Of a DNA stretch of 64,000 nt, positions 1-64,000 are shown piece after piece (within the stretch, counting starts at the first letter, position 1; each line of letters begins with the position of its first letter). The notes below the pieces were generated by a model. The model saw nothing but the letters and a program-made list of their open reading frames with translations. It was not told the origin of the DNA and did not search any database. The translations under genes were made by a program, and so were the position numbers. Source of the stretch: Candidatus Curtissbacteria bacterium (GTDB lineage Bacteria; Patescibacteriota; Microgenomatia; Curtissbacterales; GWA2-41-24); contig JAUSJC010000010.1 of NCBI GenBank assembly GCA_030647775.1, positions 338,646-402,645 of the forward strand, read 5' to 3'.

Positions 1-378
1 AACATATCTTTCAAAGGGGAAACCCAAGGACAAGAATTGATAAGGTTTTATAAATCAAGTAGCGCCTTTATCCTTCCGTCAATTTACGAAGGCCAGCCAT
101 TAACCCTTCTTGAGGCCTGGGCAGCCAAGCTGCCGGTAATTGTAACGGCAACCGGTGATCTGCCATATCTAGTCAGGGATGGTTACAATGGCTATCTTAT
201 AAAAAACCACAAAGATGCACAGGGAATTGCCTCTCAAATCAAAAAAGCTCTATCCTCGAAAAATTTAGAGGATTTGGGTCAAAACGGCTATAATCTTGTA
301 ACACGTGACTTTTCCTGGGAAAAGTCCGCCCAAAAGACACTGGAAGTATATGAAAGCCTCACAAAAGCCCAAAATTAG
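1..378 (+). CDS. Glycosyltransferase family 4 (GT-B), C-terminal fragment; gene starts upstream of the window
   Basis: ORF 37..378 is open back to the window edge. It carries the GT1/GT4 C-terminal motif 'LPSIYEGQPLTLLEAWAAKLPVIVTATGDLPYLVRDGYNGYLI' (E-X7-E sugar-donor motif). Confidence 0.6.
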   Translation, partial: NISFKGETQGQELIRFYKSSSAFILPSIYEGQPLTLLEAWAAKLPVIVTATGDLPYLVRDGYNGYLIKNHKDAQGIASQIKKALSSKNLEDLGQNGYNLVTRDFSWEKSAQKTLEVYESLTKAQN

Positions 379-1099
379 CGTTGTTATGGCCGTTTATAAC
401 GGCATGCCTTTAGGCTCGCAGTCGGAGACGAGGACCGCAAGCTCTGCTTATCTTAAAGACGCCATCCAAAGTATTCTTGACCAAAGTTACAAAGATTTCG
501 AATTTATCATTATCAACGACGCTTCAACTGACGGGACAGCCAATTATTTAAAGAGTCTTTCGGACAAAAGAATAAAGATCATAATAAATGAGAAAAATCT
601 TGGCCTTGCCTTGTCTCTTAACATTGGTCTCAAAGCTGCCAAAGGGGATTATGTTGCCCGCATGGACGCCGACGACATCAGCCTCCCTCAGCGTTTTGAA
701 AAACAGATTAACTTTTTTAAAGCTCACGAGGATTATATTTTAGTCGGCTCCCAGGTTATGTGGATGGATAAAAATAATAACGTGATATCTGGTTTTGATG
801 TACCGTTAAAAGATGAAGACATAAGAAAAAAACTTATCGCGAGGAATCAGTTTCATCACGCAACGGTAATGTTCAGAAGATACGATATCGAAAAACTTGG
901 CGCATATAGAAATAACCTAAATGGGGTTGAAGATTATGACCTATGGTTCAGGGTCATCAAAAAAGGGAAGGTTGCCAACCTTCCGGAAAGATTAGTCAAA
1001 AGAAGGATTCACGAAAAAGCCTTAACCCAGAAAAACCATTTTAAGACAGAACTACTAGCCCTTAAAGTCAGGATCATGAATTTAGCCACTTTGAAATGA
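350..1099 (+). CDS. GT2 family glycosyltransferase
   Basis: 'KISVVMAVYNGM...ILDQSYKDFEFIIINDASTDGT' is a GT2 N-terminal signature, and 'ARMDADDISLPQRF' is the DXD region. Start moved to the internal Met (MKASQKPKISVV) to remove overlap with the preceding gene. Confidence 0.7.
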   Translation: MKASQKPKISVVMAVYNGMPLGSQSETRTASSAYLKDAIQSILDQSYKDFEFIIINDASTDGTANYLKSLSDKRIKIIINEKNLGLALSLNIGLKAAKGDYVARMDADDISLPQRFEKQINFFKAHEDYILVGSQVMWMDKNNNVISGFDVPLKDEDIRKKLIARNQFHHATVMFRRYDIEKLGAYRNNLNGVEDYDLWFRVIKKGKVANLPERLVKRRIHEKALTQKNHFKTELLALKVRIMNLATLK

Positions 1100-2001
1100 G
1101 TTTAAAAGGTAGAAAAATTTTAGTTACCGGCGGCATGGGTTTTATTGGGGTAAACCTTGCAACAGAATTAGAACAGCTTGGTGCCGACGTCACAATCTTT
1201 GATTTGGAAAAAGGTGACGATATCGAAGACTGTAAGAAATTAGAAAGTACAATCAAGAAAAGATTTGATGCCATTTACCACCTTGCCGGTTTCTCTGGTC
1301 CATCCGAAAGCAATAAAGATGTTAAAAAATCCTTCGGCATCAATACTTTTTCCACCGTTGATCTATGCAAGTTAATTCTTAAGCATTCCCCAAAAGCAAA
1401 ACTTGTTCTTTCTTCATCCAGATTAGAATATGGCAAACCGAAGTATCTGCCGGTTGACGAAGATCATCCCACAAATCCAATTTCCGCCTATGGACTCTCA
1501 AAACTTACAGCAACGCAAATGGCCCTCGTTTACAATAACAGATACGGCCTGGACGTAACGATCTTCAGGACATCAAATGTTTATGGCCCCCATAAGAAAA
1601 AACAATTTCCTGGTTATAACATCATCAACGACTTTATAGATAAAGCCAAAAGAGGGGAGACGCTGACAATCTACGGCGACGGCAACCAGGGAAGGGATTA
1701 CATCTATGTTGATGACCTTGTAGAAGCTTTTACGGCAGCTGCCAAAAACCCGAATATCTCCTCCGGGCAAATTTATAATCTTGGCTACGGAAAAGGCATA
1801 AAATTCAAAAATATGGTCAGCCTCATATCAAATAAGGCGGGTAAGGGAGAAATAGAATTTGTCCCTTGGCCAAAATCATATAAAGACGTCGAAACCGGAA
1901 GCTATATTAGCGATATATCCAAAATTAAGAAGCAGTTAGGTTTTTCGCCCAAAATTGGCTTTGAAGAGGGAATAGTCAAAACTATTCAAGCCCAAAGATG
2001 A
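1096..2001 (+). CDS. NAD-dependent nucleotide-sugar epimerase/dehydratase (extended SDR)
   Basis: N-terminal Rossmann 'ILVTGGMGFIGVNLATEL'. Catalytic YxxxK region 'AYGLSKLTATQM'. About 300 aa. Confidence 0.75.
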   Translation: MSLKGRKILVTGGMGFIGVNLATELEQLGADVTIFDLEKGDDIEDCKKLESTIKKRFDAIYHLAGFSGPSESNKDVKKSFGINTFSTVDLCKLILKHSPKAKLVLSSSRLEYGKPKYLPVDEDHPTNPISAYGLSKLTATQMALVYNNRYGLDVTIFRTSNVYGPHKKKQFPGYNIINDFIDKAKRGETLTIYGDGNQGRDYIYVDDLVEAFTAAAKNPNISSGQIYNLGYGKGIKFKNMVSLISNKAGKGEIEFVPWPKSYKDVETGSYISDISKIKKQLGFSPKIGFEEGIVKTIQAQR

Positions 2002-3104
2002 TAATTTTGTCCCCCCAACTCGGACTTTCCCAAAAGTCCATTTTGGGCGGAGAAGTTTTTGATAGGGAAATCCTTCTCGGGCTTGCAAAAAACGGCATAA
2101 AGATCGAAATAATTTTGCCTAAGGGTAAACCTCACGATGAAAATATCAAAAACTGGCACGTAACTTGCTTGCCGATATCTCATTTCCCGGCACAATTTTT
2201 TAATTTCCTAATAATTCCCCAGCTTCTCAAGTTAAGAAATAAAAACATCCAAATTATAAGACTTCACCAGCCGCAGTTTATGTTTATCGCGGCTATTTTA
2301 TTCAAATTTTTTAGTCCAAACGTAAAAACTCTTGCAACATATCATAAATTTGAGGAAACAAATTTTGGATTTCTTTCAAAAGCAGTCAACAATTTTTGGG
2401 ATCATATAATTTGTGATAGCGACACTGTAAAAATCAAGATTGAAGATAAATTTCAAGTCGATCCGGGGAAAATTACCGTCGTTCACAATGGCGTGCCTTC
2501 CTATCTAAAACCGGGATCCAAAGATAAAAGTCTTGAAAGAAAACTCAAGCTCGAAGGCAAAATTGTCCTACTTTTTATGGGGCTTTTTATAGAACGCAAA
2601 AATCCTCTTTTTATAATTGATGCTCTCGCCAAATTATCAGAGACAAATTCAAATGTAGTTTTGGTTTTTTGGGGTGAAGGTCCTCTGAAAGAAAAAATTG
2701 TAAAGAGGGCAGGAGAATTAAATATTGCAGAAAAAATTAGATTTATTGCCCCTGTGTTTGGTCCCAAGAAAAATAAAATCCATAATCTTGCCGATATTTT
2801 CGTTCATCCATCTCTGGATGAGGGATTTGCCCTAGCTCCGCTGGAAGCAATGGTCTGCGCAAAACCGGTCGTAATGACAGATGGCTATTCAGCAAGAGAA
2901 GCAGTTATTAATGGCTACAATGGTTATCTATGCCGCCCAAACGACATAAAAGATTGGGTAAATAAGCTAAGCCGATTGATCTCAGACAAAAATTTAAGGG
3001 CCAAAATGGGCAAGAACTCATATTCTAAAGCAAAAAAAGAATTTAGCTGGAATCAAGCCGTTGAAAAGCACGTAGAGGTTTTAAGGAGCTTAAATGAACA
3101 TTAA
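1998..3104 (+). CDS. Glycosyltransferase family 4 (GT-B)
   Basis: C-terminal 'HPSLDEGFALAPLEAMVCAKPVVMTDGYSAREAVINGYNGYL' is the glycos_transf_1 motif. 4-nt overlap with the neighbouring gene. Confidence 0.7.
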   Translation: MIILSPQLGLSQKSILGGEVFDREILLGLAKNGIKIEIILPKGKPHDENIKNWHVTCLPISHFPAQFFNFLIIPQLLKLRNKNIQIIRLHQPQFMFIAAILFKFFSPNVKTLATYHKFEETNFGFLSKAVNNFWDHIICDSDTVKIKIEDKFQVDPGKITVVHNGVPSYLKPGSKDKSLERKLKLEGKIVLLFMGLFIERKNPLFIIDALAKLSETNSNVVLVFWGEGPLKEKIVKRAGELNIAEKIRFIAPVFGPKKNKIHNLADIFVHPSLDEGFALAPLEAMVCAKPVVMTDGYSAREAVINGYNGYLCRPNDIKDWVNKLSRLISDKNLRAKMGKNSYSKAKKEFSWNQAVEKHVEVLRSLNEH

Positions 3105-3864
3105 AAAGCTATTCGTTGCTTCCGTGAAAGCGCTAGATCTTGGAAGCGCTTTGGCGGTCAGACTGACTAAATTAACAGGTAAATCAAAAGTCCCGATTCA
3201 TCCAAAACATCTATTAACCCAAAAACCCTGGTTTACGAAATATCTTAAAAGTTCTGATATTGTTCTGGATCTTGGCTGCGGTAATGGCCAAAATTCTATA
3301 AAAGCTTCAAAGATTGTCAAAAAAGTCGTCGGCTTGGAGCTTTCCGGTGAACTGCTAAATCTTGCAAAAGAATCATTTGGATTCAAAAGAATAAAAAATA
3401 TTAAATTCGAAATGGGAAATCTGGAGGAAAGGTTAAAATATAAAGACCAGGCCTTCGACAAGGTTATTTTCCTTGATGTCTTGGAGCATCTCATAAAAAG
3501 GGGTCAGGCTTTATCGGAAGCCAAAAGGGTTCTTAAAAATGGGGGACTGCTTTTCCTCGGAGTTCCAAATTCCGAAACCTCATGGAAGAAACTACAAAGG
3601 TCTGTTGGCATAAATTCTTTTTCCGACCCGGACCACAAAATTGAATTCAGAGAGGGCGCAATTAATAATTTGCTCAACAAAGAAGGTTTTGAAATTATAA
3701 AATTTGGCTATGGAAAATATGATATCCCGGCAAGGGGTTTGGTTGATATCATTGGCGGGTTTTCGCTTTATCTTTACAGGATAATTGATAATTTGAGGGC
3801 AAGTAAAGCGCAGGAAAATCCGAAAGAAGCTTCCGGATTCGAAATCGTCGCAAAGAAAATATGA
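3094..3864 (+). CDS. Class I SAM-dependent methyltransferase
   Basis: Motif I 'VLDLGCGNGQNS'; 'VIFLDVLEHL' post-I/II region. Confidence 0.65.
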   Translation: MNIKKLFVASVKALDLGSALAVRLTKLTGKSKVPIHPKHLLTQKPWFTKYLKSSDIVLDLGCGNGQNSIKASKIVKKVVGLELSGELLNLAKESFGFKRIKNIKFEMGNLEERLKYKDQAFDKVIFLDVLEHLIKRGQALSEAKRVLKNGGLLFLGVPNSETSWKKLQRSVGINSFSDPDHKIEFREGAINNLLNKEGFEIIKFGYGKYDIPARGLVDIIGGFSLYLYRIIDNLRASKAQENPKEASGFEIVAKKI

Positions 3865-5111
3865 ACATTCTTTTCTTAGCCAAATTCTATACGCCATTCG
3901 ACAGGGGAGGTTCGGAATGGAGTACCCATGACCTCGCCTATTTATTAACCAAAGATGGTCATAAAGTAACAATCGTTACACTAAACTATGGTGCTAAATC
4001 GCAAGAAGAAATTGACGGTATTAATATTATTAGGATTCCATTCCCAATAAAACTTAAAAATAGCAAAGGTTCAATCGCGCCATTTTGGACCAGTAACATC
4101 GTCTGGTTTATATATACCACCATTTTCTGTCTGTACCTGGCTATCAAAAATCACTACGAAATTATTCATGTTCAAAATAACGAATTTCTGCCGGCAGGGG
4201 TCATCTCGGCAAAATTTTCTGGTAAGAAAACCATGGCGACTTTCCGCGACTACCAAACCGTCTGCAGCCTTGGTTTTTGTCTTTGGCATAAAAATCAATC
4301 ATGCTCGTTTGAAGAATATTTACAAAACGATTTTGAGTTCTTTTATGATAATTATGTTGCTAATAAAAATATCCTCAAATATTACTTGTTAAAAATAGCG
4401 GTTTTAAGGGCATGGGTTATGCAAAAAATACTTTATTTTTTCGCTACCCACGTAGATTACAAAGTTGCTGTTTCCCAAAAAGTTAAAACTGTTTTCGAAA
4501 CGAATGGCATTAAAAACCTAAAAGTAATCCATAACCCAGTTATTATCGGCAACAAATTAAGCAGTTCTTACACGAACAAAATTATTTATATTGGTAAACT
4601 ATCAAAAGGTAAGGGGGTCGATATTTTTATCGAAGCCATACCCAAAATAGCATCAAGGTTTCACGATGTGTCATTTGAAATTATCGGGTCTGGGTATCTT
4701 AAAGAAAAACTGATAACCTTTGTAAGGTTGGCGGGTCTTCAGTCCAAAGTTAAGTTTGCTGGTCATCTAGGTCACGATGAAGCCCTTAAAAGGGTATCCA
4801 AGTCCGCTTTAGTAGTAGTGCCGTCCGTTTGGCCGGAACCCCTTCCAAGAAGTGTTATTGAAACGATTCTTTCCGGTACTCCGGTAGTCGCCACAAATGT
4901 TGGTGGCATAAGTGAGATTATCAAAAATAATTATTACGGAGTTTTGGCAAAACCAAGAAAGAATGACTTAGAAAAGGCAATAATTGAAGGGTTTAGTAAA
5001 AAGGATGGGCTTAGAAAAAACATTCAAGCAGATATTAATAAACTCAAAAATCATTTTTCAAAAGAAGTTTTAACGAGCTATGAGCGCCTTTATGAGGAGG
5101 CTCTTAAATGA
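3861..5111 (+). CDS. Glycosyltransferase family 4 (GT-B)
   Basis: N-term 'ILFLAKFYTPFDRGGSEWSTHDLA' (GT4 Glyco_trans_4-like). C-term 'PSVWPEPLPRSVIETILSGTPVVATNVGGISEII'. Confidence 0.7.
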   Translation: MNILFLAKFYTPFDRGGSEWSTHDLAYLLTKDGHKVTIVTLNYGAKSQEEIDGINIIRIPFPIKLKNSKGSIAPFWTSNIVWFIYTTIFCLYLAIKNHYEIIHVQNNEFLPAGVISAKFSGKKTMATFRDYQTVCSLGFCLWHKNQSCSFEEYLQNDFEFFYDNYVANKNILKYYLLKIAVLRAWVMQKILYFFATHVDYKVAVSQKVKTVFETNGIKNLKVIHNPVIIGNKLSSSYTNKIIYIGKLSKGKGVDIFIEAIPKIASRFHDVSFEIIGSGYLKEKLITFVRLAGLQSKVKFAGHLGHDEALKRVSKSALVVVPSVWPEPLPRSVIETILSGTPVVATNVGGISEIIKNNYYGVLAKPRKNDLEKAIIEGFSKKDGLRKNIQADINKLKNHFSKEVLTSYERLYEEALK

Positions 5112-6196
5112 CACTGGGTTTATTTTTAGCAATCGGTGAAAGCTTGGGCGATTTTAATTCAAAGGGGCAACTAAAAAGGCTCACCGGCTACAACATCAAA
5201 AAATACTCGGAGTCCTTCGGCAAAGTCTACATTTTTTCCTATGCGGACGAATACTTCGAATTACCGCAAAATTGTCAGCTTGTTGTCAATAAATACCATC
5301 TTCATCGTTACTTGTATGCATTTTTAATGCCAATAATTCATTATCGCCAAGTTAAAGATTGCAATATCTTAAGAGGTCTCCAAATAACCGGAGGTATTCC
5401 TGCTCTCGTATCAAAAATTCTCTACGGGAAAAAATTCACTATAAATTATGGATACGACTACTCACAGTTTGCGCTACTGGAAGGTAAACCGATCCAATCT
5501 TTATTTTATAAAATTATCAAAACTCCGATCCTGTTTCTTGCAGACTCCATAATTGTTCCCTCCAAAACGATTGCGGGAAGACTCAGGGAAAAATTTCCCA
5601 AGAAAATTGTTTACATCCCAAACGGCGTCGACGCGAAATTATTCTATCCATTAAAAACCAAGACTGATAAAAGGAGTATCGATATAGTTTTCGTCGGCAG
5701 GCTGGAAAAGCAGAAAAATCTTGAAAGTTTGATAAAAGCGGCTCGGGATTTAAAGATTAATTATAATTTAACATTTTACGGTGAAGGGTCTAAATTGGAA
5801 GAACTTCTGAAGCTGGCTAAAAATTTAAATGTCCCGCTTCAAATCAAGAAGCCAGTAGCTTACAAAGAAGTCCCCAAAATCCTAAGGAGTTGTGATATTT
5901 TTGTCCTTCCCTCTTATAAAGAAGGAAGCCCCAAAATTCTTTTGGAAGCAATGGCATCCGGTTGCGCCATCGTTGCATCCGGAATTCCCCAGATTACGGA
6001 AATCATAACAGATGGAGAAACAGGCGTGTTGACCGGACAAACGCCGCAGGAATTGGCAAATGTCATAGGTAAGTTACGGGATTTCAAAACCAGACAAAAA
6101 CTTGGACAAAATGCCAGGAAAACGGTAATAGAAAAGTACGAGATCAATAAACTACTGGCAAAAGAAATAACCATTTTAATAAATTTGGCAAAATGA
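5108..6196 (+). CDS. Glycosyltransferase family 4 (GT-B)
   Basis: 'VFVGRLEKQKNLESL' and 'LPSYKEGSPKILLEAMASGCAIVASGIPQITEIITDGETGVL' are canonical GT1/GT4 motifs. Confidence 0.7.
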   Translation: MTLGLFLAIGESLGDFNSKGQLKRLTGYNIKKYSESFGKVYIFSYADEYFELPQNCQLVVNKYHLHRYLYAFLMPIIHYRQVKDCNILRGLQITGGIPALVSKILYGKKFTINYGYDYSQFALLEGKPIQSLFYKIIKTPILFLADSIIVPSKTIAGRLREKFPKKIVYIPNGVDAKLFYPLKTKTDKRSIDIVFVGRLEKQKNLESLIKAARDLKINYNLTFYGEGSKLEELLKLAKNLNVPLQIKKPVAYKEVPKILRSCDIFVLPSYKEGSPKILLEAMASGCAIVASGIPQITEIITDGETGVLTGQTPQELANVIGKLRDFKTRQKLGQNARKTVIEKYEINKLLAKEITILINLAK

Positions 6197-7278
6197 AGAA
6201 AAAAATACTTTTTGTATATAGAACTAGACGTGGTCCGGCGCAAGAAAGTTGGCGGAAAGGAACAGGGCCGGACAGTCTGCTTTTTGGTTTTAATTATCTC
6301 AAAGAGCTAGGATATCAGGCAGATTTCTTCGATGGCGCATACTCGCCCTTTAATCCTTTTCATCCGATTTTCTATCCACTGGAGCACGCTATTATCAGTA
6401 AGGTAGGAATGGGTTTTAAACTCGACCAGGCGATATCCCTTTTACCAAAATTTAATAGCTACGATGTTATAGTCGCAACCGGAGATTCTGCCGGTCTGCC
6501 GCTTTTAGCCTTAAAACATTACGGTTTTATCAAAAAACCAATCATTTATATGACTGCCGGTCTTGCCGGAGCCCTAAAAGATAAGAACAAAAATTGGGTG
6601 GGGGATTTGTACCGGAAGATTTTGCCGGAAGCCGACGTTTTTACATCATACTCGCAAGTGGAAACGGACTTTTTCGAAGAACAAATGGGGGTTCCGAAAG
6701 GTAAAATAAAATTTATGCCGCTTGGTACCGATTGGCAATATTTCTCAAAACCGTCAAAGTTAAAAAGAGAAATAATATCAGCCGTTGGCGTTGATTCCGG
6801 CCGCGACTACAAGACTTTATTCGAAGCAGTCAAAGACCTAAACATTAAAGTTGAAGTGGCTTGTCACGCGTCTAACATTCAAGGCCTCAAAATTCCCGAT
6901 AACGTAATAATCCACTTCAATGTTCCGGTTCAAAAAGTAAAAGAAATTTATGGTAGGTCGCGGGTTTCCATAATTCCCTGCTTCGAAAAAAACCGCTCCG
7001 CCGGGCAAATGGTTCTATTGGAATCGGCCTCCGCATCATTGCCTATAATTGCTTCTAAAATAAAAGGCATAACGGGTGCCTTTAATTTCGAAGACAAAAA
7101 GCACCTTCTTTTTGTAAAGCCTCAAGATTCGCAGAGTTTGAAAGAAAACATAAATTATCTGTTGAATAATCAAAAAACAGCTACTGCCATTGGTCAAAAC
7201 GCATCAAAATTTGTAAAAAGTCATTACACAACTTATCATTTGGCAAAGAACATCGCAAAATTTATTGAAGATTTATGA
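6193..7278 (+). CDS. GT-B fold glycosyltransferase (GT1/GT4-like)
   Basis: C-terminal 'LLESASASLPIIASKIKGITGAF' resembles the glycos_transf_1 motif. Operon position between GT4 genes. Confidence 0.5.
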   Translation: MKKKILFVYRTRRGPAQESWRKGTGPDSLLFGFNYLKELGYQADFFDGAYSPFNPFHPIFYPLEHAIISKVGMGFKLDQAISLLPKFNSYDVIVATGDSAGLPLLALKHYGFIKKPIIYMTAGLAGALKDKNKNWVGDLYRKILPEADVFTSYSQVETDFFEEQMGVPKGKIKFMPLGTDWQYFSKPSKLKREIISAVGVDSGRDYKTLFEAVKDLNIKVEVACHASNIQGLKIPDNVIIHFNVPVQKVKEIYGRSRVSIIPCFEKNRSAGQMVLLESASASLPIIASKIKGITGAFNFEDKKHLLFVKPQDSQSLKENINYLLNNQKTATAIGQNASKFVKSHYTTYHLAKNIAKFIEDL

Positions 7279-8990
7279 AAAAGTTAACGCAGGAAAGATT
7301 ACTGCTGTCGCTTTTCATTATTCTTGTCTCCATTATTTACGGGCTTCCACATATAAAAATGATCCATAAATTGGGGTCGAAATATAACCCAATAGGATTG
7401 TCAGAGATTGCGTCAATACCCAAAGATAAGGCGTATGCTTACGCACCTTATGTTAACTATATTGCCAAAGGTAATTTCCCGTTAAGAGAAACTTATGTTT
7501 ATGAATACAAGGATTCTCAAACGCCATATATAGGGGAGACTCTCCCTGCAACACTTTTGGCGATATTATCAAAAGTGACAGGTTCAATACCAATGGGATT
7601 CCTTGCGGCTGATTTCATTTTTCCTCCGATTATCTTTGTTATGCTTTACTTAGTAGCGAGGCTTTTCATTAAAAATCATCTATTTGCCCTTAGCGCGGCG
7701 TTTTTAGCCGTTATCCTCCGTGATCTCGTGTTCGTCATTCCATATCCTCATGCCACCTTTCAATATTTGACGGATGCCGAGAATCAGCAGCAATTTCTTC
7801 ATTACTCACGTGCTTTTCACCCGCAAGTATCATTCTTTTTCTTCATTATGTCGGTTTTTTCTCTTCTTAAGTTGGTTTCAAATCCCAATAAAAAAATCGC
7901 CGTTTTGTTGGGAATTTTCTTCGGACTGCAATTTTATTCTTACCTTTTTGATTGGACTTATTTTTCGGTTTTCTTCTCGGTAATCTTTATATTCTTCTTG
8001 GTAAAAAAAGACTTTAAAATCATTAAATCAATGCTGATTGCCGGCACAGTCGCAGCAATCATAGGATCATTTTACTTTATAAACGGCTATCAATTTTCTA
8101 GATTAGATATTGCTCAGGATTTTATTAGAAAAATGACGGGTCAATCAGTACCGTTTCCAATAGCAACCTTAAGATTCCTATTAATCGCAGCCCTTTTCTT
8201 TATTTCCAAAAAGCGCAGGGATAACAAATTTATAACGTTATTTTTGTTTTTGCTTACCGGTGTTGCGATGGTCGCGATTTCAAAATTCGTGATAGGCAGG
8301 GATTTGGAAACATTTCATTATTTAAGAAGAGCCCTTGTTCCTTTTGCGACAGTCTCTCTCTTTATAATTGTATACAATATAATAGCGCGCAGTAGTAAAC
8401 GAATTATTTTTACCCTTTCAATTGCGGCCATTGCAATAACATTGTTTACCGGTATTAGGACTCAGGTAATTGCGACAAATGTACTTTCCCCCTGGCTAAT
8501 TTATGATCATGACCAGGTGAATTTGTTTAGCTTTTTGAAAGAACATACGCCGAAGGATTCCGTTATTGGTACTTTAAATATTGATTTGAATTATTTAATC
8601 CCCGTCTATACTAACAACAGAATTTATTTTCCACCCACTCTTAGAACAATTACCCCGACGTATGAAGAAGTCGACAGATATATTATCCTTGCCAATTTAC
8701 TGGGCCTCGATAGTAAATGGCAAAAGAAAAGCCTCGATACGTATCTTTTTTATATGTTCCACGCCATAGTGTACAGTACCGGAGGAGAGACTTCCAAAGT
8801 CAGAAATCAAACTGAGGAAAAGATACAAGAATCAGCGGACAACTGGGTGAACTCTTCAGGAAAGTATAGGCTCGATTATTTAATAGTTACTGCAAGCGAC
8901 TCTAACATAAAACCGGATTTGAGATTCCTACATCCCCTCACTACAGTGGACAAATATACCATCTTTACGTATTTAACTCCGCGAAAATAA
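7275..8990 (+). CDS. Polytopic membrane protein, unclassified (candidate GT-C glycosyltransferase/polymerase)
   Basis: At least 10 hydrophobic helices in the first ~400 aa followed by a ~170-aa soluble C-terminal domain. Membership in a glycosylation operon. Confidence 0.45.
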   Translation: MKKLTQERLLLSLFIILVSIIYGLPHIKMIHKLGSKYNPIGLSEIASIPKDKAYAYAPYVNYIAKGNFPLRETYVYEYKDSQTPYIGETLPATLLAILSKVTGSIPMGFLAADFIFPPIIFVMLYLVARLFIKNHLFALSAAFLAVILRDLVFVIPYPHATFQYLTDAENQQQFLHYSRAFHPQVSFFFFIMSVFSLLKLVSNPNKKIAVLLGIFFGLQFYSYLFDWTYFSVFFSVIFIFFLVKKDFKIIKSMLIAGTVAAIIGSFYFINGYQFSRLDIAQDFIRKMTGQSVPFPIATLRFLLIAALFFISKKRRDNKFITLFLFLLTGVAMVAISKFVIGRDLETFHYLRRALVPFATVSLFIIVYNIIARSSKRIIFTLSIAAIAITLFTGIRTQVIATNVLSPWLIYDHDQVNLFSFLKEHTPKDSVIGTLNIDLNYLIPVYTNNRIYFPPTLRTITPTYEEVDRYIILANLLGLDSKWQKKSLDTYLFYMFHAIVYSTGGETSKVRNQTEEKIQESADNWVNSSGKYRLDYLIVTASDSNIKPDLRFLHPLTTVDKYTIFTYLTPRK

Positions 8991-9008
8991 AATTTTTAAT
9001 CACGGACT

Positions 9009-9890
9009 CTATTTTACTTTTTCCGCAATAATCATAACCTGAATTGTTCTATTAAAGAGCTTTGCGAGTGATCCAAAAGTTACAAGTACTGGAAAAAAAC
9101 TTCTAGGAAGCTTCGTGTACTTATACGGAATTTCCACGTTATCTGTATATATCACTTTAAATCCTTCTGATTTCAAAACATTTCTTAAATTTTTACGGCT
9201 GAAATGATTAGCGTGATGTATAGGGTATCCTTCTTTCACAAAATAGGTCACACGTCCAAGCGTTAATAATCTAATAACATCAGCGATATAAAATAACCAG
9301 GAATCAACGACTGTCGTTAAAATAGCAATCTTGCCGTTTTTGTTAAGAAGATTTCGAGTGGTTTTTAAAAGTAACCTTGTATCTTCGATATTGGCAATCG
9401 CTTCCCATAAAGTTATAACGTCGAACCCTTTCTCTTCAAAATTTTTATCAGTAACCTCCCCGCAGTACATCCGCACATTAAATTTACTCCGGGCAATTCC
9501 GGAAGCGAATCTCGATATCTCAATACTAACTGTTTGCCAATCTCTTTTCTCGGCTAAATAAGTGAAAGCCCCCGTCCCTGCTCCTATATCCAGGAGACGT
9601 ATCTTCTTATTTCTACCGAGTAATTTTTCGAGTAAATCAAGCCTTTTGTTAAAATCACGAAGCCTGGATTTGTCCTTTGGATTCGGCGTTAAACAATTTA
9701 TAAAATATTCTTTTTGAAGATTTAAATAATAATCCTTGTCATACAGTGATTCATCCTCTTTTCTAGATAAAATCCTATCTCTATAAATAAAATGGCACTT
9801 TTTGCATTCGAAAATAGAATAGTCTTTGAAATGGTACTTTTCTAAGAAACTATCGTTCCCGCAAATTGAGCATTGGGATCTAATTTTCAT
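9009..9890 (-). CDS. Zinc-ribbon-fused class I SAM methyltransferase
   Basis: N-term 'CSICGNDSF...FECKKCHFIY' (CxxC...CxxC). Motif I 'LLDIGAGTGAFT'. Paralogue of 30828..31715. Confidence 0.65.
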   Translation of the reverse strand: MKIRSQCSICGNDSFLEKYHFKDYSIFECKKCHFIYRDRILSRKEDESLYDKDYYLNLQKEYFINCLTPNPKDKSRLRDFNKRLDLLEKLLGRNKKIRLLDIGAGTGAFTYLAEKRDWQTVSIEISRFASGIARSKFNVRMYCGEVTDKNFEEKGFDVITLWEAIANIEDTRLLLKTTRNLLNKNGKIAILTTVVDSWLFYIADVIRLLTLGRVTYFVKEGYPIHHANHFSRKNLRNVLKSEGFKVIYTDNVEIPYKYTKLPRSFFPVLVTFGSLAKLFNRTIQVMIIAEKVK

Positions 9891-9981
9891 TACATTATTA
9901 TACAGTCAAACATAGCTATAGCAATATCTCACCAATTTATTGATAATTAGCTATTACAACGTTAAATCAATAAATATTTGA

Positions 9982-11544
9982 ATGCGAAAAACAAAGCATT
10001 TACTAATTATTATTCTCCTTAGCCTTTCTGCTTTTTTAATTCACGGTTATCAATTTGCCGTTTCCGATCAGGAGATTTTTATTACCTACATTTTAAAATC
10101 ACAGGACCCCTCACTTTTTCAAAGTGATGCTCTTTTTAATCAAAGCTCTGCTCATCTATCCCTTTTTTATCCTGTTATTGGATTTTTAACAAAATTTGTT
10201 GATATTCAGGTAACCTTCGTTATTGGTTATCTGATCTTTCAGTTCGCGTTTTTCGTTGCGCTTTACCGTCTTTCCAGGATTTTATTAAAAGACAATGATC
10301 TTGCATACTTTTCTCTTTTACCCTTTTTACTACCAAAATTTATCGGCGGCACTGCGGCTCAAACGTTTGACTTGTTTTTTGGATACAGGTCTATTGGTGT
10401 AATCTTTCTTGTGTTCTACCTATCCTTTCTTCTGGAAAAGAAATATATAAAATCAATATTTTTTGCATCAGTAGGTTTTCTATTCCACCCCTTATCTATA
10501 ATCCCCAATATTTTGCTTTTGCCAGTCCTAGCGATACAAAGTTCCAAGTCAAGGGTTTTTGATTCATTGAAATATATTATCTTACCCATGGTAATCGGAT
10601 TGACGCTTTTTGCAATATTCGGGCAAAGCTTTACGAACAGTTCCCCCTTAAAGGATAACTTGTGGCTGTCTATTATTAGATTTCGCGATGATTACCTTTT
10701 TATCTCCAGTTGGACATTACGAGCATGGGGAGCATTTGCTCTTTATTTTTTTCTAATTGTAATCTTTTTAAAGAAAGTTCAAAAAAGTCTTATTAAGCCA
10801 ATAATTATAATTAGTTTTGTTTCTCTTATATTATTCTTAATAAACTCATTTGTTTTGGAGACACTTAAGATTCCACTGGTTGCCGAGTTCCAACTAGTCA
10901 GGTCGATCAACCCAATTGCCTACATTGGGCTAGCTCTTTCTCCTCTATTTCTAGTCCCCAAAAATTACTTCCAAAGAATCCTAGGAGGCGCGGCTTTCAT
11001 TTTTCTATGTTTGAACCTTTTCGATCTTTTTTTTGCGACGGCGATCATTTTTACTTTCTGTCTCTTACTCAACAGAAATGAAGAAAAAGTTAAGCCGCGA
11101 GTGTTTAACCCCTACGCAATTCCTGTCATCACATTTATTCTTTATATAGCCTTAAATATTCCCTCGTATTTAAATTTCCAAGAGAAGATCCAATTCCCAA
11201 AAAAGCAGGATGATTGGATAAACGTACAAAAATGGGCGAGTCAAAATACCGCTAAATCGGCTAAGTTTTTGGTACCACCCGACCAAACCGGCTTTAGGAT
11301 ATTTTCATCAAGGCCAATCGTCGGCGACATAAAAGACGGTGCCGTGGTAATTTATAGCCCGCAATACGCAATCTACTGGTCAAATCTAATGGCTGATACT
11401 GCAAATTATCAAAACTTGGAAAGCGGGGACTTTTTAGCTTTAAAACGGAAATACTCTTTCAGCTATTTTGTCACCACAGCTTTGAAAAATCTTCCGCTAG
11501 AAGTAGTATTTAAGAACAATTCTTTTATAGTATATAAGTTTTAG
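9982..11544 (+). CDS. Polytopic membrane protein, unclassified (candidate GT-C glycosyltransferase)
   Basis: About 12 predicted TM helices then a ~130-aa C-terminal soluble domain. No recognisable soluble enzyme motif. Confidence 0.45.
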   Translation: MRKTKHLLIIILLSLSAFLIHGYQFAVSDQEIFITYILKSQDPSLFQSDALFNQSSAHLSLFYPVIGFLTKFVDIQVTFVIGYLIFQFAFFVALYRLSRILLKDNDLAYFSLLPFLLPKFIGGTAAQTFDLFFGYRSIGVIFLVFYLSFLLEKKYIKSIFFASVGFLFHPLSIIPNILLLPVLAIQSSKSRVFDSLKYIILPMVIGLTLFAIFGQSFTNSSPLKDNLWLSIIRFRDDYLFISSWTLRAWGAFALYFFLIVIFLKKVQKSLIKPIIIISFVSLILFLINSFVLETLKIPLVAEFQLVRSINPIAYIGLALSPLFLVPKNYFQRILGGAAFIFLCLNLFDLFFATAIIFTFCLLLNRNEEKVKPRVFNPYAIPVITFILYIALNIPSYLNFQEKIQFPKKQDDWINVQKWASQNTAKSAKFLVPPDQTGFRIFSSRPIVGDIKDGAVVIYSPQYAIYWSNLMADTANYQNLESGDFLALKRKYSFSYFVTTALKNLPLEVVFKNNSFIVYKF

Positions 11545-11632
11545 TAGTATGAAGATTAAGTCAAAATTGGCGACAGGTAGCAGAAATTGGTAAAATTGCT
11601 TAACCTTAGCGAAATTATTTTGTTTAAATAAG

Positions 11633-12826
11633 ATGAAAAGAAATTATCAAATAGGAATAGGGAACATTTCAATTGACGAAAACGCAAAAAGGAATGTCAT
11701 GGACGTTCTTAATTCTTCAAGGCTTTCTTACGGCGATTATTCTAGACAATTTGAGACAGAAATGGCAAAAATCCATGACAGGAAATATGCGATTTTCTTA
11801 AACAGCGGCACAAGCGCTCTCCATATAGCGCTACAAGTCTTAAAAGATAAATACGGCTGGGAAGATAACGACGAAGTCTTAGTTCCCGCCGTTACCTTTG
11901 TAGCGACCTCTAATATTGTTTTGCATAACCGGCTTAAACCCATTTTTGTAGATGTCGAAAAAGATTTTTATTGTATAGACCCAAAGAAGGTAGAGGAGAA
12001 GATTACAAAAAAAACCAGAGCCATTATCCCTGTTCACCTTTTTGGTCAGAGTAGTGAAATGGTGAAAATAATTGAAATAGCTAAAAAATATCACCTCAAA
12101 ATTATCGAGGATTCATGCGAAGCAATGTTTGTAGAGTATATGAGCCGCCCCGTAGGGTCTATGGGCGACATTTCCTGCTACTCAACCTATGCCACACATC
12201 TGATTACGACCGGAGTAGGGGGTCTGGCAATGACCAATGACGACGATTTGGCAATTCGCCTAAAAAGCTGCGCGAATCACGGACGTGACGGTATTTATCT
12301 TTCAATAGATGATGATAAGGGGAAAAATAAAAAGGATTTATTTAACATTGTTGAAAGAAGATTTTCCTTTATTCATCTTGGTCACAGTTTCAGGCTGACG
12401 GAAATGGAAGCTGCTATTGGCGTGGCCCAGCTTAAAAATTGGAGGAGCATTATCAAAAAAAGACAGTCAAACGCGAAATATCTGACTGCAAACCTTTCTA
12501 AATGGTCTAAATATATGCAGCTGCCCAAGATAAGGGATGGGGCGACACATGCTTTTATGCTTTACCCTATACTAATTCTAGACAGAAAAATAAGCAGAAA
12601 AAACCTCACGGAATACTTAGAGATAAACGGGATCGAGACGAGGTATTTAATGCCCCTTTTAAATCAACCGATCTATGTAAAGCTCTTTGGTAATTTAGAA
12701 AATCTATATCCGGTTGCCAGGAATATTAACAAAAACGGGTTTCTGATCGGTTGTCATCAGGATTTAAAGAAAGAAGAATTGGATCACGTCATTGGGGTTT
12801 TTAATAGTTACTTCTCTAGAATCTAA
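11633..12826 (+). CDS. DegT/DnrJ/EryC1/StrS-family PLP-dependent sugar aminotransferase
   Basis: 'AIFLNSGTSALHIAL', 'VPAVTFVATSNIV', 'IIEDSCEA' are hallmark motifs of the family. Confidence 0.75.
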   Translation: MKRNYQIGIGNISIDENAKRNVMDVLNSSRLSYGDYSRQFETEMAKIHDRKYAIFLNSGTSALHIALQVLKDKYGWEDNDEVLVPAVTFVATSNIVLHNRLKPIFVDVEKDFYCIDPKKVEEKITKKTRAIIPVHLFGQSSEMVKIIEIAKKYHLKIIEDSCEAMFVEYMSRPVGSMGDISCYSTYATHLITTGVGGLAMTNDDDLAIRLKSCANHGRDGIYLSIDDDKGKNKKDLFNIVERRFSFIHLGHSFRLTEMEAAIGVAQLKNWRSIIKKRQSNAKYLTANLSKWSKYMQLPKIRDGATHAFMLYPILILDRKISRKNLTEYLEINGIETRYLMPLLNQPIYVKLFGNLENLYPVARNINKNGFLIGCHQDLKKEELDHVIGVFNSYFSRI

Positions 12827-12838
12827 GCCGGCGGGGAA

Positions 12839-14167
12839 ATGAATTTAAAACATATAAGACTTCCTGGTAATTTCTATATCTTAGCTGTCATTTTCGCTTT
12901 CGTTCTAAGGTTTATATTCATGCCATTTTCTGCTCATTCCGACTTTTATGTAATTAATATGTTTCCCAGCTTACTCTGGAGAGAAAATGTAGTTGATATC
13001 CTTTCTTATTCTAGACAAGAAGTAAACAGGCCGGGATTTTCTTATTACCCGCCGCTTACATATTTCACCTTAAGCGTTTTTCAATTCTTATATCAACCTT
13101 TTTCTAATACCTTCATCCCTTGGGTAGACCAATTGAGAAGCTTATACGTTGGAGGCTTCAGGGGAACGGAGGCAGACTACATCAAGCTAGTTGACAATCC
13201 GTTTATTTTTAGAGATATATTTTTGGGGAAAACACCATACCTTATTTTTGATATAGGATGTGTTTTAGCATTAGTAGCTTTTATTAGGCGCAGGTACATA
13301 GACAAAAAAATCGTACTACTTTGGCTCTTTAACCCCGTTTTGCTATACGGAGCATACATCTTTGGCCAGTTTGATATCATTCCGGCTTTTTTTATCCTTT
13401 TGGGATTTTTATTGATAGATAAAAATCCCTCTCTTGGCCTTTTTACAGTTGGAATCGCTGGTGCTTTCAAAAACTATTCCTTTGTCTTTATTATTCCCTT
13501 AGCCGGGATTTATGGAAGATCCTTAAAAGACAAGGCGAAACTCGCTCTAATTGGCTTTGTTCCATCCTTTATTTTCGCAACTCCGACTATTATTAATAGT
13601 CCTAGTGATGCTGTATTTGCATTTTTTAATGGAATTATTCTGCAATCTAAAAGACCCTTAGAAGGTTGGCCTCTTTACTCACAGCTCCTGCGTTATACTG
13701 CTCTGGCTTTTTCTTACTTTTCCATTACTCTACTGTTTTCGTTAACAACAATAAAAAATAAATGGCGATTGTCTGTAGGAGTCTGCTGCATTGCAATTTT
13801 ATTGGTCTTAACCCTCGTACCCAGGACGTCATTCCATTATTTGTTTTGGGCATTCCCGCTAATTATTTTATGGTTCAGGGGTTTTAAGGTTTGCACTTCT
13901 ATACTTTTAATCCAAACAATAAGTTTTGCTTCATATAAAATACTTGCCCCGCAACTGCAAGCCGGGCTTTTTGTTCCGATAAACCCGGATTACTTTCATT
14001 CCCTTCCGACATTCAATTACTTACTTGGGCAAATTATTCCCTATAGAATAATAAGTACGGCAGGGTTCCTTATTTTTCTAAGCCTAAACCTTTATTTGAT
14101 AGCAAGGATAATTTACGAAATTACGTTTAAATCCGAAGTTAGTTTGCGGAAGTTAGGCCGAAGATAA
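12839..14167 (+). CDS. Polytopic membrane protein (possible DUF2029/GT87-like GT-C)
   Basis: About 11 TM helices across 442 aa. Context only; motif assignment weak. Confidence 0.4.
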   Translation: MNLKHIRLPGNFYILAVIFAFVLRFIFMPFSAHSDFYVINMFPSLLWRENVVDILSYSRQEVNRPGFSYYPPLTYFTLSVFQFLYQPFSNTFIPWVDQLRSLYVGGFRGTEADYIKLVDNPFIFRDIFLGKTPYLIFDIGCVLALVAFIRRRYIDKKIVLLWLFNPVLLYGAYIFGQFDIIPAFFILLGFLLIDKNPSLGLFTVGIAGAFKNYSFVFIIPLAGIYGRSLKDKAKLALIGFVPSFIFATPTIINSPSDAVFAFFNGIILQSKRPLEGWPLYSQLLRYTALAFSYFSITLLFSLTTIKNKWRLSVGVCCIAILLVLTLVPRTSFHYLFWAFPLIILWFRGFKVCTSILLIQTISFASYKILAPQLQAGLFVPINPDYFHSLPTFNYLLGQIIPYRIISTAGFLIFLSLNLYLIARIIYEITFKSEVSLRKLGRR

Positions 14168-15845
14168 CGAAGTTATTATTCTCTACTAGAGTCTTATATT
14201 TACTATACATATAATTTGCAAAACCCGGATTACTCAATAATCGCTTTTTGTCAGCCGATGCAAAAATAACTGCCCCCCTCGATCTTAAATACTCAAGGTA
14301 TTCTTCCGATTTTAGTCTGTAACCGTTAACTGGCGGATTATTTTTCCCTTCTATGTCAAAACTCCAGCCATTGCGATTGGAATAATAAATGACTGTCGGG
14401 CCGGAATCCATTGATCCGATTGTTAGATCATCCTGCTTCGTTAGCCTTTGTACTTCTTTCCCTGTTTCAGTTACAAATCTAAATCTGTCGATAGGCCGAT
14501 ATGCCTTAGTAAAAATTTGCGGCAAAGCACTTATACCAATCATCAAAAATATGAACGAATATACAAACCAATTATGCCTAAAATTCTTTGCTGCTTTCAT
14601 GGTTCCTAGTGCGATAAATATTGAGGCAACCGGCAAAAAAGGCAGATTATAATATTCATGTACCATTGAATGCCTATTGAAGATGAAAAAATAAATTGCT
14701 ATGCCAAGAAGCCAAAAGTAAATAAATTTCATTTTTTTATATTTGCTCGCAGAACACCATAGACTATCTGTCCATAGATAAATGCGAGAGCGAATACATA
14801 CTTCCGAGTACCAGGAGTTTTCTGCTCGCTCATGTAAACTTGAAAGAGAATACCGAGGGTTTTTAGCCCTCGGAAGTTTATAGCCGGTAAAAAGACCAAC
14901 CACGAAAAGGACTAGGCCGATGGGAAGAATAACTTGGTTGTAATTCCATCCAAAAACAGTTGCATAATATTTGTAATCTAAAAATAAAGCAGGCCGAAAC
15001 CAATTAGAAAGGGAGAAATTTTCTTGGTTGACCAAAATGTTCGTCTTGGCTACAAAATAGGCATATTGATACCATATTAGGGACGGTAAAAATGAAATTA
15101 ATACATAAAGCAGTGAATAAGAAAATCTGTGCGCCGTTTTTTGGTGTAAAATTAACAAGAGTATGGGGATAACAGTGAAGATAAACGCCGGGATTTTTAA
15201 AAGGGAAGCAACAGAGGCAAGAAGGGCTGAAATAATAAGATAAATCAATTTCTTCTTTTCGTTCCAGATCAAAGCATAAAAAATTGATCCGAGAGATAGA
15301 GTAATCATCCATTGATCGGGCTGAAAACTTCTCGACACCAAAACGGACATGGGGGATAGGCTATAGAACACAACCGTTATCAAGGAAAGCTTCTCCCCGA
15401 TTAACTTTTTAGATATTCTATATAAGAATAAAAAGGAAATGATCCACCCTAAAACAGAAAAAAGTCTTCCGAGTGTTTCATCAACGCCACCGTTTAAGAG
15501 ATATAAAAAAGCAACAGCTGTATTTAAACCGGGGAATTCCAATATATACAAGACTTCTTTTGGTCCATAAAAATTGACCGCAGGCTGCAGGATGTTAAAT
15601 CCTCCGCGGAAAAGGTTTCTAGTAATTTCTGCTGTTTGTACCTGTCTTGACGGCTCAAATTCAAGGAGCGGAATGTTTATTCTCCATAAACGCAGAGAAA
15701 GACCTAATATTAAAATTATTGCAAGAACAACATAATCTTTATTCTGAGCGAAAAAACTCCTGAATTTATGCCGGAGATGAAGCGAATTTTGAGCGAAATT
15801 CAGAGAACTACGACCCTTAGGCCGTGGGAATCTATTTATTTTCAT
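14139..15845 (-). CDS. PMT_2/ArnT-like (GT39/GT83-type) polytopic membrane glycosyltransferase
   Basis: 'LAIILILGLSLRLWRINIPLLEFE' is the N-terminal LRL-W/Y...D/E loop typical of the family. There are 12+ TM helices and a C-terminal soluble domain. The first ~35 codons overlap repeat element copy A, so the true start is uncertain. Confidence 0.55.
   Translation of the reverse strand: MKINRFPRPKGRSSLNFAQNSLHLRHKFRSFFAQNKDYVVLAIILILGLSLRLWRINIPLLEFEPSRQVQTAEITRNLFRGGFNILQPAVNFYGPKEVLYILEFPGLNTAVAFLYLLNGGVDETLGRLFSVLGWIISFLFLYRISKKLIGEKLSLITVVFYSLSPMSVLVSRSFQPDQWMITLSLGSIFYALIWNEKKKLIYLIISALLASVASLLKIPAFIFTVIPILLLILHQKTAHRFSYSLLYVLISFLPSLIWYQYAYFVAKTNILVNQENFSLSNWFRPALFLDYKYYATVFGWNYNQVILPIGLVLFVVGLFTGYKLPRAKNPRYSLSSLHERAENSWYSEVCIRSRIYLWTDSLWCSASKYKKMKFIYFWLLGIAIYFFIFNRHSMVHEYYNLPFLPVASIFIALGTMKAAKNFRHNWFVYSFIFLMIGISALPQIFTKAYRPIDRFRFVTETGKEVQRLTKQDDLTIGSMDSGPTVIYYSNRNGWSFDIEGKNNPPVNGYRLKSEEYLEYLRSRGAVIFASADKKRLLSNPGFANYMYSKYKTLVENNNFVIFGLTSAN
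15741..15837 (+). repeat. Junction repeat element, copy A (long form)
   Basis: ATTCTGAGCGAAAAAACTCC[TGAATTTATGCC]GGAGATGAAGCGAATTTTGAGCGAAATTCAGAGAACTACGACCCTTAGGCCGTGGGAATCTATTT. About 90% identical to copy C except for a 12-bp indel. Confidence 0.8.
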
Positions 15846-17631
15846 ACGTTCTCAATATATTTATCAGTTTGTTTAGTTTCCTTACGTTGCCTTTTCCAAA
15901 GTATTCTTTAGCGAATCTTATTTTGTCCCGAGAAACAAAGTCCAGCCGCGTTTCTTTTAAAAATGCTACCAATCCGAGCTGTAAATCATTTTCTGATAAT
16001 ACGGAGAATGATCTATCAAATTTTCCAACACCGAACATGTCCGTTTTATTGTAAGGATTGAAAAATACGGTAGGCTTCCCTGATAGCAAAGAATACACAC
16101 CCGCTGTGGTATTTTCAAATATTATGACGTCTGCATCTTTAAGTGCTTCATTCAAAGAATTAAAATCGGAGAATTTGCATTTTTGAGGATATTTATTAAC
16201 TAAAGCAGTAAAATTTCTTCTATTTTGGAATGGGTGGAGACGGATAGAAATTTCAACGTTAATGTCCGAGTTTAAAAGTAAAGAAAAAAGCCTTTTTTCC
16301 CAGTAAATTGTTAACCCCGGATCAAAGTAATGGATAGTAGCGAGAAATAATATTTTAATTTTGTCAGGCTTTTGGCTTTTGGAATTAACTTCAATGTTGG
16401 TGTCAAAAGGGGATTCCCCAATCAATACCTTTTTTTTACCAAGAGGCCTTCCGTCATTCGTGTAAAAGTTTGAAAAAAAAAGTTCACTTGTCTTCTTGCT
16501 CCATAAAATATGTTTATTGCTTAGAGGTAAAGGGTAGGGGATAGGTGCAAGACTTCCTCCATGTTCAATGGATATCGTTTCTACTCCTGCCTCTTTTGCC
16601 CCGGAGATAAAAGTTAAGCATTTAGTATCAGGATCGGTAAAAGTTACTAATAAATTTATCCCGGATCCTGTTATTATTTTTCTAGCTAGAATTATATCCG
16701 CGCCGATTTCTCTGAATTCATTTCTTATTACTTGTGAAATTTTAGCCTTTATAAATTTACTTGCGAATTTATCTTCGTCAAATCTAGGGTGAGAAAATTT
16801 ATTCCAAGCATGCTCTTTTATCAGATGGGATTCTATAATTTTTGATTCTTCCCAAATCTCTTTATCGTAAAGTCTTTCTTTTTCCCAAAACTCACAAGTG
16901 AAACTTTTTAACACTTTTCTTTGAGAAAAAGTAAGTCCATATGTTAAAAAAATAACGTCCAGTCCTGATTTTTTAATGTCACTTATAAATTCCTCCATTT
17001 CTAAAAATTTTGAAGGTGGAATAAGCATTAGGATTTTCCCGTTTCTAATCTTGTTTCTCTTAAGCCCATTGAGGAATTTATAGATGTTACCGACAGATTG
17101 TCTCAACTTAAATTCTCTTCTACTATTAATTGATATTTTTCTATATTTTATATTTTTCTTTCTACTAAGAAGAAAAAAGGCATGGGGAATTAAAGTGCCG
17201 TTATTAATACTATACCCGGGGTAATCTTCCAATCCAAAAGTAATTATTTTTTTTGGTTTAAAATAGTTAATTACTTTTTCACCAAAATCATAACTTCTTT
17301 CGAAATCTTGTAAAAAAAATCCTATTCTGTCTCTTACGTATTTATAATATTCATTACCAAGTTCACTATAAACGATTTTAAAATTATCTATGAAATATTT
17401 GGCGCCGCCGCTATAACCGTCCTTTGATATGAATTTATATAAGGGATTTTTCCACCCGGGGATATTTTTTTCAAGATAAAACTCAGCTTCTAGGGAAATA
17501 GCAAGATATATTTTATTTTGAGCGAAAATCAAAGAACCGCGGCCGAAAGATCGTGGGAATCTATTGTTACCAACCAGCGAAAGAGCCGTCCTTGCTTCTT
17601 CTTCGGTGCTTACTATTATTAACGTACCCAT
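15832..17631 (-). CDS. Large GT-B-like transferase (TagF/capsule-type), candidate nonulosonic-acid transferase
   Basis: 599 aa. C-terminal half 'KIKILFLATIHYFD...RLHPFQN...IIFENTTAGVYSLLSGKPTVFF' resembles CDP-glycerol glycerophosphotransferase / capsule transferase folds. Lies immediately downstream of the NulO biosynthesis genes. N-terminus overlaps repeat copy B. Confidence 0.35.
   Translation of the reverse strand: MGTLIIVSTEEEARTALSLVGNNRFPRSFGRGSLIFAQNKIYLAISLEAEFYLEKNIPGWKNPLYKFISKDGYSGGAKYFIDNFKIVYSELGNEYYKYVRDRIGFFLQDFERSYDFGEKVINYFKPKKIITFGLEDYPGYSINNGTLIPHAFFLLSRKKNIKYRKISINSRREFKLRQSVGNIYKFLNGLKRNKIRNGKILMLIPPSKFLEMEEFISDIKKSGLDVIFLTYGLTFSQRKVLKSFTCEFWEKERLYDKEIWEESKIIESHLIKEHAWNKFSHPRFDEDKFASKFIKAKISQVIRNEFREIGADIILARKIITGSGINLLVTFTDPDTKCLTFISGAKEAGVETISIEHGGSLAPIPYPLPLSNKHILWSKKTSELFFSNFYTNDGRPLGKKKVLIGESPFDTNIEVNSKSQKPDKIKILFLATIHYFDPGLTIYWEKRLFSLLLNSDINVEISIRLHPFQNRRNFTALVNKYPQKCKFSDFNSLNEALKDADVIIFENTTAGVYSLLSGKPTVFFNPYNKTDMFGVGKFDRSFSVLSENDLQLGLVAFLKETRLDFVSRDKIRFAKEYFGKGNVRKLNKLINILRTYENK
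17516..17565 (+). repeat. Junction repeat element, copy B (short form)
   Basis: TTTTGAGCGAAAATCAAAGAACCGCGGCCGAAAGATCGTGGGAATCTATT. Confidence 0.75.
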
Positions 17632-17638
17632 CCGTGGT

Positions 17639-18199
17639 TTAAATTTTAATGCCGAAAAGGTCGCAAAAGTCTTTCTTAAGCACGCCGTATTTCAATATAT
17701 CGGCATATGACCCATGCTTGTAGAGTTGTTCTTTCAGTCGACCTTCCTCTTTCATTCCTAAGAATTTCGCCAATTTCTGCATCCCGATATTATGCTGTGA
17801 AGTTCCACAGTAGATTCTGTGCAGATTCATTTCAGAAAACCCGTGTTTCACAAGCAGTAAAGAAGCTTCCTTTGAGTAGCCTTTATTCCAGTAATCTTGC
17901 TCCCCGACTATAATGGCAAATTCTGCGTTCTTATTAGTATAGTCAATACCCTGAAGCGCGATATTCCCTATGTGAATTTCCTTCCCTTTCAAAATGATTG
18001 CCAACACTATTGCATCCCTAGTTTTTTTTGAGGCATTTATATATGCGAGCCCTTCCGCCACAGAATAAGGGAAAACATGGTGAGAATTAAATTCGCACAC
18101 TTTTTCATCATTCAACCATGAAACGTAATTGCCTTTTAAATCTTCCTCCGTTAGTCCTCTTAAATAAATATGTTCACCTTCTAAAAATACGTTTTTCAC
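17639..18199 (-). CDS. GNAT N-acetyltransferase (PseH-like candidate)
   Basis: 'FAIIVGEQDYWNKGYSKEASLLLVKHGF' and 'HRIYCGTSQHNIGMQKLAKFLGMKEEG' are GNAT motifs A/B (RimL-like). Confidence 0.65.
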   Translation of the reverse strand: MKNVFLEGEHIYLRGLTEEDLKGNYVSWLNDEKVCEFNSHHVFPYSVAEGLAYINASKKTRDAIVLAIILKGKEIHIGNIALQGIDYTNKNAEFAIIVGEQDYWNKGYSKEASLLLVKHGFSEMNLHRIYCGTSQHNIGMQKLAKFLGMKEEGRLKEQLYKHGSYADILKYGVLKKDFCDLFGIKI

Positions 18200-19503
18200 T
18201 TAAGTTCCTCTTTGTATTTCCAGACTTTTTCAAAGGCCCTAACTACGTCGTCAAGGTCGTCTCTCGTCATGGGCGGTTTAAAAAGCTCATTATTTATAAG
18301 AACATTATCATAACAACTTTCAGCAACCGGACAAATACCTTTGTCGTATTTTACTCCACTTTTGTTCCAAGGACTGTTCCATGGCCATCCCGCCGATCCA
18401 ATCGCAATCTTATTTTGAAAAAGAGGCAACAGATGGATTGGTTTTATGTAGCCTTTACCGAGTGTTACACCTTCGTCAGTCCTTTTTTCGTACGGCAGAA
18501 GTTCTGCCTTAACCGCATCTACAAAAACATCCCTGTGAACTCCCGCAATTTCCGAAGAGTACTGCAGTGGTTGGTAATAATAGCTGTGCGTACAATCCTT
18601 TCTTACTTTTCCTAATTTTATGCATGGAATATTTTTTAAACCCTGGGAAAGATATTCCACATTAGTCCGCCTTTCTTCTACAAGTGGCTTGACCTTTTTT
18701 AATTGTTCTTTGCCAATAGCAGCCGTAATTTCAGTCATTCGGAAATTAAAACCAACCATATTTACTAAAGTCTCAAAGCCGCCTCTCCCATCGATTACAG
18801 CTTCTGCATGATTCCTTATCATTCTTGCTCTTTCGGCAAATAAATCGTTATCGGTTACTATTACGCCTCCCTCTCCTGTATGGATATGTTTGTGGAAATT
18901 CAAGGAATGAATGCCTATGTCTCCAAGTGTACCGGCGTATTTCTTTCCATAGTTTGCAAAAATCGCCTGTGCAGCATCCTCAATCACAACGAGTCCACGC
19001 TCTTTAGCAAGCTTATTGATATTTTTGGAATCGTAAGGAAGACCAAAAAGGTCAACAACTATAATTGCTCGGGTGTTTTTTGTAATTCTTTCTTCAATTG
19101 ATTTGGCGGAAAGACAAAAAAAATCTTCTTCTATGTCAGCAAAAACCGGAATAGCTCCATAAAAGAGTGGAGCCGTAGCGGAGCAGCTCATAGAGTAGGG
19201 AGTTACAATTATTTCGTCGCCAGGGCTTGTGCCGATAGCCCCGACAGCGCATATTAATCCTGACGTAGCTGAATTAACTACGATTGCATGTTTTACTCCG
19301 AAATACTTTGACCATTCGGTCTCAAAAGATTTGGCCTCTTCGCCGCCATAGAATCTCGCGTGTTGGGCACCGATATATCCGGAAAGCCTGCCGGATTTGA
19401 AAACACGCAAAACTGCCTTTTCTTCCTCCGTCCCAAAATTGTTATATGCCGGAAAGTTTTTGTTCCTGATTTTCCTTCCGCCATTAATCGCTAGTTTTGC
19501 CAT
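18196..19503 (-). CDS. DegT-family PLP aminotransferase (PseC/LegC-like)
   Basis: 'VNSATSGLICAV', 'TPYSMSCSATAP', 'VIEDAAQA'. Adjacent to the other NulO genes. Confidence 0.75.
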   Translation of the reverse strand: MAKLAINGGRKIRNKNFPAYNNFGTEEEKAVLRVFKSGRLSGYIGAQHARFYGGEEAKSFETEWSKYFGVKHAIVVNSATSGLICAVGAIGTSPGDEIIVTPYSMSCSATAPLFYGAIPVFADIEEDFFCLSAKSIEERITKNTRAIIVVDLFGLPYDSKNINKLAKERGLVVIEDAAQAIFANYGKKYAGTLGDIGIHSLNFHKHIHTGEGGVIVTDNDLFAERARMIRNHAEAVIDGRGGFETLVNMVGFNFRMTEITAAIGKEQLKKVKPLVEERRTNVEYLSQGLKNIPCIKLGKVRKDCTHSYYYQPLQYSSEIAGVHRDVFVDAVKAELLPYEKRTDEGVTLGKGYIKPIHLLPLFQNKIAIGSAGWPWNSPWNKSGVKYDKGICPVAESCYDNVLINNELFKPPMTRDDLDDVVRAFEKVWKYKEELK

Positions 19504-20609
19504 TTTTGGTTTTCGATGTATTTTACAATATTTTCAATTGGGCTCCTAATATAATCAAATTTGGATAATCCAAGCGTACCGTTTAAAGCCGCTGCAAGTT
19601 CTTTCTCAAGTTCCAGCCGATTTACAACCGGTTTGATCAGCCCTTTTTTAACAAGCAAAAAAGGGCTATCTCCTCTTAAACCTATTTGCACACAGATGAC
19701 CGGCTTTTTAAGAATTATTGCTTCCAAAATAAGCATGGATGAAATTGATATCACCGCGTCACTTTGTGTGATCTGCTCCCATGAATTCGATCCTCTCACA
19801 ATTTTTATCTTCAAATTTTTACTCAAATACTGCTTTTTGATGGGTTCGTATTTTCTCCTCTTATCTTTGGGATGAAGTTTGATAATAAATTCGATATCCT
19901 TTCTGGTGGATATGCTTATTTTACTAATAATCTCAAGCAACAGCCCCGTTATTTTCAGTTCATTGTAGATTAAAAATTTATCCAAGACCGCTTTACCTTT
20001 GAAAAAATCGAAAAGAGGCTCCGAAGCAAATAACAACCTAACTTTGCTATCGCCAAATCTTTGATTTACCACCTTTTGCAAAGACTTCTTTTCAAGAAAC
20101 TCAAAATATGGCTGGCCCATTACTTCAATTAAATTCGAGGGAATACCTTCTTTTGCCATCTCTTCACTCGTCGTCTCATCCATAACAAAAATTTTAGTAG
20201 GGAAGAAAATGAGAGCTTTATTTTTTTTGTATTTCCCAATTGACCTAAGAGTATATTTTGAAAAACGGATCCCCAAATTTGTCCAATGATCGAGTATTGC
20301 AATGGAAGGTATTCCTAAAGAAGCGCTTACTCTCCAAAAATATTTTTCACTAAATTCCTCCGAATTAGTACCGGTAATCACCAAGAAAGGCTTCTTCCCG
20401 ATTAGGAATTTTTTTAAACTGGCTTCGTTAACTGGTCCTATGGATTTTGTTATATCTCGGCAGACAATACCTAATTTTTTAAAACCACGAGTAGCAAAAT
20501 CTTTTCCGTAGACTTCGACCTTGTAGTTACTTTTAGTAAGGGCCGAATATAAAGGTGCAATAGCGTTTGCGCCGCCGGTATCCCTAGCAAACAACAACAC
20601 CTTTTTCAT
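19491..20609 (-). CDS. GT-B-fold UDP-sugar hydrolase / 2-epimerase-like (PseG/NeuC-like)
   Basis: 'KLHPKDKRR' (HP motif) and 'ISISSMLILEAIILKKPVICV' resemble the WecB/NeuC C-terminal region. Position inside the NulO module. Confidence 0.45.
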   Translation of the reverse strand: MKKVLLFARDTGGANAIAPLYSALTKSNYKVEVYGKDFATRGFKKLGIVCRDITKSIGPVNEASLKKFLIGKKPFLVITGTNSEEFSEKYFWRVSASLGIPSIAILDHWTNLGIRFSKYTLRSIGKYKKNKALIFFPTKIFVMDETTSEEMAKEGIPSNLIEVMGQPYFEFLEKKSLQKVVNQRFGDSKVRLLFASEPLFDFFKGKAVLDKFLIYNELKITGLLLEIISKISISTRKDIEFIIKLHPKDKRRKYEPIKKQYLSKNLKIKIVRGSNSWEQITQSDAVISISSMLILEAIILKKPVICVQIGLRGDSPFLLVKKGLIKPVVNRLELEKELAAALNGTLGLSKFDYIRSPIENIVKYIENQKWQN

Positions 20610-21553
20610 TATTTAAACTTGAAGCAAGACTGAAGAGTTTTGTAAGCTTCCTCTCCGGTACATTTAAGCTGACTATTTCCCTTTAAAAACTCGTAAATGT
20701 TTTTAGAGGCAAATAGCATCGACTTATCTTGCGAGGTGTTGATCTCTTCCGACTTTGTTAAGTTTTTATAACCGCTAAATACCGAATTTTCTTTTATACC
20801 AAATTCTTCGATCATAAATTTGGAGTCGTCTATTTTAATCCTTCCTTTTTCAAATAACAGATCCATTTCAAATATCGTGTAGAGTCGGCAGTCAAGTGCG
20901 CAAATCGCAAAATTTGATCCGCTTTCGAGCTTTAAAATACCGGACAAGCTTGGATCTTTTACACTGTAGTCAAAAATCCTCTCATACACAGTAATGTCTA
21001 CAATTTCACCTACAAGATACCTTAGTAAATCAATCATATGGGAACCGTTATGGATAAGCCCTTTTCCATAAATGCCCGTCCCTTTTACAAATTTCCCGAA
21101 GCGCGGAATCCGCAATTTTAAAAACTCAAATTCCGGGATGTATCTGCGCGTATAATTGACAGCAATCGGGGTGCCCCTCTTTTTGTAAAGATCGAGAATT
21201 TTTTTCGCTTGAACGTCTGATGACGCAAGTGGTTTTTCTGCAAAAACTAACTTAAAATTGTAAGGTAGAAGTTCTTTGAGTACTTCAAAATGATATTCGT
21301 CATCTACGGCCTCACAAACAACGTCTATTTTATTTTTGTTAAAAGCCTCACCAATTGTTTTGAACGCCAATCCTCCCCAAATTGAACTTGCTTTCCTGGC
21401 CTTTTCAAAATCCCGGTCGACAAAACCTACAAGATTAAATCCGTTTTGAGAAAATCCGTGCGCATGTGAAAGAATATTTTTACTTTTGGGGTCATCAATG
21501 AAAGCACCGATTCTACCTGATCCAACGATTAAAACATTAAAATTCTTTGACAT
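20609..21553 (-). CDS. Gfo/Idh/MocA-family NAD(P)-dependent oxidoreductase
   Basis: N-terminal 'NVLIVGSGRIGAFI' Rossmann motif and 'EKPLASS' motif. Confidence 0.7.
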   Translation of the reverse strand: MSKNFNVLIVGSGRIGAFIDDPKSKNILSHAHGFSQNGFNLVGFVDRDFEKARKASSIWGGLAFKTIGEAFNKNKIDVVCEAVDDEYHFEVLKELLPYNFKLVFAEKPLASSDVQAKKILDLYKKRGTPIAVNYTRRYIPEFEFLKLRIPRFGKFVKGTGIYGKGLIHNGSHMIDLLRYLVGEIVDITVYERIFDYSVKDPSLSGILKLESGSNFAICALDCRLYTIFEMDLLFEKGRIKIDDSKFMIEEFGIKENSVFSGYKNLTKSEEINTSQDKSMLFASKNIYEFLKGNSQLKCTGEEAYKTLQSCFKFK

Positions 21554-21558
21554 AAATT

Positions 21559-22299
21559 TTATCTGGCTGATCTTTGTACAACATTTTTATTGATAGCGGC
21601 AATTTCGGGATGTGTATCCAAATATTTTATTACGTCGAGTGACGTAAAATTCTTATTCTTCATATAAAAATGCTTGTAAATTGCACAGATAAACTCGTAG
21701 TCCTGTTCAGTGTCCATCGTCCATCTTAAATCGGGACGGCAAAGTTCTGGTTCGGAAAGCAAATTAAATAATTTAAACTTTTTGGGATTTTCGTAAACAC
21801 TTAAGAAGAGATGCTCGTGCTGTGGTTTGTCTTTGGCAATCATTAGCGACTCCCGCAAGACATCAAGAGATGCTACCTGTACATCAAGTCCAATCGGGTA
21901 AGAACGTACAAGTTTATTAGAAATGTAATCAATGTCATTTGCCAGATAAATTTTTACCATGCGATCAATTATTTGAGGATCGAGAAGAGGATTATCTCCC
22001 GTAAGCTGTACCACGATATCGGCATTTTCCGCCGTCATCGCCTTCGTTACCCGCGAAACGACATCTTCTTCACTTCCCCGGAAATACCCGATGCCTAGTT
22101 TTTTTGCACATTCGACAATTACATCATCAGTCCTGTTTTCAGTAGTTGCCACAACGATCTTATGGATAACTTTGCTTCTTTTAACCCTTTCCACCAAAAG
22201 TTCTAATATGGGTTTACCTACACAAGGCAACAAAACCTTACCAGGTAGCCTGGTTGATGTCATTCTGGCTTCAATTGAAGCGACTACTTTTTTGATCAT
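21559..22299 (-). CDS. CMP-nonulosonic acid synthetase (acylneuraminate cytidylyltransferase family)
   Basis: 'MIKKVVASIEARMTSTRLPGKVL' is the canonical N-terminus. 'TGDNPLLDPQIID' follows. Start trimmed to this Met; the ORF track extends 107 aa further, overlapping the divergent gene. Confidence 0.7.
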   Translation of the reverse strand: MIKKVVASIEARMTSTRLPGKVLLPCVGKPILELLVERVKRSKVIHKIVVATTENRTDDVIVECAKKLGIGYFRGSEEDVVSRVTKAMTAENADIVVQLTGDNPLLDPQIIDRMVKIYLANDIDYISNKLVRSYPIGLDVQVASLDVLRESLMIAKDKPQHEHLFLSVYENPKKFKLFNLLSEPELCRPDLRWTMDTEQDYEFICAIYKHFYMKNKNFTSLDVIKYLDTHPEIAAINKNVVQRSAR

Positions 22300-22345
22300 G
22301 ACTAGGCTCATAATTATTAATATGGTAATATTACCATATTGGCAA

Positions 22346-23704
22346 ATGGCTATGATATCAGATTGGGACATAGGGATAAAGGCACAATCAGTTTTAGAAA
22401 AGCAGGTTAATATGCTTTTACCCCCCCTTTTTCCTTTAAACAGAAGTATCAGCGGTTCCGGCCTCAGGAAAACTCTAAATACTCTTAAAAAAATAACCGA
22501 CTTCGATATTATAGAAATTCCATCGGGTACCAAATGTTTCGATTGGACGATTCCCGAGGAGTGGAACGTAAAAGAAGCGTATATTGAGGATTTAAAAGGT
22601 GAAAAAATTATAGATTTCAAAAAAAATAATCTTCATTTAGTAAATTACAGCACTGCTCAAGATAACATTTATACTTTCGATCAGCTTAAAAAGCATCTTC
22701 ATACTTTACCCAATATGCCGGACGCCATACCTTATAGAACATCTTACTACCAGAAATCATGGGGTTTTTGCTTTGCCTACGATGATTTAAAGAAATTCAA
22801 AAAGACCCAAAAATATCATGTCAAAATTGATGCCTCTTTTAGAAATGGCAGTATTACCATGGGAGAAAAAAAAATATGTGGAAAATCAAAAAAAACATTT
22901 TTGATAACAACATACGCCTGCCATCCTTCAATGGCCAATGATAATCTCTCCGGATTAATACTTTGGATTCTGCTTTTGAAAACACTATCTTCCAGGAAAA
23001 CTCATTATTCTTATAAATTTATAATTGGACCAGAAACAATTGGAGCAATTGCGTTTCTTTCAAAAAATAAGAAATTACTAAAAGACGTTATTGGTGGTTT
23101 TGTCCTAGCTACTCTTGGAGGATCGGGCAAATTCGGCTACAAGCAAACGTATTTGGGCGACCATCTTATTGATTCTGTCATCAAGAAATCCTTTAAGGAT
23201 CTAAATGTCGATTTTATTACATACCCCTTTGATTTAAACGGCAGTGACGAAAGACAATACTCTTCACCATTCTTCCGTATTCCTATGGCAAGCGTAACCA
23301 AGGATAAATATTATGAATACCCTGCTTATCACACGTCAAAAGACGACTTATCATTTGTAAAATCTTCTCACATAATAAGCAGTTTAAAAATATACTTAAA
23401 AATAATTGAAAATTTGGAAAACAGCAAAATATATATAAGTACCCAGCCAAAATGCGAACCAATGCTCTCAAAACGTGGGCTTTATCCTAAAATTGGGGGA
23501 TCATTTAACCCAAAAGGGATAAAAGGTAATACTATATACGGATATGACGTGAAGGAGATAAACACAATTCGCGCCTTATTATTTTGGTCGGACGGCGAAA
23601 GCTCTCTGGAGCAAATCTCGCAAAAAACTGGAGTACCAATCACTCGTTTGTTTGAAGCGACTAAAAAGCTGGAAAATATTAATCTCTTAAAAGAAGTAAA
23701 ATGA
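22346..23704 (+). CDS. DUF4910/aminopeptidase-like (UCP015244-type) protein with C-terminal winged helix
   Basis: 'RSISGSGLRKTLNTL', 'YACHPSMANDNLSGL' (M28-like metal site) and C-terminal HTH-like 'SLEQISQKTGVPITRLFEATKKLENINLL'. Start chosen at Met 'MAMISDWD' to avoid divergent overlap. Confidence 0.45.
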   Translation: MAMISDWDIGIKAQSVLEKQVNMLLPPLFPLNRSISGSGLRKTLNTLKKITDFDIIEIPSGTKCFDWTIPEEWNVKEAYIEDLKGEKIIDFKKNNLHLVNYSTAQDNIYTFDQLKKHLHTLPNMPDAIPYRTSYYQKSWGFCFAYDDLKKFKKTQKYHVKIDASFRNGSITMGEKKICGKSKKTFLITTYACHPSMANDNLSGLILWILLLKTLSSRKTHYSYKFIIGPETIGAIAFLSKNKKLLKDVIGGFVLATLGGSGKFGYKQTYLGDHLIDSVIKKSFKDLNVDFITYPFDLNGSDERQYSSPFFRIPMASVTKDKYYEYPAYHTSKDDLSFVKSSHIISSLKIYLKIIENLENSKIYISTQPKCEPMLSKRGLYPKIGGSFNPKGIKGNTIYGYDVKEINTIRALLFWSDGESSLEQISQKTGVPITRLFEATKKLENINLLKEVK

Positions 23705-24495
23705 AAATCCTTTTTATCGGAGGCAACCAAATAAGGCATTTATATGTAGCAAATGCAATTAACTCCGAAATAACTCTGTCAGGAGCGATTTTGCAACAAA
23801 GAGGTAGCTTGATACCAAAAACACCAGATGGACTGGAAGATATAGACAGAAAAAACTTCATAAGGCATTTTAAAGAGAGGGAAGAGTGTGAGTTACGATA
23901 TTTCCAAAAACAAAAAACCTTACCTTGTCCCACAATCACAATCGACGACATCAGTAAAAATTCGGGAAAATTACTAAATTTCTATGAAAAAATTAAGCCC
24001 GATGTAGTTTTTATTTTTGGGTCCGGAATGATAGGCAACCCTCTTTTTTCAAAGCTCCCCCGAAAAACTATCAACATGCATCTAGGGCTTTCACCAAGAT
24101 ACAGGGGTTCTGCTACTTTATTTTGGCCTTTTTATTTCTTGGAACCCACTTATGCCGGTAGCACGTTTCATTTTATTAACCAAGAGCCGGACGCCGGTGA
24201 CGTAATTCATCAAGTCCGGCCTTTCCTTGAAAAAGGCGACGGAATCCATGACGTCGCTTGCAAAGTAGTTCTAAAGTCGGCAGAGGAAGCGATTAAGCTT
24301 CTAAAAAAAATGGAGGGGAAAGATATAAAAGGCGTAAGACAAAAAAATACAGGTAAAAAATTTTTAACAACGGATTTTAGACCCGAACACTTAAGAGTGA
24401 TCTATAACCTATTTGAAAATAAAATTGTTGACTATTACCTTGAAGGTAAATTAAGATGCCGTACTCCTAAGTTGGTTGAAACAATTTTTGCCTAA
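23701..24495 (+). CDS. Formyltransferase (Fmt/ArnA-N-like), candidate sugar N-formyltransferase
   Basis: 'NMHLGLSPRYRGSAT' matches the formyl_trans_N HxSLLPxxRG motif. 'EPDAGDVI' follows. Confidence 0.6.
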   Translation: MKILFIGGNQIRHLYVANAINSEITLSGAILQQRGSLIPKTPDGLEDIDRKNFIRHFKEREECELRYFQKQKTLPCPTITIDDISKNSGKLLNFYEKIKPDVVFIFGSGMIGNPLFSKLPRKTINMHLGLSPRYRGSATLFWPFYFLEPTYAGSTFHFINQEPDAGDVIHQVRPFLEKGDGIHDVACKVVLKSAEEAIKLLKKMEGKDIKGVRQKNTGKKFLTTDFRPEHLRVIYNLFENKIVDYYLEGKLRCRTPKLVETIFA

Positions 24496-24502
24496 ATTCT
24501 CT

Positions 24503-25552
24503 TCAAATTAAATCCCAAGTAATGGTAGTGTCTGCGGGAATATCTGCTTTTGCTTTGCGCCCGACAACGATGTCGATAAATTTTGGAGGAATACCCATTC
24601 CCGGCCTTTTACCAATTAGCATGTCTTTCGTTATTTTAGTATCTTTCTTAATATCGACGAGCGATGTTACAGATCTCCTTGCAAATCTTTGAGCTTCCAT
24701 CTCAGATTCTACCGGCTCTTTCAACCCTTTCCCAAGGCTTTCTTCGGCGAGCCGGACCGCATCAACCAGCTGCTTCATTTCGGCCGGATCAACCCCCAAT
24801 TGGTGGTCAGGACTGTCAGGCAAAGTCTTATCTGTTGTAAAGTGTTTCTCAACTATTCTTGCGCCTCTCATTACCGCAAAAGCTGGAGTCAGAGGGCTAA
24901 AGGTATGGTCGGAAAATCCAATTGGAATCTCCGGAAACAAACCCCGGAGTGAATCTATCATCAGGAGATTTGCATCATCGGCAGCCGTCGGGTAGCTTAA
25001 GATACAATGAAGAAGGATAATTTGGTCGTTCCCGCATTTTTTAATAAAATTCACCGCTTCTTCTATCTCACCAATTGTCGCCGCTCCTGTCGACATAATA
25101 ATCGGTTTACCCGTTTTCGCTACTTTCGAAAGAAGTGGGAAGTAAATAATATCAGCCGAAGCGATTTTATAGGCAGGAACATTAATATCTTCAAGTAGAT
25201 CAACGGCTTCAAGCTCAAATGGAGTTGAAAATAAGATGATGCCAATTTCTTTCGCATAATCCATCATCTTCTGGTAATTATTTTCCGGCAATTCATCCAA
25301 AACGGAAAAGGTTTCATATTGGGTCTTGCCGTCATTAGGCCCTACGTGCCAATATTTTGGCGCTTTTTTGGTAACAAGTCTCTCCGCAGTATAATTCTGG
25401 AATTTAATAGCATCGCATCCAGCCTCTTTGGCAAGCCGAATATGGTCTTTTGCTCTTTCCAGTTCCCCGTTGTGGTTAACTCCGGCCTCCGCAACTATAA
25501 AAACCGGTTCATTTCCCCCGATCTTCTTACCGCCAATTTTTATAGTCTTCAT
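24503..25552 (-). CDS. NeuB-family nonulosonic acid synthase (PseI/LegI/NeuB-like)
   Basis: 'FIVAEAGVNHNGELERAKDHIRLAKEAGCDAIKFQ' NeuB N-terminal signature. C-terminal SAF/antifreeze-like domain. Confidence 0.8.
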   Translation of the reverse strand: MKTIKIGGKKIGGNEPVFIVAEAGVNHNGELERAKDHIRLAKEAGCDAIKFQNYTAERLVTKKAPKYWHVGPNDGKTQYETFSVLDELPENNYQKMMDYAKEIGIILFSTPFELEAVDLLEDINVPAYKIASADIIYFPLLSKVAKTGKPIIMSTGAATIGEIEEAVNFIKKCGNDQIILLHCILSYPTAADDANLLMIDSLRGLFPEIPIGFSDHTFSPLTPAFAVMRGARIVEKHFTTDKTLPDSPDHQLGVDPAEMKQLVDAVRLAEESLGKGLKEPVESEMEAQRFARRSVTSLVDIKKDTKITKDMLIGKRPGMGIPPKFIDIVVGRKAKADIPADTTITWDLI

Positions 25553-26568
25553 AAAAGCTGTGGAATTTTGCTAATCATCTTACTTATCTCGCCATCGCTT
25601 AGTAAGTCAACTGAATCTGATGTGAATTCTTTTGCCTTTAAAATTTTCTTAAAGGTTGGGTACTCAAAACTTTTGAAATCATTAATATCCGAAAGCAGTA
25701 TAAACATCTTTTCATTTTCAAGGGCACTAGCAGCTTCATTGCCAGTTAGAAGGCTTTCATGTATTTTTTCGCCTGGCTGTAAGCCGATATAACTATACTT
25801 AATATTTTTATTGATTTTATTTTTTTTGCAAAATGCTGAAACAAATACTTTTATAAGATTCTCAATTCTAACGCTAGGCATTTTTAAGATAAAAACTTCC
25901 CCTCCCTGCATGATTTGCACTGACTCAAATATTAACCTGACGGCCTCATCAATAGACATCACAAAACGGGTCATGTTTTTATCGGTGATTGTTACTGGCT
26001 TGCCGTTTTCAATCTGGCTCTTCACTCTAGGCAAAATAGAGTTTCGCGATCCAAGTACATTCCCAAACCTTACGGATGCCAATCTTATCCTCTTATTCCC
26101 CCTGTAAAAATTCCCTGCCGCCGTTAATCTTTCCGCGAGCAGTTTTGTTGCACCAAGTGTACTATTGGGTTGGGTTGCTTTGTCGGTTGAAATTGTAATA
26201 ACTCTCTCGACATTTTTTTCAAGAGCGACATCAATGATATTTTGGGTCCCGATAACATTAGTTTTAACGGCTTCAAACGGGTTATATTCGCAAAAAGTTA
26301 CGTGTTTAAGCGCAGCGGCATTAAAAACGATATCGACATCATCCATGGCAAGCCTCAATCTTTCCTTATCTCTGATGTCACCAATCAAGGGTCTGACATT
26401 ATTTGGAAAGTCGATAGAAAAGAGAAGGTCCTGCAATTTTGTCTCGTCGCGGCCGAGTACCCTTAAATGCTTCGGTTTATGCGCTAAAGCTTGCCTAACA
26501 ATTTCGGACCCAATTGATCCCGTTCCGCCGCAAACCAAAATGTTTTTCCCTTCAAGTATATTTGTCAT
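25549..26568 (-). CDS. UDP-GlcNAc 4,6-dehydratase (PseB/CapD/FlaA1-type, Polysacc_synt_2)
   Basis: 'KNILVCGGTGSIGSEIVRQ' and 'GATKLLAERL' YxxxK region. First gene of the NulO module. Confidence 0.7.
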   Translation of the reverse strand: MTNILEGKNILVCGGTGSIGSEIVRQALAHKPKHLRVLGRDETKLQDLLFSIDFPNNVRPLIGDIRDKERLRLAMDDVDIVFNAAALKHVTFCEYNPFEAVKTNVIGTQNIIDVALEKNVERVITISTDKATQPNSTLGATKLLAERLTAAGNFYRGNKRIRLASVRFGNVLGSRNSILPRVKSQIENGKPVTITDKNMTRFVMSIDEAVRLIFESVQIMQGGEVFILKMPSVRIENLIKVFVSAFCKKNKINKNIKYSYIGLQPGEKIHESLLTGNEAASALENEKMFILLSDINDFKSFEYPTFKKILKAKEFTSDSVDLLSDGEISKMISKIPQLL

Positions 26569-26601
26569 ATCTGATTGATTCTACACGAAAAACTCGAATT
26601 T

Positions 26602-27468
26602 TTAAAATCTATGACCAAAAATTGTCCTAAGTCCGCGGGTAAGCGTTATCTTTGGAGTCCAGTTAAACTTTCTTTCGGCTTTCTCAAAACTTCCAACAAA
26701 ATATCCTAAATCTGTACTTTTTGCCTCAATAAATTTTGTCTTGAGTTTTTTCCCGCTTACTCTCTCTACCATTGAGACCACCTCATTAATGCTTACTCCC
26801 CGGCCCGAACAAATATTATAAATACTGGTTTTTTCAGTAGAGTTTTTTAATATCACGGCCAACACTGCACTCGCCGCATCACCCACATGCAAAAAATCCC
26901 TAATTTGCCAACCGTCACCGGTAATTACTAGCGTTGAACCTTCTTTAAGTGCTGTCAGAATATGGGTAATCAGAGAATTATCTTTTGGGTTGACGTTTTT
27001 ACCATAAACGTTGGCAAATCTCAAAAGCGTTGCTTTTAAGTCGGTTTTTGGAATTTCGCGAGTTAGATATTCTTCACATAATAGCTTTGACTCGCCATAG
27101 GCATTTCTTGGTTCCAAATCAAAATCTTCACTAACGACTTGGTTTTTTAACGGAGGTTTGTAAACAGCGAACGAGGAAGGAAAAATAATATGTGCGGAAG
27201 GCGAAAATTTGTTCGCTGCCTGAATAATGATCCTTAGGCTTTCAATGTTGAATTTCAATTGAACGGGGTCATTAGATTTCTCTCCAGCCAAATGGACAAT
27301 AAAGTCCGCCTTTTTGATAAGCGGCATTAAACTATTTATTGATCCAAAATTGTGAATGTTCCTATCAAAAAGCCGCACTTCAAAATTCATACTTTTGACA
27401 AGCTTACAGAAATTATTTCCAATAAGCCCATTTGCCCCGGTAACCACAATTATTTTAGCTTTATTCAT
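26602..27468 (-). CDS. NAD-dependent epimerase/dehydratase (SDR)
   Basis: 'IIVVTGANGLIGNNFCKL' Rossmann motif. 'AYGESKLLCEEYL' YxxxK. Confidence 0.65.
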   Translation of the reverse strand: MNKAKIIVVTGANGLIGNNFCKLVKSMNFEVRLFDRNIHNFGSINSLMPLIKKADFIVHLAGEKSNDPVQLKFNIESLRIIIQAANKFSPSAHIIFPSSFAVYKPPLKNQVVSEDFDLEPRNAYGESKLLCEEYLTREIPKTDLKATLLRFANVYGKNVNPKDNSLITHILTALKEGSTLVITGDGWQIRDFLHVGDAASAVLAVILKNSTEKTSIYNICSGRGVSINEVVSMVERVSGKKLKTKFIEAKSTDLGYFVGSFEKAERKFNWTPKITLTRGLRTIFGHRF

Positions 27469-27471
27469 TGA

Positions 27472-28110
27472 TTAAACTTTTTCAAAATATTTACGTATTT
27501 TATCCTTTTCGAGAAGTACTAACTCACTGGGAATGTAACGCGGTTCGGCAGTTATAAAAACCGTTCTTCCCAGCCAGTCTTTTCTGAAAATGGTTCTAGC
27601 ATATAAGATGACTCTAGGCATGTGATAAGCGTCAGTTAAGATAACTAACTTACCCTTTGCCGGCCATTTCCGGGCTGGAAACTTTTTAAACTGGTCTATG
27701 GTATTTTTAATATGTTCTTTCCCGCCCACGGCAATTTTCGTATCTGGAAAACCAAACCGGCTTTTAAAATGATTTTCGCCCTTTAATTTTTGAAGTACTA
27801 TGTTTTGCTCGTCATAGCCGCTAATGTAAATTCCAGGTGCCCATTTTTTTATCTCGCCGAATCCGAGATCACGCCGTCCCGACTTTAAAGACGCGATCTT
27901 AAGCGCAACAAGAATTCCGGTTCTCAGTCTCCTTTTCATTTCAATATCATCACTGTTTTTGAAATCGTCAATCGAAAATTTTGCGCCGGTCAGTACCCAT
28001 ATCAAATTCCAGTCTGGATCAGGACTGGTACTGTGGCTGGTACTAGCCTTGTCAAACTCGTCTTCTATATATTTATCTAAAAATTTCTTGGAGTATCTTT
28101 TTAATATCAT
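27472..28110 (-). CDS. DUF218 (YdcF/ElyC/SanA-like) protein
   Basis: 'LVILTDAYHMPRVILYA' resembles the DUF218 HxPR motif. Confidence 0.4.
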   Translation of the reverse strand: MILKRYSKKFLDKYIEDEFDKASTSHSTSPDPDWNLIWVLTGAKFSIDDFKNSDDIEMKRRLRTGILVALKIASLKSGRRDLGFGEIKKWAPGIYISGYDEQNIVLQKLKGENHFKSRFGFPDTKIAVGGKEHIKNTIDQFKKFPARKWPAKGKLVILTDAYHMPRVILYARTIFRKDWLGRTVFITAEPRYIPSELVLLEKDKIRKYFEKV

Positions 28111-28287
28111 TCCGTTTTTCCTATGACAGCGACCTATTATTGCGATTATAATAATCCCCGAAGGGAATTATTTTTGACAGTACTTTATGTTGCATAATTC
28201 TTATTCTAAGCTTTTGATAAGCTCTCTTCAAACAATTACCCAAATATACTTTACACCTCATAAAATGTAGAATTGCAACTATAAATC

Positions 28288-28953
28288 ATGGAACCGGAAA
28301 TAACTCGTCTTTACAGGTTACGTTTTGATAAAGATCTTAAGAAGAGAAACGAAATTTGGAAAATTCTTTGCAGGGATTTTTTCCAAAAATACATAAAACC
28401 TTCCGATACCGTTTGCGATCTTGGCGCGGGGTATTGTGAATTCATAAACAACATTAAAGCAAAAATCAGAATTGCCATCGACATTAACCCGGAAACCAAA
28501 AAATTTGCAAACAAAGGACTAGCAACTTTAATTACCTCAAGTACCAATTTACCTAAAAATTTGTATAACAAAGTTGACGTCGTTTTTGCCAGTAATTTTT
28601 TTGAACATTTATCCACGAAAGAAGAATTGGCAAAAACGCTGGTGGAAATTAATAAAATATTAAAAACAGGCGGGAAAATTATTGTTCTTATGCCAAACAT
28701 CCGATATATTGGGGCGGCTTACTGGGATTTTTTGGATCACCAGCTTCCGTTAACGGAAAAAAGCATGGTTGAAGCCCTAACCTTAAATGGTTGCAGGATA
28801 ATAGAAAAAAGAAACAGATTTCTACCATATACGACAAAAAGTCGCTTACCGAAAATGGGATTTTTGGTTAGACTTTATTTAAAACTAACCCCACTGCATC
28901 TACTTTTTGGGAAGCAATCGTTAATCATTGCCCAAAAACTACCACTTAAATGA
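28288..28953 (+). CDS. Class I SAM-dependent methyltransferase
   Basis: Motif I 'VCDLGAGYCEF'. 'VDVVFASNFFEHL'. 'GGKIIVLMPN'. Confidence 0.6.
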   Translation: MEPEITRLYRLRFDKDLKKRNEIWKILCRDFFQKYIKPSDTVCDLGAGYCEFINNIKAKIRIAIDINPETKKFANKGLATLITSSTNLPKNLYNKVDVVFASNFFEHLSTKEELAKTLVEINKILKTGGKIIVLMPNIRYIGAAYWDFLDHQLPLTEKSMVEALTLNGCRIIEKRNRFLPYTTKSRLPKMGFLVRLYLKLTPLHLLFGKQSLIIAQKLPLK

Positions 28954-30716
28954 CTCAAGGATTTATTTCGAGCGAAAAAACTCCGGAGATGAAACGAATT
29001 TTGAGCGAAAATCAGAGAACCACAACCTTCAGGCTGTGGGGATCTATTTCTAAAAATAAATTGGTAATCTCTTTTATTTTTGCCATTACTGCGATCAGCT
29101 TTTTCTTAAGGTTATATCAATTAGGTAATGTTCCAAACGGGCTGTCAGCAGATGAAGCAGATATGGCATATAATGCTTTTTCTATTCTTAAAACCGGTAA
29201 GGATGTTTATGGAAGGCATCTTCCCATATTTTTTCAGTCTCTTGATGGTTTTGTCCCGGGTTTCGGGATATACGCGTCTATTCCGACAATTTACATATTT
29301 GGCTTAAACGATTTTGCTATTAGGCTTTTACCTGCCGCGATTGGCGCGCTTACGCCGCTTCTAATGTATTTTCTAGCTAAAATTCTTTATCCCAAGAAGA
29401 AATATTTACCTATAATTTGTGCAATTTTAACAACTTTTGCCCCTTGGAATATAGCTATTTCTAGGGCACTCTGGCTGTACATTGAACTTATTTTTTTCTA
29501 TATCTTATTTCTTATCATTTTTTTACTGGGTATTCAAAAAAATTTTAAATTAATTATTTTAAGTGCATTAGTGCTCGTTTTGACTCAATATATTTATCTT
29601 GCGGCAATTCTTTATCTTCCGCTAATAGTTATTACTGTCACAATTATTTATAGAAAAAACTTTTCCAAAAATTTAAAAATAAGTCTTCTGGCATTATCTT
29701 TATTAATTATTTTATCTTTACCGAGTATTGTTTACTACTTAAATCAAAGCTCAAGGGGACGATTAAACTCGATTTCGATTTTTCAGAATGATGTAACGCT
29801 TCCGATATCAATATCAGAAAAGCAACAGGATATTAAAAATAACGATAACTTTAGTGCTTTATTGCATAATCGCAGACTGGTATATTTAATCGATTCGGTA
29901 GAAAACTATTTCAAATACATAAATTTTAGTGCCCTTTTCGTTAATAGTAGTGGTATTCGGCTGTTTTATGTAAACTACGTTGGATTATTTTATCTTATTG
30001 AACTGCCTTTTTTCCTATTTGGATTCTTATATCTTATAAATGATATTAGGAAAGAGCACAATCTTCTTGTCGCAAGTTTATTTCTGATCGGGCCCATACC
30101 CGCTATATTTATACTCGGAGCCACTTTTTTTCATAGATCTATTTTATTTTTACTGGCAATTCAAATTATTTCAGCAGTCGGGATTAACAATTTTTATGAA
30201 CAAATAAAGAAAACTAAAGTTAAATATTGGTTACATATTGTTATCTTTCTTGTCCTTGTGTATATGTCAAGCATATATTTCTTTTTGCACCAGTATTTTA
30301 TCCATTCACCAAACGAGTTTACTTCTGAAGATGATAATGGGGCGTGGTTTTCTACGGTAAAAAATGCTATTCCAATAGTTAATGAAAATAAAACAAAATA
30401 CGAGAAAATAGTTTTCACTTGGTCTAAGAGCAAACTTATTCCCCCCGTTTACTTTCTTTTTTACAACAAAGTTGATCCTTCTGTAATGCAAAAAAAGGCT
30501 TCCGGTTGGACGAACGAACCGCCCTCTTATAAACAGATCTACAATCAAATTGACAATATTGAATTTAGGTCAATTAACTGGCTTCAAGACAAAAATCTCA
30601 AAAGCGCTCTTTTTATTGGGTACCCGAGCGATTTTCCGGAGGACGTAAAAAACGTAGTTGCAAAAACGTATCTGCCAAACGGCGAGGTTCATTTTCTTGT
30701 TGTTAAAAATCCCTAA
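28950..30716 (+). CDS. PMT_2/ArnT-like (GT83/GT39-type) membrane glycosyltransferase
   Basis: 'FFLRLYQLGNVPNGLSADEADMAYNAFS' is a textbook first-loop motif. 12+ TM helices plus a C-terminal periplasmic domain. The first ~30 codons overlap repeat copy C, so the real start may be downstream. Confidence 0.6.
   Translation: MTQGFISSEKTPEMKRILSENQRTTTFRLWGSISKNKLVISFIFAITAISFFLRLYQLGNVPNGLSADEADMAYNAFSILKTGKDVYGRHLPIFFQSLDGFVPGFGIYASIPTIYIFGLNDFAIRLLPAAIGALTPLLMYFLAKILYPKKKYLPIICAILTTFAPWNIAISRALWLYIELIFFYILFLIIFLLGIQKNFKLIILSALVLVLTQYIYLAAILYLPLIVITVTIIYRKNFSKNLKISLLALSLLIILSLPSIVYYLNQSSRGRLNSISIFQNDVTLPISISEKQQDIKNNDNFSALLHNRRLVYLIDSVENYFKYINFSALFVNSSGIRLFYVNYVGLFYLIELPFFLFGFLYLINDIRKEHNLLVASLFLIGPIPAIFILGATFFHRSILFLLAIQIISAVGINNFYEQIKKTKVKYWLHIVIFLVLVYMSSIYFFLHQYFIHSPNEFTSEDDNGAWFSTVKNAIPIVNENKTKYEKIVFTWSKSKLIPPVYFLFYNKVDPSVMQKKASGWTNEPPSYKQIYNQIDNIEFRSINWLQDKNLKSALFIGYPSDFPEDVKNVVAKTYLPNGEVHFLVVKNP
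28965..29049 (+). repeat. Junction repeat element, copy C (long form)
   Basis: TTTCGAGCGAAAAAACTCCGGAGATGAAACGAATTTTGAGCGAAAATCAGAGAACCACAACCTTCAGGCTGTGGGGATCTATTT. Confidence 0.8.
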
Positions 30717-30827
30717 CAAAATACCGGGTTTCCCTTGCGCTTATCCGGCCGTACACTTATTCATAATCTCTTGTAGTATCATTGATCTTGCTCGTGTTTA
30801 CAATTTAAATAGCACCTAAATTATAAG

Positions 30828-31715
30828 ATGAAAATAAATTCTTCCAGAAAGTGTCCAAACTGCAGTTCGGCGGAAAAAACCACATTATTATATCCGTCCG
30901 TAAACAAGTTTAAAATTTTCATTTGTCATAACTGTCGAAACGGTTATACTTACCCGGTTCCGAGTAATATTTCCAAATACTACCATTCGAACTACTGGAT
31001 AACTCCCGGCATATTAGGAAAGATAAAAAATCTAGTATTTAAGGTATTTCAAGCAAGAAGGGATAAATGGTTGAAAAAATATTTGATTAAAGGGCGTATT
31101 TTGGAAATAGGTTCAGGTGAAGGCAATTTCGCCAACGCATTAAAAGGGAATTATGAAATTACTTGTATAGAACATCCTGGTGCAAAAATAAATAACAGGA
31201 AAGTATTGAAAGTCGACTTCTTGAAATGGAAAACACACAAAAAATTTGATGGTGTATTTTTTTGGGAGAGTTTAGAGCATGTTCCCACACCCGTTGAATA
31301 TTTAAAAAAATCATTTAATTTATTAACAGATAATGGGTTTTTATTTATAGAATTACCCCGGTTTGACTGTTTAGAATCACGTATTTTTAAAAAACATTGG
31401 TTTCACCTTGATCCACCTAGACACTTAGTCCATATCACAAGTTCCGGTTTGGACGGCTTGTTTTCACGGTCTGGTTTTATGAAAATCGAGAAAAAAGATG
31501 TTTTTGCCGTTGAATACGTACTTTGGGGTTTTCTTGAAAGCTTCTTGGATATAATCGGAATAAAATCTACTGACTATTTCAAAAAAAGTAAGTTTCCGTT
31601 CTTTTTATTATTCCTTTTTCCTATTCTGGCGTTTGCCACAGTAGCAGAATTATTTTTCTTTCTCATAAAGGAGTCGCCAATAAATTTTGTTGTAGCAAGG
31701 AAGCGTAATGGTTAA
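30828..31715 (+). CDS. Zinc-ribbon-fused class I SAM methyltransferase with C-terminal TM helix
   Basis: 'CPNCSS...ICHNCRNGY' zinc ribbon. Motif I 'ILEIGSGEGNFANAL'. C-terminal hydrophobic 'FPFFLLFLFPILAFATVAELFFFLI'. Paralogue of 9009..9890. Confidence 0.6.
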   Translation: MKINSSRKCPNCSSAEKTTLLYPSVNKFKIFICHNCRNGYTYPVPSNISKYYHSNYWITPGILGKIKNLVFKVFQARRDKWLKKYLIKGRILEIGSGEGNFANALKGNYEITCIEHPGAKINNRKVLKVDFLKWKTHKKFDGVFFWESLEHVPTPVEYLKKSFNLLTDNGFLFIELPRFDCLESRIFKKHWFHLDPPRHLVHITSSGLDGLFSRSGFMKIEKKDVFAVEYVLWGFLESFLDIIGIKSTDYFKKSKFPFFLLFLFPILAFATVAELFFFLIKESPINFVVARKRNG

Positions 31716-32502
31716 GAAAAAGAAAGTCATTGCAATATTAATAGCTTACAATGCCGAGGGAACTCTTAAAGAATTTTATAAGAGTCTTCCGAAACATTTG
31801 TTTGACGAAATTCTTCTTTTCGATGATGCATCACAAGATGACACTTCGAAAATTTCACAAAGTCTTGGCATTTTGACATATAAAAATAAATTTAATCTAG
31901 GATATGGAGGAAATCTTAAAAAGGCATTAGTTACCGCTCTCTCAAAAGGCGCAGATATAATTGTGGATATACACCCGGATAATGAATACAAATCGACAGC
32001 AATCGCAGGTGCACTGGAAGAAGTTCAAAAAGGGTCAGAACTGGTTGTAGGTAACCGTTTCTCGAGCCTAAGTTACATAGCCCAAAAAAGCGGAATGTTT
32101 ATCTGGAAAATAATTCCAATTCTTCTGCTTAACACAATTTCCGGATTTTTCTTAAAAATAAATATAAATGATTTTCATCAAGGGTTTAGGGTGTATACAA
32201 AATCCTTACTAAAAAAAATAAACTTCGAAGAAAATTCAAACAACTATATTTTCAGCTTCGAATTAATAACCCAAGCCCAGATGGTAAATGCTGTCATTTC
32301 TGAAGTACCAGTCGAAACATCGTATGTCGGGAAAAAGCGGGGAGCCGGGTTTACGAGCAGTGTTAATTACACTTTAAGCACGTTTAAGGTCATTTTTATG
32401 TATTTAACGGCAGGCTTAGGAGCAAAATACAAAATATTCAAAAGGCCGGATCAAAACCTAAATCACCGGATAACTAAACTCACAAAACAATATAATTTGT
32501 GA
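31708..32502 (+). CDS. GT2 polyprenyl-phosphate sugar synthase-like (DPM1/GtrB/ArnC-type) with C-terminal TM
   Basis: 'VIAILIAYNAEGTL...ILLFDDASQDDT'. C-terminal hydrophobic tail. Confidence 0.65.
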   Translation: MVKKKKVIAILIAYNAEGTLKEFYKSLPKHLFDEILLFDDASQDDTSKISQSLGILTYKNKFNLGYGGNLKKALVTALSKGADIIVDIHPDNEYKSTAIAGALEEVQKGSELVVGNRFSSLSYIAQKSGMFIWKIIPILLLNTISGFFLKININDFHQGFRVYTKSLLKKINFEENSNNYIFSFELITQAQMVNAVISEVPVETSYVGKKRGAGFTSSVNYTLSTFKVIFMYLTAGLGAKYKIFKRPDQNLNHRITKLTKQYNL

Positions 32503-32557
32503 AAAGAGATGAAAAATAGGGTGGTAACAAAACACCAGCCAGAAATTTGTGAAATGC

Positions 32558-33256
32558 CTACACAAAAAATCTTATCTTGATTATATAAAACAATATAAAG
32601 ACCGCTCTCTTGACGAAATAAGAGGCCGTTTTCGCTTGAGTTTTTTTCTTCTTAGCTACAAAATGAACAGGAATCTCTATAAATCTCGTTTTATTTTTGA
32701 CAATAAGAAGCAGCCATTCGGTCAAAAACATCTCGCTGTCGCACTTAAAATATTTTTGCACCCCTTTCCACGCCTTTCTGTTTGTAAGTCTTAATGTACA
32801 TCCGACATCAGTAAGCGGTGAACTCAAAAAAAGAACACTTGTAATTTTTCCGAATAAATCATCTACCAGTCGTCTGGCAAAGGTCATTCCGGAGCTTTTA
32901 GCTATCAGTGGCACATGTGTGCGGCTTCCAAATACGACATCGAAGTCATCGCTATAAGAGAGAAGTTTAAGTATATCTCTCCCGATAAATGTCCCATCTG
33001 CCTCAGTGATAATAACCAAATCCGCCCCGGTTTTGTTCACCCCTTCCCTAATGGCAATGCCCAGACCGGGTTTTGATTGTTTAACATATCTTGCTCTTGT
33101 TCGCGCTAGTGAATCTCCAAGCCTTGAATCTGCTTCCTCCCCAACCACAATAACCTCATCAACATAGCCGGTTGAATCGTAATCCTGGACGACTGACAAT
33201 GCCAAACTATTATTCGCAATCGGAATTATTACTGCAACTGTTTTTTTGCCCCACAT
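32558..33256 (-). CDS. GT2 family glycosyltransferase (DPM1-like)
   Basis: 'VAVIIPIANNSL...VDEVIVVGEEADS', 'ITEADGTF' (DXD-like) and a C-terminal hydrophobic tail. Confidence 0.5.
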   Translation of the reverse strand: MWGKKTVAVIIPIANNSLALSVVQDYDSTGYVDEVIVVGEEADSRLGDSLARTRARYVKQSKPGLGIAIREGVNKTGADLVIITEADGTFIGRDILKLLSYSDDFDVVFGSRTHVPLIAKSSGMTFARRLVDDLFGKITSVLFLSSPLTDVGCTLRLTNRKAWKGVQKYFKCDSEMFLTEWLLLIVKNKTRFIEIPVHFVAKKKKTQAKTASYFVKRAVFILFYIIKIRFFV

Positions 33257-33265
33257 AAATATAGT

Positions 33266-34513
33266 CTACACGATTTTTATTTTAGGAATGGGAATTATAA
33301 ACTTTCCGCCATTTTTTTTAAACTCTCGTTCTTTCTCAATAATTTCGTCAGCAAAATTCCAGGCGAGAATGAGTATATAATCTGGTCTGTCTTTTGCTAT
33401 TCTACTTTCCCCATAAACCGGGATATGAACACCGGGGGTAAATAACCCTTGTTTATATGGAGTGGAATCGACAATGTAGTCTAAAATGTTAGTGCCAATA
33501 CCAAAATAATTAGTCAAAACATTGCCCTTTGCGGCAGCGCCATACCCAATAATTTTTTTTCTCTTTTTCTTCAAATCGGTCAACAGTTCCATAAGCTCAA
33601 CTTTTAAATTTTCAATTCTTCTGGCAAAATCGATCAAAGCCTTTGTTGAATATAAGCCTTGGTTTTCTTCAACAGAAAGCAAATATTTCACGGTATTTAA
33701 GGCCTTATTGCTTTTACGGCTTTTTTTTCTGTGAATCAAACGGATAGAACCGCCATGTATCAAAAGTCGCTGGACACCTATTATCTCAAAACCATATAGG
33801 CTGATCAATTTAATCCAAGGCTTGAGTGAAAAATATGACAGATGTTCATGATAAATAGTATCGAATTCATTTTTTTTAATAAGGTCTACCAAATATGGAA
33901 ATTCTGTAACAAATACACCGTCTTTTGCCAGCAAACTCGCTACACCCTCAAAGACCTGATGCAGATTATCAATATGGGCAATTACGTTAGTCGCGGTTAT
34001 TACATCTGCTTTCCCATATTTTTTCACTATTTGTTTCGCGTTTCGAGCGTTAAAAAATTTTACTTCCGTAGGTATTCCTTTCATCTCTGCAAGCTTCGCT
34101 AAATTTTTTGCAGGATCAATTCCAAGAACTTTAACTTCAAAATTTTTGAAAAAGGTCAATAGGCTTCCATCATTAGATCCAATATCTACTACCAGTGAAG
34201 ATTTATTCAATTTGAACTCCTTGTATATTTGAAAAGCAAGATTGCCAAAGTTATTCATCATAACCTTGGCCATAGAAGGGATGTAAACATAGTTTTTGAA
34301 CATCAGTGCGGGGTTAACAACAATAGAAAGTTGTACCAAACAACAGTCTTCACAAAATAAACATGCAAGTTCAAATTTCTGCTCGGAAGTTTTTAATTTA
34401 TCTCTTTCTAAGAAGCCATTCGGTATCGGCATAGACCCTAAATCGAGAAATTTAAAAAGCCGCCTGCTATGACAAATTCTGCATTTTTCCACATCTCTAT
34501 AAGCTTTTTTCAT
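33266..34513 (-). CDS. Zinc-binding SAM-dependent sugar C-methyltransferase-like enzyme
   Basis: N-term 'CRICHSRRL...CEDCCLVQL' zinc-binding domain. Motif I 'VVDIGSNDGSL'. Long C-terminal domain, about 415 aa. Confidence 0.6.
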   Translation of the reverse strand: MKKAYRDVEKCRICHSRRLFKFLDLGSMPIPNGFLERDKLKTSEQKFELACLFCEDCCLVQLSIVVNPALMFKNYVYIPSMAKVMMNNFGNLAFQIYKEFKLNKSSLVVDIGSNDGSLLTFFKNFEVKVLGIDPAKNLAKLAEMKGIPTEVKFFNARNAKQIVKKYGKADVITATNVIAHIDNLHQVFEGVASLLAKDGVFVTEFPYLVDLIKKNEFDTIYHEHLSYFSLKPWIKLISLYGFEIIGVQRLLIHGGSIRLIHRKKSRKSNKALNTVKYLLSVEENQGLYSTKALIDFARRIENLKVELMELLTDLKKKRKKIIGYGAAAKGNVLTNYFGIGTNILDYIVDSTPYKQGLFTPGVHIPVYGESRIAKDRPDYILILAWNFADEIIEKEREFKKNGGKFIIPIPKIKIV

Positions 34514-34583
34514 AGAGTTAATAATAGGGCTATCGGAGATTATTAATCAAGTTCAAGATTATGAGTCGAATTGGTGAAGACTT

Positions 34584-34668
34584 ATTCTGAGCGAAAATCA
34601 GAGAACCACGGCCTTAGTTCGCAAGCTCACGTTTTTGCTTCGCAAAAAGAGGCCGTGGGAATCTATTT
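34584..34668 (+). repeat. Junction repeat element, copy D (short form with 37-bp hairpin insertion)
   Basis: ATTCTGAGCGAAAATCAGAGAACCACGGCC-TTAG-[TTCGCAAGCTCACGTTTTTGCTTCGCAAAAAGA]-GGCCGTGGGAATCTATTT. Outer perfect 8-bp inverted repeat CCACGGCC/GGCCGTGG. Inner perfect hairpin TTTTTGC-TTC-GCAAAAA. Confidence 0.8.
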
Positions 34669-36321
34669 AAACTTTAAAATATCAAAATATGGCCCGGTAC
34701 GTTCTAGGCTATACATTGAAAACGTCTCCCCATTATCATAGCTCTCAAAATTAGAAGCGGCTTCGTATAATGCTTCTGGTAGTATTCCACGATATGCAAG
34801 CCCGCTTTTCAAAGGGCTAAAGGTGGCTACCTTTTTCAGCAAATTAGGGTTTTGTGAATAAATACTGTCTTTCGGGTAGTAGTAGTAGTCTATGACATAA
34901 GAAATAGGATAATCGCCTGTTGCGTTGTTAAGTTTTTCCATTTTCGTTTTGCCGCCCGCGGGTGCCGTGTAGACAATGTTTCTCATATTAGGCAAGTAGT
35001 TACCGCTAAGCACAGTTGCTTCCTGATAATAATTAGGCTGGAATTTTTGTCCATTTAAAATTGCTTCTTTTGAAGGAACGAAAGTTTGATATCTTCCTCC
35101 TAAATAAGCAATAGGTTCTCGCGGGTTAATATTTCGAGCGATCCAATCTCTTGCCTGAATGAAAGTCGGTTCTTTCAAAAAAATATAATTCCAGTAAAAA
35201 GAATTAAAACCTGCAACAAAAAAAATTACCGTCAGGGTAAAAAATTTCAAAGGCCAGCTATTTTCCAATAAGCGCCATTTAAGGCCATTCCAAGTGGCAA
35301 AAGCCGCAAAAGGGATGAGTAGAAAAATTGCAATATTAAAATAATGCAAAACGGGGTAAAGAAAAAACAATGCAAAAACAAAATTAGCAATGAGGAAATA
35401 AAATACGAGCCTTGCTTGTTTGCTAAAGGTTCTAAAACCAAAGACGCTAAGTGTTCCAAATAATAATATTACAAAATCTGTCTTTGCAAAACTTCTGATG
35501 ATAAAAAACAAGTTGGGATTGGTCAAATTATTGATAAGTTTCGCCAATATACCGCTTTCATGTCTGAATAACGCGCCAATAAAGGAATCGGGTCGTAGTT
35601 TTAAAAGAGCGTCCTCAAATCCTGAATGTAAGACTAATCTGCTTAAAATCAAAACAGAAAATGCACTTAGCAAAAGACCGATTATAAATTGGCGTAAATA
35701 CTTTTTTTCAAAGAAGAGAAATATCAGGGGGAAGCTGAAAATCCCAATTTGTAGAAAACCATAAGAAACAATTGCACAAATAAATGCCCATAAAAATTGT
35801 CTCTTTAAACAAAAATATAAAGCCAACAGCAAAAAAAACATTGCTTCGGGCCATGGTCTTGCAAAATGAGACATGTGAACCAAATTGAATGAAAAAGAGG
35901 CAAGCAGTGCAGCCAGCATAGCGATCCGTTTATTCTCGAATAAAAGCTTTGTCAAGTGATAAATTAAAAGAATTGTTAGAGTACCAAAGAATGCCGAGTA
36001 AAATCTCGGTATAAATAAAAAGTAACCCTCATGTGTAATTACAAATTGCCTAAACTCATCAATATTATGGATATTACCCATTGTCTTCATATATAGATAA
36101 GAAAAGCCAATAAAAGGAATTTGGATGTAGGCACTAAGAGGCGTGTAATAAGATTGAGACTTTATCGTTTTTTGTGCAATCATCGTATAAGCTGATATTT
36201 GCGTAATTGCCTCATCGTTAGAGACATAAAGCGATGGGGAACCAAAATTTAAACCCAAAAAACGTAGTCCTACACCAACCAAGACAATTAAAATTAAAAA
36301 TTTACTTTTGAATAACGACAT
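34663..36321 (-). CDS. PMT_2/ArnT-like polytopic membrane glycosyltransferase
   Basis: 'LIVLVGVGLRFLGLNFGSPSLYVSNDEA' first-loop motif. Multiple TM helices. Stop codon supplied by repeat copy D. Confidence 0.55.
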   Translation of the reverse strand: MSLFKSKFLILIVLVGVGLRFLGLNFGSPSLYVSNDEAITQISAYTMIAQKTIKSQSYYTPLSAYIQIPFIGFSYLYMKTMGNIHNIDEFRQFVITHEGYFLFIPRFYSAFFGTLTILLIYHLTKLLFENKRIAMLAALLASFSFNLVHMSHFARPWPEAMFFLLLALYFCLKRQFLWAFICAIVSYGFLQIGIFSFPLIFLFFEKKYLRQFIIGLLLSAFSVLILSRLVLHSGFEDALLKLRPDSFIGALFRHESGILAKLINNLTNPNLFFIIRSFAKTDFVILLFGTLSVFGFRTFSKQARLVFYFLIANFVFALFFLYPVLHYFNIAIFLLIPFAAFATWNGLKWRLLENSWPLKFFTLTVIFFVAGFNSFYWNYIFLKEPTFIQARDWIARNINPREPIAYLGGRYQTFVPSKEAILNGQKFQPNYYQEATVLSGNYLPNMRNIVYTAPAGGKTKMEKLNNATGDYPISYVIDYYYYPKDSIYSQNPNLLKKVATFSPLKSGLAYRGILPEALYEAASNFESYDNGETFSMYSLERTGPYFDILKFK

Positions 36322-36389
36322 TTAACAATTAATTTATCATTCACCCTAGAGTATACATTTAAAAGTTCCTGTGCTACAATTTTTTTTTA

Positions 36390-37025
36390 ATGAAAACGAT
36401 ACAAAAATTTGATGAGAAATTTATCGAGTTCAACAAGAGTTATTATAAAGATATAGAAGATTACGATTGGGTGGAGGTAACCGACAAATTAAAGGGCTTG
36501 GAATCTTTTTTCCATAAACTTAGGGAATACTGGGTCCTAAGACTTATTAATAAGAACCTTCGAGGTACCGTAATTTTAGACGCTGGTTGCGGAACCGGCC
36601 TAATATTAAGACACCTGCCTCATGGTTCTTATGGGGTCGATATTAACCCCAGAAACATAAAAAGGGCAAAAGTTCACGCACCGAAAGCGCAAATCGTCAA
36701 AGCCGATATTGAAAAACTTCCGTTTAAAGATAATTTTTTTTCCACAATAGTTTGCACGGAAGTCATAGAACACCAGCCGGATCCCAATCCGACCATCAAA
36801 GAATTTATAAGGGTGCTTCAAAAAGGGGGAGTTTTAATTGGCAGTGTTCCAAGCGATTCCCCGATATGGTTTTTAAGGTTCCTCTCCAGTACTTGTCCGC
36901 GAGGCGAACCTTTTCATAAAAATTTTAAATGTAAAGAATTAAAAAGTTTGTTTAGGGAATTTAAAATCCTTCACCTTGCCAGGTCTGTTTTGGGGATGAG
37001 CTACTTCTTCGTTCTAGAAAAATAA
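36390..37025 (+). CDS. Class I SAM-dependent methyltransferase
   Basis: Motif I 'ILDAGCGTGLILRHL'. 'TIVCTEVIEH'. Confidence 0.6.
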   Translation: MKTIQKFDEKFIEFNKSYYKDIEDYDWVEVTDKLKGLESFFHKLREYWVLRLINKNLRGTVILDAGCGTGLILRHLPHGSYGVDINPRNIKRAKVHAPKAQIVKADIEKLPFKDNFFSTIVCTEVIEHQPDPNPTIKEFIRVLQKGGVLIGSVPSDSPIWFLRFLSSTCPRGEPFHKNFKCKELKSLFREFKILHLARSVLGMSYFFVLEK

Positions 37026-37035
37026 TTATAACCAT

Positions 37036-38232
37036 ATGATTGAAAAAAGCAGTAGAGTGAACCTTTACTTAAAATCTCTTTTAGTAATAGCGGCTATTTT
37101 AATAGGCCTCGCTGTTTTCGAGATTTTTACGAGGTTTATCATTTTTTCTAAGAGCAACCCTACAACCCAAATAATCGGGACATGTAAAAAGAAAGATACT
37201 TATCTTTATACGGCATTTATTCCAAATAGTAGGTGTTCATATAAAACTAAAGAGTGGTCGGCAACTTACGTAATTAATTCACTCGGATTTAGAGATTTTG
37301 AATACAGCCTAGATAAACCAAATAATACCTACAGAATTTTAATCATGGGGGATTCTTTCTTTGAAGGAGTTGGGGTGGATATTGAAAATACGGCAGGTAA
37401 AATATTAGAGAGGAAAATTAAACAGAATTCAAAATTGCCGGTAGAAGTTATTCAAGTAGGAACCGCCGGGTGGTCTCCTCTTTTAGAGTATCTCTATTTG
37501 GTAAAATTTGGAATTAAATTCCATCCTGATTTGGTGATTCAAACCATCAATGCAACGGATTTTAAAGACGAATATTTTTTCGATAGCCATCTTACTCCTG
37601 AGGCGAAAAAAATTCTTCAAAGCGAAGAATCCTCAGATTTAATAACTGCACCAAATCTAAAAGTCTTTGACGTATCAGATTCATCTAGCCAAAGCACTAA
37701 CAAGCAGTCGGAAGTAGCGAAAATTAAATCATTCCTTACAAGTCACTTCATTCTGTTCAAGAATTTGGAAACGCTGAAAAACGCATATTCCCGTAGGTTT
37801 CAAAAGGACAAAATTAGTGATAATCTGTTTGCTATAACCGAGCTGCAAAAGCCCAAAGATTACAATGATGCATTCAAAAGGCCTGAAAAGTACATTTTGA
37901 AAAATCGGGAGCTACTGGATAAAAACGGAACCGATTTTCTGTTAGTAGTTTTCCCTCATGGGCAAGTCTTAAATGGTCAGGAATGGAAAGATGGAAGGCT
38001 TGACTACGGCTTTAAAAGAGGAGTGACATATTCGAATAGGGCACTCGATGATTTAATCAGCTGGTCCCATGACGTTGGGATAGATGCACTAGATTTGACA
38101 AGCGATATGAGACAGGCAAGTGGATCCAGGAAACTTTTCTTCGACCAGGATGGTCACTGGAATGAAAATGGGCATAGAGTGTTTGCCGATTTATTGGCAG
38201 ACCAAATATTTAAAAAAACTTATATAAAATAG
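37036..38232 (+). CDS. Membrane-anchored SGNH/GDSL-type hydrolase or O-acyltransferase (AlgX/AlgJ/DltD-like)
   Basis: N-terminal TM helix. Block I 'ILIMGDSFFEGVG'. 'GTAGWSP'. C-terminal 'DQDGHWNENGH' (D-x-H-W block V). One of three paralogues. Confidence 0.5.
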   Translation: MIEKSSRVNLYLKSLLVIAAILIGLAVFEIFTRFIIFSKSNPTTQIIGTCKKKDTYLYTAFIPNSRCSYKTKEWSATYVINSLGFRDFEYSLDKPNNTYRILIMGDSFFEGVGVDIENTAGKILERKIKQNSKLPVEVIQVGTAGWSPLLEYLYLVKFGIKFHPDLVIQTINATDFKDEYFFDSHLTPEAKKILQSEESSDLITAPNLKVFDVSDSSSQSTNKQSEVAKIKSFLTSHFILFKNLETLKNAYSRRFQKDKISDNLFAITELQKPKDYNDAFKRPEKYILKNRELLDKNGTDFLLVVFPHGQVLNGQEWKDGRLDYGFKRGVTYSNRALDDLISWSHDVGIDALDLTSDMRQASGSRKLFFDQDGHWNENGHRVFADLLADQIFKKTYIK

Positions 38233-38242
38233 CCAGTTAATC

Positions 38243-38845
38243 ATGCATCTAAAAATATTAGAAACCAGCATGGGATACGATCTCAGCCAAAAGTTACTTG
38301 CACACTTTTTTTCGAAGCAATCTGCACAGGATTTGTCAAAGAAATTAAAGAGAATGTCAGCAAACAGTGTTCTGGATGTTGGTTGTGCAACCGCTTTTTA
38401 CAGGGACAATATTCCTGTGGACCACTTTGTTGGAATAGACGTAAACAAAAATTTTATAGAATCAGCAAAGAAACGCTTCCCAAATGATAAGTTCTTCGTA
38501 ATGGATGCAGTCAGCCTCAAGTTTCCTGATAGTGCTTTTGACGCGGTTATCTCAAAAGGGGTTCTCCATCATTTATCGGAAACCGGACTTATCAAGGCTC
38601 TCAAAGAGTCACTAAGAGTTTGTCGAAAAAATGGTCAAGTTATTGTCTGGGATGCAATCCAGCCTACAAGCAGGTGGAACATACTGGGAAAGTTTTTAAG
38701 GAATTTAGATCAGGGTCAGCACATACGGGAACAGGAGCAGTACAAGGCGCTACTCGAAAATAATTTTGTTCTTGATGAATTTAAAATATATTCGAGCTTT
38801 CCCTATGAAGCTTGCGCCTATACCATTTCAAAATCTAAAAATTAG
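38243..38845 (+). CDS. Class I SAM-dependent methyltransferase
   Basis: Motif I 'VLDVGCATAFY'. 'FDAVISKGVLHHL'. Confidence 0.55.
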   Translation: MHLKILETSMGYDLSQKLLAHFFSKQSAQDLSKKLKRMSANSVLDVGCATAFYRDNIPVDHFVGIDVNKNFIESAKKRFPNDKFFVMDAVSLKFPDSAFDAVISKGVLHHLSETGLIKALKESLRVCRKNGQVIVWDAIQPTSRWNILGKFLRNLDQGQHIREQEQYKALLENNFVLDEFKIYSSFPYEACAYTISKSKN

Positions 38846-38938
38846 AATTCTCCTTTTAACAATTGCCAATACTTTAAATTGAAAAGCGGAGCTCTTTAAT
38901 GATATTCTTCACTAGCACTTATCAATTGAATCCAAATA

Positions 38939-39505
38939 ATGTTAATTAGAACAATTGAGGAAAAAGATATCCCGCAAATAGCCAGTATTCATTTCAGGTA
39001 CCTTAAAGTGGGCATCCTCTCCGCGCTTGGTGAAAGCTTTCTGGGAATATTTTACAAATCATTTATGGGGAATAGCAACACCTTCACGTTAGTTGTTGTC
39101 GATGACTCTAAAATTGTCGGTTTCGCAAGCGGCGCAACAAACCTAAAGACGATTCTCAAAGCAACAATTTTAAGTCTCTGGTTTCCAGTAATGATTACCG
39201 TTATCAAAAAACCAAATATTTTTGCAAAACTTGCTCAAACACCTTTTTATCCAAGCTTCAAATCGGGGCAAAATTTTGGCGAGATTTTTTCCCTTGCCGT
39301 CGTTCCCAGCGCAAGAGGGAAGGGGATCGGAACAAAACTTATAAAAGCCTGCCAAATAGAGTTTAAAAAAAGAGGCTATAACCACTTCCGGCTGTCAGTT
39401 AGGGAGAAGATGCAAGAAGCCAATATTTTTTATCAGAAGCTAAAACTTAAAAAGAAAGGTTCAGCGAGATTTTTAAACGAGAAAATTATTTTCTACGGCA
39501 ACTAA
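38939..39505 (+). CDS. GNAT N-acetyltransferase
   Basis: 'LAVVPSARGKGIGTKLIKAC' is GNAT motif A (R/Q-x-x-G-x-G/A). Confidence 0.6.
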   Translation: MLIRTIEEKDIPQIASIHFRYLKVGILSALGESFLGIFYKSFMGNSNTFTLVVVDDSKIVGFASGATNLKTILKATILSLWFPVMITVIKKPNIFAKLAQTPFYPSFKSGQNFGEIFSLAVVPSARGKGIGTKLIKACQIEFKKRGYNHFRLSVREKMQEANIFYQKLKLKKKGSARFLNEKIIFYGN

Positions 39506-39507
39506 AA

Positions 39508-41355
39508 TCATTCTGCAATTTCATAAACCTTTATTTTGACTTCCCTCTTTGCCGTCAAAAACTGTCTTGAAAAGTCAAGTTTACCCAAAGGAATAAGTTT
39601 TTTTTGAATATCTTCCTCTGTTAGCCAAGGCCCTTTATCAATGCGCTGGTTGTCAAAAACGTCAGGTACCAGTAAGATTTTGGGATTGAATTCTAAATAA
39701 TTTTGGTTAAGCCCCGAAACAAAATTAAGTCGGGGAGCGAAGTAAATTACCTTAGACCGATTTTGAATTGCAAGTTCATGGCCGAGGAATCCGATGACAA
39801 CAGAGTTATCGGCATATTTACCAAGCTCTCTGCTTGCATTATAAAGATTAAAACTCGGATGCAAAAAGATTGTCACTAAGCCAAAAACTGAAAAAATTAA
39901 ATATAACGTAGAAAAAAAGATTATAGATTTATTAAAAATAGCCCTGTATGAAAAGATACTCAAAATTATAATCACAGCAGTTATAATTTCCAGAATTGTG
40001 ATTTCTGTGCGACTCAATACCGCTACTTTAAACATGGTCATAAGACCAGCCATAGTTGGAACAAAAGAAATTGCAGGAAGAGCAATCAAAAGGATGGCAT
40101 TAAATTTTATTAAGAAATCCCAAGCTTTCTTTTTGTAAAAAAAATTAAATGTGGTTCCTAAAGCAAAAACTAGCAAAATAGAGGCAATTGGTAACTGATA
40201 GACGATTTGTTCATCCTCCAAGACTCTCTTGGCAATTGCAAGCAAAAATTTTCCTATCAAAACCGAAAGAGGATAAAATAGCAAAAAAATTAACAAACTT
40301 TTTGTTACTCCACTAATATTTTTTACTTGAATATCTTTTATTTTTAAGAAATATTTCTTATGCAGAATTATAGTTTGCGCTGATAAAATGGAGAGCGGCA
40401 CTAAAAGTGGAAGGAGTCGAGCATTTGTAACCTGGGACATAAAAGGAGTTAAAATAAATGCTCCAAAAAGCCAATAGAATGATACTCTTTGGCAGTAGCC
40501 AGTTTCTAATTTTTTAAAATACGTGGCGAATATATTGACCAAAGACAAAATTACCAGCGGGAAAACAAATGGCGATCCCCAAAAAGGATGGGTAAAAAAG
40601 TTGATTACATTTGTCCATAATGCCGTGCTATTCCCGGGGTAATACCATTTAGCAAATGTTGAATATATTAAAATTACTTTATTTCCCCAAATAACCGAAA
40701 TCGGTATAGCGATTAAAAGAAAGACGAGTATGCTTCCGGCCAAGAATTTAACAACATCTTTACTCCCGATTTTCTTGGAAAAGTAATCAATTATTATAAT
40801 TGCTGTCATTGATGGCAGAAATAAAAATGCTGTTGTTTTGGAAAGAAGCGCAAGCGAGGTTGCTGCGCCGGCAACAAGGTATTTTTCCCCAGTCCAGAGC
40901 CAAACTGCCAAGGCCATAAAAAGAATCGAAAGCGACTCCGGTACAGCGAGCCTGTTATGCAAAAGAAGGGCTGTATTGATGGATATTAAAAAGGTTGCAA
41001 CTAGCGCAATTTTTTCACCCATAGGCCGGGCGATTTTATAGGTAATAAGAACTATGAAAAATCCGGATAAGGCACTAAGAATTCTAGCCTGCCAGAAGCC
41101 AACACCAAAGAAAGAAAAACTTAAAAACGAAACAGCACTAAAAAGGGGAGCAGCCGCAAAATCATGGTAAAACTCGTCAGGAGCTAAATGGCCGAATGTT
41201 TTTAAATTCCTTGCGTTGTAAAGCCAGTAACCTTCATCACCGACCTGGCCGCTATCAAGGAGTATTGAAGGGTCGACCCTTAGATTGAAAAATCGTACGC
41301 AAAAGGCCAAAACCAAAATCAAAAAAAATAAAACTATGAAATTTTTATCTTTCAA
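39508..41355 (-). CDS. PMT_2/ArnT-like polytopic membrane glycosyltransferase
   Basis: 'LAFCVRFFNLRVDPSILLDSGQVGDEGYWLYNARNL' first-loop motif. 14+ hydrophobic segments. Confidence 0.55.
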   Translation of the reverse strand: MKDKNFIVLFFLILVLAFCVRFFNLRVDPSILLDSGQVGDEGYWLYNARNLKTFGHLAPDEFYHDFAAAPLFSAVSFLSFSFFGVGFWQARILSALSGFFIVLITYKIARPMGEKIALVATFLISINTALLLHNRLAVPESLSILFMALAVWLWTGEKYLVAGAATSLALLSKTTAFLFLPSMTAIIIIDYFSKKIGSKDVVKFLAGSILVFLLIAIPISVIWGNKVILIYSTFAKWYYPGNSTALWTNVINFFTHPFWGSPFVFPLVILSLVNIFATYFKKLETGYCQRVSFYWLFGAFILTPFMSQVTNARLLPLLVPLSILSAQTIILHKKYFLKIKDIQVKNISGVTKSLLIFLLFYPLSVLIGKFLLAIAKRVLEDEQIVYQLPIASILLVFALGTTFNFFYKKKAWDFLIKFNAILLIALPAISFVPTMAGLMTMFKVAVLSRTEITILEIITAVIIILSIFSYRAIFNKSIIFFSTLYLIFSVFGLVTIFLHPSFNLYNASRELGKYADNSVVIGFLGHELAIQNRSKVIYFAPRLNFVSGLNQNYLEFNPKILLVPDVFDNQRIDKGPWLTEEDIQKKLIPLGKLDFSRQFLTAKREVKIKVYEIAE

Positions 41356-42104
41356 ATTTGTTCCTCGGTTGCTTCTTTTAAGTAGTCTTTAATAACCACA
41401 TCCGGTGAACCGATTTTCTTAATTTTGCCTTTTTCTAAATAAATAACCTTAGAGCAAATACTTTTGATGGCTTCCAGATTATGTGAAACGAAAATAATCG
41501 ATTTTTCCTTTGTAAAAGAAAGCATTTTAGAAAGGCATTTTTCTTGAAAATTAATATCTCCCACCGCCAAAACTTCGTCGACCAAAAGTATATCCGGATC
41601 GCAAAAAGCACAAACGGAAAACCCCAAGCGGGAATACATTCCGGAGGAATATTTTTTAATGGGGATATCCAGAAACCTTTTAATTTCCGCAAAATCGACA
41701 ATTTCGTCAAATTTTTTCTCAATCTCTTTCTTCTTCATTCCCAAAATTGCTCCATATAGAAAAATATTTTCCCTTCCCGAAAGTTCGGGATGAAGCCCGG
41801 CCCCAAGTTCTATAAATGCGCCAATCCTGCCGCGGGCTTCAATTTCTCCGCCGTCAGGGTAAGTAATTTTTGAAATTAATTTTAGAATAGTCGATTTTCC
41901 AGCCCCATTTTTCCCAATGATCCCTAGTGTTTCGCCTCTCTCCACGGAAAATGAAACATTTTTTAAAGCAACAATTCTTTCCTCTTTTAATTTCCTCCCG
42001 ATTATTCTATTTAGGTTTCCCCCCAGGGCCTGGGTTAGGAGACCATATCTCCCTTTTGCGGGATTGTAAGTTTTAGTTACGTTTTTAAATTCAATCTGCT
42101 TCAT
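41352..42104 (-). CDS. ABC transporter ATP-binding protein (Wzt/TagH/KpsT-type, short form)
   Basis: Walker A 'GIIGKNGAGKST', signature 'YSSGMYSRLGF', Walker B 'ILLVDE'. 250 aa without a C-terminal glycan-binding domain. Confidence 0.8.
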   Translation of the reverse strand: MKQIEFKNVTKTYNPAKGRYGLLTQALGGNLNRIIGRKLKEERIVALKNVSFSVERGETLGIIGKNGAGKSTILKLISKITYPDGGEIEARGRIGAFIELGAGLHPELSGRENIFLYGAILGMKKKEIEKKFDEIVDFAEIKRFLDIPIKKYSSGMYSRLGFSVCAFCDPDILLVDEVLAVGDINFQEKCLSKMLSFTKEKSIIFVSHNLEAIKSICSKVIYLEKGKIKKIGSPDVVIKDYLKEATEEQI

Positions 42105-42125
42105 TGCTTGGAGATATTTCTTTCA

Positions 42126-42908
42126 TTAAATGACATCGGCAAATATACTTTCCTTACTTTTAAAAAACCAGTAGCCCAAAAAGAAGACCGCTAGGGAAAC
42201 AACAAGTGAAAACACTGTTAAATTCAAATCCGGCATTTTACCTAAAACCGTTACATCCCGAAAACCTTGAATAAGTCCGACAAGCGGGTTTAGAGAAATT
42301 AAAACGCGGTACTTTTCAGGAATTTGCCCAAAGGAATAAATTACAGGTGTTAGATAAAGCCAAACCTGAAGCACAAGCGGTACCACGAATCGGATATCCC
42401 TAAAAAGCACGTTAATAGCCGAAAGAAAAAAAGAAATACCTATTGCAAAAAGTAACGTTGCAGGTATTAAAATAAAAACGAAGAGGATATTCAAAGTTAT
42501 CGGGATTTTATAAATAAACATCATCAGGATAAATATCAAAGATGCCATGAGAAAATCAAAAAAAGCTGCTCCTATGGCCGAAAGCGGCAGCACTTCCTTA
42601 GGGAAATAAATTTTAGTAACCAGGCCGCTGTTATTAACGACAGAAAGTGCCCCGAAAGAAACCGCAGTGGAGAAGAAAGTCCAAGGCAAAAGAGCGCTAT
42701 AGGCAAAAATCGGGTAAGGGATATTTTCTGAATGAACTTTCAAAAAAAGACCGAAAATTACAGTAAATATTATAGTAAGCGCAGCCGGTTGTAATATTGC
42801 CCAGGCAACTCCTAGAATTGTTTGTTTATAACGGATCTTAATTTCCTTTAATGTAAAAACCCAAAGGAGTTCACGAAATTTCCAAAGTTCCAAAAACCAC
42901 TTTTTCAT
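42126..42908 (-). CDS. ABC-2 type polysaccharide export permease (Wzm/TagG-like)
   Basis: 260 aa, 6 TM helices, directly upstream of the ATPase with a 4-nt overlap to the next gene. Confidence 0.7.
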   Translation of the reverse strand: MKKWFLELWKFRELLWVFTLKEIKIRYKQTILGVAWAILQPAALTIIFTVIFGLFLKVHSENIPYPIFAYSALLPWTFFSTAVSFGALSVVNNSGLVTKIYFPKEVLPLSAIGAAFFDFLMASLIFILMMFIYKIPITLNILFVFILIPATLLFAIGISFFLSAINVLFRDIRFVVPLVLQVWLYLTPVIYSFGQIPEKYRVLISLNPLVGLIQGFRDVTVLGKMPDLNLTVFSLVVSLAVFFLGYWFFKSKESIFADVI

Positions 42909-43999
42909 ACTGTCTTAAAAAATTCTTTTATGCTTTTGATAATATAATCGCAATCGCCGTCGCTAAGCGATGGGTAGAGCGGGATAGACAGCACCTGCCC
43001 ACTCAATTTATCCGTCACCGGAGTTTTAAATTTTGGAAATTCCATAAACGCCTTTTGGCTGTAAACCGCATAAGGGTAATAAATATCCGTGGTAATATCT
43101 TTCTTTAGTAAAAATTCCTTTAAACGGTCTCTCAAAGGAGTCAGTACTACAAATTGGTGCCAGCAGGAGAAAGCGCCAGTCAATACTTCTTGAAACTTAA
43201 GCGGCAAATTACCCAGCTCCCGGACGTATTTTCCCGCCAGACCCGCCCTTTTTCTATTATCTTCTTTAAGATACGCTAATTTCTCTTCAAGTATCGCCGC
43301 CTGCATTTCATCGAGCCTGCTGTTAATTCCCGCGTATTCATGCCAAAATCTTTTCGTTTGTCCGCCGTGCCTAAGTACCCTGATCATCTCGGCAGTCTCT
43401 CCGCTAGCGGTTGTTACCATACCGCCGTCACCCATACCCCCAAGATTCTTTGTTGGATAGAAACTAAAAGCAGCAGCATCCCCAAAAGTTCCGGTCATTT
43501 TTGAACCGATGCTCGCTCCAACCGCCTGACAGGCGTCTTCAATAACGACAAGGTTATTCTTTTTCGCAAACTCTAAAATAACATCCATGTTGCAGGGGTT
43601 GCCATATATATGAACCGGCATAATTGCCTTAATATGGCTATCCAATTTACCCTCGATACTTTTAACGTCCAATGTCCATGTTTCGGGATCAATATCGCAA
43701 AAAACCGGCATAGCCCCTTCCTCTAAAATGGCAATTGCGGTAAATGGTGAGGTAAAACCGACTGTCAAAACCATGTCGCCGGCTCCTACTCCCAAAGCCC
43801 TAAGGCAAAGCCGCAGTGCATCTGTTCCGCTTCCAACTCCAACCGCGTCTTCGGCTCCGATAAAACCTGTGAACTTTTTCTCAAAGCTTTTCAGCCTCTC
43901 GCCCAAGATATAATTTTTTGAATCGATGACATCACATACGGTAGCCTTAATTTTTGCCGTTAATTTTTTATCAGTCGATAAATCTACAAGTGGGATCAT
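42905..43999 (-). CDS. DegT/DnrJ/EryC1-family PLP sugar aminotransferase
   Basis: 'GVGSGTDALRLCL', 'FTSPFTAIA', 'VIEDACQA'. 364 aa. Confidence 0.75.
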   Translation of the reverse strand: MIPLVDLSTDKKLTAKIKATVCDVIDSKNYILGERLKSFEKKFTGFIGAEDAVGVGSGTDALRLCLRALGVGAGDMVLTVGFTSPFTAIAILEEGAMPVFCDIDPETWTLDVKSIEGKLDSHIKAIMPVHIYGNPCNMDVILEFAKKNNLVVIEDACQAVGASIGSKMTGTFGDAAAFSFYPTKNLGGMGDGGMVTTASGETAEMIRVLRHGGQTKRFWHEYAGINSRLDEMQAAILEEKLAYLKEDNRKRAGLAGKYVRELGNLPLKFQEVLTGAFSCWHQFVVLTPLRDRLKEFLLKKDITTDIYYPYAVYSQKAFMEFPKFKTPVTDKLSGQVLSIPLYPSLSDGDCDYIIKSIKEFFKTV

Positions 44000-44983
44000 T
44001 TACCAGTAATATTTTTTATATCTCTTATAATAGCCGAAGGTTTTTTTGATGGCTTCATCAATTGACGTTTTTGGTTCCCATCCTAAATCTTTCGTTATTT
44101 TCTTATAGTCGGCGATATAATCACCAACTTCGATATTCTTTCTGTCTTTTGGAAAATCAATATTTCGGGTATTGCCGCGCCCCAAGATATTAATTGCCTT
44201 TTTGCTAAATTCCAAAAGGGAAAGCGCGCTCCCGCCCAAATTATACACTTGGCCGTTTGCGTTTTTAGAAGCCCCCGCCAAAATCAGAGCGCGAACGACG
44301 TCATCGATATAATTAATATCCCTGATTTGCCCTCCGCCACCCATGAGTTTTATTGTTTCGCCATCTATAATTTGTCTTAAGAACCAATTCAAAACCCCCT
44401 GCTTTGAATGCTTCATCTGGTGCCGTGGCCCAAAGGTATTTGTCATCCTGAGTGAAACCGCTCCTATTCCGTACACCTTGTCATACATCAGATGGTATTT
44501 TTCTCCGGCTATCGCGTTAACGCCGTTAATATCTGTCGGTTCCAGCGGATGGTTTTCGTCAACCGGTAGATACTTTGCCTTCCCATATTGGTTCCTTGTT
44601 CCCGCATAAATAATTTTCACCCCTCTGTTTAATTTCTTACAAGCTTCAAGCAGCTGGAGTTGCGCGCGGCAGTTAATATCGAGGTCCGAAAATGGGTTTT
44701 CCATACTGTCGATATGGGAAAGGGTTCCGGCAAGGTTAAAAATAATGTCTTTGCCGCGGACTGCCTTAGCAATTTTCCCTTCGTCCCTTAAATCGCCGAT
44801 TGTTACTTTAACATCTTTTTTAACCGGTTCAATGTTAAATTTATTGCCCCCCATATCAGGTATCAGAGCATCAAAAATTTCAACATCCGCCCCAAGTTTT
44901 ACAAGTCTAATGGCAAGATTACTGCCGATGAATCCCAGCCCGCCCGTTACAAGTGTCCTTTTGTCTGTGTAAAGGTTAGTCAT
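44000..44983 (-). CDS. NAD-dependent nucleotide-sugar epimerase/dehydratase (SDR)
   Basis: 'TLVTGGLGFIGSNLAIRL'. 'AIAGEKYHLMY'. Paired with the adjacent aminotransferase (amino-deoxy-sugar route). Confidence 0.7.
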   Translation of the reverse strand: MTNLYTDKRTLVTGGLGFIGSNLAIRLVKLGADVEIFDALIPDMGGNKFNIEPVKKDVKVTIGDLRDEGKIAKAVRGKDIIFNLAGTLSHIDSMENPFSDLDINCRAQLQLLEACKKLNRGVKIIYAGTRNQYGKAKYLPVDENHPLEPTDINGVNAIAGEKYHLMYDKVYGIGAVSLRMTNTFGPRHQMKHSKQGVLNWFLRQIIDGETIKLMGGGGQIRDINYIDDVVRALILAGASKNANGQVYNLGGSALSLLEFSKKAINILGRGNTRNIDFPKDRKNIEVGDYIADYKKITKDLGWEPKTSIDEAIKKTFGYYKRYKKYYW

Positions 44984-45707
44984 ATTGCTTTAAGATTATT
45001 AATTTCCACCACAGCACAGTTTGCTCCGCTAAAGTTTTAGAAACGCGTCTTATATTGAAAAACTGTGATTGCCCGTGAAGTCGCGGAAAATGGTGTACGC
45101 CAATTTCCGAAAACCTGGCACCCTTCTTTTGCAATTTTTTAACAAGCTCCACGCAAATCACACCGCTATCATAATGCAGCGTAATCCCATCCATCGCCTT
45201 TTTCCTGATTAGTCTAAAGTCGCAGTCGATGTCCTTTACTTTAATATTAAAAACTATTCTTGAAAAGTGATGATAAAGAGTTCCGATAATCATTCTGTAA
45301 AACGGGTCATGCCGCTTTAGCTTGTATCCCTGAACAACATCAATACCATCGGCTATTCTTGGAAGTAGCTTTTCAATCTCTCTTACATCATATTGCCCGT
45401 CACCGTCCGTATAAAACACTAGCTCTTTTGTCGCATTTCTGAAACCGGATTTCAAGGCGCCGCCATAACCGCGGTTCTTTTCATGAAAGACAATCTTCAG
45501 TTTTGGATTATTTTTCGCCAAAGCTTTAAGGATTTTGCGGCTATTGTCGCTGGAACCATCGTCAACAACAATCACTTCCCAGTCTTCGGCAATCCTTCTC
45601 AAAACCGCGCTGGCATCGTTAACCAATTTAGCAATTGAGCCCTCGTCGTTATAGCAGGGGAAAAATACCGAAATCGAAGGTTTTGCTGTTAGTTTTTTTG
45701 TAGCCAT
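44976..45707 (-). CDS. GT2 polyprenyl-phosphate sugar synthase-like (DPM1/ArnC/GtrB-type)
   Basis: 'ISVFFPCYNDEGSI...WEVIVVDDGSSDNS'. Start set at the internal Met (MATKKLTAKP), leaving a 19-nt overlap with the upstream gene. Confidence 0.65.
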   Translation of the reverse strand: MATKKLTAKPSISVFFPCYNDEGSIAKLVNDASAVLRRIAEDWEVIVVDDGSSDNSRKILKALAKNNPKLKIVFHEKNRGYGGALKSGFRNATKELVFYTDGDGQYDVREIEKLLPRIADGIDVVQGYKLKRHDPFYRMIIGTLYHHFSRIVFNIKVKDIDCDFRLIRKKAMDGITLHYDSGVICVELVKKLQKKGARFSEIGVHHFPRLHGQSQFFNIRRVSKTLAEQTVLWWKLIILKQYD

Positions 45708-46666
45708 TTGATATATCGTTCCAGTCCTTCGTCCAAATCGGTTTGCGGTTGCCATCCAAGTAGTTTTTTCGCTTTTTCAATATTCGCCCATGTTTTTTGC
45801 GCATCACCGACCCGCGTCTCAACAGACTTTATATTTGCTTTTTTACCGGTTATCTTTTCAATTTTTGCAATAAAACTGCTTAGATTGATTGGATTACTAT
45901 TGCCGAGATTGATAATTTCAAACCCTAAACCGCTTTCAAGCGCTTTTAGTATTCCATCAACAATATCGCCGACATAAGTATAATCCCGCATGCTCCCGCC
46001 GTCACCAAAGCGGCTAATCGGCTGATCTTCCAAGATAGCATTGGTAAAAAGAGTTGGTGCCATGTCGGGCCTGCCCCGCTCTCCGTAAACCGTAAAGAAC
46101 CTTAAGCAAACAACTTTCAAACCGAAATTTTGGTGAAAACTTTCGGCAAAAAACTCCGCCGCACGCTTTGTTGCCCCATATGGCGAGATAATATTTTGGC
46201 AAAGATCATCTTCTTTAAACGGAATCTTGGGTGAATTGCCATATACCGAAGATGAGGATCCAAAAATAAACATTTTGACGCCGAAGTCTGAAGCGAGTTT
46301 TAAAAGGTTAAGTGTGCCATCAACATTTACTTTTGTGTAAAACAAAGGGTCGGCAATCGAAGGCCGCACCCCAGCTCTTGCGGCCAGATGTACAATTTTA
46401 TCCGGCTTTTCTTTTTTAAAGATATCAGACACCTTTGGAAAATTAAGGATATCTTCCCTGTATAATTTGAAATTGGTGCTCGCGAGTACCTTACTTATAT
46501 TACCTTCCTTAATTCTCGGATCGTAATAATCGTTAAAATTGTCAACCCCAATAACCTCGTAACCTTCATCAAGTAAACGATCAGTCAAATTTGAACCAAT
46601 AAACCCCGCACACCCCGTAACTAAGATTTTTGAAGCCATTGGTTTACTATACCCAAAATAATTCAA
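45689..46666 (-). CDS. UDP-glucuronate 4-epimerase-like SDR
   Basis: 'KILVTGCAGFIGSNLTDRLLDEGYEVIGVDNFNDYYDPRIK'. The N-F-N-D-Y-Y-D motif is characteristic of the UDP-GlcA/GalA epimerase clade. 'PYGATKRAAE' YxxxK. Confidence 0.55.
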   Translation of the reverse strand: MNYFGYSKPMASKILVTGCAGFIGSNLTDRLLDEGYEVIGVDNFNDYYDPRIKEGNISKVLASTNFKLYREDILNFPKVSDIFKKEKPDKIVHLAARAGVRPSIADPLFYTKVNVDGTLNLLKLASDFGVKMFIFGSSSSVYGNSPKIPFKEDDLCQNIISPYGATKRAAEFFAESFHQNFGLKVVCLRFFTVYGERGRPDMAPTLFTNAILEDQPISRFGDGGSMRDYTYVGDIVDGILKALESGLGFEIINLGNSNPINLSSFIAKIEKITGKKANIKSVETRVGDAQKTWANIEKAKKLLGWQPQTDLDEGLERYIKWLQKN

Positions 46667-46710
46667 TTTGCATCTATTAAAAGTATTTTGGGTACATAAT
46701 TGGTTAACGA

Positions 46711-46763
46711 GAGTTGCCAGCTCGTATCGATACGCGAAGCGTTTCGGGCGGGCAAACTCGAGT
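46711..46763. repeat. GC-rich imperfect palindromic element containing the perfect 12-bp palindrome CGTATCGATACG
   Basis: GAGTTGCCAGCTCGTATCGATACGCGAAGCGTTTCGGGCGGGCAAACTCGAGT. Outer arms GAGTTGCC/GGCAAACTC. Strong GC island in an AT-rich spacer. Confidence 0.5.
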
Positions 46764-46782
46764 TAAACAAGTATATTTTAGC

Positions 46783-48120
46783 TTAATACTGCTTACTTTT
46801 AAACAAGTCTCGAAAAAATGTGTTCTCTCCTAGATACGTTACAATAATTTCTCCGGCCAGTTTATGCCCCGATTCGCGCCAGTGACCATCATATTTAAAG
46901 TATAAAGGGAAGATATTGCTGGCTTTAAATCCGGGTAACAAATTAATAACAGGCGTATTAATATCTTCGAGTCTTCTGGCTAGTTCGTCCTCGAATGGTG
47001 GTCTTGTGTCCGCTAGATGATTGTCAAACCCCAAAGCTTTTCTCCCCGGCCATTCTTGGTCGGAGACCTGCATTGCATCCGGTATCGCCATAACCACAAA
47101 GGGAATTTTGCTTTGGTCCAAAAGCGATTTCATCATGGCAATGTGTTTTACGGGTAGCTCCCAAAGTTTTGAATAGCTTTCGTCACTTAATTTACTGCCC
47201 CTTTCAATCGCCAGTATATCGCGGTCAATATCTCCTTCGTTTACGCTGTCCTGCTGCACCGGCATACTTCTTTTCTTAACGAAATCAACAATTGTCTTAT
47301 AAGTTCTTAAATTTGAGCTAAGCCATGTTTTAATTTGGTAAGAGATGCCGGGCAGGTAAATTTTTTGCTGTGGCCAATTACCGGGAGATTTATTGATTTT
47401 GCTAAAGTCGAATTTAGCTTCTCCCTTACTTACTAATTCTTCGATTTTTCGCGCGTTGAGGTTGGGATATGAAAGTTTTAGCTCGGAAAATCTTTGCCTA
47501 TCATCCCAAAAATCGGTCTGGTTGAATGCCAAAATTACGAGATCCGGGTTAAACGCGAGACCCTTTTCCTTGAGGTATAAATACTCTAAAAGCGGCGAAT
47601 ATCCGAGCACTCCGGCGCCGGTAACCTCAACCTTCTTTGAAAAATCTTGGGAATTTAATTCTTTTTCCAGGATTTTGGGGAAAGAATTCTCAAACTCAAC
47701 ACCATAACCCTGCACGAAGGAATCACCAAGTACCAAGACCCGAAAAGTGTCAGCCGGTTTTTTGGAACTTATATCATCGCCTCGAAGCCCAACGCCGTTA
47801 ATCTTATAGATGATGTCCCACTCATCGGTCTTCGAGCGGCAAATACTATTTTGAACCATTACGTGGTGAAAATTTTCATCCAGGCTTTGGCAGGGGGAAA
47901 GGTCATAAATTTTCTTCTCGAAAACTCTTAAGCCAATTTCCAAAATAATTATGGCTGCGATTATTGCGGTAAACACAATACCTGCCCTGATTAGAAATCG
48001 CTGGATTCTTTTCTTTGGGAAGATTAAAATAGCCCTAACATGTTTAAAAACTCTATTTTTATTGCTCTTTCCTATTTCCTTTTTACCTTTGGTTACATCG
48101 TCAGTAATGGTTTTTATCAT
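46783..48120 (-). CDS. Membrane-anchored SGNH/GDSL-type hydrolase or O-acyltransferase (AlgX/DltD-like), paralogue 2
   Basis: 'FRVLVLGDSFVQGYGV', 'GAGVLGYSP', 'KYDGHWRESGH'. N-terminal 47-aa tail then a TM helix. Start overlaps the divergent gene. Confidence 0.5.
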   Translation of the reverse strand: MIKTITDDVTKGKKEIGKSNKNRVFKHVRAILIFPKKRIQRFLIRAGIVFTAIIAAIIILEIGLRVFEKKIYDLSPCQSLDENFHHVMVQNSICRSKTDEWDIIYKINGVGLRGDDISSKKPADTFRVLVLGDSFVQGYGVEFENSFPKILEKELNSQDFSKKVEVTGAGVLGYSPLLEYLYLKEKGLAFNPDLVILAFNQTDFWDDRQRFSELKLSYPNLNARKIEELVSKGEAKFDFSKINKSPGNWPQQKIYLPGISYQIKTWLSSNLRTYKTIVDFVKKRSMPVQQDSVNEGDIDRDILAIERGSKLSDESYSKLWELPVKHIAMMKSLLDQSKIPFVVMAIPDAMQVSDQEWPGRKALGFDNHLADTRPPFEDELARRLEDINTPVINLLPGFKASNIFPLYFKYDGHWRESGHKLAGEIIVTYLGENTFFRDLFKSKQY

Positions 48121-49365
48121 GTCGGTGAATTAATTATTCTTTTACTCGTGACATCTGCAGTAACTGCCTTTTATTTCTACAAACAGATTTTGGCAAAGAT
48201 CAGTATACCAAATGATAAAAACTCTTTGATTTTCTTAATAAAAATAATTTTGCTGGTCAATGTGGCGCTTGTGGGGGCTAAATTGGGGGATTCGGCACAA
48301 ACAAACTGGATGATTTTTTCCATGGTAAACAGATTTTTAGCGGCTATTGCCTTGATACTTGCGATGTCTTTTTTTATCCATAAGATTAAATATTTCGAGA
48401 GGTATCGTTTCCTAATCCTGTTGGCAATCGCAATATTTATTAGGATATTTGCTGTTCTTTCCGCTCCCAGCCCAACAATCGATGTATTTTACATACTAAG
48501 AGATGGTTCAAAGCTTCTCCTTCAGGGGGGAAATCCTTACGAGCTGTTTTATCCGGCACCATATGGAGTTTATATCCCAAATATCGTTTTTCATTACGGA
48601 CCGCTGACTCCCTTTTTATTCTCGCCGTCTGTTTTTATGTTTAATGACCCAAGGCCAACCCTAATTTTGGCTGAAATAGGATCTGCCTTTTTAATTTATA
48701 TGATTGCCAAAAAGCGTAATCTGGATGAAAACATTGCAATGCTACTGGTTCTTATTTTTATGTTTCATCCCGTTTTTTCCTTTATGGTTGAACACTCTTG
48801 GCCGGACACCTTAATAACATTTTTATTCCTCTTGGCAATTTACTTTGTAAATCAAACAAAAAGATCATTGGTTCCAGGATTTGCACTTGGTTCAATTCTT
48901 GCCATAAAAAGCGTTTATTTTCTACCGCTTTTTACCTTTTTAGTTAGCACAAAAAGCCGAATGTCCAATATTCTTATCATGTTTTCGATACCGGTTGTAC
49001 TTTCCTTGCCGTTTTTGTATGCCGACCCAAAGCTTTTTTGGGAAAGAACTCAAATTTATGTAACAAACCCTGAAAGACTTGCAACCGTGCTGGCGCCGAC
49101 GAATATCTCACTAAGCATCTCGGCCGTGATACTCAAATATACCAAAATCGTTCTCCCAAGTTATATTGCGGCAATTCCGGCTTTTTTGATGGCAGCTCTC
49201 TTATTGGTTAAAAACCCAAAAATCTTTGCGTTCTCCCTGCTCTCGACCTTTTTGGTATTTATGTTTCTTTTTATGTTCGGCCCTTATGCGTTTCTTTATA
49301 ACTTTGCAATGATGGGGAATATCTTGTTATTTTCTCTTTTATTTTTGATACCCGGGAGGGATTAA
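48040..49365 (+). CDS. Polytopic membrane protein, DUF2029/GT87-like candidate glycosyltransferase
   Basis: 'IDVFYILRDGSKLLLQGGNPYE' matches the D...Y / G-N-P-Y motif I associate with DUF2029 GT-C enzymes. About 11 TM helices. 5' 81 nt overlap the divergent gene, so the start is uncertain. Confidence 0.45.
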   Translation: MFKNSIFIALSYFLFTFGYIVSNGFYHVGELIILLLVTSAVTAFYFYKQILAKISIPNDKNSLIFLIKIILLVNVALVGAKLGDSAQTNWMIFSMVNRFLAAIALILAMSFFIHKIKYFERYRFLILLAIAIFIRIFAVLSAPSPTIDVFYILRDGSKLLLQGGNPYELFYPAPYGVYIPNIVFHYGPLTPFLFSPSVFMFNDPRPTLILAEIGSAFLIYMIAKKRNLDENIAMLLVLIFMFHPVFSFMVEHSWPDTLITFLFLLAIYFVNQTKRSLVPGFALGSILAIKSVYFLPLFTFLVSTKSRMSNILIMFSIPVVLSLPFLYADPKLFWERTQIYVTNPERLATVLAPTNISLSISAVILKYTKIVLPSYIAAIPAFLMAALLLVKNPKIFAFSLLSTFLVFMFLFMFGPYAFLYNFAMMGNILLFSLLFLIPGRD

Positions 49366-49385
49366 TTTTTTAGACGGTTTTTTGT

Positions 49386-50123
49386 TTGAGAGATACTTTT
49401 GATATGAAAACTCCACCAGGCCCAATTGCAATTGTAATCCCAACTTATAACGAGGCTTTAAATATCAAAAACCTTATTTCTGCCGTAAGAAAAGAGGTAA
49501 AGAGGAACGACAAAATAATTATTGTAGACGATAGCACCGGTGATAATACCGCCCAAATTGTCAAAAAAATCGCCAAAAGTGATAAGAATGTTTTTGCAAT
49601 CGAGAGGAAAATTAAAAAGGGTCGGGGCTCTGCCATTTTCGAAGGTTTTCGCTTTGCCCAAAAATTCAAGCCCGCGTATTTTATCGAGATGGACGCGGAT
49701 TTTTCCCACGACCCGCAAGCTATCCCCGAACTGTTGGCCCAAATAAAAAAAGGGAGTGATGTTGTTATTGGTTCGAGGTACCTTGCCCAGAGTAAAATTT
49801 TGAACTGGCCTCTCTCAAGAAAAATATTCAGTAGGTTCTCCAACCTGTATGCAAAGTTCCTGCTGGGAGTTCCTATTTCGGATTTTACAAACGGCTATAG
49901 AATTTATAACGCTAAATCGGTTAAATTTCTTCTTGGCGAAGATCTAAGGTCAACCGGCTATATCATGCTTTCCGAAACGGCGTATAAGCTCAAAAAAGCG
50001 AAGTTTAAATTTGCTGAAATTCCCATTACCTTTATAAACAGGAAAAGGGGTAAATCCAATACTAACTTCTCAGAAATAAAGAATGCTTTTATAGGAATCT
50101 TAAGGATTCGTTTTACTAAATAA
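49386..50123 (+). CDS. GT2 polyprenyl-phosphate sugar synthase (DPM1/ArnC-like)
   Basis: 'IAIVIPTYNEALNIKNLI...KIIIVDDSTGDNT', 'EMDADFSHDP', 'VVIGSRY'. No C-terminal TM. Confidence 0.7.
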   Translation: MRDTFDMKTPPGPIAIVIPTYNEALNIKNLISAVRKEVKRNDKIIIVDDSTGDNTAQIVKKIAKSDKNVFAIERKIKKGRGSAIFEGFRFAQKFKPAYFIEMDADFSHDPQAIPELLAQIKKGSDVVIGSRYLAQSKILNWPLSRKIFSRFSNLYAKFLLGVPISDFTNGYRIYNAKSVKFLLGEDLRSTGYIMLSETAYKLKKAKFKFAEIPITFINRKRGKSNTNFSEIKNAFIGILRIRFTK

Positions 50124-51290
50124 ATTTCGGTAGTCAGGTTTTTCCTTGAGGAAGTCAGCAATAATATGCGCGGCTAAATCATGACCAGCTGTTTTCCAGT
50201 GAGCATCATAGTCAAAATAAAGCTTGGAAGAATCAACGTCTTTGAATTTGTCTAGTAGATCGATAAAAGCGATATTTTTCGAAGTCAAAAATTCCTCCAG
50301 CTTTTTATTAACTCCGGTCGTTTCTCCCTCGGTGAGCTTTTCCCATCCGCAACAAAGGCTTTCGGCAGCTTGCTCTTTTGTCGGTATAATTAAAACCAAA
50401 AATTTCGTACCATTTTTATTGAGCAAATCGCCTGTTGCGCCAATTACCTTTCTCACTTTTTGCCATTCGTTTTCATATTTAGGGAAACAGCTTTCAATGA
50501 AAATACATTCATCATAAATTGAAGTAGCCTCCTTTTCCGGGTCAAAATTGGAATTTTTATCAAACCCAGTGATTAATCTGTCAAAAAAAGACGATTTATA
50601 AGAATAAATTAACTGAAAAAGATGGGAGTTTCTTAGAATTGGAATTTGAAATCTCTTTCTCGGCTTAACAAATTGTAAATGTCCAAAGTTATCAACGGTT
50701 CGTAGTCTAGACTCAATTCTCTTTGGCAAACCGCCAGTGTCAACATCTACCCACTGAGTTTCAGCCAAGTCCGAAATATCATTCCATACAAAAAACCCCA
50801 TCACTACCAAATCCGGTTTAAGAGCTAGACCCTTTTCTTTCAGAAACAAATAGTAACTATCAGGAGAAAATCCTGATGCATACCCGCCATTAATAATCTC
50901 GACGTTTTCACCTTGATCTCGTAGAATATTTTCCAGAACTGCAGAGTAAGTTTGCTCGTCAGAAACACCATGTCCGAAGGTGAAAGAATCGCCAACGGTT
51001 AAAATTCTAAGAGTTTCAGCTGGTTTTTCCTTTTCAAGCTCTTTTCCTCTAAAACCTTGGCTATTGATTCTAACCGAATGAGAAAATTCTTCCTGCCGAA
51101 AGTAGCAAGTTGTATCCTTCTTAAGTTCGAATGGCAAAAGATCACTTTTGGCAAAGCATGCAGGTGATTGGCCGATGTCGAAGTTCAATGTTTCTTGGGG
51201 ATGAAACTTTGCTAAAACCATTTCGCCAGTCGCGATCGCCGCCATTATCGACAGAATCGAAATTAATAAAAAACGCCACTGCCAACTCAT
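50100..51290 (-). CDS. Membrane-anchored SGNH/GDSL-type hydrolase or O-acyltransferase, paralogue 3
   Basis: 'LRILTVGDSFTFGHGV', 'GGYASGFSP', 'DYDAHWKTAGH'. N-terminal TM helix. Confidence 0.5.
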   Translation of the reverse strand: MSWQWRFLLISILSIMAAIATGEMVLAKFHPQETLNFDIGQSPACFAKSDLLPFELKKDTTCYFRQEEFSHSVRINSQGFRGKELEKEKPAETLRILTVGDSFTFGHGVSDEQTYSAVLENILRDQGENVEIINGGYASGFSPDSYYLFLKEKGLALKPDLVVMGFFVWNDISDLAETQWVDVDTGGLPKRIESRLRTVDNFGHLQFVKPRKRFQIPILRNSHLFQLIYSYKSSFFDRLITGFDKNSNFDPEKEATSIYDECIFIESCFPKYENEWQKVRKVIGATGDLLNKNGTKFLVLIIPTKEQAAESLCCGWEKLTEGETTGVNKKLEEFLTSKNIAFIDLLDKFKDVDSSKLYFDYDAHWKTAGHDLAAHIIADFLKEKPDYRNLFSKTNP

Positions 51291-52280
51291 CTATAGAGAT
51301 TTAAAATATTCAATAGTGGCTAAAAGTCCATCCTCAAGTTTAAATTTTGGTTTCCAGCCAAGCACTTTTTTTGCTTTTGAAATATCAGGATTTCTAAAAA
51401 ATGGGTCATCCGTGGGAAGAGGCTGCGAAAATACGATTTCACTATCGCTTCCTGATAGTTCTTTAATCATTTGCGCAAATTCCAAAATCGTCCGCTCATC
51501 CGGGTTGCCCATATTGTAAACCTCACCGGTCTTGCCTTCTTCCATAGCAAGAATTTGTCCCTCAATCTGGTCATCAATAAAGCAAAACGAACGGGTCTGC
51601 TTGCCGTCGCCATAAATAGTAATCGGTTCATTTTTTATTGCCTGATTAATGAAGTTAACAACCGCTCTTCCTTCCAGCGGGTTCATTCTTGGACCATAGG
51701 TATTAAAAATTCTTGTAATCCTCGCGTCTAGTCTTTTTTCGCGTACAAACGAAGAAACAATTGTTTCTCCAAACCTTTTCGCTTCATCGTAAACCGATCG
51801 TGGTCCAGTCGTCGAGACGTTGCCTCGGTAATTTTCGCTTTGCGGGGAAACTTGCGGGTCACCATATATTTCCGAAGTGGAAGAAAAAGAAAGTTTCGCC
51901 TTATGTTTTAGCGCCAGCTCACACATATTCCATGTTCCGATTGTATTAACCTGCATCGTTTCAAAAGGATGTGCCAAGTAAGAAAAAGGGGAGTGGATAT
52001 TCGGATCGGCAGGCGATGCGAGATGGTAAATCTCATCAATCTTATTAAACTTTTTACTTTTAAACGGTTTAATTACGTCATGGTTTATAAAGGTAAAATT
52101 TTTACGGGAAAGCAGATGGACGATATTTTTCTGCGAACCCGTCAAAAGGTTATCCAAGCAAATTACAGTGTCGCCCCCTTCAACAAGCTTCTCGCACAAA
52201 TTGGAGCCGATGAATCCGGCACCACCGGTAATTAAAATCACTTTGTTCATAAATAACAAATTACAATTAACAAAAAACAA
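51291..52280 (-). CDS. UDP-glucuronate decarboxylase (UDP-xylose synthase / ArnA-C-terminal-like)
   Basis: 'VILITGGAGFIGSNLCEKL', 'CLDNLLTGSQKNIVHL' (DNxxTG..N), 'GPRSVYDEAKRFGETI' (YDEGKR motif) are UXS/ArnA-decarboxylase signatures. Confidence 0.7.
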   Translation of the reverse strand: MFFVNCNLLFMNKVILITGGAGFIGSNLCEKLVEGGDTVICLDNLLTGSQKNIVHLLSRKNFTFINHDVIKPFKSKKFNKIDEIYHLASPADPNIHSPFSYLAHPFETMQVNTIGTWNMCELALKHKAKLSFSSTSEIYGDPQVSPQSENYRGNVSTTGPRSVYDEAKRFGETIVSSFVREKRLDARITRIFNTYGPRMNPLEGRAVVNFINQAIKNEPITIYGDGKQTRSFCFIDDQIEGQILAMEEGKTGEVYNMGNPDERTILEFAQMIKELSGSDSEIVFSQPLPTDDPFFRNPDISKAKKVLGWKPKFKLEDGLLATIEYFKSL

Positions 52281-52313
52281 ACAATATCAAAATTCTAATA
52301 CAAAAACTCTAAA

Positions 52314-52679
52314 CTACTTACTCTTTTCAATTATAGAACTAAAGATTTTAAGTAGCTCTGTGGATTCTATTATAAGCAATTTCCTTTTTTCCTCTAAATC
52401 TTTGCTATCACCTGTATTGCATAATCTAAGCCAAAGACGGCTTTCTTTTACTTCTTTGCGACAGATTTTGGTTCTCATCACAAAATCTTTTTTACTTAGT
52501 GATTCATTTGCTTCAATATAATTAGCCGCTTGAGACCCTGACGATCGAACCAATTGTTTGCTATATTCATTGTTCGCAATAGACCTTGGAAGTTCTGTTG
52601 TAAAGTTTTTGCAATTTTCAGCAAATTTAAATGTCCTTTCCTCTAAATCGTACCTTTTAGAGTTTTGAACATTGGTCAT
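52314..52679 (-). CDS. Four-helix-bundle protein (23S rRNA intervening-sequence protein family)
   Basis: 121 aa. 'SSGSQAANYIEANESLSKKDFVMRTKICRKEVKESRLWLRL' matches the conserved EA...S..DF...KE..ES.YWL core. Confidence 0.55.
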   Translation of the reverse strand: MTNVQNSKRYDLEERTFKFAENCKNFTTELPRSIANNEYSKQLVRSSGSQAANYIEANESLSKKDFVMRTKICRKEVKESRLWLRLCNTGDSKDLEEKRKLLIIESTELLKIFSSIIEKSK

Positions 52680-52723
52680 TGTTTGTGTTTTGGTGCTTGT
52701 TATTTGAATTTTCCTAGAAAAGG

Positions 52724-53863
52724 TTACACTACCTTTTCTAGTACGGCAGCAATAAAATCCATTTCTGATTTTTTAAGTTGCGGGTACATTGGAAGCCTTA
52801 TCAAAGTCGCCGCCACTTCTTCCGTGACCGGCAGGTCTCCCGCCTTGTAGCCAAGCTTTTTGCCCATCGTTGAGCTGTGCAGCGGCAAATAGTGGAATGA
52901 GGCTTCAATGCCAAAAGACCTTAAATCAGAAATTACTTTGTCTCGTATAATCCGGGGCACGCGTATCGCAAATATATGCCAATTCGCCTCCGACCCTTCG
53001 CTTTTTGTCGGCAGAATAATTTTTGAAGATAGTTTCTCAAGCTTTTCCAAAAAGTACTCGGCATTTTGGCATCGAAGTTGGGTAATTTGGTCAAGTTTCT
53101 TAATCTGTTCCAGGGCAATTGCCGAAAGGATATCGGAAAGCACCAGGCTTCTGCCGACACCTACCCATGAATATTTCTTCCTTTCCCCTCTCATGAAAGA
53201 AGACCTGTCCGTGCCTTTTTCACGGATTATCTCGGCTAGCTTGTTTGCCTTTTTATCGTTTGTTATAAATGCCCCGCCCTCCCCACTGGCTGCGTTTTTT
53301 GTTCCATGAAATGAATAGCAGCCAATATCGCTGATAGTTCCTAGATACTGGCCCTTATATTTTGCTCCAAGGGCATGCGCCGCGTCCTCGACAACATAAA
53401 GGTTATACTTTTGTGCGATTTTACTGATAGTTTCCATGTCGCAGGCGAGCCCAGCGTAGTGGACGACCATGACTGCCCGCGTTTTAGGAGTTATAAGTTT
53501 TTCAATTTCAGCTGGATTTATATTGTAAGTTTTTATATCGATGTCGCAAAACACCGGTTTTGCTCCAGAAAGGAGTATTGCGTTAGCGCAGGACGCAAAA
53601 GTAAAACTGGGCAAAATTACCTCATCACCCTGTTTTAAAAGGCAACTGCAGGCAAGCTCTAGCGCCGCCGTTCCGGAGTTTGTCGGCAGTACATACTGCA
53701 CGGAGAATTTTTGAGCCATAGTTTGAGCGAGAAGCTCGCTATAAGAAAGATCGCCAACCCCTGTTCCTGTCCTCATCGCGTCTATTGCCGCGTGCTCTTC
53801 TTCTTTTCCCCAAAACGGTTTATGTAGAGGGATTTTAAATTTCGCCAGGTGTGCGCTAGTCAT
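52724..53863 (-). CDS. DegT-family PLP aminotransferase (ArnB-like UDP-4-amino-sugar aminotransferase candidate)
   Basis: 'LPTNSGTAALELAC', 'PSFTFASCANAI', 'VVEDAAHALGA'. Adjacent to the UXS-like and ArnC-like genes. Confidence 0.75.
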   Translation of the reverse strand: MTSAHLAKFKIPLHKPFWGKEEEHAAIDAMRTGTGVGDLSYSELLAQTMAQKFSVQYVLPTNSGTAALELACSCLLKQGDEVILPSFTFASCANAILLSGAKPVFCDIDIKTYNINPAEIEKLITPKTRAVMVVHYAGLACDMETISKIAQKYNLYVVEDAAHALGAKYKGQYLGTISDIGCYSFHGTKNAASGEGGAFITNDKKANKLAEIIREKGTDRSSFMRGERKKYSWVGVGRSLVLSDILSAIALEQIKKLDQITQLRCQNAEYFLEKLEKLSSKIILPTKSEGSEANWHIFAIRVPRIIRDKVISDLRSFGIEASFHYLPLHSSTMGKKLGYKAGDLPVTEEVAATLIRLPMYPQLKKSEMDFIAAVLEKVV

Positions 53864-54593
53864 TTAATTTGTTAATCATATCTTTATACTTCCCTCTAAA
53901 AGCAAGCAGCTTCCTGAAGTAATTAGCGCTGTCCGGTATAAGCCTGACTGTCGATTTTTTATCCTCTCGCCTTATAAAAAGAACCGGAACCTGACTTATT
54001 TTGAGTCCCCCGAAGTGGGCAAGCATACAAATTTCCGTATCAAAGAACCAGCCATCGTCACGTGATTTGGCAATGATTGGTAAAATTTTGGCCTTTCTAA
54101 AGAACTTAAACCCTGCTTCTGTGTCGGTGAATGGAGCCTTAAGGAGCATCGAAACGACAAAAGAATATGCTTTTGAAGATACCGTTCTGGCGATTGCATG
54201 CGGTTGGTTTTCATAAAATCGGGTCGCAATCGCCACATCATTCCCTTTTTTTATTTCCTCAATGAAAATCGGAACATAAGACGGTGAAATTTCGCAGTCA
54301 ACATCGATAAACCCACAAATCTCGCCATCGGCGACCAAAATACCGTCCCGCACCGATTTGCCGCGTCCTTCATTAATCTTATGCAAAATGAGCTTGGAGT
54401 TTTTGATTTGCCTACAAATTCTTTCAAGAGTTTCCAATGTCGAGTCGCTGCTTTTATCCTCAACAAAAATAACTTCCCATGTTCCCTTGAGTTTTTTTAA
54501 TTCTCCTACAATTTTCCCGACATTATCCTCAAAAGTCGGCCCCTCGTTGTAACAGGCAAGAATCAGTGAGAAGTCACAAGTCTTAGGTACCAT
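53856..54593 (-). CDS. GT2 polyprenyl-phosphate sugar synthase (ArnC/DPM1-like)
   Basis: 'FSLILACYNEGPTFEDNV...WEVIFVEDKSSDST', 'IDVDCE'. 8-nt overlap with the aminotransferase. Confidence 0.65.
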   Translation of the reverse strand: MVPKTCDFSLILACYNEGPTFEDNVGKIVGELKKLKGTWEVIFVEDKSSDSTLETLERICRQIKNSKLILHKINEGRGKSVRDGILVADGEICGFIDVDCEISPSYVPIFIEEIKKGNDVAIATRFYENQPHAIARTVSSKAYSFVVSMLLKAPFTDTEAGFKFFRKAKILPIIAKSRDDGWFFDTEICMLAHFGGLKISQVPVLFIRREDKKSTVRLIPDSANYFRKLLAFRGKYKDMINKLND

Positions 54594-54694
54594 TTTCCTT
54601 TGCGTATATTCTAAGGCAAAGAATAGAACTTCTCAATTATCAGCTTCTTTTGGTATTGCAAAGGAATTCGTTTTTACACTATTATTACCGGGAT

Positions 54695-54823
54695 ATGGCC
54701 GCCGGTTCCGTTGAAGCTCAGGAACTTACTAAATACCCGCTCACAAAATCGGTTCTGGATATAGGCTGCGGCTTTGGGGAATTTCGGTGGGTTAATATTT
54801 ACCATTCCAAATTATGCTTATAA
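54695..54823 (+). pseudogene. Remnant of a class I SAM methyltransferase (43-codon N-terminal fragment)
   Basis: Translates to 'MAAGSVEAQELTKYPLTKSVLDIGCGFGEFRWVNIYHSKLCL*'. 'VLDIGCGFGEF' is a perfect MTase motif I. Locally GC-rich. The stop overlaps the start of the following membrane gene. Confidence 0.35.
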
Positions 54824-56505
54824 TCGCCAAGCCTATGATCAACATACGTAAATATCTTCATCCTGCCACGCTTTTTGCAATAACCTTCATTACAGCCCTT
54901 GTTTTTCCACTCTATCAATTCATCCATTCAGGAGATTTCTTAACTCACGACAGGGCAGTTCATGCGTTTAGGACCAGTGAATATTATAGTGCTTTGGTTG
55001 CAGGGCATATCCCACCCCGTCTTGCACCCTACTTTTTAGGTGGATCTGGTTATCCGCTATTTTTGATGAATTACCAGCTGCCTTATCTCGTGGGTTCAGC
55101 GTTTCTTGCAATAGGATTATCTGCCGAAATCACAGTCAGGATACTTACAGTGTTTAGCTACATATTATATGCCGCTGGTGGATTTCTGTTTTTTAAAACA
55201 ATCGCCTCCCGTAAAATTGCCGCCCTGGCAACTTTAAACCTTGTCTATACTCCTTACCTTTTTGCAAACATCTTTATTCGAGGCGCTCTACCGGAATTTA
55301 TGGCCTCTGCGATACTGATGTGGATCCTATATGCTATTTCAAGTCATAAACAAAAAAACTTTCCTACGCTTGTTGTGGGTTGTCTTTTAGGCCTCCAGCT
55401 GTTGACACAAACAACAGTAGCGCTAATAGGTCTACCACTGGTCATTATGGTAACATCCCTTTCCGGAGGTAAGAGATGGCTTTCGTGGTGTGCTTCTGCC
55501 ATGTTTGCTTACGCAATCGGTGGCCTACTGGCGTCTTTCATATTGATTCCAGCCGTCTTTGAACGACATTACTTTCAGTTTGATACCCAAACCCACACTT
55601 TCATTAACAATCATTTTATTCCCTTGACCCAGCTGATTAAGCTGCCTTTTTTCCATACAACTGACAGTGCGCTAGAGTTAAGCTTTACGCAGACTTTTTT
55701 GATGATCGCATCTCTCGTTTTGCTGCCTTTTGGGAGAAAATTAGCAAGTTTTTGGGCTTTTGGTCTCCTTGCTCTTTCATGGTGTTTTCTCTACCTAATT
55801 ACGCCCCAGGCCGGTTTTTTGTGGAATAATGTCTCCATTATTCAGGCAGTAGTGTTTCCATGGCGTCTACTTACACCCATATCCATTACCGTAAGTATCC
55901 TACTTATTTACCTTATAAAACTGCACAGGCGCTTGTTTGTACCGGCTGTAGTTTTAACTCTTATGTCTATGTTTCTGACCAGACATTTCATTAAACCCGT
56001 AGAGTTTAGTGCCCAGTTCGTTCAAATTTCAGACCAATATGTTACAGGAACAACCGATGGAGTATTCACACCCATTGGAGCGCGAACAGATAAAACACTA
56101 ATTACTCTGCCCTCTGTAAGAATACTAAGTGGTAGGGCGCAAGTATTGCAAAATGAACAATCAGTTGGCAGATGGATTGCCCGTGTCATAGTAGATGAAG
56201 CTGCCACTGTCCAGGCAAAAGTACTCTATTTCCCAGGGTGGCGCTTCTTTGTCAATGGGCATGAGCAGCTCATCCCATATCCGATTGTTACACATTATCC
56301 AAATAGTTATCCCGGACTTCCGGAAATAGGCTTATCTACCGGTGTTTATACATTAGAGTTTCGTTATGTGGAAACAACTTTACGGAAAGTAGGGAATATT
56401 TTAAGCTTAAGTACCTTTTTAATGCTATCAATTTGTCTACTTAAAAAAAGTAAAATATTGAAATTTATGCCGATTTGTAGAGGACGCCGTAATCGAGAAA
56501 CATAA
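54814..56505 (+). CDS. Polytopic membrane protein, unclassified (candidate GT-C acceptor-side glycosyltransferase)
   Basis: About 12 TM helices plus a ~170-aa C-terminal domain. Divergent from the ArnB/ArnC-like genes. Confidence 0.45.
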   Translation: MLIIAKPMINIRKYLHPATLFAITFITALVFPLYQFIHSGDFLTHDRAVHAFRTSEYYSALVAGHIPPRLAPYFLGGSGYPLFLMNYQLPYLVGSAFLAIGLSAEITVRILTVFSYILYAAGGFLFFKTIASRKIAALATLNLVYTPYLFANIFIRGALPEFMASAILMWILYAISSHKQKNFPTLVVGCLLGLQLLTQTTVALIGLPLVIMVTSLSGGKRWLSWCASAMFAYAIGGLLASFILIPAVFERHYFQFDTQTHTFINNHFIPLTQLIKLPFFHTTDSALELSFTQTFLMIASLVLLPFGRKLASFWAFGLLALSWCFLYLITPQAGFLWNNVSIIQAVVFPWRLLTPISITVSILLIYLIKLHRRLFVPAVVLTLMSMFLTRHFIKPVEFSAQFVQISDQYVTGTTDGVFTPIGARTDKTLITLPSVRILSGRAQVLQNEQSVGRWIARVIVDEAATVQAKVLYFPGWRFFVNGHEQLIPYPIVTHYPNSYPGLPEIGLSTGVYTLEFRYVETTLRKVGNILSLSTFLMLSICLLKKSKILKFMPICRGRRNRET

Positions 56506-56626
56506 TATCCCAGCTGTAGCAATTAACGGATGTAATTTAAAATTATAAGAGATTGGAAAGAACAATTGTAGTAAAATTAGAAAATTGGATTTTATCTTAA
56601 TTCTAAATTTTAATCTCATAAAAATC

Positions 56627-56671
56627 GTTCCCGTCTTTTGCGCATTTTTGATAGAAGACGGAACAGTTTTT
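56627..56671 (+). terminator. Candidate intrinsic terminator (imperfect stem GTTCCCGTCTT / AAGACGGAAC followed by TTTTT)
   Basis: Hairpin plus T-run in the convergent intergenic region after 54814..56505. Confidence 0.35.
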
Positions 56672-56824
56672 AAAGCGCCATAAAATTCTTCTGTTCTCAT
56701 CGCATGGATAATTGAGTCTTAAGTTGTAAAATCGCCAAAATTAAAGAAACGATAAAGGGGAATATGAGAACCCCGATAAAAATGATTCCAAATAGCATGG
56801 ATTGCTTACTCGAATGGTAGTAGT

Positions 56825-58105
56825 TCATTTCAGACATTGTTGATACCAAGTGAAACAAACATTGTAATTCTTTTCCGGGAACCAAAAACCTATTGCCTCT
56901 CCTGTCCCCAAAGCATAGTAAGCATCAAGAGAAGTTGAAATTCCATTATCACCTAAAATAAGCCTTGTACCAGGAGGGGGATTATCCGTTTCTATTTTTG
57001 TTAAATATATTTTTGCTAAATCGCTTCTTTTGATAACCCAACTGTTCTCTTGTAAAGTAACAACACCGAAAGCGTTAACTACAACAATTGCCATGATTAA
57101 AAGATAAGCGACATATTTAGGGGTTTGAGCAAGTGTTAGGCCGATGAGCATTGCCAGTCCCCATAAAGAAATATTCATGTAGTGGGGTGAAAGGTGGTTT
57201 GGAATTAAAACAAATGGGAGAAGGCCAATAAATATTACGAAAGCCGCGAAGATAAAAATTCTCTTGTCCGCTTTTTTCATAAGTTCGTGTGTGGTAAATA
57301 CACCGACTGTCAAAAGCCATAGCGCCAGCACCCCCGAAAGGATATTTAAATCTGTGCCCTCAACAAAACCGGGGATTCTCAAAAGATAATACTTCAAAGC
57401 TGTCAAAATACTTGGCGAAATTTCGATCTTGTAGGCATCAACCGCTGCGCTCGGAAACAAAAAGACAAGTTGGATGAAAGCAAAAATCGCGGAAACTACG
57501 CCGGTCAAAATTATCGGTTTTCCGATTCTCAACTTCCCACTTTCCAAAAAGTCCCATGCCAAAAATATTCCCGCACCGATAACCATTGCCTCGGATGCTA
57601 GTAGCGAAGTGATAAATAAGCCTACAGAAAGGGCAAACTTTTTTGAGAGGTAAAAATAAAATGAGGCAATTAAAAATGTAAAGCCGATTAATGTTGCCCC
57701 GCCGGAAATCCAATAAAGTGAAACAAAGTGTACGGGGGAGATTAAATAAAACACGGCAGAGCAAATTGCCGTTAGCCTATTTCTGGTGATTTTTATCATG
57801 GTTTTATAAATCAAAAAACCGCCGGTGATATGGATAATGAAAGTCAGAAGGTGATAGCCGAAATAATTTTTGCCAAATAGGCTATCACTTACAAAAAAGT
57901 AAAGGTTATGGATTGGCCGCCAGTGGGTGACGGTTGGTGCCCCAAAAACATTCCTTAAATTCGTTAAGAATCCATTTTGAGAAAAATGATTGATTAAAAT
58001 AAAATCATCCTGGGCAAAGAAATTGAAAAACGATTTATAAAAAACAAGTGCGCCGCCAGCCGCCAAAAGCAGAAAAACTAAAATATCTTTCCTCACTGTT
58101 TCCAT
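56825..58105 (-). CDS. Polytopic membrane protein, unclassified (possible GT-C glycosyltransferase)
   Basis: About 11 TM helices. 'KSFFNFFAQDDFILINHF' acidic first-loop motif after TM1. C-terminal ~60-aa soluble tail. Confidence 0.45.
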   Translation of the reverse strand: METVRKDILVFLLLAAGGALVFYKSFFNFFAQDDFILINHFSQNGFLTNLRNVFGAPTVTHWRPIHNLYFFVSDSLFGKNYFGYHLLTFIIHITGGFLIYKTMIKITRNRLTAICSAVFYLISPVHFVSLYWISGGATLIGFTFLIASFYFYLSKKFALSVGLFITSLLASEAMVIGAGIFLAWDFLESGKLRIGKPIILTGVVSAIFAFIQLVFLFPSAAVDAYKIEISPSILTALKYYLLRIPGFVEGTDLNILSGVLALWLLTVGVFTTHELMKKADKRIFIFAAFVIFIGLLPFVLIPNHLSPHYMNISLWGLAMLIGLTLAQTPKYVAYLLIMAIVVVNAFGVVTLQENSWVIKRSDLAKIYLTKIETDNPPPGTRLILGDNGISTSLDAYYALGTGEAIGFWFPEKNYNVCFTWYQQCLK

Positions 58106-58118
58106 TTTAGCACCTGCG

Positions 58119-59723
58119 TTGTCGCTAGGGACTTGCCCTATATATAATAGGGAAGTGAGATTATTAAAAATCCTGCTTGTAACCGCCTTCCTAAATGCCC
58201 TAGTCTGGATTATTATTGTTCCCGTCTGGCAATACCCCGACGAGCAAGCCCATTTTGCCCAGGTTCAATATTTGGCGGAAAACGGCAGGACACTTCACGA
58301 CAGCAAGGCCTTCGATACTTCTTACGAAATAGCTCTGTCAGAAAAAATTCTTGGGACTGAAAGGGACATAGGCGGTAATAACAAATTCATTTACCATCCT
58401 GAATTTAAAATCGGCTATTCTAAAACTTTAACTGGACCAAATGAGGGAAAAATTGCCAATTTACCCAAATCCGCCCGCTCTCGATTCGTAAAAAATGAGG
58501 CCACCCAAAATCCGCCGCTTTACTATTACCTTGGATCGGTTGTCAACAAGATATTCTCTTTTGGCGACCTTTTTACAAGGGTTTATGCCATAAGGGTAAT
58601 GTCAGCACTTATTTTTACTGGAACAATAATAGTTGCTTACAAAATAGGCGGGTTGATATTTGCCGGAGAAATTTTACCCCTGACGTTAGCAGCTATTATC
58701 GCATTCAAGCCAATGCTGGTTTTTTCTTCAACAGGCGTTTTACCGGATACCCTAACTAATTTTCTGTTCAGCCTTTTTATATTTTTATCTCTTAAAATAA
58801 TCAAATTTGGCATCTCGCCATCTAAAATTTTGGCCGTCTTGTTAATTATCGCGGCTGGCGCCGCGACTCGACAAAATTTTCTAATTACCCTGTTCATTTT
58901 CCCTTTGGTAATTTTACATCAATTAATCTTCAATAAAAAATCAAGACAGAAAGTAGTCTTTTTAATTATTTTCTGCGGTTTTCTGCTTTATGCGGCGAGC
59001 TTTTTCATTCCCGGAATGGATTTTATTCACCGCTTTGATTTCCCTGAATCCACAAGCCATAACCAATCGAACCCGCTGTTCCATATGGGGTTTGTTGACC
59101 ACTTTAAGTGGACGCTAAACCATACATTTAGGGAGGTTTGGCCTTGGTATTGGGGAATTTATAAATGGTTATCACTTCCTCTGCCTCACATAATTTACCA
59201 AATCATAAATAGGCTAACCCTTTTGTCGCTAGTTGGGCTTATTGTTTGGACAGTCCAACTAGCGAGAAGAAGGGAAGCGAAAAAAGAAATCCCGCTGATT
59301 TTTACTGTATCCACCGCTGTCATTTACTTCATGATGATAACTGTTTTCGACTATTTTTTTAGAAAAAATAATGGCTATTCTTTCGGTATTCAGGGGAGAT
59401 ATTTTTTCCCGGTAGTAATTCCCCAAATGGCAATCCTTTTAACCGGTTTTTGGGTCTTATTTGTTGTAATTCTTAGAAAATACGCAAGAATCGGAATTTT
59501 TATTATTTTAATTCTGGTCTTCATTTTTAATTCCATTTCGCTATTCGTCGTAGCTTCTTCGTATTACGATACCGGCAATTTACAAACGTTTATTAGGGAG
59601 GCGAGCCAATATAAACCATTAATTTTTAAAGGCAATATTATTATTTTAGTAATAGTTCTTTCCTTTGTCTCACAACTCTTTTTCCTCTTTAACTACGTAA
59701 GGGATATAATAAAAGAAAAATGA
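58119..59723 (+). CDS. DUF2142-like polytopic membrane protein (putative GT-C glycosyltransferase)
   Basis: 'IIVPVWQYPDEQAHFAQVQY' resembles the DUF2142 N-terminal P-D-E..H motif. 12+ TM helices. Confidence 0.45.
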   Translation: MSLGTCPIYNREVRLLKILLVTAFLNALVWIIIVPVWQYPDEQAHFAQVQYLAENGRTLHDSKAFDTSYEIALSEKILGTERDIGGNNKFIYHPEFKIGYSKTLTGPNEGKIANLPKSARSRFVKNEATQNPPLYYYLGSVVNKIFSFGDLFTRVYAIRVMSALIFTGTIIVAYKIGGLIFAGEILPLTLAAIIAFKPMLVFSSTGVLPDTLTNFLFSLFIFLSLKIIKFGISPSKILAVLLIIAAGAATRQNFLITLFIFPLVILHQLIFNKKSRQKVVFLIIFCGFLLYAASFFIPGMDFIHRFDFPESTSHNQSNPLFHMGFVDHFKWTLNHTFREVWPWYWGIYKWLSLPLPHIIYQIINRLTLLSLVGLIVWTVQLARRREAKKEIPLIFTVSTAVIYFMMITVFDYFFRKNNGYSFGIQGRYFFPVVIPQMAILLTGFWVLFVVILRKYARIGIFIILILVFIFNSISLFVVASSYYDTGNLQTFIREASQYKPLIFKGNIIILVIVLSFVSQLFFLFNYVRDIIKEK

Positions 59724-60274
59724 AGGCACTTGATGAAATCGGCGGCAAAAAAACCATAAGATTTATTCTCTTTGCCTTGGCGCAGGTTATCTATCATCGC
59801 CTTATCCTGCATTTATTTTTCTTCCCGCCGGCAAGAAAACTCTTCCTGCAGATTTTAGGAGCAAAAGTTGGCAAAAACTCAATTCTTATGGAAGTTAAAT
59901 TTTTCAACTGGTATCATCGTGGTCCATCCGGCCTTAAGATCGGCAATGATTGTTTTATTGGCGATGAAACCCTAATCGATCTCTACGATGAGGTCGTTTT
60001 GGAAAATCAGGTAACACTTGCCCCGAGGGTGACGGTTCTAACCCACATGAATGTCGGTTACAGCGACCATCCGCTTCAAAAAGCGTTCCCAAAAATGTCC
60101 AAGCCGGTTATTTTCAAAAGTGGTTGCGTCGTTGGTGCCGCCAGTACCATCCTGCCGGGGATCACGATTGGCGAAGGATCTTTTGTCGCTGCTGGCAGCG
60201 TAGTTACTAAAGATGTTCCTTCCGGTTGTCTTTACGCCGGTAACCCCGCAAAGCTTCTTAGGAAAATTAAGTAA
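59720..60274 (+). CDS. Hexapeptide-repeat (LbH) sugar O-acetyltransferase (WcaF/Mac-like)
   Basis: 'IGNDCFIGDETLIDLYDEVVLENQVTLAPRVTVLTH' and 'GCVVGAASTILPGITIGEGSFVAAGSVVTKDVPSGCLYAGNPAK' are LbH repeats with the C-terminal NPAK tail. Confidence 0.7.
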   Translation: MKALDEIGGKKTIRFILFALAQVIYHRLILHLFFFPPARKLFLQILGAKVGKNSILMEVKFFNWYHRGPSGLKIGNDCFIGDETLIDLYDEVVLENQVTLAPRVTVLTHMNVGYSDHPLQKAFPKMSKPVIFKSGCVVGAASTILPGITIGEGSFVAAGSVVTKDVPSGCLYAGNPAKLLRKIK

Positions 60275-60276
60275 AG

Positions 60277-60834
60277 ATGTGTCTCTATAACAAGTTAAGA
60301 TATCTAATATTGCCTATCAGGCAAATAGATAGCGCTCTACCGTCAAGTGGCCAAATCGTCGACCTTGGCTGTGGTCAGGGTATCCTGGCCGCTTATCTGG
60401 CGAGGAGAAAAGAGCGCAATGTCATAGGCGTAGATCTCGACGCAGCTAGGTTGCCAAACAAAGAGTTGGCAAACCTTAAATTTATAAAGGCCGATATCAC
60501 TAAATACAATCTAAAAAACGTCGACGGTATTGTCATTTCCGACGTCCTTCACCATATAAGCCGTGTCGACCAAAGTGAACTTCTTGCCAAAATCGCCAAA
60601 GGTTTAAAGAGAGGGGGTATCCTTGTTATCAAAGAAATAGATTCGAAAGAATTTATCAGAAGCAAGCTTACCAGGCTCTGGGATTTTATTCTCTACCCCC
60701 ATGATGAAATTTCTTTCTCGAATTCCCAAACACTCACGCGAAATCTAAAAAGGTTAGGTTTTAATGTTAACGTCCAAAGGGTGGTTACATGGTTTCCCGG
60801 CTCAACCACTCTCTACATATGTACAAAAAGATAA
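60277..60834 (+). CDS. Class I SAM-dependent methyltransferase
   Basis: Motif I 'IVDLGCGQGILAAYLA'. 'GIVISDVLHHI'. 'GGILVIKE'. Confidence 0.6.
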   Translation: MCLYNKLRYLILPIRQIDSALPSSGQIVDLGCGQGILAAYLARRKERNVIGVDLDAARLPNKELANLKFIKADITKYNLKNVDGIVISDVLHHISRVDQSELLAKIAKGLKRGGILVIKEIDSKEFIRSKLTRLWDFILYPHDEISFSNSQTLTRNLKRLGFNVNVQRVVTWFPGSTTLYICTKR

Positions 60835-62465
60835 GCAGAGCTTTTCCGCGAATAAGCGAAGCTTTTCTACGAATAAGCAGAGCTTTTCTACGAATAAGCA
60901 GAGCTTTTCTACGAATAAGCAGAGCTTTTCATCAAATAATAAAATTTTGGCCAATTGCTACTCTTCTTTTAATAACCCTTATTTCAAGAATCATAAATTT
61001 AGAAAAACTTTTCTATTTTACCTACGATGAATCAATCCCGGCTTTTGTCGGCCGCCGCCTCATTCTTTGGTATCACATTCCCTTAATCGGCGGCGCCACG
61101 CCGTTTGGTTTTCACCTTGGCCCTTATTTTTACTGGTTTTACGCCGCGCTTCTTGCCGTCGGCCGTCTTAACCCGCTTGTCTGGGGATATGCCGCTACAG
61201 TCATTTCAGTATTTACTACCTTATTAATGTATATTGTCGGCAAGAACTTCGGCGGCAAAAAAGTCGGTATTACCGCGGCAGTGTTCTGGACGTTTTCGTA
61301 CCTTGCTAATATCTACGACCGCCATCTCTGGGCGCTTTTCTGGGGCCCGCTAACTAGCCTTTTAGTTTTGTTTTTCTTAGAAAAAATAATTTCCGGCCGT
61401 CAAAAATTCATTTATCTGCTTGCCTTAACAATTGGTCTTTCCATTCATGCCGATCCGTCGAATATTATCTTTGTCATTCTTGCCGTTTTTGCTTTCGCCT
61501 ACTGGAAGGTGTCTATCAAGAAGAATCTATCGATTCTTTTTGCGGCCATTATTCTTTTTACCCTTCCGCTTGTTGCTTTTGACCTTCGCCACGATTTTGC
61601 CAATATCCGCCCGACTGCAGGTTTCATCAAGGCCGGCGCAAACACCCCGGCAATCCGTACCCAAAAATTCGTTACCAATTCGCTTCTGTTCCCGCAGGCG
61701 GCAACACGCCTTGTCTATACTTTTGGGGATAACCAAGTTGCTAAACAGTATTCCTATTGCAAAAACTTCGTCGCCGAAAAGTTTGCCGCCACTGCTCAAA
61801 TCTTTGTTTTCTTATCCGCCTTTGCCATTCTTGCTTTCATCCTCTGGTCTTTCAAAAACCGCCAAAGTTTATGGTTTCTTGTTTCCAGTTTATTGTTGCT
61901 CTACTTCCTCGGCATCCAAATTTATGGCACGATTCTCGGCGGTGACATTTTTGAGCACTACATCACTGGCCTTTTCCCGGCGTTTTTACTAATTACCGCC
62001 TTTTTTGTAAGCAAATTACCCAAAAAACTTTGGCTTGTTGCCCTTGGCATTTTTGTCGCCGCCAATCTTTATAAATTATCGCTTGCTCAAAACAGTCAGG
62101 GGCTGACCGAAAAAAGAGAAGCAATTGAATATACAATGCGGCAGGTGGGGGATAAACCATTTTCGCTTGACTCCCTGTCAACCTGCTGGAAGTTGAATGG
62201 CTACCGCTATCTTTTTGCCGTTTACGGTAGGGAGCCGGTCAAAAGTTATGTCGACCCAAATTTTGCCTACCTTTATGGTACTACCCCGGTCTGGGATCAT
62301 CATCCGGCGACTGTCGTCGCCTTTGTGGTTCACGACTACGCCCCCGAAACTCAAGCCTTTTACCAACGCTACGCCCTTTTAAAATCCCACCAAATTTCCT
62401 CATCCAAATTTGGCTCCATTGAGGTAATCGTAATGGATAACTCAACAGGCTGGTTTGATAAATAG
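60819..62465 (+). CDS. PMT_2/ArnT-like polytopic membrane glycosyltransferase with N-terminal 7-aa tandem-repeat tail
   Basis: 'FYFTYDESIPAFVGRRLILWYHIPLIGGATPFGFHLGPYFYW' first-loop motif. Start assumed at 'MYKKISRAF' (16-nt overlap with the MTase). N-terminus holds (ISRAFLR)x4 encoded by a 21-bp tandem repeat. Confidence 0.55.
   Translation: MYKKISRAFPRISEAFLRISRAFLRISRAFLRISRAFHQIIKFWPIATLLLITLISRIINLEKLFYFTYDESIPAFVGRRLILWYHIPLIGGATPFGFHLGPYFYWFYAALLAVGRLNPLVWGYAATVISVFTTLLMYIVGKNFGGKKVGITAAVFWTFSYLANIYDRHLWALFWGPLTSLLVLFFLEKIISGRQKFIYLLALTIGLSIHADPSNIIFVILAVFAFAYWKVSIKKNLSILFAAIILFTLPLVAFDLRHDFANIRPTAGFIKAGANTPAIRTQKFVTNSLLFPQAATRLVYTFGDNQVAKQYSYCKNFVAEKFAATAQIFVFLSAFAILAFILWSFKNRQSLWFLVSSLLLLYFLGIQIYGTILGGDIFEHYITGLFPAFLLITAFFVSKLPKKLWLVALGIFVAANLYKLSLAQNSQGLTEKREAIEYTMRQVGDKPFSLDSLSTCWKLNGYRYLFAVYGREPVKSYVDPNFAYLYGTTPVWDHHPATVVAFVVHDYAPETQAFYQRYALLKSHQISSSKFGSIEVIVMDNSTGWFDK
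60831..60935 (+). repeat. Tandem repeat, 21-bp unit x5 (ATAAGCAGAGCTTTTCTACGA consensus; first and last units degenerate)
   Basis: Direct reading: 60831-60851, 60852-60872, 60873-60893, 60894-60914, 60915-60935. Units 3 and 4 are identical. Confidence 0.85.
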
Positions 62466-62505
62466 CGTTGTAACCCTAAAACCACTAAACTATACTTAAA
62501 TTCAA

Positions 62506-63729
62506 ATGCCAAAACGGCTCCTTAATTTGCTTTATACAGACACTGGCCGCGACACTTCTATTGTCTTTATCGGTACACTTATGAACGTAGTCGCGGGCGG
62601 TTTATTCTTCATCTTTGTCCCGCGGCTTTTAGGTCCCGCCAACTATGGTCTTTTCTCCGTTGTTATCTCTACGTGTATTATGGTTGCAGCAATTGCTAAT
62701 TTTGGACTAGATACAGGAATATTGCGCTTTGCCAAAAAAGAAAATACGCTGCTTGGTTTTGCTTTTAAATCTTATCTACTGCTAGGTTTGGCAACTGCAG
62801 TTCTGGGGTTTATTGCTGCTCCTTATATCGCACAACTTTTGGGCTATATTGAAGTTACCGCTCTGCTTCGGATCGGTTTTATTGGAGTTATTTTTATCCT
62901 GCTGACAAATTTTTTTGTGGCAGCTCTTCAAAGCAGGGGAGAATTCAAAAAAGCATCCATTGTTAATATTTCGTCGAACCTTTCGCGTCTTCTAATCCTG
63001 GCTATTGCTTATTATTTCTTTACTGTTAATTTAACTTTCTTAACTGCCCTCTTTTTTCTTATTACGGCAGTATCTGTCGTCATTGGAGCCGTTTATCAAC
63101 CAATCAGTTTTAAAAAAACTACGCAAAATAAAAAAGAATTTTTTAAATACAACTTCTGGATCGCGTCTGCGCTTATTATTTCTTCAGTCCCTTTCGACAG
63201 CTTCATTCTTCTTAAACTTGCCGGTCCCGTAGCAACCGGCCTCTATGCCGCCCCATTCAAGATTCTAACCTTTGCCTATCAATTCGGCGGTAATTTCACA
63301 AGAGTCTTGTCCAGCCGTTATTCAAGCTTCGATACTGCTGATAAGGCCATAAAGTTTTCAAAAAAATCCTTAGCGTTTCCGTTGGTCTTTTCCGCAGGAC
63401 TGGCATTTTTAGTTCTGTTGGCACCTTTCATAACAATTCTTTTTGGAGAGAACTTCGGCCCGGCCATCCCAGTTATGAGAATTCTCTCCGTAGGTTTTAT
63501 ATTCTTTTTCATCTCGACCATTCCCTCGTCCATTATTCTTTACTACTTGGGAAAATCAAACGTTTCTTTCTGGATCACGGTTATTCGCTATCTAGTGTTT
63601 ATAATCCTTCTTATTACCCTTGTTCCCCGGTTGCAAGCCATCGGGGGTGCCTGGGCGTTTACAATCACCGAGCTGATATCACTCGTTCTAATGTCGGCAT
63701 ATGCAATCTACAAGTTGCAAGCAAAATGA
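62506..63729 (+). CDS. Wzx-like oligosaccharide flippase (MOP superfamily, polysaccharide biosynthesis protein family)
   Basis: 407 aa, 12+ TM helices. N-term 'IVFIGTLMNVVAGGLFFIFVPRLLGPANYGLFSVVIS' is typical of Wzx/Polysacc_synt proteins. Confidence 0.6.
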   Translation: MPKRLLNLLYTDTGRDTSIVFIGTLMNVVAGGLFFIFVPRLLGPANYGLFSVVISTCIMVAAIANFGLDTGILRFAKKENTLLGFAFKSYLLLGLATAVLGFIAAPYIAQLLGYIEVTALLRIGFIGVIFILLTNFFVAALQSRGEFKKASIVNISSNLSRLLILAIAYYFFTVNLTFLTALFFLITAVSVVIGAVYQPISFKKTTQNKKEFFKYNFWIASALIISSVPFDSFILLKLAGPVATGLYAAPFKILTFAYQFGGNFTRVLSSRYSSFDTADKAIKFSKKSLAFPLVFSAGLAFLVLLAPFITILFGENFGPAIPVMRILSVGFIFFFISTIPSSIILYYLGKSNVSFWITVIRYLVFIILLITLVPRLQAIGGAWAFTITELISLVLMSAYAIYKLQAK

Positions 63730-64000
63730 ACATCAAGCTTTCGGTTATTGTTCCTGTTTATAACGAAGAGAAACGCCTCAAGGGCGGTTTTGAGCATTAC
63801 TACTCATATCTTAAAAAGCAGAAGTATCCGTGGGAACTGATTTTTGTCAACGACGGTTCGCGTGATAACACTCTTGACCTTTTAAATAAAACCGCCAAAG
63901 GCAAAACAAATATCCGGATCATTTCTTACGGACAAAACCGGGGGAAAGGTTATGCCATCGTTCAGGGCATTAAAAATGCCAATGGTGAGATTGTTTTATT
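63726..64000 (+). CDS. GT2 polyprenyl-phosphate sugar synthase-like glycosyltransferase, N-terminal fragment (runs off window)
   Basis: ATG overlaps the upstream stop (ATGA). 'KLSVIVPVYNEEKRL...WELIFVNDGSRDNT...GQNRGKGYAIVQGI'. No stop before the window end. Confidence 0.6.
   Translation, partial: MNIKLSVIVPVYNEEKRLKGGFEHYYSYLKKQKYPWELIFVNDGSRDNTLDLLNKTAKGKTNIRIISYGQNRGKGYAIVQGIKNANGEIVL

Follow-up and report, generated by a model that had tools for sequence, protein, structure and literature searches.

Between two tandem minus-strand genes of the 64-kb window (the whole stretch of DNA analysed here), one for a phospholipid-carrier-dependent (PMT-family, GT-C) glycosyltransferase (34663..36321) and, downstream of it, one for a sugar C-methyltransferase (Methyltransf_13/14; 33266..34513), lies a short segment in which one perfect hairpin is nested inside another. 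The segment, referred to here as copy D, resembles three other sequences of the window, and the question it raises is whether it evolved in place for the gene that it follows or arrived as a copy of something else. On the whole of the evidence, copy D is probably one copy of a non-autonomous mobile element bounded by TATT, an expanded short form that lies in a stop codon; it would be mobilised in trans and may have a local effect as a stem-loop.

Copy D and the stop codon of the glycosyltransferase gene

The family profile places copy D at 34583..34667 on the plus strand (nhmmer, E = 2.4e-9), with a left TATT (34583-34586), a body (34587-34663) and a right TATT (34664-34667). Its unit of 81 nt is the 48-nt short form of the element plus 33 nt, and the 85-bp interval 34584-34668 reads ATTCTGAGCGAAAATCAGAGAA-CCACGGCC-(37 nt)-GGCCGTGG-GAATCTATTT. 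The main hairpin has perfect 9-bp arms (CCACGGCCT at 34606-34614 and AGGCCGTGG at 34650-34658) that enclose 35 nt, and within these lies the inner hairpin TTTTTGC-TTC-GCAAAAA (34632..34648, with arms at 34632-34638 and 34642-34648), a perfect stem of 7 bp with a 3-nt loop, just as the initial annotation had described it. Folding also revealed, on the plus strand, a hairpin 1 (TCTGA-GCGAAAA-TCAGA, 34586..34602) with a weak 5-bp stem, one pair of which is a T·G wobble (plus strand) in most copies other than D. Nested perfect hairpins are found at three loci in the window, compared to 0.19 per shuffled window. The predicted folding energy of copy D is -31.2 kcal/mol on the plus strand (z = -3.8) and -30.2 kcal/mol on the minus strand (z = -3.5). 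The stem-in-stem structure proposed from the letters is the minimum free energy (MFE) structure on both strands when DNA parameters are used; RNA parameters favour a 9-bp bulged alternative pairing within the insert, and the inner hairpin is part of the MFE structure under DNA parameters only.

The insert itself was re-measured. A length of 37 bp had been reported, and 37 nt is indeed the size of the loop between arms of 8 bp, but the string quoted for the insert is 33 nt long, and 33 nt is also the net length that copy D has gained in comparison with the other copies, whose loops are of 4 nt. This loop insertion occupies 34618..34650, its last base (34650) doubling as the first base of the 9-bp 3' arm, and it carries the direct repeat TTCGCAA twice, 21 nt apart. 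The insert has no other copy within the window, and it was rejected on that ground as a second repeat family; in local alignments with the element consensus on both strands it did no better than shuffles, and it was likewise rejected as a partial inverted or direct copy of the element. Copy D would have started as a short form, the unique 33-nt segment being gained later in the loop of its hairpin.

With respect to the neighbouring genes, copy D had been taken as wholly non-coding and as lying in a spacer of 150 bp. It is closed in every frame of the strand that is translated in copies A and B; however, the spacer measures 149 nt (34514-34662), and the TAG stop codon of the upstream glycosyltransferase gene (34663..34665, minus strand) falls inside the element, whose first base on the minus strand is the G of this codon. 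Copy D is therefore not entirely non-coding. Nor does the frame used in copies A and B meet two stop codons within the element, as had been stated: it meets one (TAA, in the insert), the next stop being a TAG 27 codons further on, in the spacer. When copy D is excised in silico, the C-terminus ...GPYFDILKFK is followed by TAA (AAA TAA is restored), and the predicted empty site reads ...TTTAAATAAGTCTTC... This reconstruction shows that copy D sits within the original TAA stop of the GT-C gene and now supplies its TAG. The C-terminus of the PMT protein encoded by 34663..36321 ends where its homologues end. A Candidatus Curtissbacteria MAG encodes a protein with 100% identity to this glycosyltransferase; identity drops to 46% for the homologue that comes next. 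The two loci of distant PMT homologues that were compared (L011 and L012) are without the element.

The stem-loop of copy D begins directly after the stop codon and is followed by UUCUCUGAUUUU. At about -30 kcal/mol, this stem-loop together with UUCUCUGAUUUU may end or stabilise the glycosyltransferase transcript. A terminator scan did not call copy D, the loop region being 35-37 nt and T being present at only four of the first eight bases past the stem. Between copy D and the start codon of the methyltransferase gene there is a sigma-70-like promoter match (TTGATT-18-TATTAT, 34521..34550, minus strand; a match to consensus only), and the downstream methyltransferase may be transcribed from this promoter-like site of its own. 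Copy A and the copy at locus L006, long forms whose orientation is the terminating one, lie within 5' coding regions, and any termination is therefore probably inefficient. Tentatively, copy D could act as a stable 3' stem-loop that ends or protects the glycosyltransferase transcript, possibly as a weak terminator.

Architecture and distribution of the element

A repeat search and nhmmer found four copies in the window, all on the plus strand (at 15786, 17515, 28998 and 34584); the left half of the element gave three matches at no more than three mismatches, where 0 were expected. Copy A (15740..15836, plus strand) is a long form with a 93-nt unit and a degenerate left hairpin; it provides 31 in-frame codons of the N-terminal tail of the PMT_2 gene 14139..15845 (minus strand) and also the TAG stop of 15832..17631 (minus strand). 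Copy B (17514..17565, plus strand), a short form with a 48-nt unit, contributes 16 in-frame codons near the start of that same ORF, 15832..17631. Copy C (28964..29048, plus strand) is a long form with a unit of 81 nt, owing to a 12-nt deletion in the left hairpin, and is read on the plus strand as 27 codons of the N-terminal tail of the PMT gene 28950..30716 (plus strand; peptide RILSENQRTTTFRLWGSI). One common minus-strand frame (NRFPRxxGRxSLxFAQN) is translated in copies A and B, toward the N-termini of the products of 14139..15845 and 15832..17631. Copies A and C, which have 92 nt in common, carry an extra left module with a second hairpin, while B and D are the short forms. Excision of copy A leaves ...RTYENK and a stop for the upstream gene and MKINKDYVVLAIIL / MKINKDYVVLAIILILG for the downstream gene, excision of copy C leaves MTQGFISKNKLVISFIF / MTQGFISKNKLVISFIFAIT, and excision of copy B leaves the frame intact; as for copy D, removal of every window copy gives back a normal gene end.

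The full element is 89 nt long, and each insertion lengthens the site by 93 nt, one extra TATT included. On the minus strand of the window, its consensus starts from a boundary AATA and runs through GATTC, the main hairpin CCACGGCC-TAAA-GGCCGTGG, the segment TTCTCTGATCTTCGCTCAAAATTCGCTTCAT, the second hairpin (8 bp, with TAAA) and TTTTTTCGCTCAG to the other boundary AATA. The full form hence contains two like hairpins in direct orientation, each followed on the minus strand by a T-rich run and TTCGCTCARAAT; CCACGG..CCGTGG is apparently present in both hairpins of many copies (as DNA in the copy at locus L005, elsewhere as deduced from peptides). The element lacks terminal inverted repeats: read directly, its termini CTGAGCGAAAA... 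and ...CCGTGGGAATC show no complementarity. Copies A to D have unit lengths of 93, 48, 81 and 81 nt and the copies found elsewhere of 93, 93, 93, 129, 93 and 48 nt, all of them multiples of 3, and on each strand of the consensus a single frame is open, these two being the frames seen translated. Together, the length and the single open frame on each strand allow gene-borne copies to survive as in-frame peptide insertions.

Size variation follows from changes at several places. The short form would have lost the second hairpin through a deletion between two TTTTCGCTCA repeats. At locus L008, 36 extra nt make up two perfect hairpins (CCACGT-caa-ACGTGG and GTCGAGT-ttg-ACTCGAC), and the protein P0072 has seven extra residues (21 nt), probably palindromic as judged from the peptide alone. 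With extra hairpins in copy D, L008 and P0072, each at another position, gain of hairpins is a trait of the family, which agrees with the modular growth that had been suggested for copy D; the recombinational origin suggested along with it is not borne out, given that the insert has neither a detectable relative in the window nor significant similarity to the consensus. All four size changes (-12, +21, +33 and +36) are multiples of three, although only that of copy D is free of the bias introduced by discovery through ORFs, and a restriction of size changes to multiples of three is suggestive at most.

Conservation differs between the hairpins. Pairing stands at 93% in the main hairpin and hairpin 1, with no covariation beyond that of shuffles (312 of 500 reach the observed value), which lends no support to selection on the CCACGGCC stem; copies diverge from a perfect consensus through one-sided changes, the pattern to be expected when copies of a master sequence decay. 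In the left (second) hairpin, pairing is kept with both-sided changes at six of the eight pairs (0 of 500 shuffles; seven sequences), and a hairpin at this place thus matters, be it to the element or to its host. Followed by TTTTTT, the left hairpin gives a terminator-like call on the minus-strand reading of the copies at L005, L007 and L010. Copy D is without the left hairpin.

Concatenated translations of the element, used as a protein query, located copies in unrelated proteins of other assemblies: at the C-terminus of a Fic protein, at the N-termini of a beta-lactamase-like protein and a hypothetical protein, in LspA (in the plus-strand frame) and in an ORF made of the repeat. When a profile of the minus-strand frame was searched against 1.84 billion protein cluster representatives (threshold E < 1e-3), 22 representatives matched, and about 13 of the 19 that were retrieved look, on reading, like true copies in unrelated proteins. 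In P0084 the copy is in the middle of a protein of 544 residues that resembles a GT-C/TPR membrane protein, and P0081 is a different LspA with a short-form copy. Five of the matches have a similar peptide at regular spacing and are read as translated CRISPR arrays in which only the GC palindrome was matched. At the DNA level, six more loci were retrieved, with copies in L005, L006, L007, L008 (two), L010 and L016/L017, giving about ten DNA copies in total; one of the copies outside the window lies downstream of nusG. Because the outside copies were traced through ORF translations, they are skewed toward in-frame insertions. The DNA pattern GAGCGAAANTCANAGAACNNCNNCC, when searched against genome and metagenome contigs, gave chance matches only (in response-regulator genes and an Ignavibacteriaceae contig); it is too specific to the window, since most outside copies read GAGCGAAGATCA. 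Viral contigs gave 0 matches. The literature searched (for the element sequences and for repeats or MITEs in CPR/Microgenomates) contains no description of the element or of mobile mini-elements in these organisms. The element is an undescribed family of the familiar selfish-repeat kind in Curtissbacteria-like (Microgenomates/CPR) genomes, where it occupies TATT sites at the ends of genes and is often translated along with them, and its mechanism is not new.

Insertion at TATT and competing explanations

The lspA locus L007 provides an empty-site comparison. Its LspA protein (P0066) has an exact insertion of 31 residues between RFYLL and IFLIIFLDQ relative to five orthologues (63-73% identity, 132 aa), and in DNA the locus differs by a 93-nt insertion from three syntenic loci without the element (L013, L014 and L015; dksA-like, lspA, rluD). 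The empty sites read ...CCTCCT-TATTTT-TCTTATT... and the occupied site reads ...ACT-TATTTT-GAGCG...GGGGGTC-TATTTT-TCTTATT..., so that the single TATT(TT) of the empty sites corresponds to two in the occupied site. All ten DNA copies have the boundaries TATT...TATT (one has TATG), and a T precedes the left TATT in nine of the ten. This flanking repeat fits a fixed target combined with an element-borne TATT and a 4-bp target-site duplication equally well; such a duplication would point to an enzyme class other than the HUH/Y1 transposases proposed below. These comparisons show that the element inserts discretely at TATT/AATA, that it is dispersed among unrelated genes and assemblies, and that it survives in frame where it has entered genes. 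They also uphold the earlier view that the family is not maintained as coding sequence: opposite strands are translated in different genes, the insertion is absent from orthologues, and copy D is closed in the frames of the strand translated in copies A and B.

An improbable alternative is that copy D is a terminator or mRNA-stabilising stem-loop which evolved for the glycosyltransferase gene, and that the family consists of selected regulatory RNA structures. The strong stem-loop just past the stop codon, with UUCUCUGAUUUU behind it, would suit this, as would the canonical stem and T6 found on the same strand in the long form, the gene tables, according to which most DNA copies are sense and downstream of a gene, and the covariation of the left hairpin. 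The empty lspA site, however, shows acquisition by insertion and not evolution in place. Moreover, copies lie antisense within operons (C and L007) and within coding regions (A, B, L006 and P0084), the main stem decays through one-sided changes with no covariation, and copy D was not called terminator-like. No Rfam family matches either: at the gathering threshold the whole window gave 0 matches, and when copy A and the L007 copy were scanned permissively, every match was at chance level (E > 0.8).

The window is a surface-glycan biosynthesis island, with GT1, GT2, GT4 and GT-C glycosyltransferases, NeuB, DegT aminotransferases, epimerases, methyltransferases and an ABC-2 exporter. Across its 64 kb, tRNA genes are absent, as are cas genes and genes for transposases, recombinases and reverse transcriptases. 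All four window copies touch GT-C-like genes in this island, and this, with the 92 nt common to A and C, would suit a view of the copies as scars that paralogous GT-C genes acquired by recombining or by gene conversion, in the form of common 5' or 3' gene ends at cassette junctions. Such an origin is very improbable, as the similarity ends exactly at the TATT boundaries, different GT-C genes read opposite strands of the element, GT-C homologues elsewhere are without it, and other genomes carry the same element at sites that include lspA, a Fic gene and the region downstream of nusG; the lspA empty-site comparison contradicts it as well. The term junction element, used in the initial annotation, thus gives way to that of a discrete mobile insertion, bounded by TATT and with an empty site, which is not specific to glycosyltransferase junctions.

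That the hairpin is a stray CRISPR-type repeat, or a protein-binding palindrome related to CRISPR repeats, deserves hardly any credence: the profile of the translated hairpin (FPRPKGRGS) does match ORFs with a similar peptide three to ten times at a spacing of about 23 residues, e.g., FPRSEGRGSIEA, which from the peptides only are read as CRISPR arrays of GC-rich organisms, but these matches span only profile positions 5-15, i.e., the GC palindrome, any CCNCGGCC-loop-GGCCGNGG palindrome in that frame yields PRPxGRG, the window has no array, spacers or cas genes, and the element has fixed flanks and TATT boundaries. Three further candidates were rejected: an origin from the N-terminus of GT-C proteins, with which the peptide 'W.SI' is shared, since the codons differ (AGT vs TCT); a target or template of a diversity-generating retroelement, since the differences between copies are not adenine-specific and the window has no reverse transcriptase; and an integron attC site, since the core sites are absent.

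Known mobile repeats, mobilisation and consequences for host genes

Rickettsia and a few other lineages harbour small palindromic repeats that enter genes and become translated, and the machinery that mobilises such repeats is known in few cases. The Rickettsia palindromic elements (RPEs), said to have been described by Ogata and colleagues in 2000, are short palindromic interspersed repeats found both between and inside genes, where they are in frame and translated as an extra peptide; we know of no enzyme established as mobilising them. The present element resembles them in having in-frame copies in genes (31 codons in lspA; copies A, B and C) in addition to the non-coding copy D. The likeness is one of mode of action, across unrelated host lineages (CPR and Rickettsia), and there are differences of structure: our element is shorter (89 nt), has two direct hairpins where an RPE has one long palindrome, and is bounded by a defined TATT repeat, with an empty site documented.

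Among other known repeats, bacterial MITEs, such as Correia/CREE in Neisseria, Chunjie in Geobacter and Nezha in cyanobacteria, are comparable in that the element is small, non-autonomous and dispersed (four copies in the window and at least six in other assemblies, 48-129 nt), has a short flanking direct repeat that may derive from the target, and can sit in operons or glycan clusters without breaking them while adding terminator-like or promoter-like signals; unlike MITEs, it is without terminal inverted repeats. ERIC/IRU sequences also form size variants by internal indels at set places in an imperfect palindrome, to be compared with the loop insertion of copy D and the short form, but their sequence is unrelated to that of the element. 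The enterobacterial ERIC is a single palindrome of 127 bp that is transcribed and extragenic. REP/REPIN-RAYT systems likewise consist of short, dispersed, GC-rich palindromes, and locus L016, a contig that carries a copy of the element, also has a Y1_Tnp/RAYT-like gene (NF047646, 61 bits, below the cut-off of 80). REPs are extragenic, usually form inverted pairs and flank their RAYT gene, whereas copies of the element are often in ORFs, its hairpins are direct, and another palindrome flanks the RAYT-like gene. A link through this gene was rejected, as the flanking palindrome, TTTAGGGGTTCAACCCCTAAA, is unrelated to the element and was seen nowhere else in the retrieved sequences; the gene is a lead at most.

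The PATEs derived from IS200/IS605, and the ends of IS608, are built in a similar way: subterminal hairpins that resemble each other lie near the two ends of the same strand, terminal inverted repeats are lacking, insertion is next to a fixed tetranucleotide, and one orientation prevails within a replichore. In contrast to these, the short form keeps one strong hairpin only, and no TnpA/TnpB partner with matching ends was found. IS200/IS605 elements make no target duplication, and the TATT repeat of our element could be a true one. Neither an autonomous element with matching ends nor a transposase partner was found, and the 64-kb window has no transposase or recombinase. All four window copies are in one orientation (chance probability 1/8), and the cumulative GC skew declines nearly throughout the window. 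The element would be mobilised in trans, the likeliest agent being an HUH/Y1 (IS200/IS605-like) transposase that acts on single strands, recognises hairpins and targets TATT. Such a Y1/HUH enzyme may be the mobiliser, if only as a tentative assignment, and it is preferred over a DDE-type enzyme because of the lack of terminal inverted repeats, the two like hairpins on one strand, the fixed tetranucleotide, and the single orientation of all four window copies in a region of falling GC skew. A mobiliser of another kind is a real possibility, and a DDE-type enzyme that makes a 4-bp duplication is unlikely.

As one variant copy, copy D has by itself modest practical importance. For the glycan island, the insertions mean that three GT-C gene termini have been remodelled. 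Taken jointly, these features might define the first CPR transposable mini-element, hairpin-ended and lacking inverted repeats, which a Y1/HUH enzyme would carry to TATT in single-stranded form and which would be held to lengths of 3n for life inside genes, accrete perfect mini-hairpins (copy D, L008 and P0072) and donate stops, starts and N-terminal tails to surface-glycan and envelope genes; as a whole, this joint reading is rather doubtful. For annotation, the element accounts for odd N-terminal extensions, for spurious small ORFs and for 'motifs' shared among unrelated proteins. Because its boundaries are exact, its target is fixed, its size varies between copies and an empty site is cleanly documented, it makes the mechanism of such insertions testable in CPR/Microgenomates.

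Element copies within lspA, a Fic-domain gene and a short contig

At locus L007, from another assembly, the element lies at 3286-3378 and splits the first membrane helix of lspA (RFYLL / IFLIIFLDQ). Within this copy there is an in-frame ATG (MKRILSEN...), which could provide a new start codon for the gene; the same ATG is also in frame in copy C of the window. At a second locus, L010, the element is inserted in frame at 495-591, immediately after the HPFNDGN of a Fic-domain gene that is located downstream of a MazE-like antitoxin gene. Because the element interrupts the gene at the position of the Fic active-site motif, the Fic toxin of this locus may have been inactivated by the insertion.

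A single short contig, L008, has two element copies (756-892 and 948-1054) separated by ~190 nt. The first of these contains two additional perfect hairpins, whereas the sequence of the second has degenerated heavily. The predicted 139-aa ORF of this contig (P0067) is mostly made up of both element copies, and is probably spurious.

CRISPR-like peptide matches and a Y1_Tnp-like gene

Five of the retrieved protein sequences that match the hairpin peptide of the element (P0075, P0077, P0080, P0083 and P0085) contain peptides such as FPRSEGRGSIEA repeated 3-10 times with regular spacing. They look like translated CRISPR arrays from GC-rich organisms, and their match to the hairpin peptide of the element was judged to be coincidental, as a GC palindrome read in one particular frame gives similar peptides.

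On the L016 contig, a short-form copy of the element is found 9.5 kb from a gene for a 219-aa Y1_Tnp/REP-associated tyrosine transposase-like protein (15043..15702, minus strand; region 15001-15736). This gene has the perfect palindrome TTTAGGGGTTCAACCCCTAAA on either side. Next to it, the 5' end of the yebC/TACO1 gene is partially duplicated, so that MSGHSKWSQIKR is present twice.

Other repeats in the window

Relative to composition-matched shuffles, the window has a ~2-fold excess of inverted repeats that pair perfectly over 8 bp around a loop of 3-45 nt (133, compared to a shuffle mean of 63 and maximum of 89). Two more nested-hairpin loci, at 12298-12358 and 58824-58880, are situated within genes and do not look related to the element. 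A 21-nt unit, ATAAGCAGAGCTTTTCTACGA, is repeated head-to-tail in five copies at 60831-60960, where the methyltransferase gene 60277..60834 overlaps the start of a 558-aa ORF (60789..62465) for which a Pfam match was not found. Given its location at this overlap, the array would be translated into repeats of seven residues.

Genes of the glycan island

Two long ORFs, as listed at 21559-22620 (minus strand) and 22091-23704 (plus strand), overlap by ~530 nt on opposite strands. Both match Pfam families strongly (cytidylyltransferase and DUF4910/DUF2172), and at least one of them probably starts further in. The glycan island of the window includes five or more GT-C glycosyltransferase paralogues of the PMT/PMT_2 type (regions 14139-17631, 28950-30716, 34663-36321, 39508-41355 and 56825-58105), as well as several long membrane ORFs without a Pfam match (7275..8990, 15832..17631, 54814..56505 and 60789..62465). 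Such a density of GT-C paralogues and Pfam-less membrane ORFs in one island is unusual.

Follow-up and report, generated by a model that had tools for sequence, protein, structure and literature searches.

Glycosylation across the membrane by systems of several components has been described both in monoderm bacteria (CsbB/GtcA/YfhO, GtlA/GtlB and GacI-J-K-L; PMC8035078) and in Gram-negative ones, the latter including the three-component GtrA/B/V systems and the GT136 pentofuranose systems (PMC11127046). In these systems a GT-A/GT2 enzyme forms a C55-P-sugar, and a flippase together with a transferase of GT-C fold decorates a surface polymer; monoderm versions that combine a soluble GT-A enzyme, a Wzx-type flippase and a GT-C protein are known (PMC8035078). 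The Arn pathway (PmrHFIJKLM), which provides the 4-amino-4-deoxy-L-arabinose of lipid A in E. coli and Salmonella, follows a related order of steps from a UDP-GlcA decarboxylase to an outer-face GT-C enzyme. Finally, calicheamicin and AT2433 biosynthesis include an aminopentose branch (CalS9/AtmS9 and CalS13/AtmS13), in which CalS9 and AtmS9, decarboxylases of the UXS type, set free a 4-keto-pentose for conversion into a 4-aminopentose by a PLP-dependent transaminase; the structure of UXS-type decarboxylases does not reveal which product they release (PMC10338323).

The locus considered here lies in a window of 64 kb (the whole stretch of DNA analysed) from a Candidatus Curtissbacteria genome. 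CPR bacteria such as this one have a monoderm envelope (bioRxiv 10.1101/2021.05.31.446380), and the host is therefore without lipid A. The window is a glycan island in which many precursor pathways are mixed, and it includes a cluster of genes for a UXS-type UDP-GlcA decarboxylase, a sugar 4-aminotransferase, a GT2 of the DPM1/GtrB/ArnC class and GT-C membrane enzymes. We tentatively favour, with a confidence somewhat short of even, reading this cassette as a conserved multi-component (“three-component”) transmembrane glycosylation pathway of Microgenomates-type CPR, aminopentose included; its general lipid-linked architecture, GT2 plus GT-C, is considered likely. The cassette probably serves to place an unusual sugar, possibly an amino-pentose, on a membrane lipid carrier and to attach it to the cell surface. 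All ORFs named in the original prediction are present at their coordinates and on their strands, and its broad family calls hold. The features are:

23701..24495, plus strand: formyltransferase with a Formyl_trans_N domain, overlapping a DUF4910 gene
41352-42908: Wzm/Wzt ABC transporter
45689..46666, minus strand: UDP-GlcA 4-epimerase-like SDR (PDB 5u4q, 6zl6, MoeE5)
50100..51290, minus strand: 396-aa membrane-anchored SGNH/AlgX-like protein (Pfam ALGX, 2e-11, and a GDSL block; N-terminal hydrophobic anchor)
51291..52280, minus strand: UXS-type UDP-glucuronate decarboxylase, an extended SDR whose best solved relative is human UXS1
52314..52679, minus strand: 121-aa four-helix-bundle protein (23S rRNA IVP / TIGR02436), between DegT and UXS
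52724..53863, minus strand: 379-aa PLP-dependent sugar 4-aminotransferase of the WecE clade (DegT/DnrJ/EryC1, E 2e-97)
53856..54593, minus strand: 245-aa GT2 without TM helices, proposed polyprenyl-phosphate glycosyltransferase (Pfam Glycos_transf_2)
54814..56505, plus strand: 563-aa GT-C-fold membrane protein, PF10131 (PTPS_related)/YfhO-like (NCBI start 54835)
56825..58105, minus strand: 426-aa GT-C-fold membrane glycosyltransferase, the conserved partner, directly upstream of GT2 in related loci
58119..59723, plus strand: DUF2142 polytopic membrane protein (Pfam DUF2142, 7e-23)
59720..60274, plus strand: 184-aa hexapeptide-repeat acyltransferase (Pfam Hexapep), adjoining DUF2142
60277-60834, plus strand: methyltransferase (Pfam Methyltransf_23)
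60789-62465, plus strand: 558-aa membrane protein, middle gene of a conserved three-gene arm (60277..63729)
62506-63729, plus strand: Wzx/MOP-family flippase candidate (Pfam Polysacc_synt)

The order GT2, DegT, UXS is kept in all ten related CPR loci of the synteny sample, whose DegT proteins are 73-89% identical, and in nine of them the three genes are contiguous. In the exception, L022, a small four-helix-bundle gene separates DegT and UXS as it does in the window; this gene, which is missing from the original gene list, is 66% identical in L022, is absent from the other nine loci and is an inserted passenger outside the pathway. Packing is tight, often with overlaps of 1-14 nt or gaps of 0-6 nt: DegT and UXS overlap by 4 nt in L015, L017 and L023, and in the window GT2 overlaps the start of DegT by 8 nt. 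Orthologs of UXS (69-79% identity) and of GT2 (54-68%) occur in 10/10 loci, and relatives of DegT form more than 120 CPR clusters at 72-92% identity. Since all related loci come from a single superphylum, this synteny may reflect shared descent and not selection for coupling. The membrane partner kept with the three genes is the 426-aa GT-C protein, encoded just beyond the module as originally delimited (50100-56505), whereas the 563-aa protein is a variable insert between it and GT2.

The wider surroundings are conserved to different degrees. The 4-epimerase-like SDR, originally grouped with the module, is indeed a constant neighbour downstream of UXS, with homologs of 60-68% identity lying 0-4.5 kb past it in 10/10 loci; its best PDB match, 5u4q (232 bits), is deposited as a dTDP-glucose 4,6-dehydratase, followed by the UDP-GlcA 4-epimerases UGAepi of B. 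cereus (6zl6, 208 bits) and MoeE5, and the gene heads a second GT2-SDR-DegT cassette (42905-45755). Homologs of the DUF2142 protein (42-58%) form divergent pairs with the 426-aa gene in L003, L008, L010, L015, L017, L019, L021 and L023, and those of the hexapeptide protein (58-74%) occur in L008, L015, L017, L019, L021 and L023. The hexapeptide protein is a candidate for O- or N-acetylation of the glycan or the sugar; its PDB matches, at about 55 bits, include both sugar N-acetyltransferases and O-acetyltransferases of the LacA/Maa type. The arm 60277..63729 has an identical order in L010, L015 and L017 and is partial in L008 and L023. The SGNH gene, for which 10/10 related loci yield no ortholog and just paralog-level matches of 30%, is a lineage-specific addition at the 3' end of the operon; it has window paralogs of 28% identity at 46783-48120 and 37036-38232. 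Its product, predicted from an N-terminal hydrophobic segment to face outwards, probably acts outside the cytoplasm as an O-acyl esterase or transferase and is of a family unrelated to the CE4 deformylases, which speaks against its earlier description as an ArnD-like analogue.

By its sequence, the product of 51291-52280 is a genuine UXS-type UDP-GlcA decarboxylase. Its closest solved relative is the human UDP-xylose synthase UXS1 (326 bits, 50% identity), compared with 26% identity to ArnA-C and 27% to RmlB, clustering with which the original prediction had named as evidence against itself; as the ArnA model scores 89 against a cutoff of 777, only the UXS half of the initial UXS/ArnA-C-like call survives. 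Translation probably starts at the ATG at 52250 (MNKVILITGG), giving 319 aa in agreement with orthologs of 319-320 aa. Equivalents of Thr118/Glu120, Tyr147/Lys151 and Arg277 of UXS1 (PMC3438964) are kept, and all residues used for the reduction step are present. The enzyme resembles bona fide UDP-xylose synthases to the degree usual for bacterial UXSs, and UDP-xylose is therefore the expected default product.

The aminotransferase belongs to the DegT family as predicted; it is not an ArnB counterpart. It passes NF008687, the NCBIfam WecE model and a curated equivalog for dTDP-4-keto-6-deoxyglucose transaminase (406.2 against a cutoff of 375), and fails the ArnB model (222 against 631); WecE structures match it at 274 bits and ArnB at 179, with identities of 42% to E. 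coli WecE (42-45% to enterobacterial WecE) and 31% to ArnB. The original prediction had taken clustering with hexose enzymes as evidence against itself and, since the enzyme groups with the hexose enzyme WecE, this is in spirit what was found. These similarities mark it as a WecE-clade C4 aminotransferase, with a product of galacto (axial) stereochemistry.

Two uses of this enzyme pair can be considered: one would give a 4-amino-4-deoxy-pentose, after the precedent of CalS9/AtmS9, the other UDP-xylose and, separately, a 4-amino-6-deoxyhexose. Genes for different sugars are routinely juxtaposed in glycan loci. On the second account, a real possibility if on the unlikely side, UXS would make UDP-xylose, used as such by GT2 (giving polyprenyl-P-xylose) or another transferase, and the WecE-type enzyme would separately make a dTDP-Fuc4N-like 4-amino-4,6-dideoxyhexose from an NDP-4-keto-6-deoxyhexose supplied by genes at another place in the genome; UXS and DegT would be neighbours because they serve one surface glycan, not because either uses the other's product. 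The WecE equivalog score, the resemblance to UXS1 with its complete reduction-step residues and the mixture of pathways in the island all argue for it, as does L023, where a CDP-glucose plus 4,6-dehydratase-like pair 3 kb from the cassette shows an NDP-hexose dehydratase route to be present in an island of this kind. However, that pair is CDP-type and unique to L023; neither RmlA, the thymidylyltransferase, nor WecD (E. coli protein queries) nor WecF was found in the window or the ten related loci, and RmlB queries reached at most 27% identity in the window and 35% in the related loci; rmlAB may, like ugd, lie in another part of the genome. Moreover, DegT and UXS are kept together in all loci, with frequent translational overlap.

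The GT2 was rightly assigned to the DPM1/ArnC-like class, its only PDB relatives at E<=1e-5 being the polyprenyl-phosphate glycosyltransferases PfDPMS, GtrB and ArnC, and judged by these matches it is proposed to make the lipid-linked sugar. The matches are weak (39-44 bits), and the TM helices of these relatives are missing. It could thus be an ordinary chain-building enzyme acting on a lipid-PP-linked oligosaccharide, with the UXS and DegT products entering a cytoplasmic polymer exported by the nearby Wzm/Wzt or Wzx, whose genes share the conserved backbone of the cassette, and with the GT-C proteins as polymerases, ligases or enzymes of unrelated donors. This is rated unlikely: besides the exclusive class of its solved relatives, soluble polyprenyl-phosphate glycosyltransferases have been described that cooperate with separate membrane partners (PMC8035078), and the island repeats the pairing of a short GT2 with a GT-C protein, for instance at 49386-50123 and 48040-49365, a pair that moves as one block into L019.

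Under the favoured aminopentose reading, the UXS-type enzyme would oxidatively decarboxylate UDP-GlcA in the cytoplasm, and the WecE-type aminotransferase, whose stereochemistry on a pentose corresponds to the L-arabino configuration, would thus yield a UDP-4-amino-4-deoxy-pentose. The TM-less GT2 would transfer the sugar to polyprenyl phosphate, and the lipid-linked sugar would cross the membrane by flipping, for which the conserved Wzx-like protein is a possible candidate; a GtrA- or ArnE/F-type flippase was looked for and not found. A GT-C enzyme would then pass the sugar to a glycan or protein of the cell surface. In this scheme the gene families, the GT-C folds, the gene order and its close packing are directly observed, and the link between UXS and the aminotransferase, the sugar, its lipid carrier, the flippase and the acceptor are inferred. 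The GT-C fold is common to both membrane proteins, whose first loops carry conserved acidic motifs: the 426-aa protein is the proposed transferase using the polyprenyl-P-sugar, and the 563-aa protein is a variable additional GT-C. For the latter the initial GT-C call stands and its equation with ArnT does not, ArnT being no closer to it than OST, PMT or Aft enzymes. Given the clustered families and the packed GT2-DegT-UXS unit of 10/10 loci, the originally proposed logic of nucleotide sugar, polyprenyl-P-sugar and extracytoplasmic GT-C is reasonable, as is its placement outside an LPS context, homologs of LPS genes, Ugd, RmlA and ArnD/E/F/T being absent from the 64-kb window.

A literal Arn pathway, with UXS as ArnA-C, the formyltransferase as ArnA-N, the SGNH protein as deformylase and the 563-aa protein as ArnT, mirrors the Arn gene content superficially and is effectively refuted, since all NCBIfam Arn models miss their cutoffs by a wide margin, the Arn proteins of E. 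coli reach only 22-31% pairwise identity (ArnD, ArnE, ArnF and ArnT giving no match), the SGNH protein has no orthologs in the related loci, the monoderm host lacks lipid A, and the formyltransferase, which does exist as predicted, sits 27 kb away in a nonulosonic-acid cluster (NeuB/PseB/cytidylyltransferase), is without homologs in all the related loci and matches the ArnA N-domain, its nominal best PDB hit, at only 31.8 bits, about as weakly as GDP-perosamine formyltransferase, PurN and PseJ.

The cassette as proposed is Arn-like in working and built from non-orthologous families. Both systems place a UDP-GlcA decarboxylase, a DegT-family C4 aminotransferase, a GT2 acting on polyprenyl phosphate and an outer-face GT-C enzyme in one packed operon, and a WecE-type axial amine on a pentose would give the same L-arabino configuration. 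In contrast to Arn, the decarboxylase is of the UXS clade and the aminotransferase of the WecE clade, the GT2 is devoid of TM helices and shares 22% identity with E. coli ArnC, no GT-C enzyme of the cassette is an ArnT ortholog, ArnA-N, ArnD, ArnE and ArnF have no equivalents, no formylation/deformylation cycle or N-acylation/deacylation pair is found, and the host is a monoderm. The dTDP-Fuc4NAc branch of ECA (RffH/RffG/WecE/WecD) shares the aminotransferase type; it differs in its RffH (RmlA), RffG (RmlB), WecD and WecF, and in the cassette the aminotransferase has a UDP-GlcA decarboxylase as its neighbour in all loci. With the calicheamicin/AT2433 branch, the cassette shares a UXS-type, not ArnA-type, decarboxylase, which on the favoured reading would feed a 4-keto-pentose to a DegT-family transaminase, and the lack of a formyltransferase, whereas those secondary-metabolite pathways end at a Leloir glycosyltransferase, with no lipid carrier or GT-C; PDB 4zwv/4xau, listed as 'putative aminotransferase' and presumably AtmS13, match the window aminotransferase at just 92 bits. 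Among the multi-component systems, the GacI/GacK/GacL variant, with its soluble GT-A and Wzx-type flippase, fits the TM-less GT2 and Wzx-like gene, and one of the GT-C proteins is of the YfhO/PF10131-like kind; the 426-aa family, judged by source names, appears restricted to the CPR. The known systems draw on common donors (UDP-Glc, UDP-Gal, UDP-GlcNAc, PRPP), whereas the GT2 described here shares an operon with dedicated genes for UXS and the aminotransferase, implying that its sugar is an unusual pentose or an amino sugar.

Across ten independent loci from CPR bacteria (L003, L008, L009, L010, L015, L017, L019, L021, L022 and L023), the genes for a GT2, a DegT aminotransferase and a UXS-type SDR are found together and co-directional, in that order, in every case (10/10), with frequent overlaps of 1-14 nt and, in L022, with a four-helix-bundle gene inserted. 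The original prediction had interpreted this region as an Ara4N-like module for a lipid-linked aminopentose. All the ORFs it named are present, with coordinates and strands as it had them, and the region also contains the four-helix-bundle gene, which it had left unmentioned:

50100-51290, minus strand, SGNH/AlgX-like membrane-anchored protein (Pfam)
51291-52280, minus strand, UXS-type SDR (human UXS1 match and catalytic motifs); translation probably begins at the ATG at 52250
52314-52679, minus strand, four-helix-bundle protein of 121 aa (23S rRNA IVP, TIGR02436)
52724-53863, minus strand, DegT aminotransferase, WecE clade
53856-54593, minus strand, GT2 of 245 aa (PfDPMS/GtrB/ArnC matches)
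54814-56505, plus strand, 563-aa membrane protein, GT-C fold, PF10131/YfhO-like family
56825-58105, minus strand, 426-aa GT-C protein

Most of the synteny was obtained from contigs located through the proteins they encode rather than from peptide-pattern scans, which, run with the aminotransferase, gave one close locus among genome contigs and three among metagenome contigs. The UGAepi-like gene, coding for a UDP-GlcA 4-epimerase-like SDR, follows UXS at a distance of 0-4.5 kb in all ten loci, and beyond it there is usually a second GT2-SDR-DegT trio, Wzm/Wzt and a PMT_2 GT-C. Upstream of the cassette, a homolog of the 426-aa protein is encoded in nine of the ten loci, the L009 locus being incomplete, and in L003, L010, L015, L017 and L023 it lies on the same strand and adjoins the GT2. 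Divergent from the 426-aa gene are found DUF2142, a hexapeptide acyltransferase (whose matches do not tell N- from O-acylation), a methyltransferase, a membrane protein of ~520 aa and a Wzx-like gene; the Wzx/MOP-family gene of the window (62506-63729) is kept in this divergent arm of the related loci. In contrast to its conserved 426-aa neighbour, the 563-aa protein has no ortholog in the compared loci beyond very close relatives, and its slot is occupied in four loci by PF10131 proteins that are only 25-29% identical, and in five by none.

The interval between UXS and the UGAepi-like gene likewise constitutes a variable slot (46783-50123 in the window; L019:12263-15590; L015:12096-14080; L017:12087-14068). 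It contains a block of SGNH protein, 441-aa GT87-like membrane protein and GT2 in the window and L019 (47-60% identical), a methyltransferase plus a 447-aa GT87-like protein in L003, L015 and L017, only a methyltransferase-like gene in L010, and an extra DegT in L022, 71% identical to the one at 11633-12826 of the window; the slot is empty in L008, L009, L021 and L023. GT2/GT-C pairs appear to be swapped as modules. One of the loci, L003 (CAYTEJ010000009.1), is labelled 'uncultured Gammaproteobacteria' in its MAG record and carries the CPR cassette with its gene order unchanged over ~13 kb and with 52-77% identity to the window; the contig probably belongs to Patescibacteria and was binned wrongly.

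The original prediction had called the SDR a UXS- or ArnA-C-like UDP-GlcA decarboxylase. The first half of this call holds. In a PDB sequence search, structures of human UDP-xylose synthase score 323-326 bits, with the next match at 156, and identity to human UXS1 reaches 50% over 315 residues. The SDR and its CPR orthologs carry the motifs STSEIYG (Thr/Glu), YDEAKR (Tyr/Lys) and QTRSF (Arg277), corresponding to residues whose roles in UXS1 (Thr/Glu, Tyr-x3-Lys and the Arg pairing with Glu) have been described (PMC3438964), so that both similarity and catalytic residues place the protein among UXS enzymes. Membership of ArnA-C, defined by the NF005998 equivalog cutoff and orthology to residues 314-660 of E. 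coli ArnA, does not apply: the SDR reaches 89.1 bits where the cutoff is 777, is 26% identical to E. coli ArnA-C, and ArnA is not among its PDB matches at E<=1e-20. The U4kpxs model is also missed (107 bits against an equivalog cutoff of 294). An RmlB-type dehydratase, the identity that would have told against the original prediction, is rejected: TIGR01181 gives 158 bits against a cutoff of 365, the SDR is 27% identical to RffG (RmlB) of E. coli, and RmlB structures score ~95-117 bits versus 326 for UXS1.

The aminotransferase had been taken for an ArnB-like enzyme, and here the profiles point elsewhere: it passes the WecE equivalog model NF008687 (dTDP-4-amino-4,6-dideoxygalactose transaminase; 406.2 bits, cutoff 375) and fails the ArnB model NF008658 (222 bits, cutoff 631). 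WecE structures are its top PDB matches with 274 bits, ArnB structures ranking 8th and below with 161-179, and its identity is 42-45% to enterobacterial WecE (42% to that of E. coli) and 31% to E. coli ArnB. More than 120 protein clusters, spread over Curtissbacteria, Gottesmanbacteria and further Patescibacteria, are 72-92% identical to it. The pathway context of WecE, namely supply by RmlA/RffH and RmlB/RffG and use by WecD/WecF, is not present in the window: RffH and WecD are without a match both in the window (at E<=0.01 by tblastn) and in the related loci (at E<=1e-5), and the best RffG match in the window is the UXS-type SDR itself (27%). In L023, a glucose-1-phosphate cytidylyltransferase-like gene (288 bits, cutoff 300) and a CDP-glucose 4,6-dehydratase-like gene (L023:10659-12394) lie 3 kb downstream of the cassette. 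As a source of RmlA/RmlB this pair is out, being CDP-glucose-type and confined to that locus, and it points to CDP-activated deoxyhexoses being made in some islands of this kind.

For the GT2, only polyprenyl-phosphate glycosyltransferases (PfDPMS, GtrB and ArnC) turn up among solved structures at E<=1e-5, all of them as weak matches (39-44 bits), and it carries a DVD motif; it is a candidate for the DPMS/GtrB/ArnC/PpgS class of GT2, whose GT-A domain has a DxD motif. ArnC membership, as originally suggested, entails 529 bits with model NF007986 and two C-terminal TM helices; the GT2 scores 39.4 bits, is 22% identical to E. coli ArnC, and its sequence has neither a TM helix nor hydrophobic C-terminal helices. 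The two membrane proteins match Q7S45_04455 (563 aa) and Q7S45_04460 (426 aa) of a Candidatus Curtissbacteria MAG at 100% identity, which makes the organism a CPR/Microgenomates bacterium. Each has the polytopic build of a GT-C, its first extracytoplasmic loop carrying a conserved acidic motif, and the structure models of both are confident (pLDDT 90 and 92). The 563-aa protein, whose NCBI-annotated start lies 7 codons later than the predicted one, has no Pfam match by itself; its family comprises more than 4,000 cluster representatives, and among 61 aligned members PF10131 (PTPS_related) is found in 50 and YfhO in 10, with D46 invariant inside a conserved HD motif. In the 426-aa family, Q32, D33 and D34 are invariant. 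The GT-C fold expected for the predicted ArnT-like protein is there, yet assignment to ArnT/GT83 entails PMT/PMT_2 sequence membership and specific similarity to ArnT, a combination not found here; since E. coli ArnT has no BLAST match within the window, ArnT membership is out for both proteins. [quoted passage not shown]

Some accessory genes had also been drawn into the Arn scheme. The SGNH protein, proposed as an ArnD analogue, belongs to an SGNH/AlgX-like family and not to CE4/NodB, gives only marginal SGNH esterase matches in a PDB sequence search, and has an ortholog in none of the ten related loci; it is rejected as a pathway component, and E. coli ArnD itself has no match within the window. 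The formyltransferase at 23701-24495, invoked as the missing half of a split ArnA, matches ArnA-N marginally (31.8 bits, 27% identity over 129 aa), next to GDP-perosamine formyltransferase (29.5 bits), PurN (27) and PseJ (22), its specificity not being separable by sequence comparison. Its context contradicts the split, as it overlaps a DUF4910 gene by 4 nt within a NeuB/PseB/CMP-transferase cluster, and so does synteny, no homolog being found in any of the ten loci. In the window, the four-helix-bundle gene lies precisely at the DegT/UXS junction, and a 66%-identical copy occupies the same junction in L022 (L022:7190-7555); the other nine loci are without it, DegT and UXS abutting or overlapping there, so that it represents either a recurrent insertion at one junction or an ancestral gene repeatedly lost.

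These assignments suggest a pathway in which the UXS and the aminotransferase would make the sugar, the GT2 would load it onto polyprenyl phosphate, and the conserved 426-aa GT-C would transfer the lipid-linked sugar outside the cell. The lipid-linked GT2/GT-C architecture is, in our judgement, quite probable. Its product may be a 4-amino-4-deoxy-pentose, a tentative reading to which we give somewhat less than an even chance. In its favour, DegT and UXS are always tightly adjacent, and E. coli protein queries found no RmlA, RmlB ortholog or WecD in the stretches covered, the window and the related loci. By established stereochemistry, the axial (galacto) amination carried out by WecE amounts to the L-arabino configuration when applied to a pentose. 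The UXS-type enzymes CalS9 and AtmS9 supply a 4-keto-pentose to PLP transaminases, and for UXS-type enzymes the product outcome is unpredictable from structure and the product ratio not readable from sequence or structure (PMC10338323). On the other hand, the decarboxylase looks like an ordinary UXS and keeps the Glu-Arg gate, which in human UXS1 retains the intermediate (PMC3438964), the aminotransferase reaches the WecE equivalog threshold, and all compared loci come from one superphylum. Two separate precursors, UDP-xylose and a 4-amino-6-deoxyhexose, are an alternative that we rate only slightly lower. Returning to the aminopentose, its most far-reaching version is a less likely one: Microgenomates-type CPR, which are without lipid A, would make a polyprenyl-phosphate-linked 4-amino-4-deoxy-pentose of L-Ara4N configuration with no formyl protection cycle, by a convergent route (UXS-type decarboxylase, WecE-type aminotransferase and soluble DPM1-like GT2), and a CPR-specific GT-C family would then put the cationic sugar on surface glycans or proteins.

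The cassette is embedded in a glycan-assembly island that takes up the entire 64-kb window (GC ~38%, with no tRNA or Rfam features within it), a large share for a genome whose main contig is ~0.5 Mb. Promoter and terminator counts at 49.9-58.4 kb are at chance level (19 against 19.4; 9 against 8.3), and no operon boundaries were therefore drawn. The island encodes five or six short GT2s, four DegT aminotransferases, three paralogous membrane SGNH proteins, many methyltransferases, Wzm/Wzt, a Wzx-like gene and at least ten polytopic membrane proteins, its main features being:

7275-8990, 9982-11544, 12839-14167, 14139-15845, 15832-17631, 28950-30716, 34663-36321, 39508-41355, 48040-49365, 54814-56505, 56825-58105, 58119-59723 and 60789-62465, polytopic PMT-like, GT-C-like or unassigned proteins
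18196-27468, nonulosonic-acid cluster (pseudaminic/legionaminic-type)
18196-19503, PseC-like DegT
21559-22620, cytidylyltransferase (CMP-transferase)
24503-25552, NeuB
25549-26568, PseB-like gene (306 bits, cutoff 408)
42905-45755, second trio: DegT 42905-43999, SDR 44000-44983, GT2 44976-45755
45689-46666, minus strand, UGAepi-like SDR preceding the second trio; second-best PDB match B. cereus UGAepi (208 bits)

The nonulosonic-acid cluster also holds a GFO/IDH oxidoreductase, the short formyltransferase, a further SDR and a DUF4910/DUF2172 aminopeptidase-like protein with an HTH domain, and, as its DUF4910-formyltransferase pair overlaps by 4 nt, this CPR bacterium may well make an N-formylated nonulosonic acid. 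With no more than 23-34% identity between the paralogs, a recent duplication of the two GT2-SDR-DegT cassettes is rejected. In the second trio, the SDR (minus strand) is without the canonical extended-SDR catalytic residues: GTRNQYG stands in place of the STSEIYG of UXS, and INGVNAIAGEK in place of its VYDEAKRFGE, with Tyr replaced by Asn and Lys by Ala or Ser. Three genomes share this change (the window, L017:15720-16703 and L019:17333-18313), and the best PDB/NCBIfam matches of the SDR are a weak mixture of CDP-tyvelose 2-epimerase, RmlB and LegB (~115-136 bits).

Since CPR bacteria are ultra-small, have not been cultivated and probably live as episymbionts, their surface chemistry likely governs host attachment; a literature search returned nothing that linked glycosylation in CPR/Microgenomates with UDP-xylose or nucleotide sugars. 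Here, the assembly of surface glycans takes up at least 64 kb of a Curtissbacteria genome, with at least ten GT-C-like enzymes and, inside this stretch, a strongly conserved cassette in which a UDP-GlcA decarboxylase and a C4 aminotransferase stand together with a putative lipid-carrier glycosyltransferase. If the sugar were an aminopentose, cationic Ara4N-type surface modification would reach beyond lipid A, in a clear case of convergent pathway assembly, and with the L-Ara4N configuration the 'aminoarabinose' modification of surface charge would have been invented independently outside Gram-negative bacteria. If it were not, the cassette would still be a tractable four-enzyme set for biochemistry and would define an apparently CPR-specific GT-C family open to biochemical characterisation.

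CPR are treated as monoderm (bioRxiv 10.1101/2021.05.31.446380), and the cassette therefore has no LPS context around it. When set against known systems, it shares its proposed working logic with Arn, a part of the original prediction that stands, but it is not a member, since all Arn family tests failed; gene context and synteny contradict the split ArnA and the ArnD analogue. The closest known kinds are three-/multi-component glycosylation systems by architecture, the CalS9/AtmS9 aminopentose branch by chemistry, and WecE by aminotransferase lineage.

Follow-up and report, generated by a model that had tools for sequence, protein, structure and literature searches.

Pneumococcal BOX elements are modular, with a tandemly iterated middle module (boxB), and cyanobacterial STRR are dispersed short tandem heptamers. 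Both are essentially intergenic, and neither is known to insert in frame into essential genes. In-frame VNTR or contingency loci of the classical kind are built from locus-specific units, usually in exposed surface domains. MIRU (Supply et al. 1997, summarised in PMC3184786) are G+C-rich elements of 40-100 bp with internal inverted repeats that lie intergenically within operons; they occupy tens of loci per genome, and comparisons of empty with filled sites reveal tetranucleotide direct repeats. RPE are described (Ogata et al. 2000, reviewed in PMC10969869) as single palindromic elements of about 100-150 bp with one conserved peptide. The BrickBuilt MITE of Porphyromonas gingivalis consists of 23-nt tandem units without spacers, with a leader and a tail, at about 19 per genome (PMC4596501).

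Here, we analyzed a 64,000-nt stretch of Candidatus Curtissbacteria DNA (the window, meaning the whole stretch at its full length), in which five head-to-tail 21-nt units start four codons into a membrane glycosyltransferase gene (Table 1). The unit belongs to a family dispersed among CPR bacteria. A literature search for the 21-nt element returned comparators only and no description. Our best reading is that the family is a dispersed, frame-neutral minisatellite of the MIRU, RPE or BrickBuilt kind.

The CPR element shares with MIRU (PMC3184786) minisatellite-like units, tandem arrays of variable copy number, many dispersed loci and a tetranucleotide direct repeat (ATAA) in the empty/filled comparison. 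Like MIRU at polycistron gene junctions, which overlap ORF ends, the window array gives the upstream gene its stop and enters the downstream gene (PMC3184786), but this position is found in only 6 of the 111 CPR arrays and does not define the family. Unlike MIRU, the CPR unit measures 21 nt, has no detectable inverted repeat, comes from an unrelated phylum and is intragenic in about half of the cases, including positions deep in housekeeping genes. With RPE (PMC10969869), it shares in-frame insertion into many unrelated functional genes and the addition of a tolerated peptide; unlike RPE, it is a tandem, non-palindromic 21-nt unit read in at least four frames and present in variable copy number. 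BrickBuilt resembles the CPR element in its dispersed, tandem, spacer-less short units and, at some sites of the latter, in extra modules (hairpins B and C), whereas BrickBuilt occurs only between genes, ends in inverted repeats and has a period that is not a multiple of three (PMC4596501). The CPR element, by contrast, frequently lies within genes and frequently lacks such modules, as the array in the window does, and the terminal inverted repeats that mark a MITE were not found in it.

BOX and STRR are alike to the CPR element as dispersed modular or short tandem families, with a different unit length and sequence. The REP/RAYT system pairs a hairpin-forming unit with a cognate Y1 (RAYT) transposase; the CPR unit has no significant fold. 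Classical VNTRs and the CPR array have in common that copy number changes in frame, without frameshift, and that slippage is the likely route of growth. Unlike classical VNTR units, the CPR unit is common to more than 100 loci, and the tail it encodes here is predicted to be cytoplasmic.

The array, its host gene and the encoded tail

TRF reported the array at 60831-60930 (period 21, 4.8 copies, 92% matches, score 172) as by far the strongest in the window, and a separate repeat search returned five copies at a spacing of 21. At up to three mismatches, the unit occurs five times in the window, each time within the array (0 expected from shuffles). Units 3 and 4 match each other at every position; compared with them, units 1 and 2 each differ at two positions and unit 5 at three, and a 71-nt stretch is perfectly periodic. 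An earlier note on this DNA had described the five units at the 5' end of the gene, the identical central and degenerate outer units and a 16-nt overlap with the upstream methyltransferase, all of which we confirmed. Units 3 and 4 are most likely the part of the array made by recent slippage.

Table 1. Coordinates of features in the window.
Feature	Position	Strand	Evidence or content
Second family member, 42 nt	410..451	-	unit head ATAAGCAGAGCTT fused to hairpin module GCGGTCCTCGTCTCCGACTGCGAGCCTAA
SAM-dependent methyltransferase, upstream	60277..60834	+	Pfam Methyltransf_23/25/11
Host gene, 548-aa membrane glycosyltransferase with predicted GT-C fold	60819..62465	+	AF2, Foldseek
Five-unit 21-nt array, consensus ATAAGCARAGCTTTTCTNCGA	60831..60935	+	TRF, repeat finding, pattern search
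Unit 1	60831..60851		
Unit 2	60852..60872		
Unit 3	60873..60893		
Unit 4	60894..60914		
Unit 5	60915..60935		
Identical units 3 and 4	60873..60914	+	sequence comparison; independent assembly breaks here
ATAA after last unit	60936..60939	+	empty/filled comparison of L002, L001 and the window
TM1, about residues 41-59	60939..60995	+	hydropathy
Y69-D70-E71	61023..61031	+	invariant columns, 53-sequence alignment

The independent Logan assembly of run SRR13727527 contains the same flanks and units 1, 2 and 5, but its contigs break inside the identical central units, so the count of five rests on the MAG assembler. Exact look-ups of neighbouring proteins, made in search of same-species strains, led to this one other assembly only. 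No inverted repeats were found in 60700-61100. The array RNA folded no better than shuffles (z=+0.59), and we dropped a structured-RNA reading for this reason; Rfam gave no match for the window and nine loci at gathering thresholds, nor for the array at E<=1. A CRISPR array is ruled out, as the units stand head-to-tail with no spacers.

In the frame of the host gene, the array reads ISRAFPR ISEAFLR ISRAFLR ISRAFLR ISRAFHQ, that is, 35 residues of the form (ISRAFLR)x5 at codons 5-39; as had been proposed, the unit preserves the frame and each copy adds 7 aa to the N-terminal tail. The overlap results from the host ATG at 60819 and the methyltransferase stop TAA at 60832-60834, and is the same in the empty locus L002. 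This stop lies inside unit 1 and is provided by its opening ATAA, so the C-terminus of the methyltransferase is unaltered by the insertion. No in-frame ATG, GTG or TTG occurs within the array or from the array to TM1, and the MYKK start is kept in orthologues; with these starts, the sequence indicates that the array must be translated as part of the host protein. Neither of the two orthologous loci read has an equivalent of the upstream ATG at 60789. The alternative (SFSTNKQ)n frame, described earlier as interrupted by the flanking genes, belongs here to one 88-aa ORF only (60764..61030), but at other sites of the family it is coding more often than any other frame.

The host protein is 100% identical to NCBI Q7S45_04480 from Candidatus Curtissbacteria. 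On the basis of its AF2 model (pLDDT 86.2, pTM 0.87), it is predicted to have a multi-span N-terminal membrane domain with a GT-C fold: all 28 PDB chains matched by Foldseek at E<=0.001 are GT-C enzymes, and matches include AglB, PglB and STT3 (E ~1e-7), ArnT (TM 0.54) and ALG9/ALG12 (TM 0.58). Pfam, searched up to E<=10, returned no family for the protein, and a PDB profile search with its sequence gave no GT-C match, so the fold is identified from the predicted structure alone. The assignment to GT-C glycosyltransferases in the earlier note is thus borne out by the predicted structure, but its narrower label, ArnT/PMT_2-like, finds no support in the sequence, which gave no significant family-HMM match to PMT_2/GT39/ArnT (GT83). 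Of 120 orthologues, just 3 have a precomputed PF13231 match; NCBI names one GT39.

AF2 predicts a single helix over residues 2-58, in which the repeat-encoded helix is continuous with TM1 (pLDDT 78-85). Both hydropathy and AF2 place Y69-D70-E71, which is invariant in 53 orthologues, directly after TM1. It matches the acidic motif that GT-C enzymes are expected to carry in their first extracytoplasmic loop, with a putative catalytic role. For the topology, we assume the arrangement of known ArnT, PglB and PMT, with the Y-D-E loop outside and the N-terminus cytoplasmic. The residues before TM1 include 10 K/R versus 1 E; from this bias and from the place of the Y-D-E motif after TM1, the tail is expected to be cytoplasmic, as had been anticipated. 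With the array, the pre-TM1 tail grows from 8 residues (MYKKIIKF) to 43, with a hydrophobic moment of 0.75-0.85, maximal at 102.9 degrees, the angle of a heptad, and a net charge of about +9. Because the strongly amphipathic, Arg-rich helix obeys the positive-inside rule, the orientation of TM1 would be kept and the enzyme would stay intact. The tail peptide is most likely a tolerated and, we infer, neutral passenger, not a designed module.

Insertion site, boundaries and modules

The repeat is absent in 118 of 119 orthologues, which start MYKKIIKFWP-like, and orthologue P0007 has exactly one unit; the repeat is not a conserved domain, the possibility that the earlier note had set against its own reading. 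At the empty site of L002, AAAAAG is followed directly by ATAATAAAATTTTGG, with a single ATAA. L001 carries one unit inserted at the same nucleotide as the five units of the window, and comparison of the three places an insert of n x 21 nt between two ATAA. In the window, the ATAA that opens unit 1 and the one after the last unit form a 4-nt direct repeat around the insert. Orthologues at 74-87% identity, none of them from a same-species genome, have five, one or no units. In an NJ tree, the two filled genes fall into separate clades with empty genes between them, which implies that units were either gained more than once at the same site or precisely lost more than once. P0002, the closest orthologue, differs at its N-terminus owing to a paralogue upstream and is uninformative on the insertion site.

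Arrays are bounded by ATAA: on both sides at this site, the only one with comparable empty and filled DNA, and at most right ends across the family. Among 61 unforced arrays, the right end is exactly ATAA in 27 and 33 close with at least 4 nt of a further unit; a partial unit, cut off after its first four bases, would account for the ATAA bounds equally well. The longest string shared by the array flanks has a median of 7 nt versus 6 in controls; long target-site duplications are not general, the exceptions being L091 (20 nt) and L104 (16 nt). As we found no transposase, no terminal inverted repeats and no clear target duplication beyond ATAA, we infer mobility from the distribution only.

The unit contains no start codon on either strand and a stop in one plus frame only, although the CTACGA variant also stops one minus frame. 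A candidate hairpin within the unit (GCAGA...TCTGC) was dropped, since it is present in one variant only and the other variants, read by eye, do not compensate. The family also includes hairpin modules B and C, which are combined with units in some copies; module B has no copy in the window. The window's other family member is in frame within the GT2 gene 386..1099, close to its start, as MAVYNGMP[LGSQSETRTASSAY]LKDAIQ, and the Pfam GT2 match begins only past the insert. The same GT2 site in L006/L127 has one more unit and a longer hairpin. A weak match at 10143-10155 looks like chance. The "junction element" to which the array had been compared was not identified, and nothing notable lies around 57800-58500.

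The dispersed family

A 27-nt unit pattern matched 106 metagenome and 44 genome stretches with unrelated flanks. The hosts are about 150 metagenome/MAG contigs of Curtissbacteria, Daviesbacteria and other CPR bacteria, with up to five sites per MAG and a density of roughly 1-2 sites per 100 kb; a scan of viral_contigs for the unit gave 0 matches. Arrays of one to seven copies occupy at least 111 unrelated sites in both orientations, also in intergenic DNA; the 111 non-redundant arrays catalogued have one to six full units. The pattern fixes 23 of 27 bases, so the census is biased, and the near-identity of the unit across genomes whose proteins are only 45-80% identical is partly a matter of construction.

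Nearly half of the arrays (54/111) lie in ORFs of at least 150 aa, in four reading frames: KQSFSxN (35), SQKSSAY (9), RRKALLI (8) and ISRAFLR (2). The ISRAFLR frame is thus rare and is confined to protein termini, and the same DNA gives unrelated peptides in other proteins. Array-bearing genes include those for a class I tRNA synthetase, LepA, ribosomal protein L1 and RseP, and Pfam domains that span or flank arrays are those of class I aaRS, LepA, L1, UDP-glucose dehydrogenase, PMM and M50 protease. In 18 of the 54 coding cases the array lies within 15 aa of the start, and 30 arrays are deep inside genes.

Homologues show exact gaps at array positions, and copy number differs at shared sites. 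L057 has five units where L074 has two and three further loci have none; L019 has two and L045 one, at 88% identity; and L107 has three, opposite an exact 21-aa gap in a window gene. Identical unit pairs make up 40% of pairs within arrays versus 8% between arrays.

Origin and significance

We consider it probable that a dispersed, non-coding minisatellite element of 21 nt, which populates Curtissbacteria, Daviesbacteria and related CPR bacteria, gave rise to the tract by insertion. One or more units would have landed at the ATAA four codons into the GT-C gene. As this ATAA holds the methyltransferase stop codon, the insert would have regenerated the stop. The array would then have grown to five by replication slippage or unequal exchange, which would explain the identity of units 3 and 4. 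Mobility would be the means of spread and slippage the means of growth, and the lack of starts, the few stops and a length that is a multiple of three mean that arrays can persist inside genes.

A bolder form of this explanation seems less likely than not: that the unit, or its 17-nt core GCARAGCTTTTCTNCGA targeting and duplicating ATAA, is trans-mobilised and actively spreading, which would place it among the smallest mobile DNAs known. The unit sequence would then have evolved to be translation-neutral, with no starts, almost no stops, a 3n length and a polar peptide in the favoured frame; arrays could also grow, beside slippage, by re-insertion into the ATAA regenerated each time; and hairpin modules B and C may be the parts recognised by the mobilising enzyme. 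If so, the essential genes of tiny CPR genomes would be colonised and new peptide segments continually made.

A purely local contingency locus, in which a native 21-bp sequence expanded by slipped-strand mispairing and tail length serves as an adaptive switch, would fit the identical central and degenerate edge units, the in-frame array, the single orthologue with one unit among others with none and the greater likeness of units within than between arrays. As the sole explanation, however, local expansion is contradicted by the dispersed copies: the 21-mer is not confined to this locus but occurs at 150 others, and its unrelated sites number 111 or more, with other frames, other orientations and intergenic positions among them, so it is not native to this gene. 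The tail is also absent in nearly all orthologues and so unneeded for enzyme function, and no same-species copy-number difference is on record at this locus, where the only other assembly breaks in the array. We regard this origin as quite unlikely. The slipped-strand expansion in the earlier note thus agrees with the central units, but the unit is not private and did not arise by slippage alone, and a dedicated length-variation switch is not indicated. It also appears unlikely that the 21-mer is a selected DNA or RNA motif, for example a site for a regulator or a nucleoid, uptake or partition protein, with arrays that tune expression and the peptide as a side effect. In its favour are a 21-bp spacing equal to two helical turns, the many arrays at gene starts or between genes, the few that supply an upstream stop, and the near-identity of the unit among genomes with diverged proteins, which could reflect a sequence-specific function. 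The arrays deep inside genes, the often empty orthologous sites, the erratic copy number and the unstructured array RNA without Rfam match speak against it, and the search pattern itself partly imposes the conservation of the unit.

We give very little weight to the view that the amphipathic Arg-rich heptad helix is an adaptive module, such as an in-plane membrane anchor, a coiled-coil dimerisation arm or a lipid-carrier docking arm. Its very high hydrophobic moment and net charge, the long AF2 helix running into TM1 and the restriction of the rare ISRAFLR frame to termini are suggestive, but all of the closest orthologues are among those without the tail, the same DNA encodes unrelated peptides elsewhere, and the rarity of the frame is expected from purifying selection against a hydrophobic cationic peptide. 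Least credible is an assembly or binning artefact, that is, a collapsed, expanded or chimeric repeat. The contig breaks in the SRR13727527 assembly and the perfect periodicity would be expected of one, yet the independent assembly has the same flanks and edge units, the ORF is intact, and the family appears in coherent gene contexts in assemblies of many unrelated projects.

The genomes of CPR bacteria are very small and gene-dense, and are regarded as streamlined. With insertion of a dispersed element as the preferred reading, a repeat family that lies in frame in tRNA synthetases, L1, LepA and many membrane glycosyltransferases shows that CPR bacteria have a source of genome plasticity and protein-length variation that had gone unrecognised. 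The family also accounts for recurrent contig breaks in short-read assemblies and offers ready VNTR markers for strain typing in metagenomes. For annotation, the CPR heptad "domains" ISRAFLR, KQSFSTN, RRKALLI and SQKSSAY are translations of one DNA element, and the Arg-rich tail of the GT-C gene should not be taken as a conserved, functional feature of the enzyme family.

The array and the protein that it extends

Tandem Repeats Finder detected a period of 21 nt (4.8 copies, 92% matches, score 172) as the single standout array of the 64-kb window, and a repeat search placed five unit copies at 21-nt spacing. Units 3 and 4 are identical; compared with them, units 1, 2, and 5 show 2, 2, and 3 mismatches. 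The 16-nt overlap between the host gene and the upstream methyltransferase gene, claimed by an earlier note, was borne out by the positions of the start and stop codons. Because no in-frame ATG, GTG, or TTG occurs inside the array or from the array to the first transmembrane helix (TM1), the array is predicted to be translated, as ISRAFPR-ISEAFLR-ISRAFLR-ISRAFLR-ISRAFHQ. At this locus, the alternative (SFSTNKQ)n frame is confined to a spurious 88-aa ORF.

Coordinates of the array, its neighbors, and related features (window positions unless a locus fetched from another contig or genome, L, is named)
Feature	Position	Strand	Detail
Second family member	410-451	-	42 nt; unit head ATAAGCAGAGCTT plus hairpin (module C)
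GT2 gene	386..1099		Carries 410-451 in frame near its start
Gene with array-site gap	28950..30716		Exact 21-aa gap
Upstream methyltransferase	60277..60834		Pfam Methyltransf_23/25/11
Methyltransferase stop	60832-60834		TAA, within unit 1
ORF containing the host start	60789..62465		ATG at 60819
Host gene	60819..62465		548 aa
Array	60831-60935		60831-60930 in Tandem Repeats Finder
Glycosyltransferase-rich segments	56825-63729; 28950-30716		DUF2142, weak PMT matches, GT-C fold
GT-C paralogue	L153 1439-3016		31% identical
16-nt target duplication	L104 ~851-872		Spans 5' part of tRNA gene
20-nt target duplication	L091 ~4435-4560		Spans ribosome-binding site and start codon

The host product is identical to the NCBI hypothetical protein Q7S45_04480 [Candidatus Curtissbacteria bacterium], from a 527-kb contig. 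It has no Pfam match even at E ≤ 10, and a profile of 53 orthologues found no relative among PDB sequences. The AlphaFold2 model from the same alignment was confident (pLDDT 86.2, pTM 0.87), and all 28 of its 28 Foldseek matches in the PDB at E ≤ 0.001 are GT-C glycosyltransferases (AglB, PglB, STT3, ArnT, ALG9/12, PMT, Emb/Aft), which supports a GT-C fold for the modelled protein. Specific ArnT or PMT_2 membership, as the description of the gene as 'ArnT/PMT_2-like' would suggest, is unsupported.

Y69-D70-E71 is invariant among the 53 aligned orthologues and matches the acidic motif that GT-C enzymes have in their first loop; its position immediately after TM1 implies a cytoplasmic N-terminus. 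The first 40 residues hold 10 K/R and 1 E, versus 3 K in the ancestral MYKKIIKF, the hydrophobic moment of the tail is 0.75-0.85 with its peak at the heptad angle, and AlphaFold2 models residues 2-58 as a single helix. The array adds length and positive charge to a tail predicted to be cytoplasmic, as the positive-inside rule allows, and keeps all invariant residues intact. Many membrane glycosyltransferase-like genes lie in two segments of the window, together with an acetyltransferase, a methyltransferase, and a Wzx-like flippase, in a gene order that recurs in L001, L002, and L155. The locus around the host gene looks like a conserved Curtissbacteria surface-glycan operon.

Empty sites, filled sites, and a dispersed family

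Among orthologues at 55-87% identity, 118 of 119 have short N-termini such as MYKKIIKFWPIA, without an array; the orthologue P0007 (MYQK-ISKAFLR-ITKFWPI) carries exactly one unit. At the DNA level, L002 has an empty site (ATGTACAAAAAG-ATAA-TAAAATTTTGG), into which one 21-nt unit is inserted in L001 and five in the window, at the identical nucleotide and with otherwise the same arrangement. ATAA borders the insert on both sides in both filled loci. Because the unit begins with ATAA, the insertion restores the stop codon of the methyltransferase and does not alter the C-terminus of that protein. The two filled genes fall into separate clades of a neighbor-joining tree, with empty genes between them, which indicates either two hits on one nucleotide or at least three precise losses. 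In the genome of P0002, the closest orthologue, a GT-C paralogue intervenes between methyltransferase and orthologue, which is why P0002 and P0003-like proteins have another N-terminus (MGDLV...). Two further orthologues, P0023 and P0119, have other N-terminal extensions with a common ...GILRANIK(F/Y)WP, which may be left over from another insertion at that position.

A 27-nt search pattern of 1.3 units (ATAAGCNNAGCTTTTCNNCGAATAAGC) matched exactly in 106 metagenome contig stretches (Rifle, Hainich, and other groundwater or sediment projects) and 44 stretches of species-representative genomes. The matching genomes are titled Candidatus Curtissbacteria, Candidatus Daviesbacteria, or Patescibacteria, with one Saccharimonadales and one Berkelbacteria, and several MAGs (binchicken TPA assemblies) are titled 'uncultured Gammaproteobacteria bacterium' (L109, L112-L116, L119-L121, L123, L132, L140, L142, L145, L146, L148, L150). 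These last titles look wrong, since in at least L123 and L145 the proteins are 82-89% identical to those of Curtissbacteria-titled loci. The non-redundant set comprises 111 arrays of 1-6 full units, with unrelated flanks among loci and at most five loci per MAG. Flanking DNA unselected for arrays (795 kb) held 13 more sites, about 1.6 per 100 kb, and the viral contigs searched gave no match. Short heptamer-like tandem repeats (GTGAATAGTGATTAGTG..., GTGATAAGTGAAAAGTG...) adjoin arrays at L091/L149, L030, L026/L051, and L024/L079; genomes with such repeats may hold more dispersed short-repeat families.

Insertion sites and composite forms

ORFs of at least 150 aa contain 54 of the 111 arrays: 30 internally, 18 no more than 15 residues from the start, 2 close to the stop, and 4 ambiguously. 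The frames used are KQSFSxN (35 arrays) and ISRAFLR (2) on the plus strand, and SQKSSAY (9) and RRKALLI (8) on the minus strand. Arrays are spanned or flanked by the Pfam domains of class I aminoacyl-tRNA synthetase, LepA, ribosomal protein L1, UDP-glucose dehydrogenase, phosphomannomutase, and the M50 (RseP) protease. In the fetched loci, homologues have exact gaps and differing unit counts at array sites: 5 units in L057, 2 in L074, and none in L005, L006, and L111 at one site; 2 in L019, 1 in L045 (88% identity), and none in L132 at another; and SQKSSAY ×3 in L107 where a window gene has its gap. The unit lacks ATG, GTG, and TTG on both strands, with stops in one plus frame only (TAA) and, in the CTACGA variant, also in one minus frame.

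In the 61 arrays whose right flank the pattern does not dictate, the right end is exactly ATAA in 27 and at least 4 nt of an additional unit in 33; left ends mostly show 0-1 nt of a preceding unit. Longer duplications at array flanks are rare. Direct target duplications surround the insertions in L104 and L091, and none of comparable length was found at the other 90 sites checked.

Two recurrent modules follow arrays at other loci. Module B (AACCTGAGCTTCGCTCAGAACCTTGATTCTCGC..GCTCGAATT) occurs in L003, L037, L045, L081, L097, and L122. Module C, in L006, L037, L050, L075, L088, L091, L094, L097, L103, L116, and L123, consists of a unit head ATAAGCARAGCTT followed by GCGGTCCTC, a self-complementary core that varies, and CTGCGGGCCTAA. 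Its arms are conserved (CTTGCGGTCCTC ... CTGCGGGCCTAA), and the core differs between loci both in sequence and in length (30-75 nt). This core stays self-complementary throughout, and the change that separates L050 from L123 improves pairing, which suggests that module C may be a selected hairpin. The second family member in the window reads MAVYNGMP[LGSQSETRTASSAY]LKDAIQ in the GT2 gene, whose Pfam match begins only past the insert; at the equivalent site, L006 and L127 have one extra 21-nt unit and a longer hairpin.

Origin of the family

The earlier note read the array as a recent expansion by slippage; a purely local contingency locus is one rival explanation. Allowing up to 3 mismatches gave exactly 5 unit matches in the window, all within the array, and 0 in 100 shuffles. 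Identical unit pairs make up 40% within arrays and 8% between arrays, and some arrays consist of two alternating variants, as expected if slippage moves one or two units at a time. Spread by mobility is what we infer from the distribution, the recurrent hit on one nucleotide, and the near-identical units across divergent genomes. The analysis found no mobilizing enzyme, terminal inverted repeats, or unambiguous target duplication for the element. As for an artefact, the copy number of five comes from one assembly; an independent short-read Logan assembly of the same population (SRR13727527) matches the window in flanks and edge units, and its contigs (L155 end, L157 start) break exactly within the identical central units. 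Arrays of this kind are likely to be where contigs of CPR assemblies repeatedly end.

The 21-mer might instead be a functional DNA motif, or its peptide adaptive. Concerning the motif, 23 of the 27 bases in the search pattern are fixed, which in part builds in the apparent invariance of most unit positions; positions 8 (A/G) and 18 (A/G/T), which the pattern leaves free, vary among units. The array RNA has no significant structure (z = +0.59) and no Rfam match. Concerning the peptide, the window frame is amphipathic and cationic, whereas the commonest coding frame gives a polar, non-amphipathic one; elsewhere ISRAFLR is limited to extreme termini, for example the N-terminus of a methyltransferase (L088) and the C-terminus of a recombinase (L082). 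Selection on tolerated peptides would produce such a pattern of frame usage.

The closest known kinds are MIRUs, dispersed minisatellites with tetranucleotide direct repeats and ends that overlap neighboring genes (PMC3184786), RPEs, found inserted in frame in many genes (PMC10969869), and BrickBuilt, a 23-nt minisatellite inside a MITE that always lies between genes (PMC4596501). The element of CPR bacteria differs from all of these in its hosts and in its 21-nt, non-palindromic unit, which is read in several frames and is frequent within essential genes. Literature searches on the unit sequence and on CPR or Curtissbacteria repeats returned no description of the element. The simplest account is that the family is a dispersed, non-autonomous minisatellite element, which would seed at ATAA sites, grow and shrink through slippage, and be retained by selection where its peptide is harmless.
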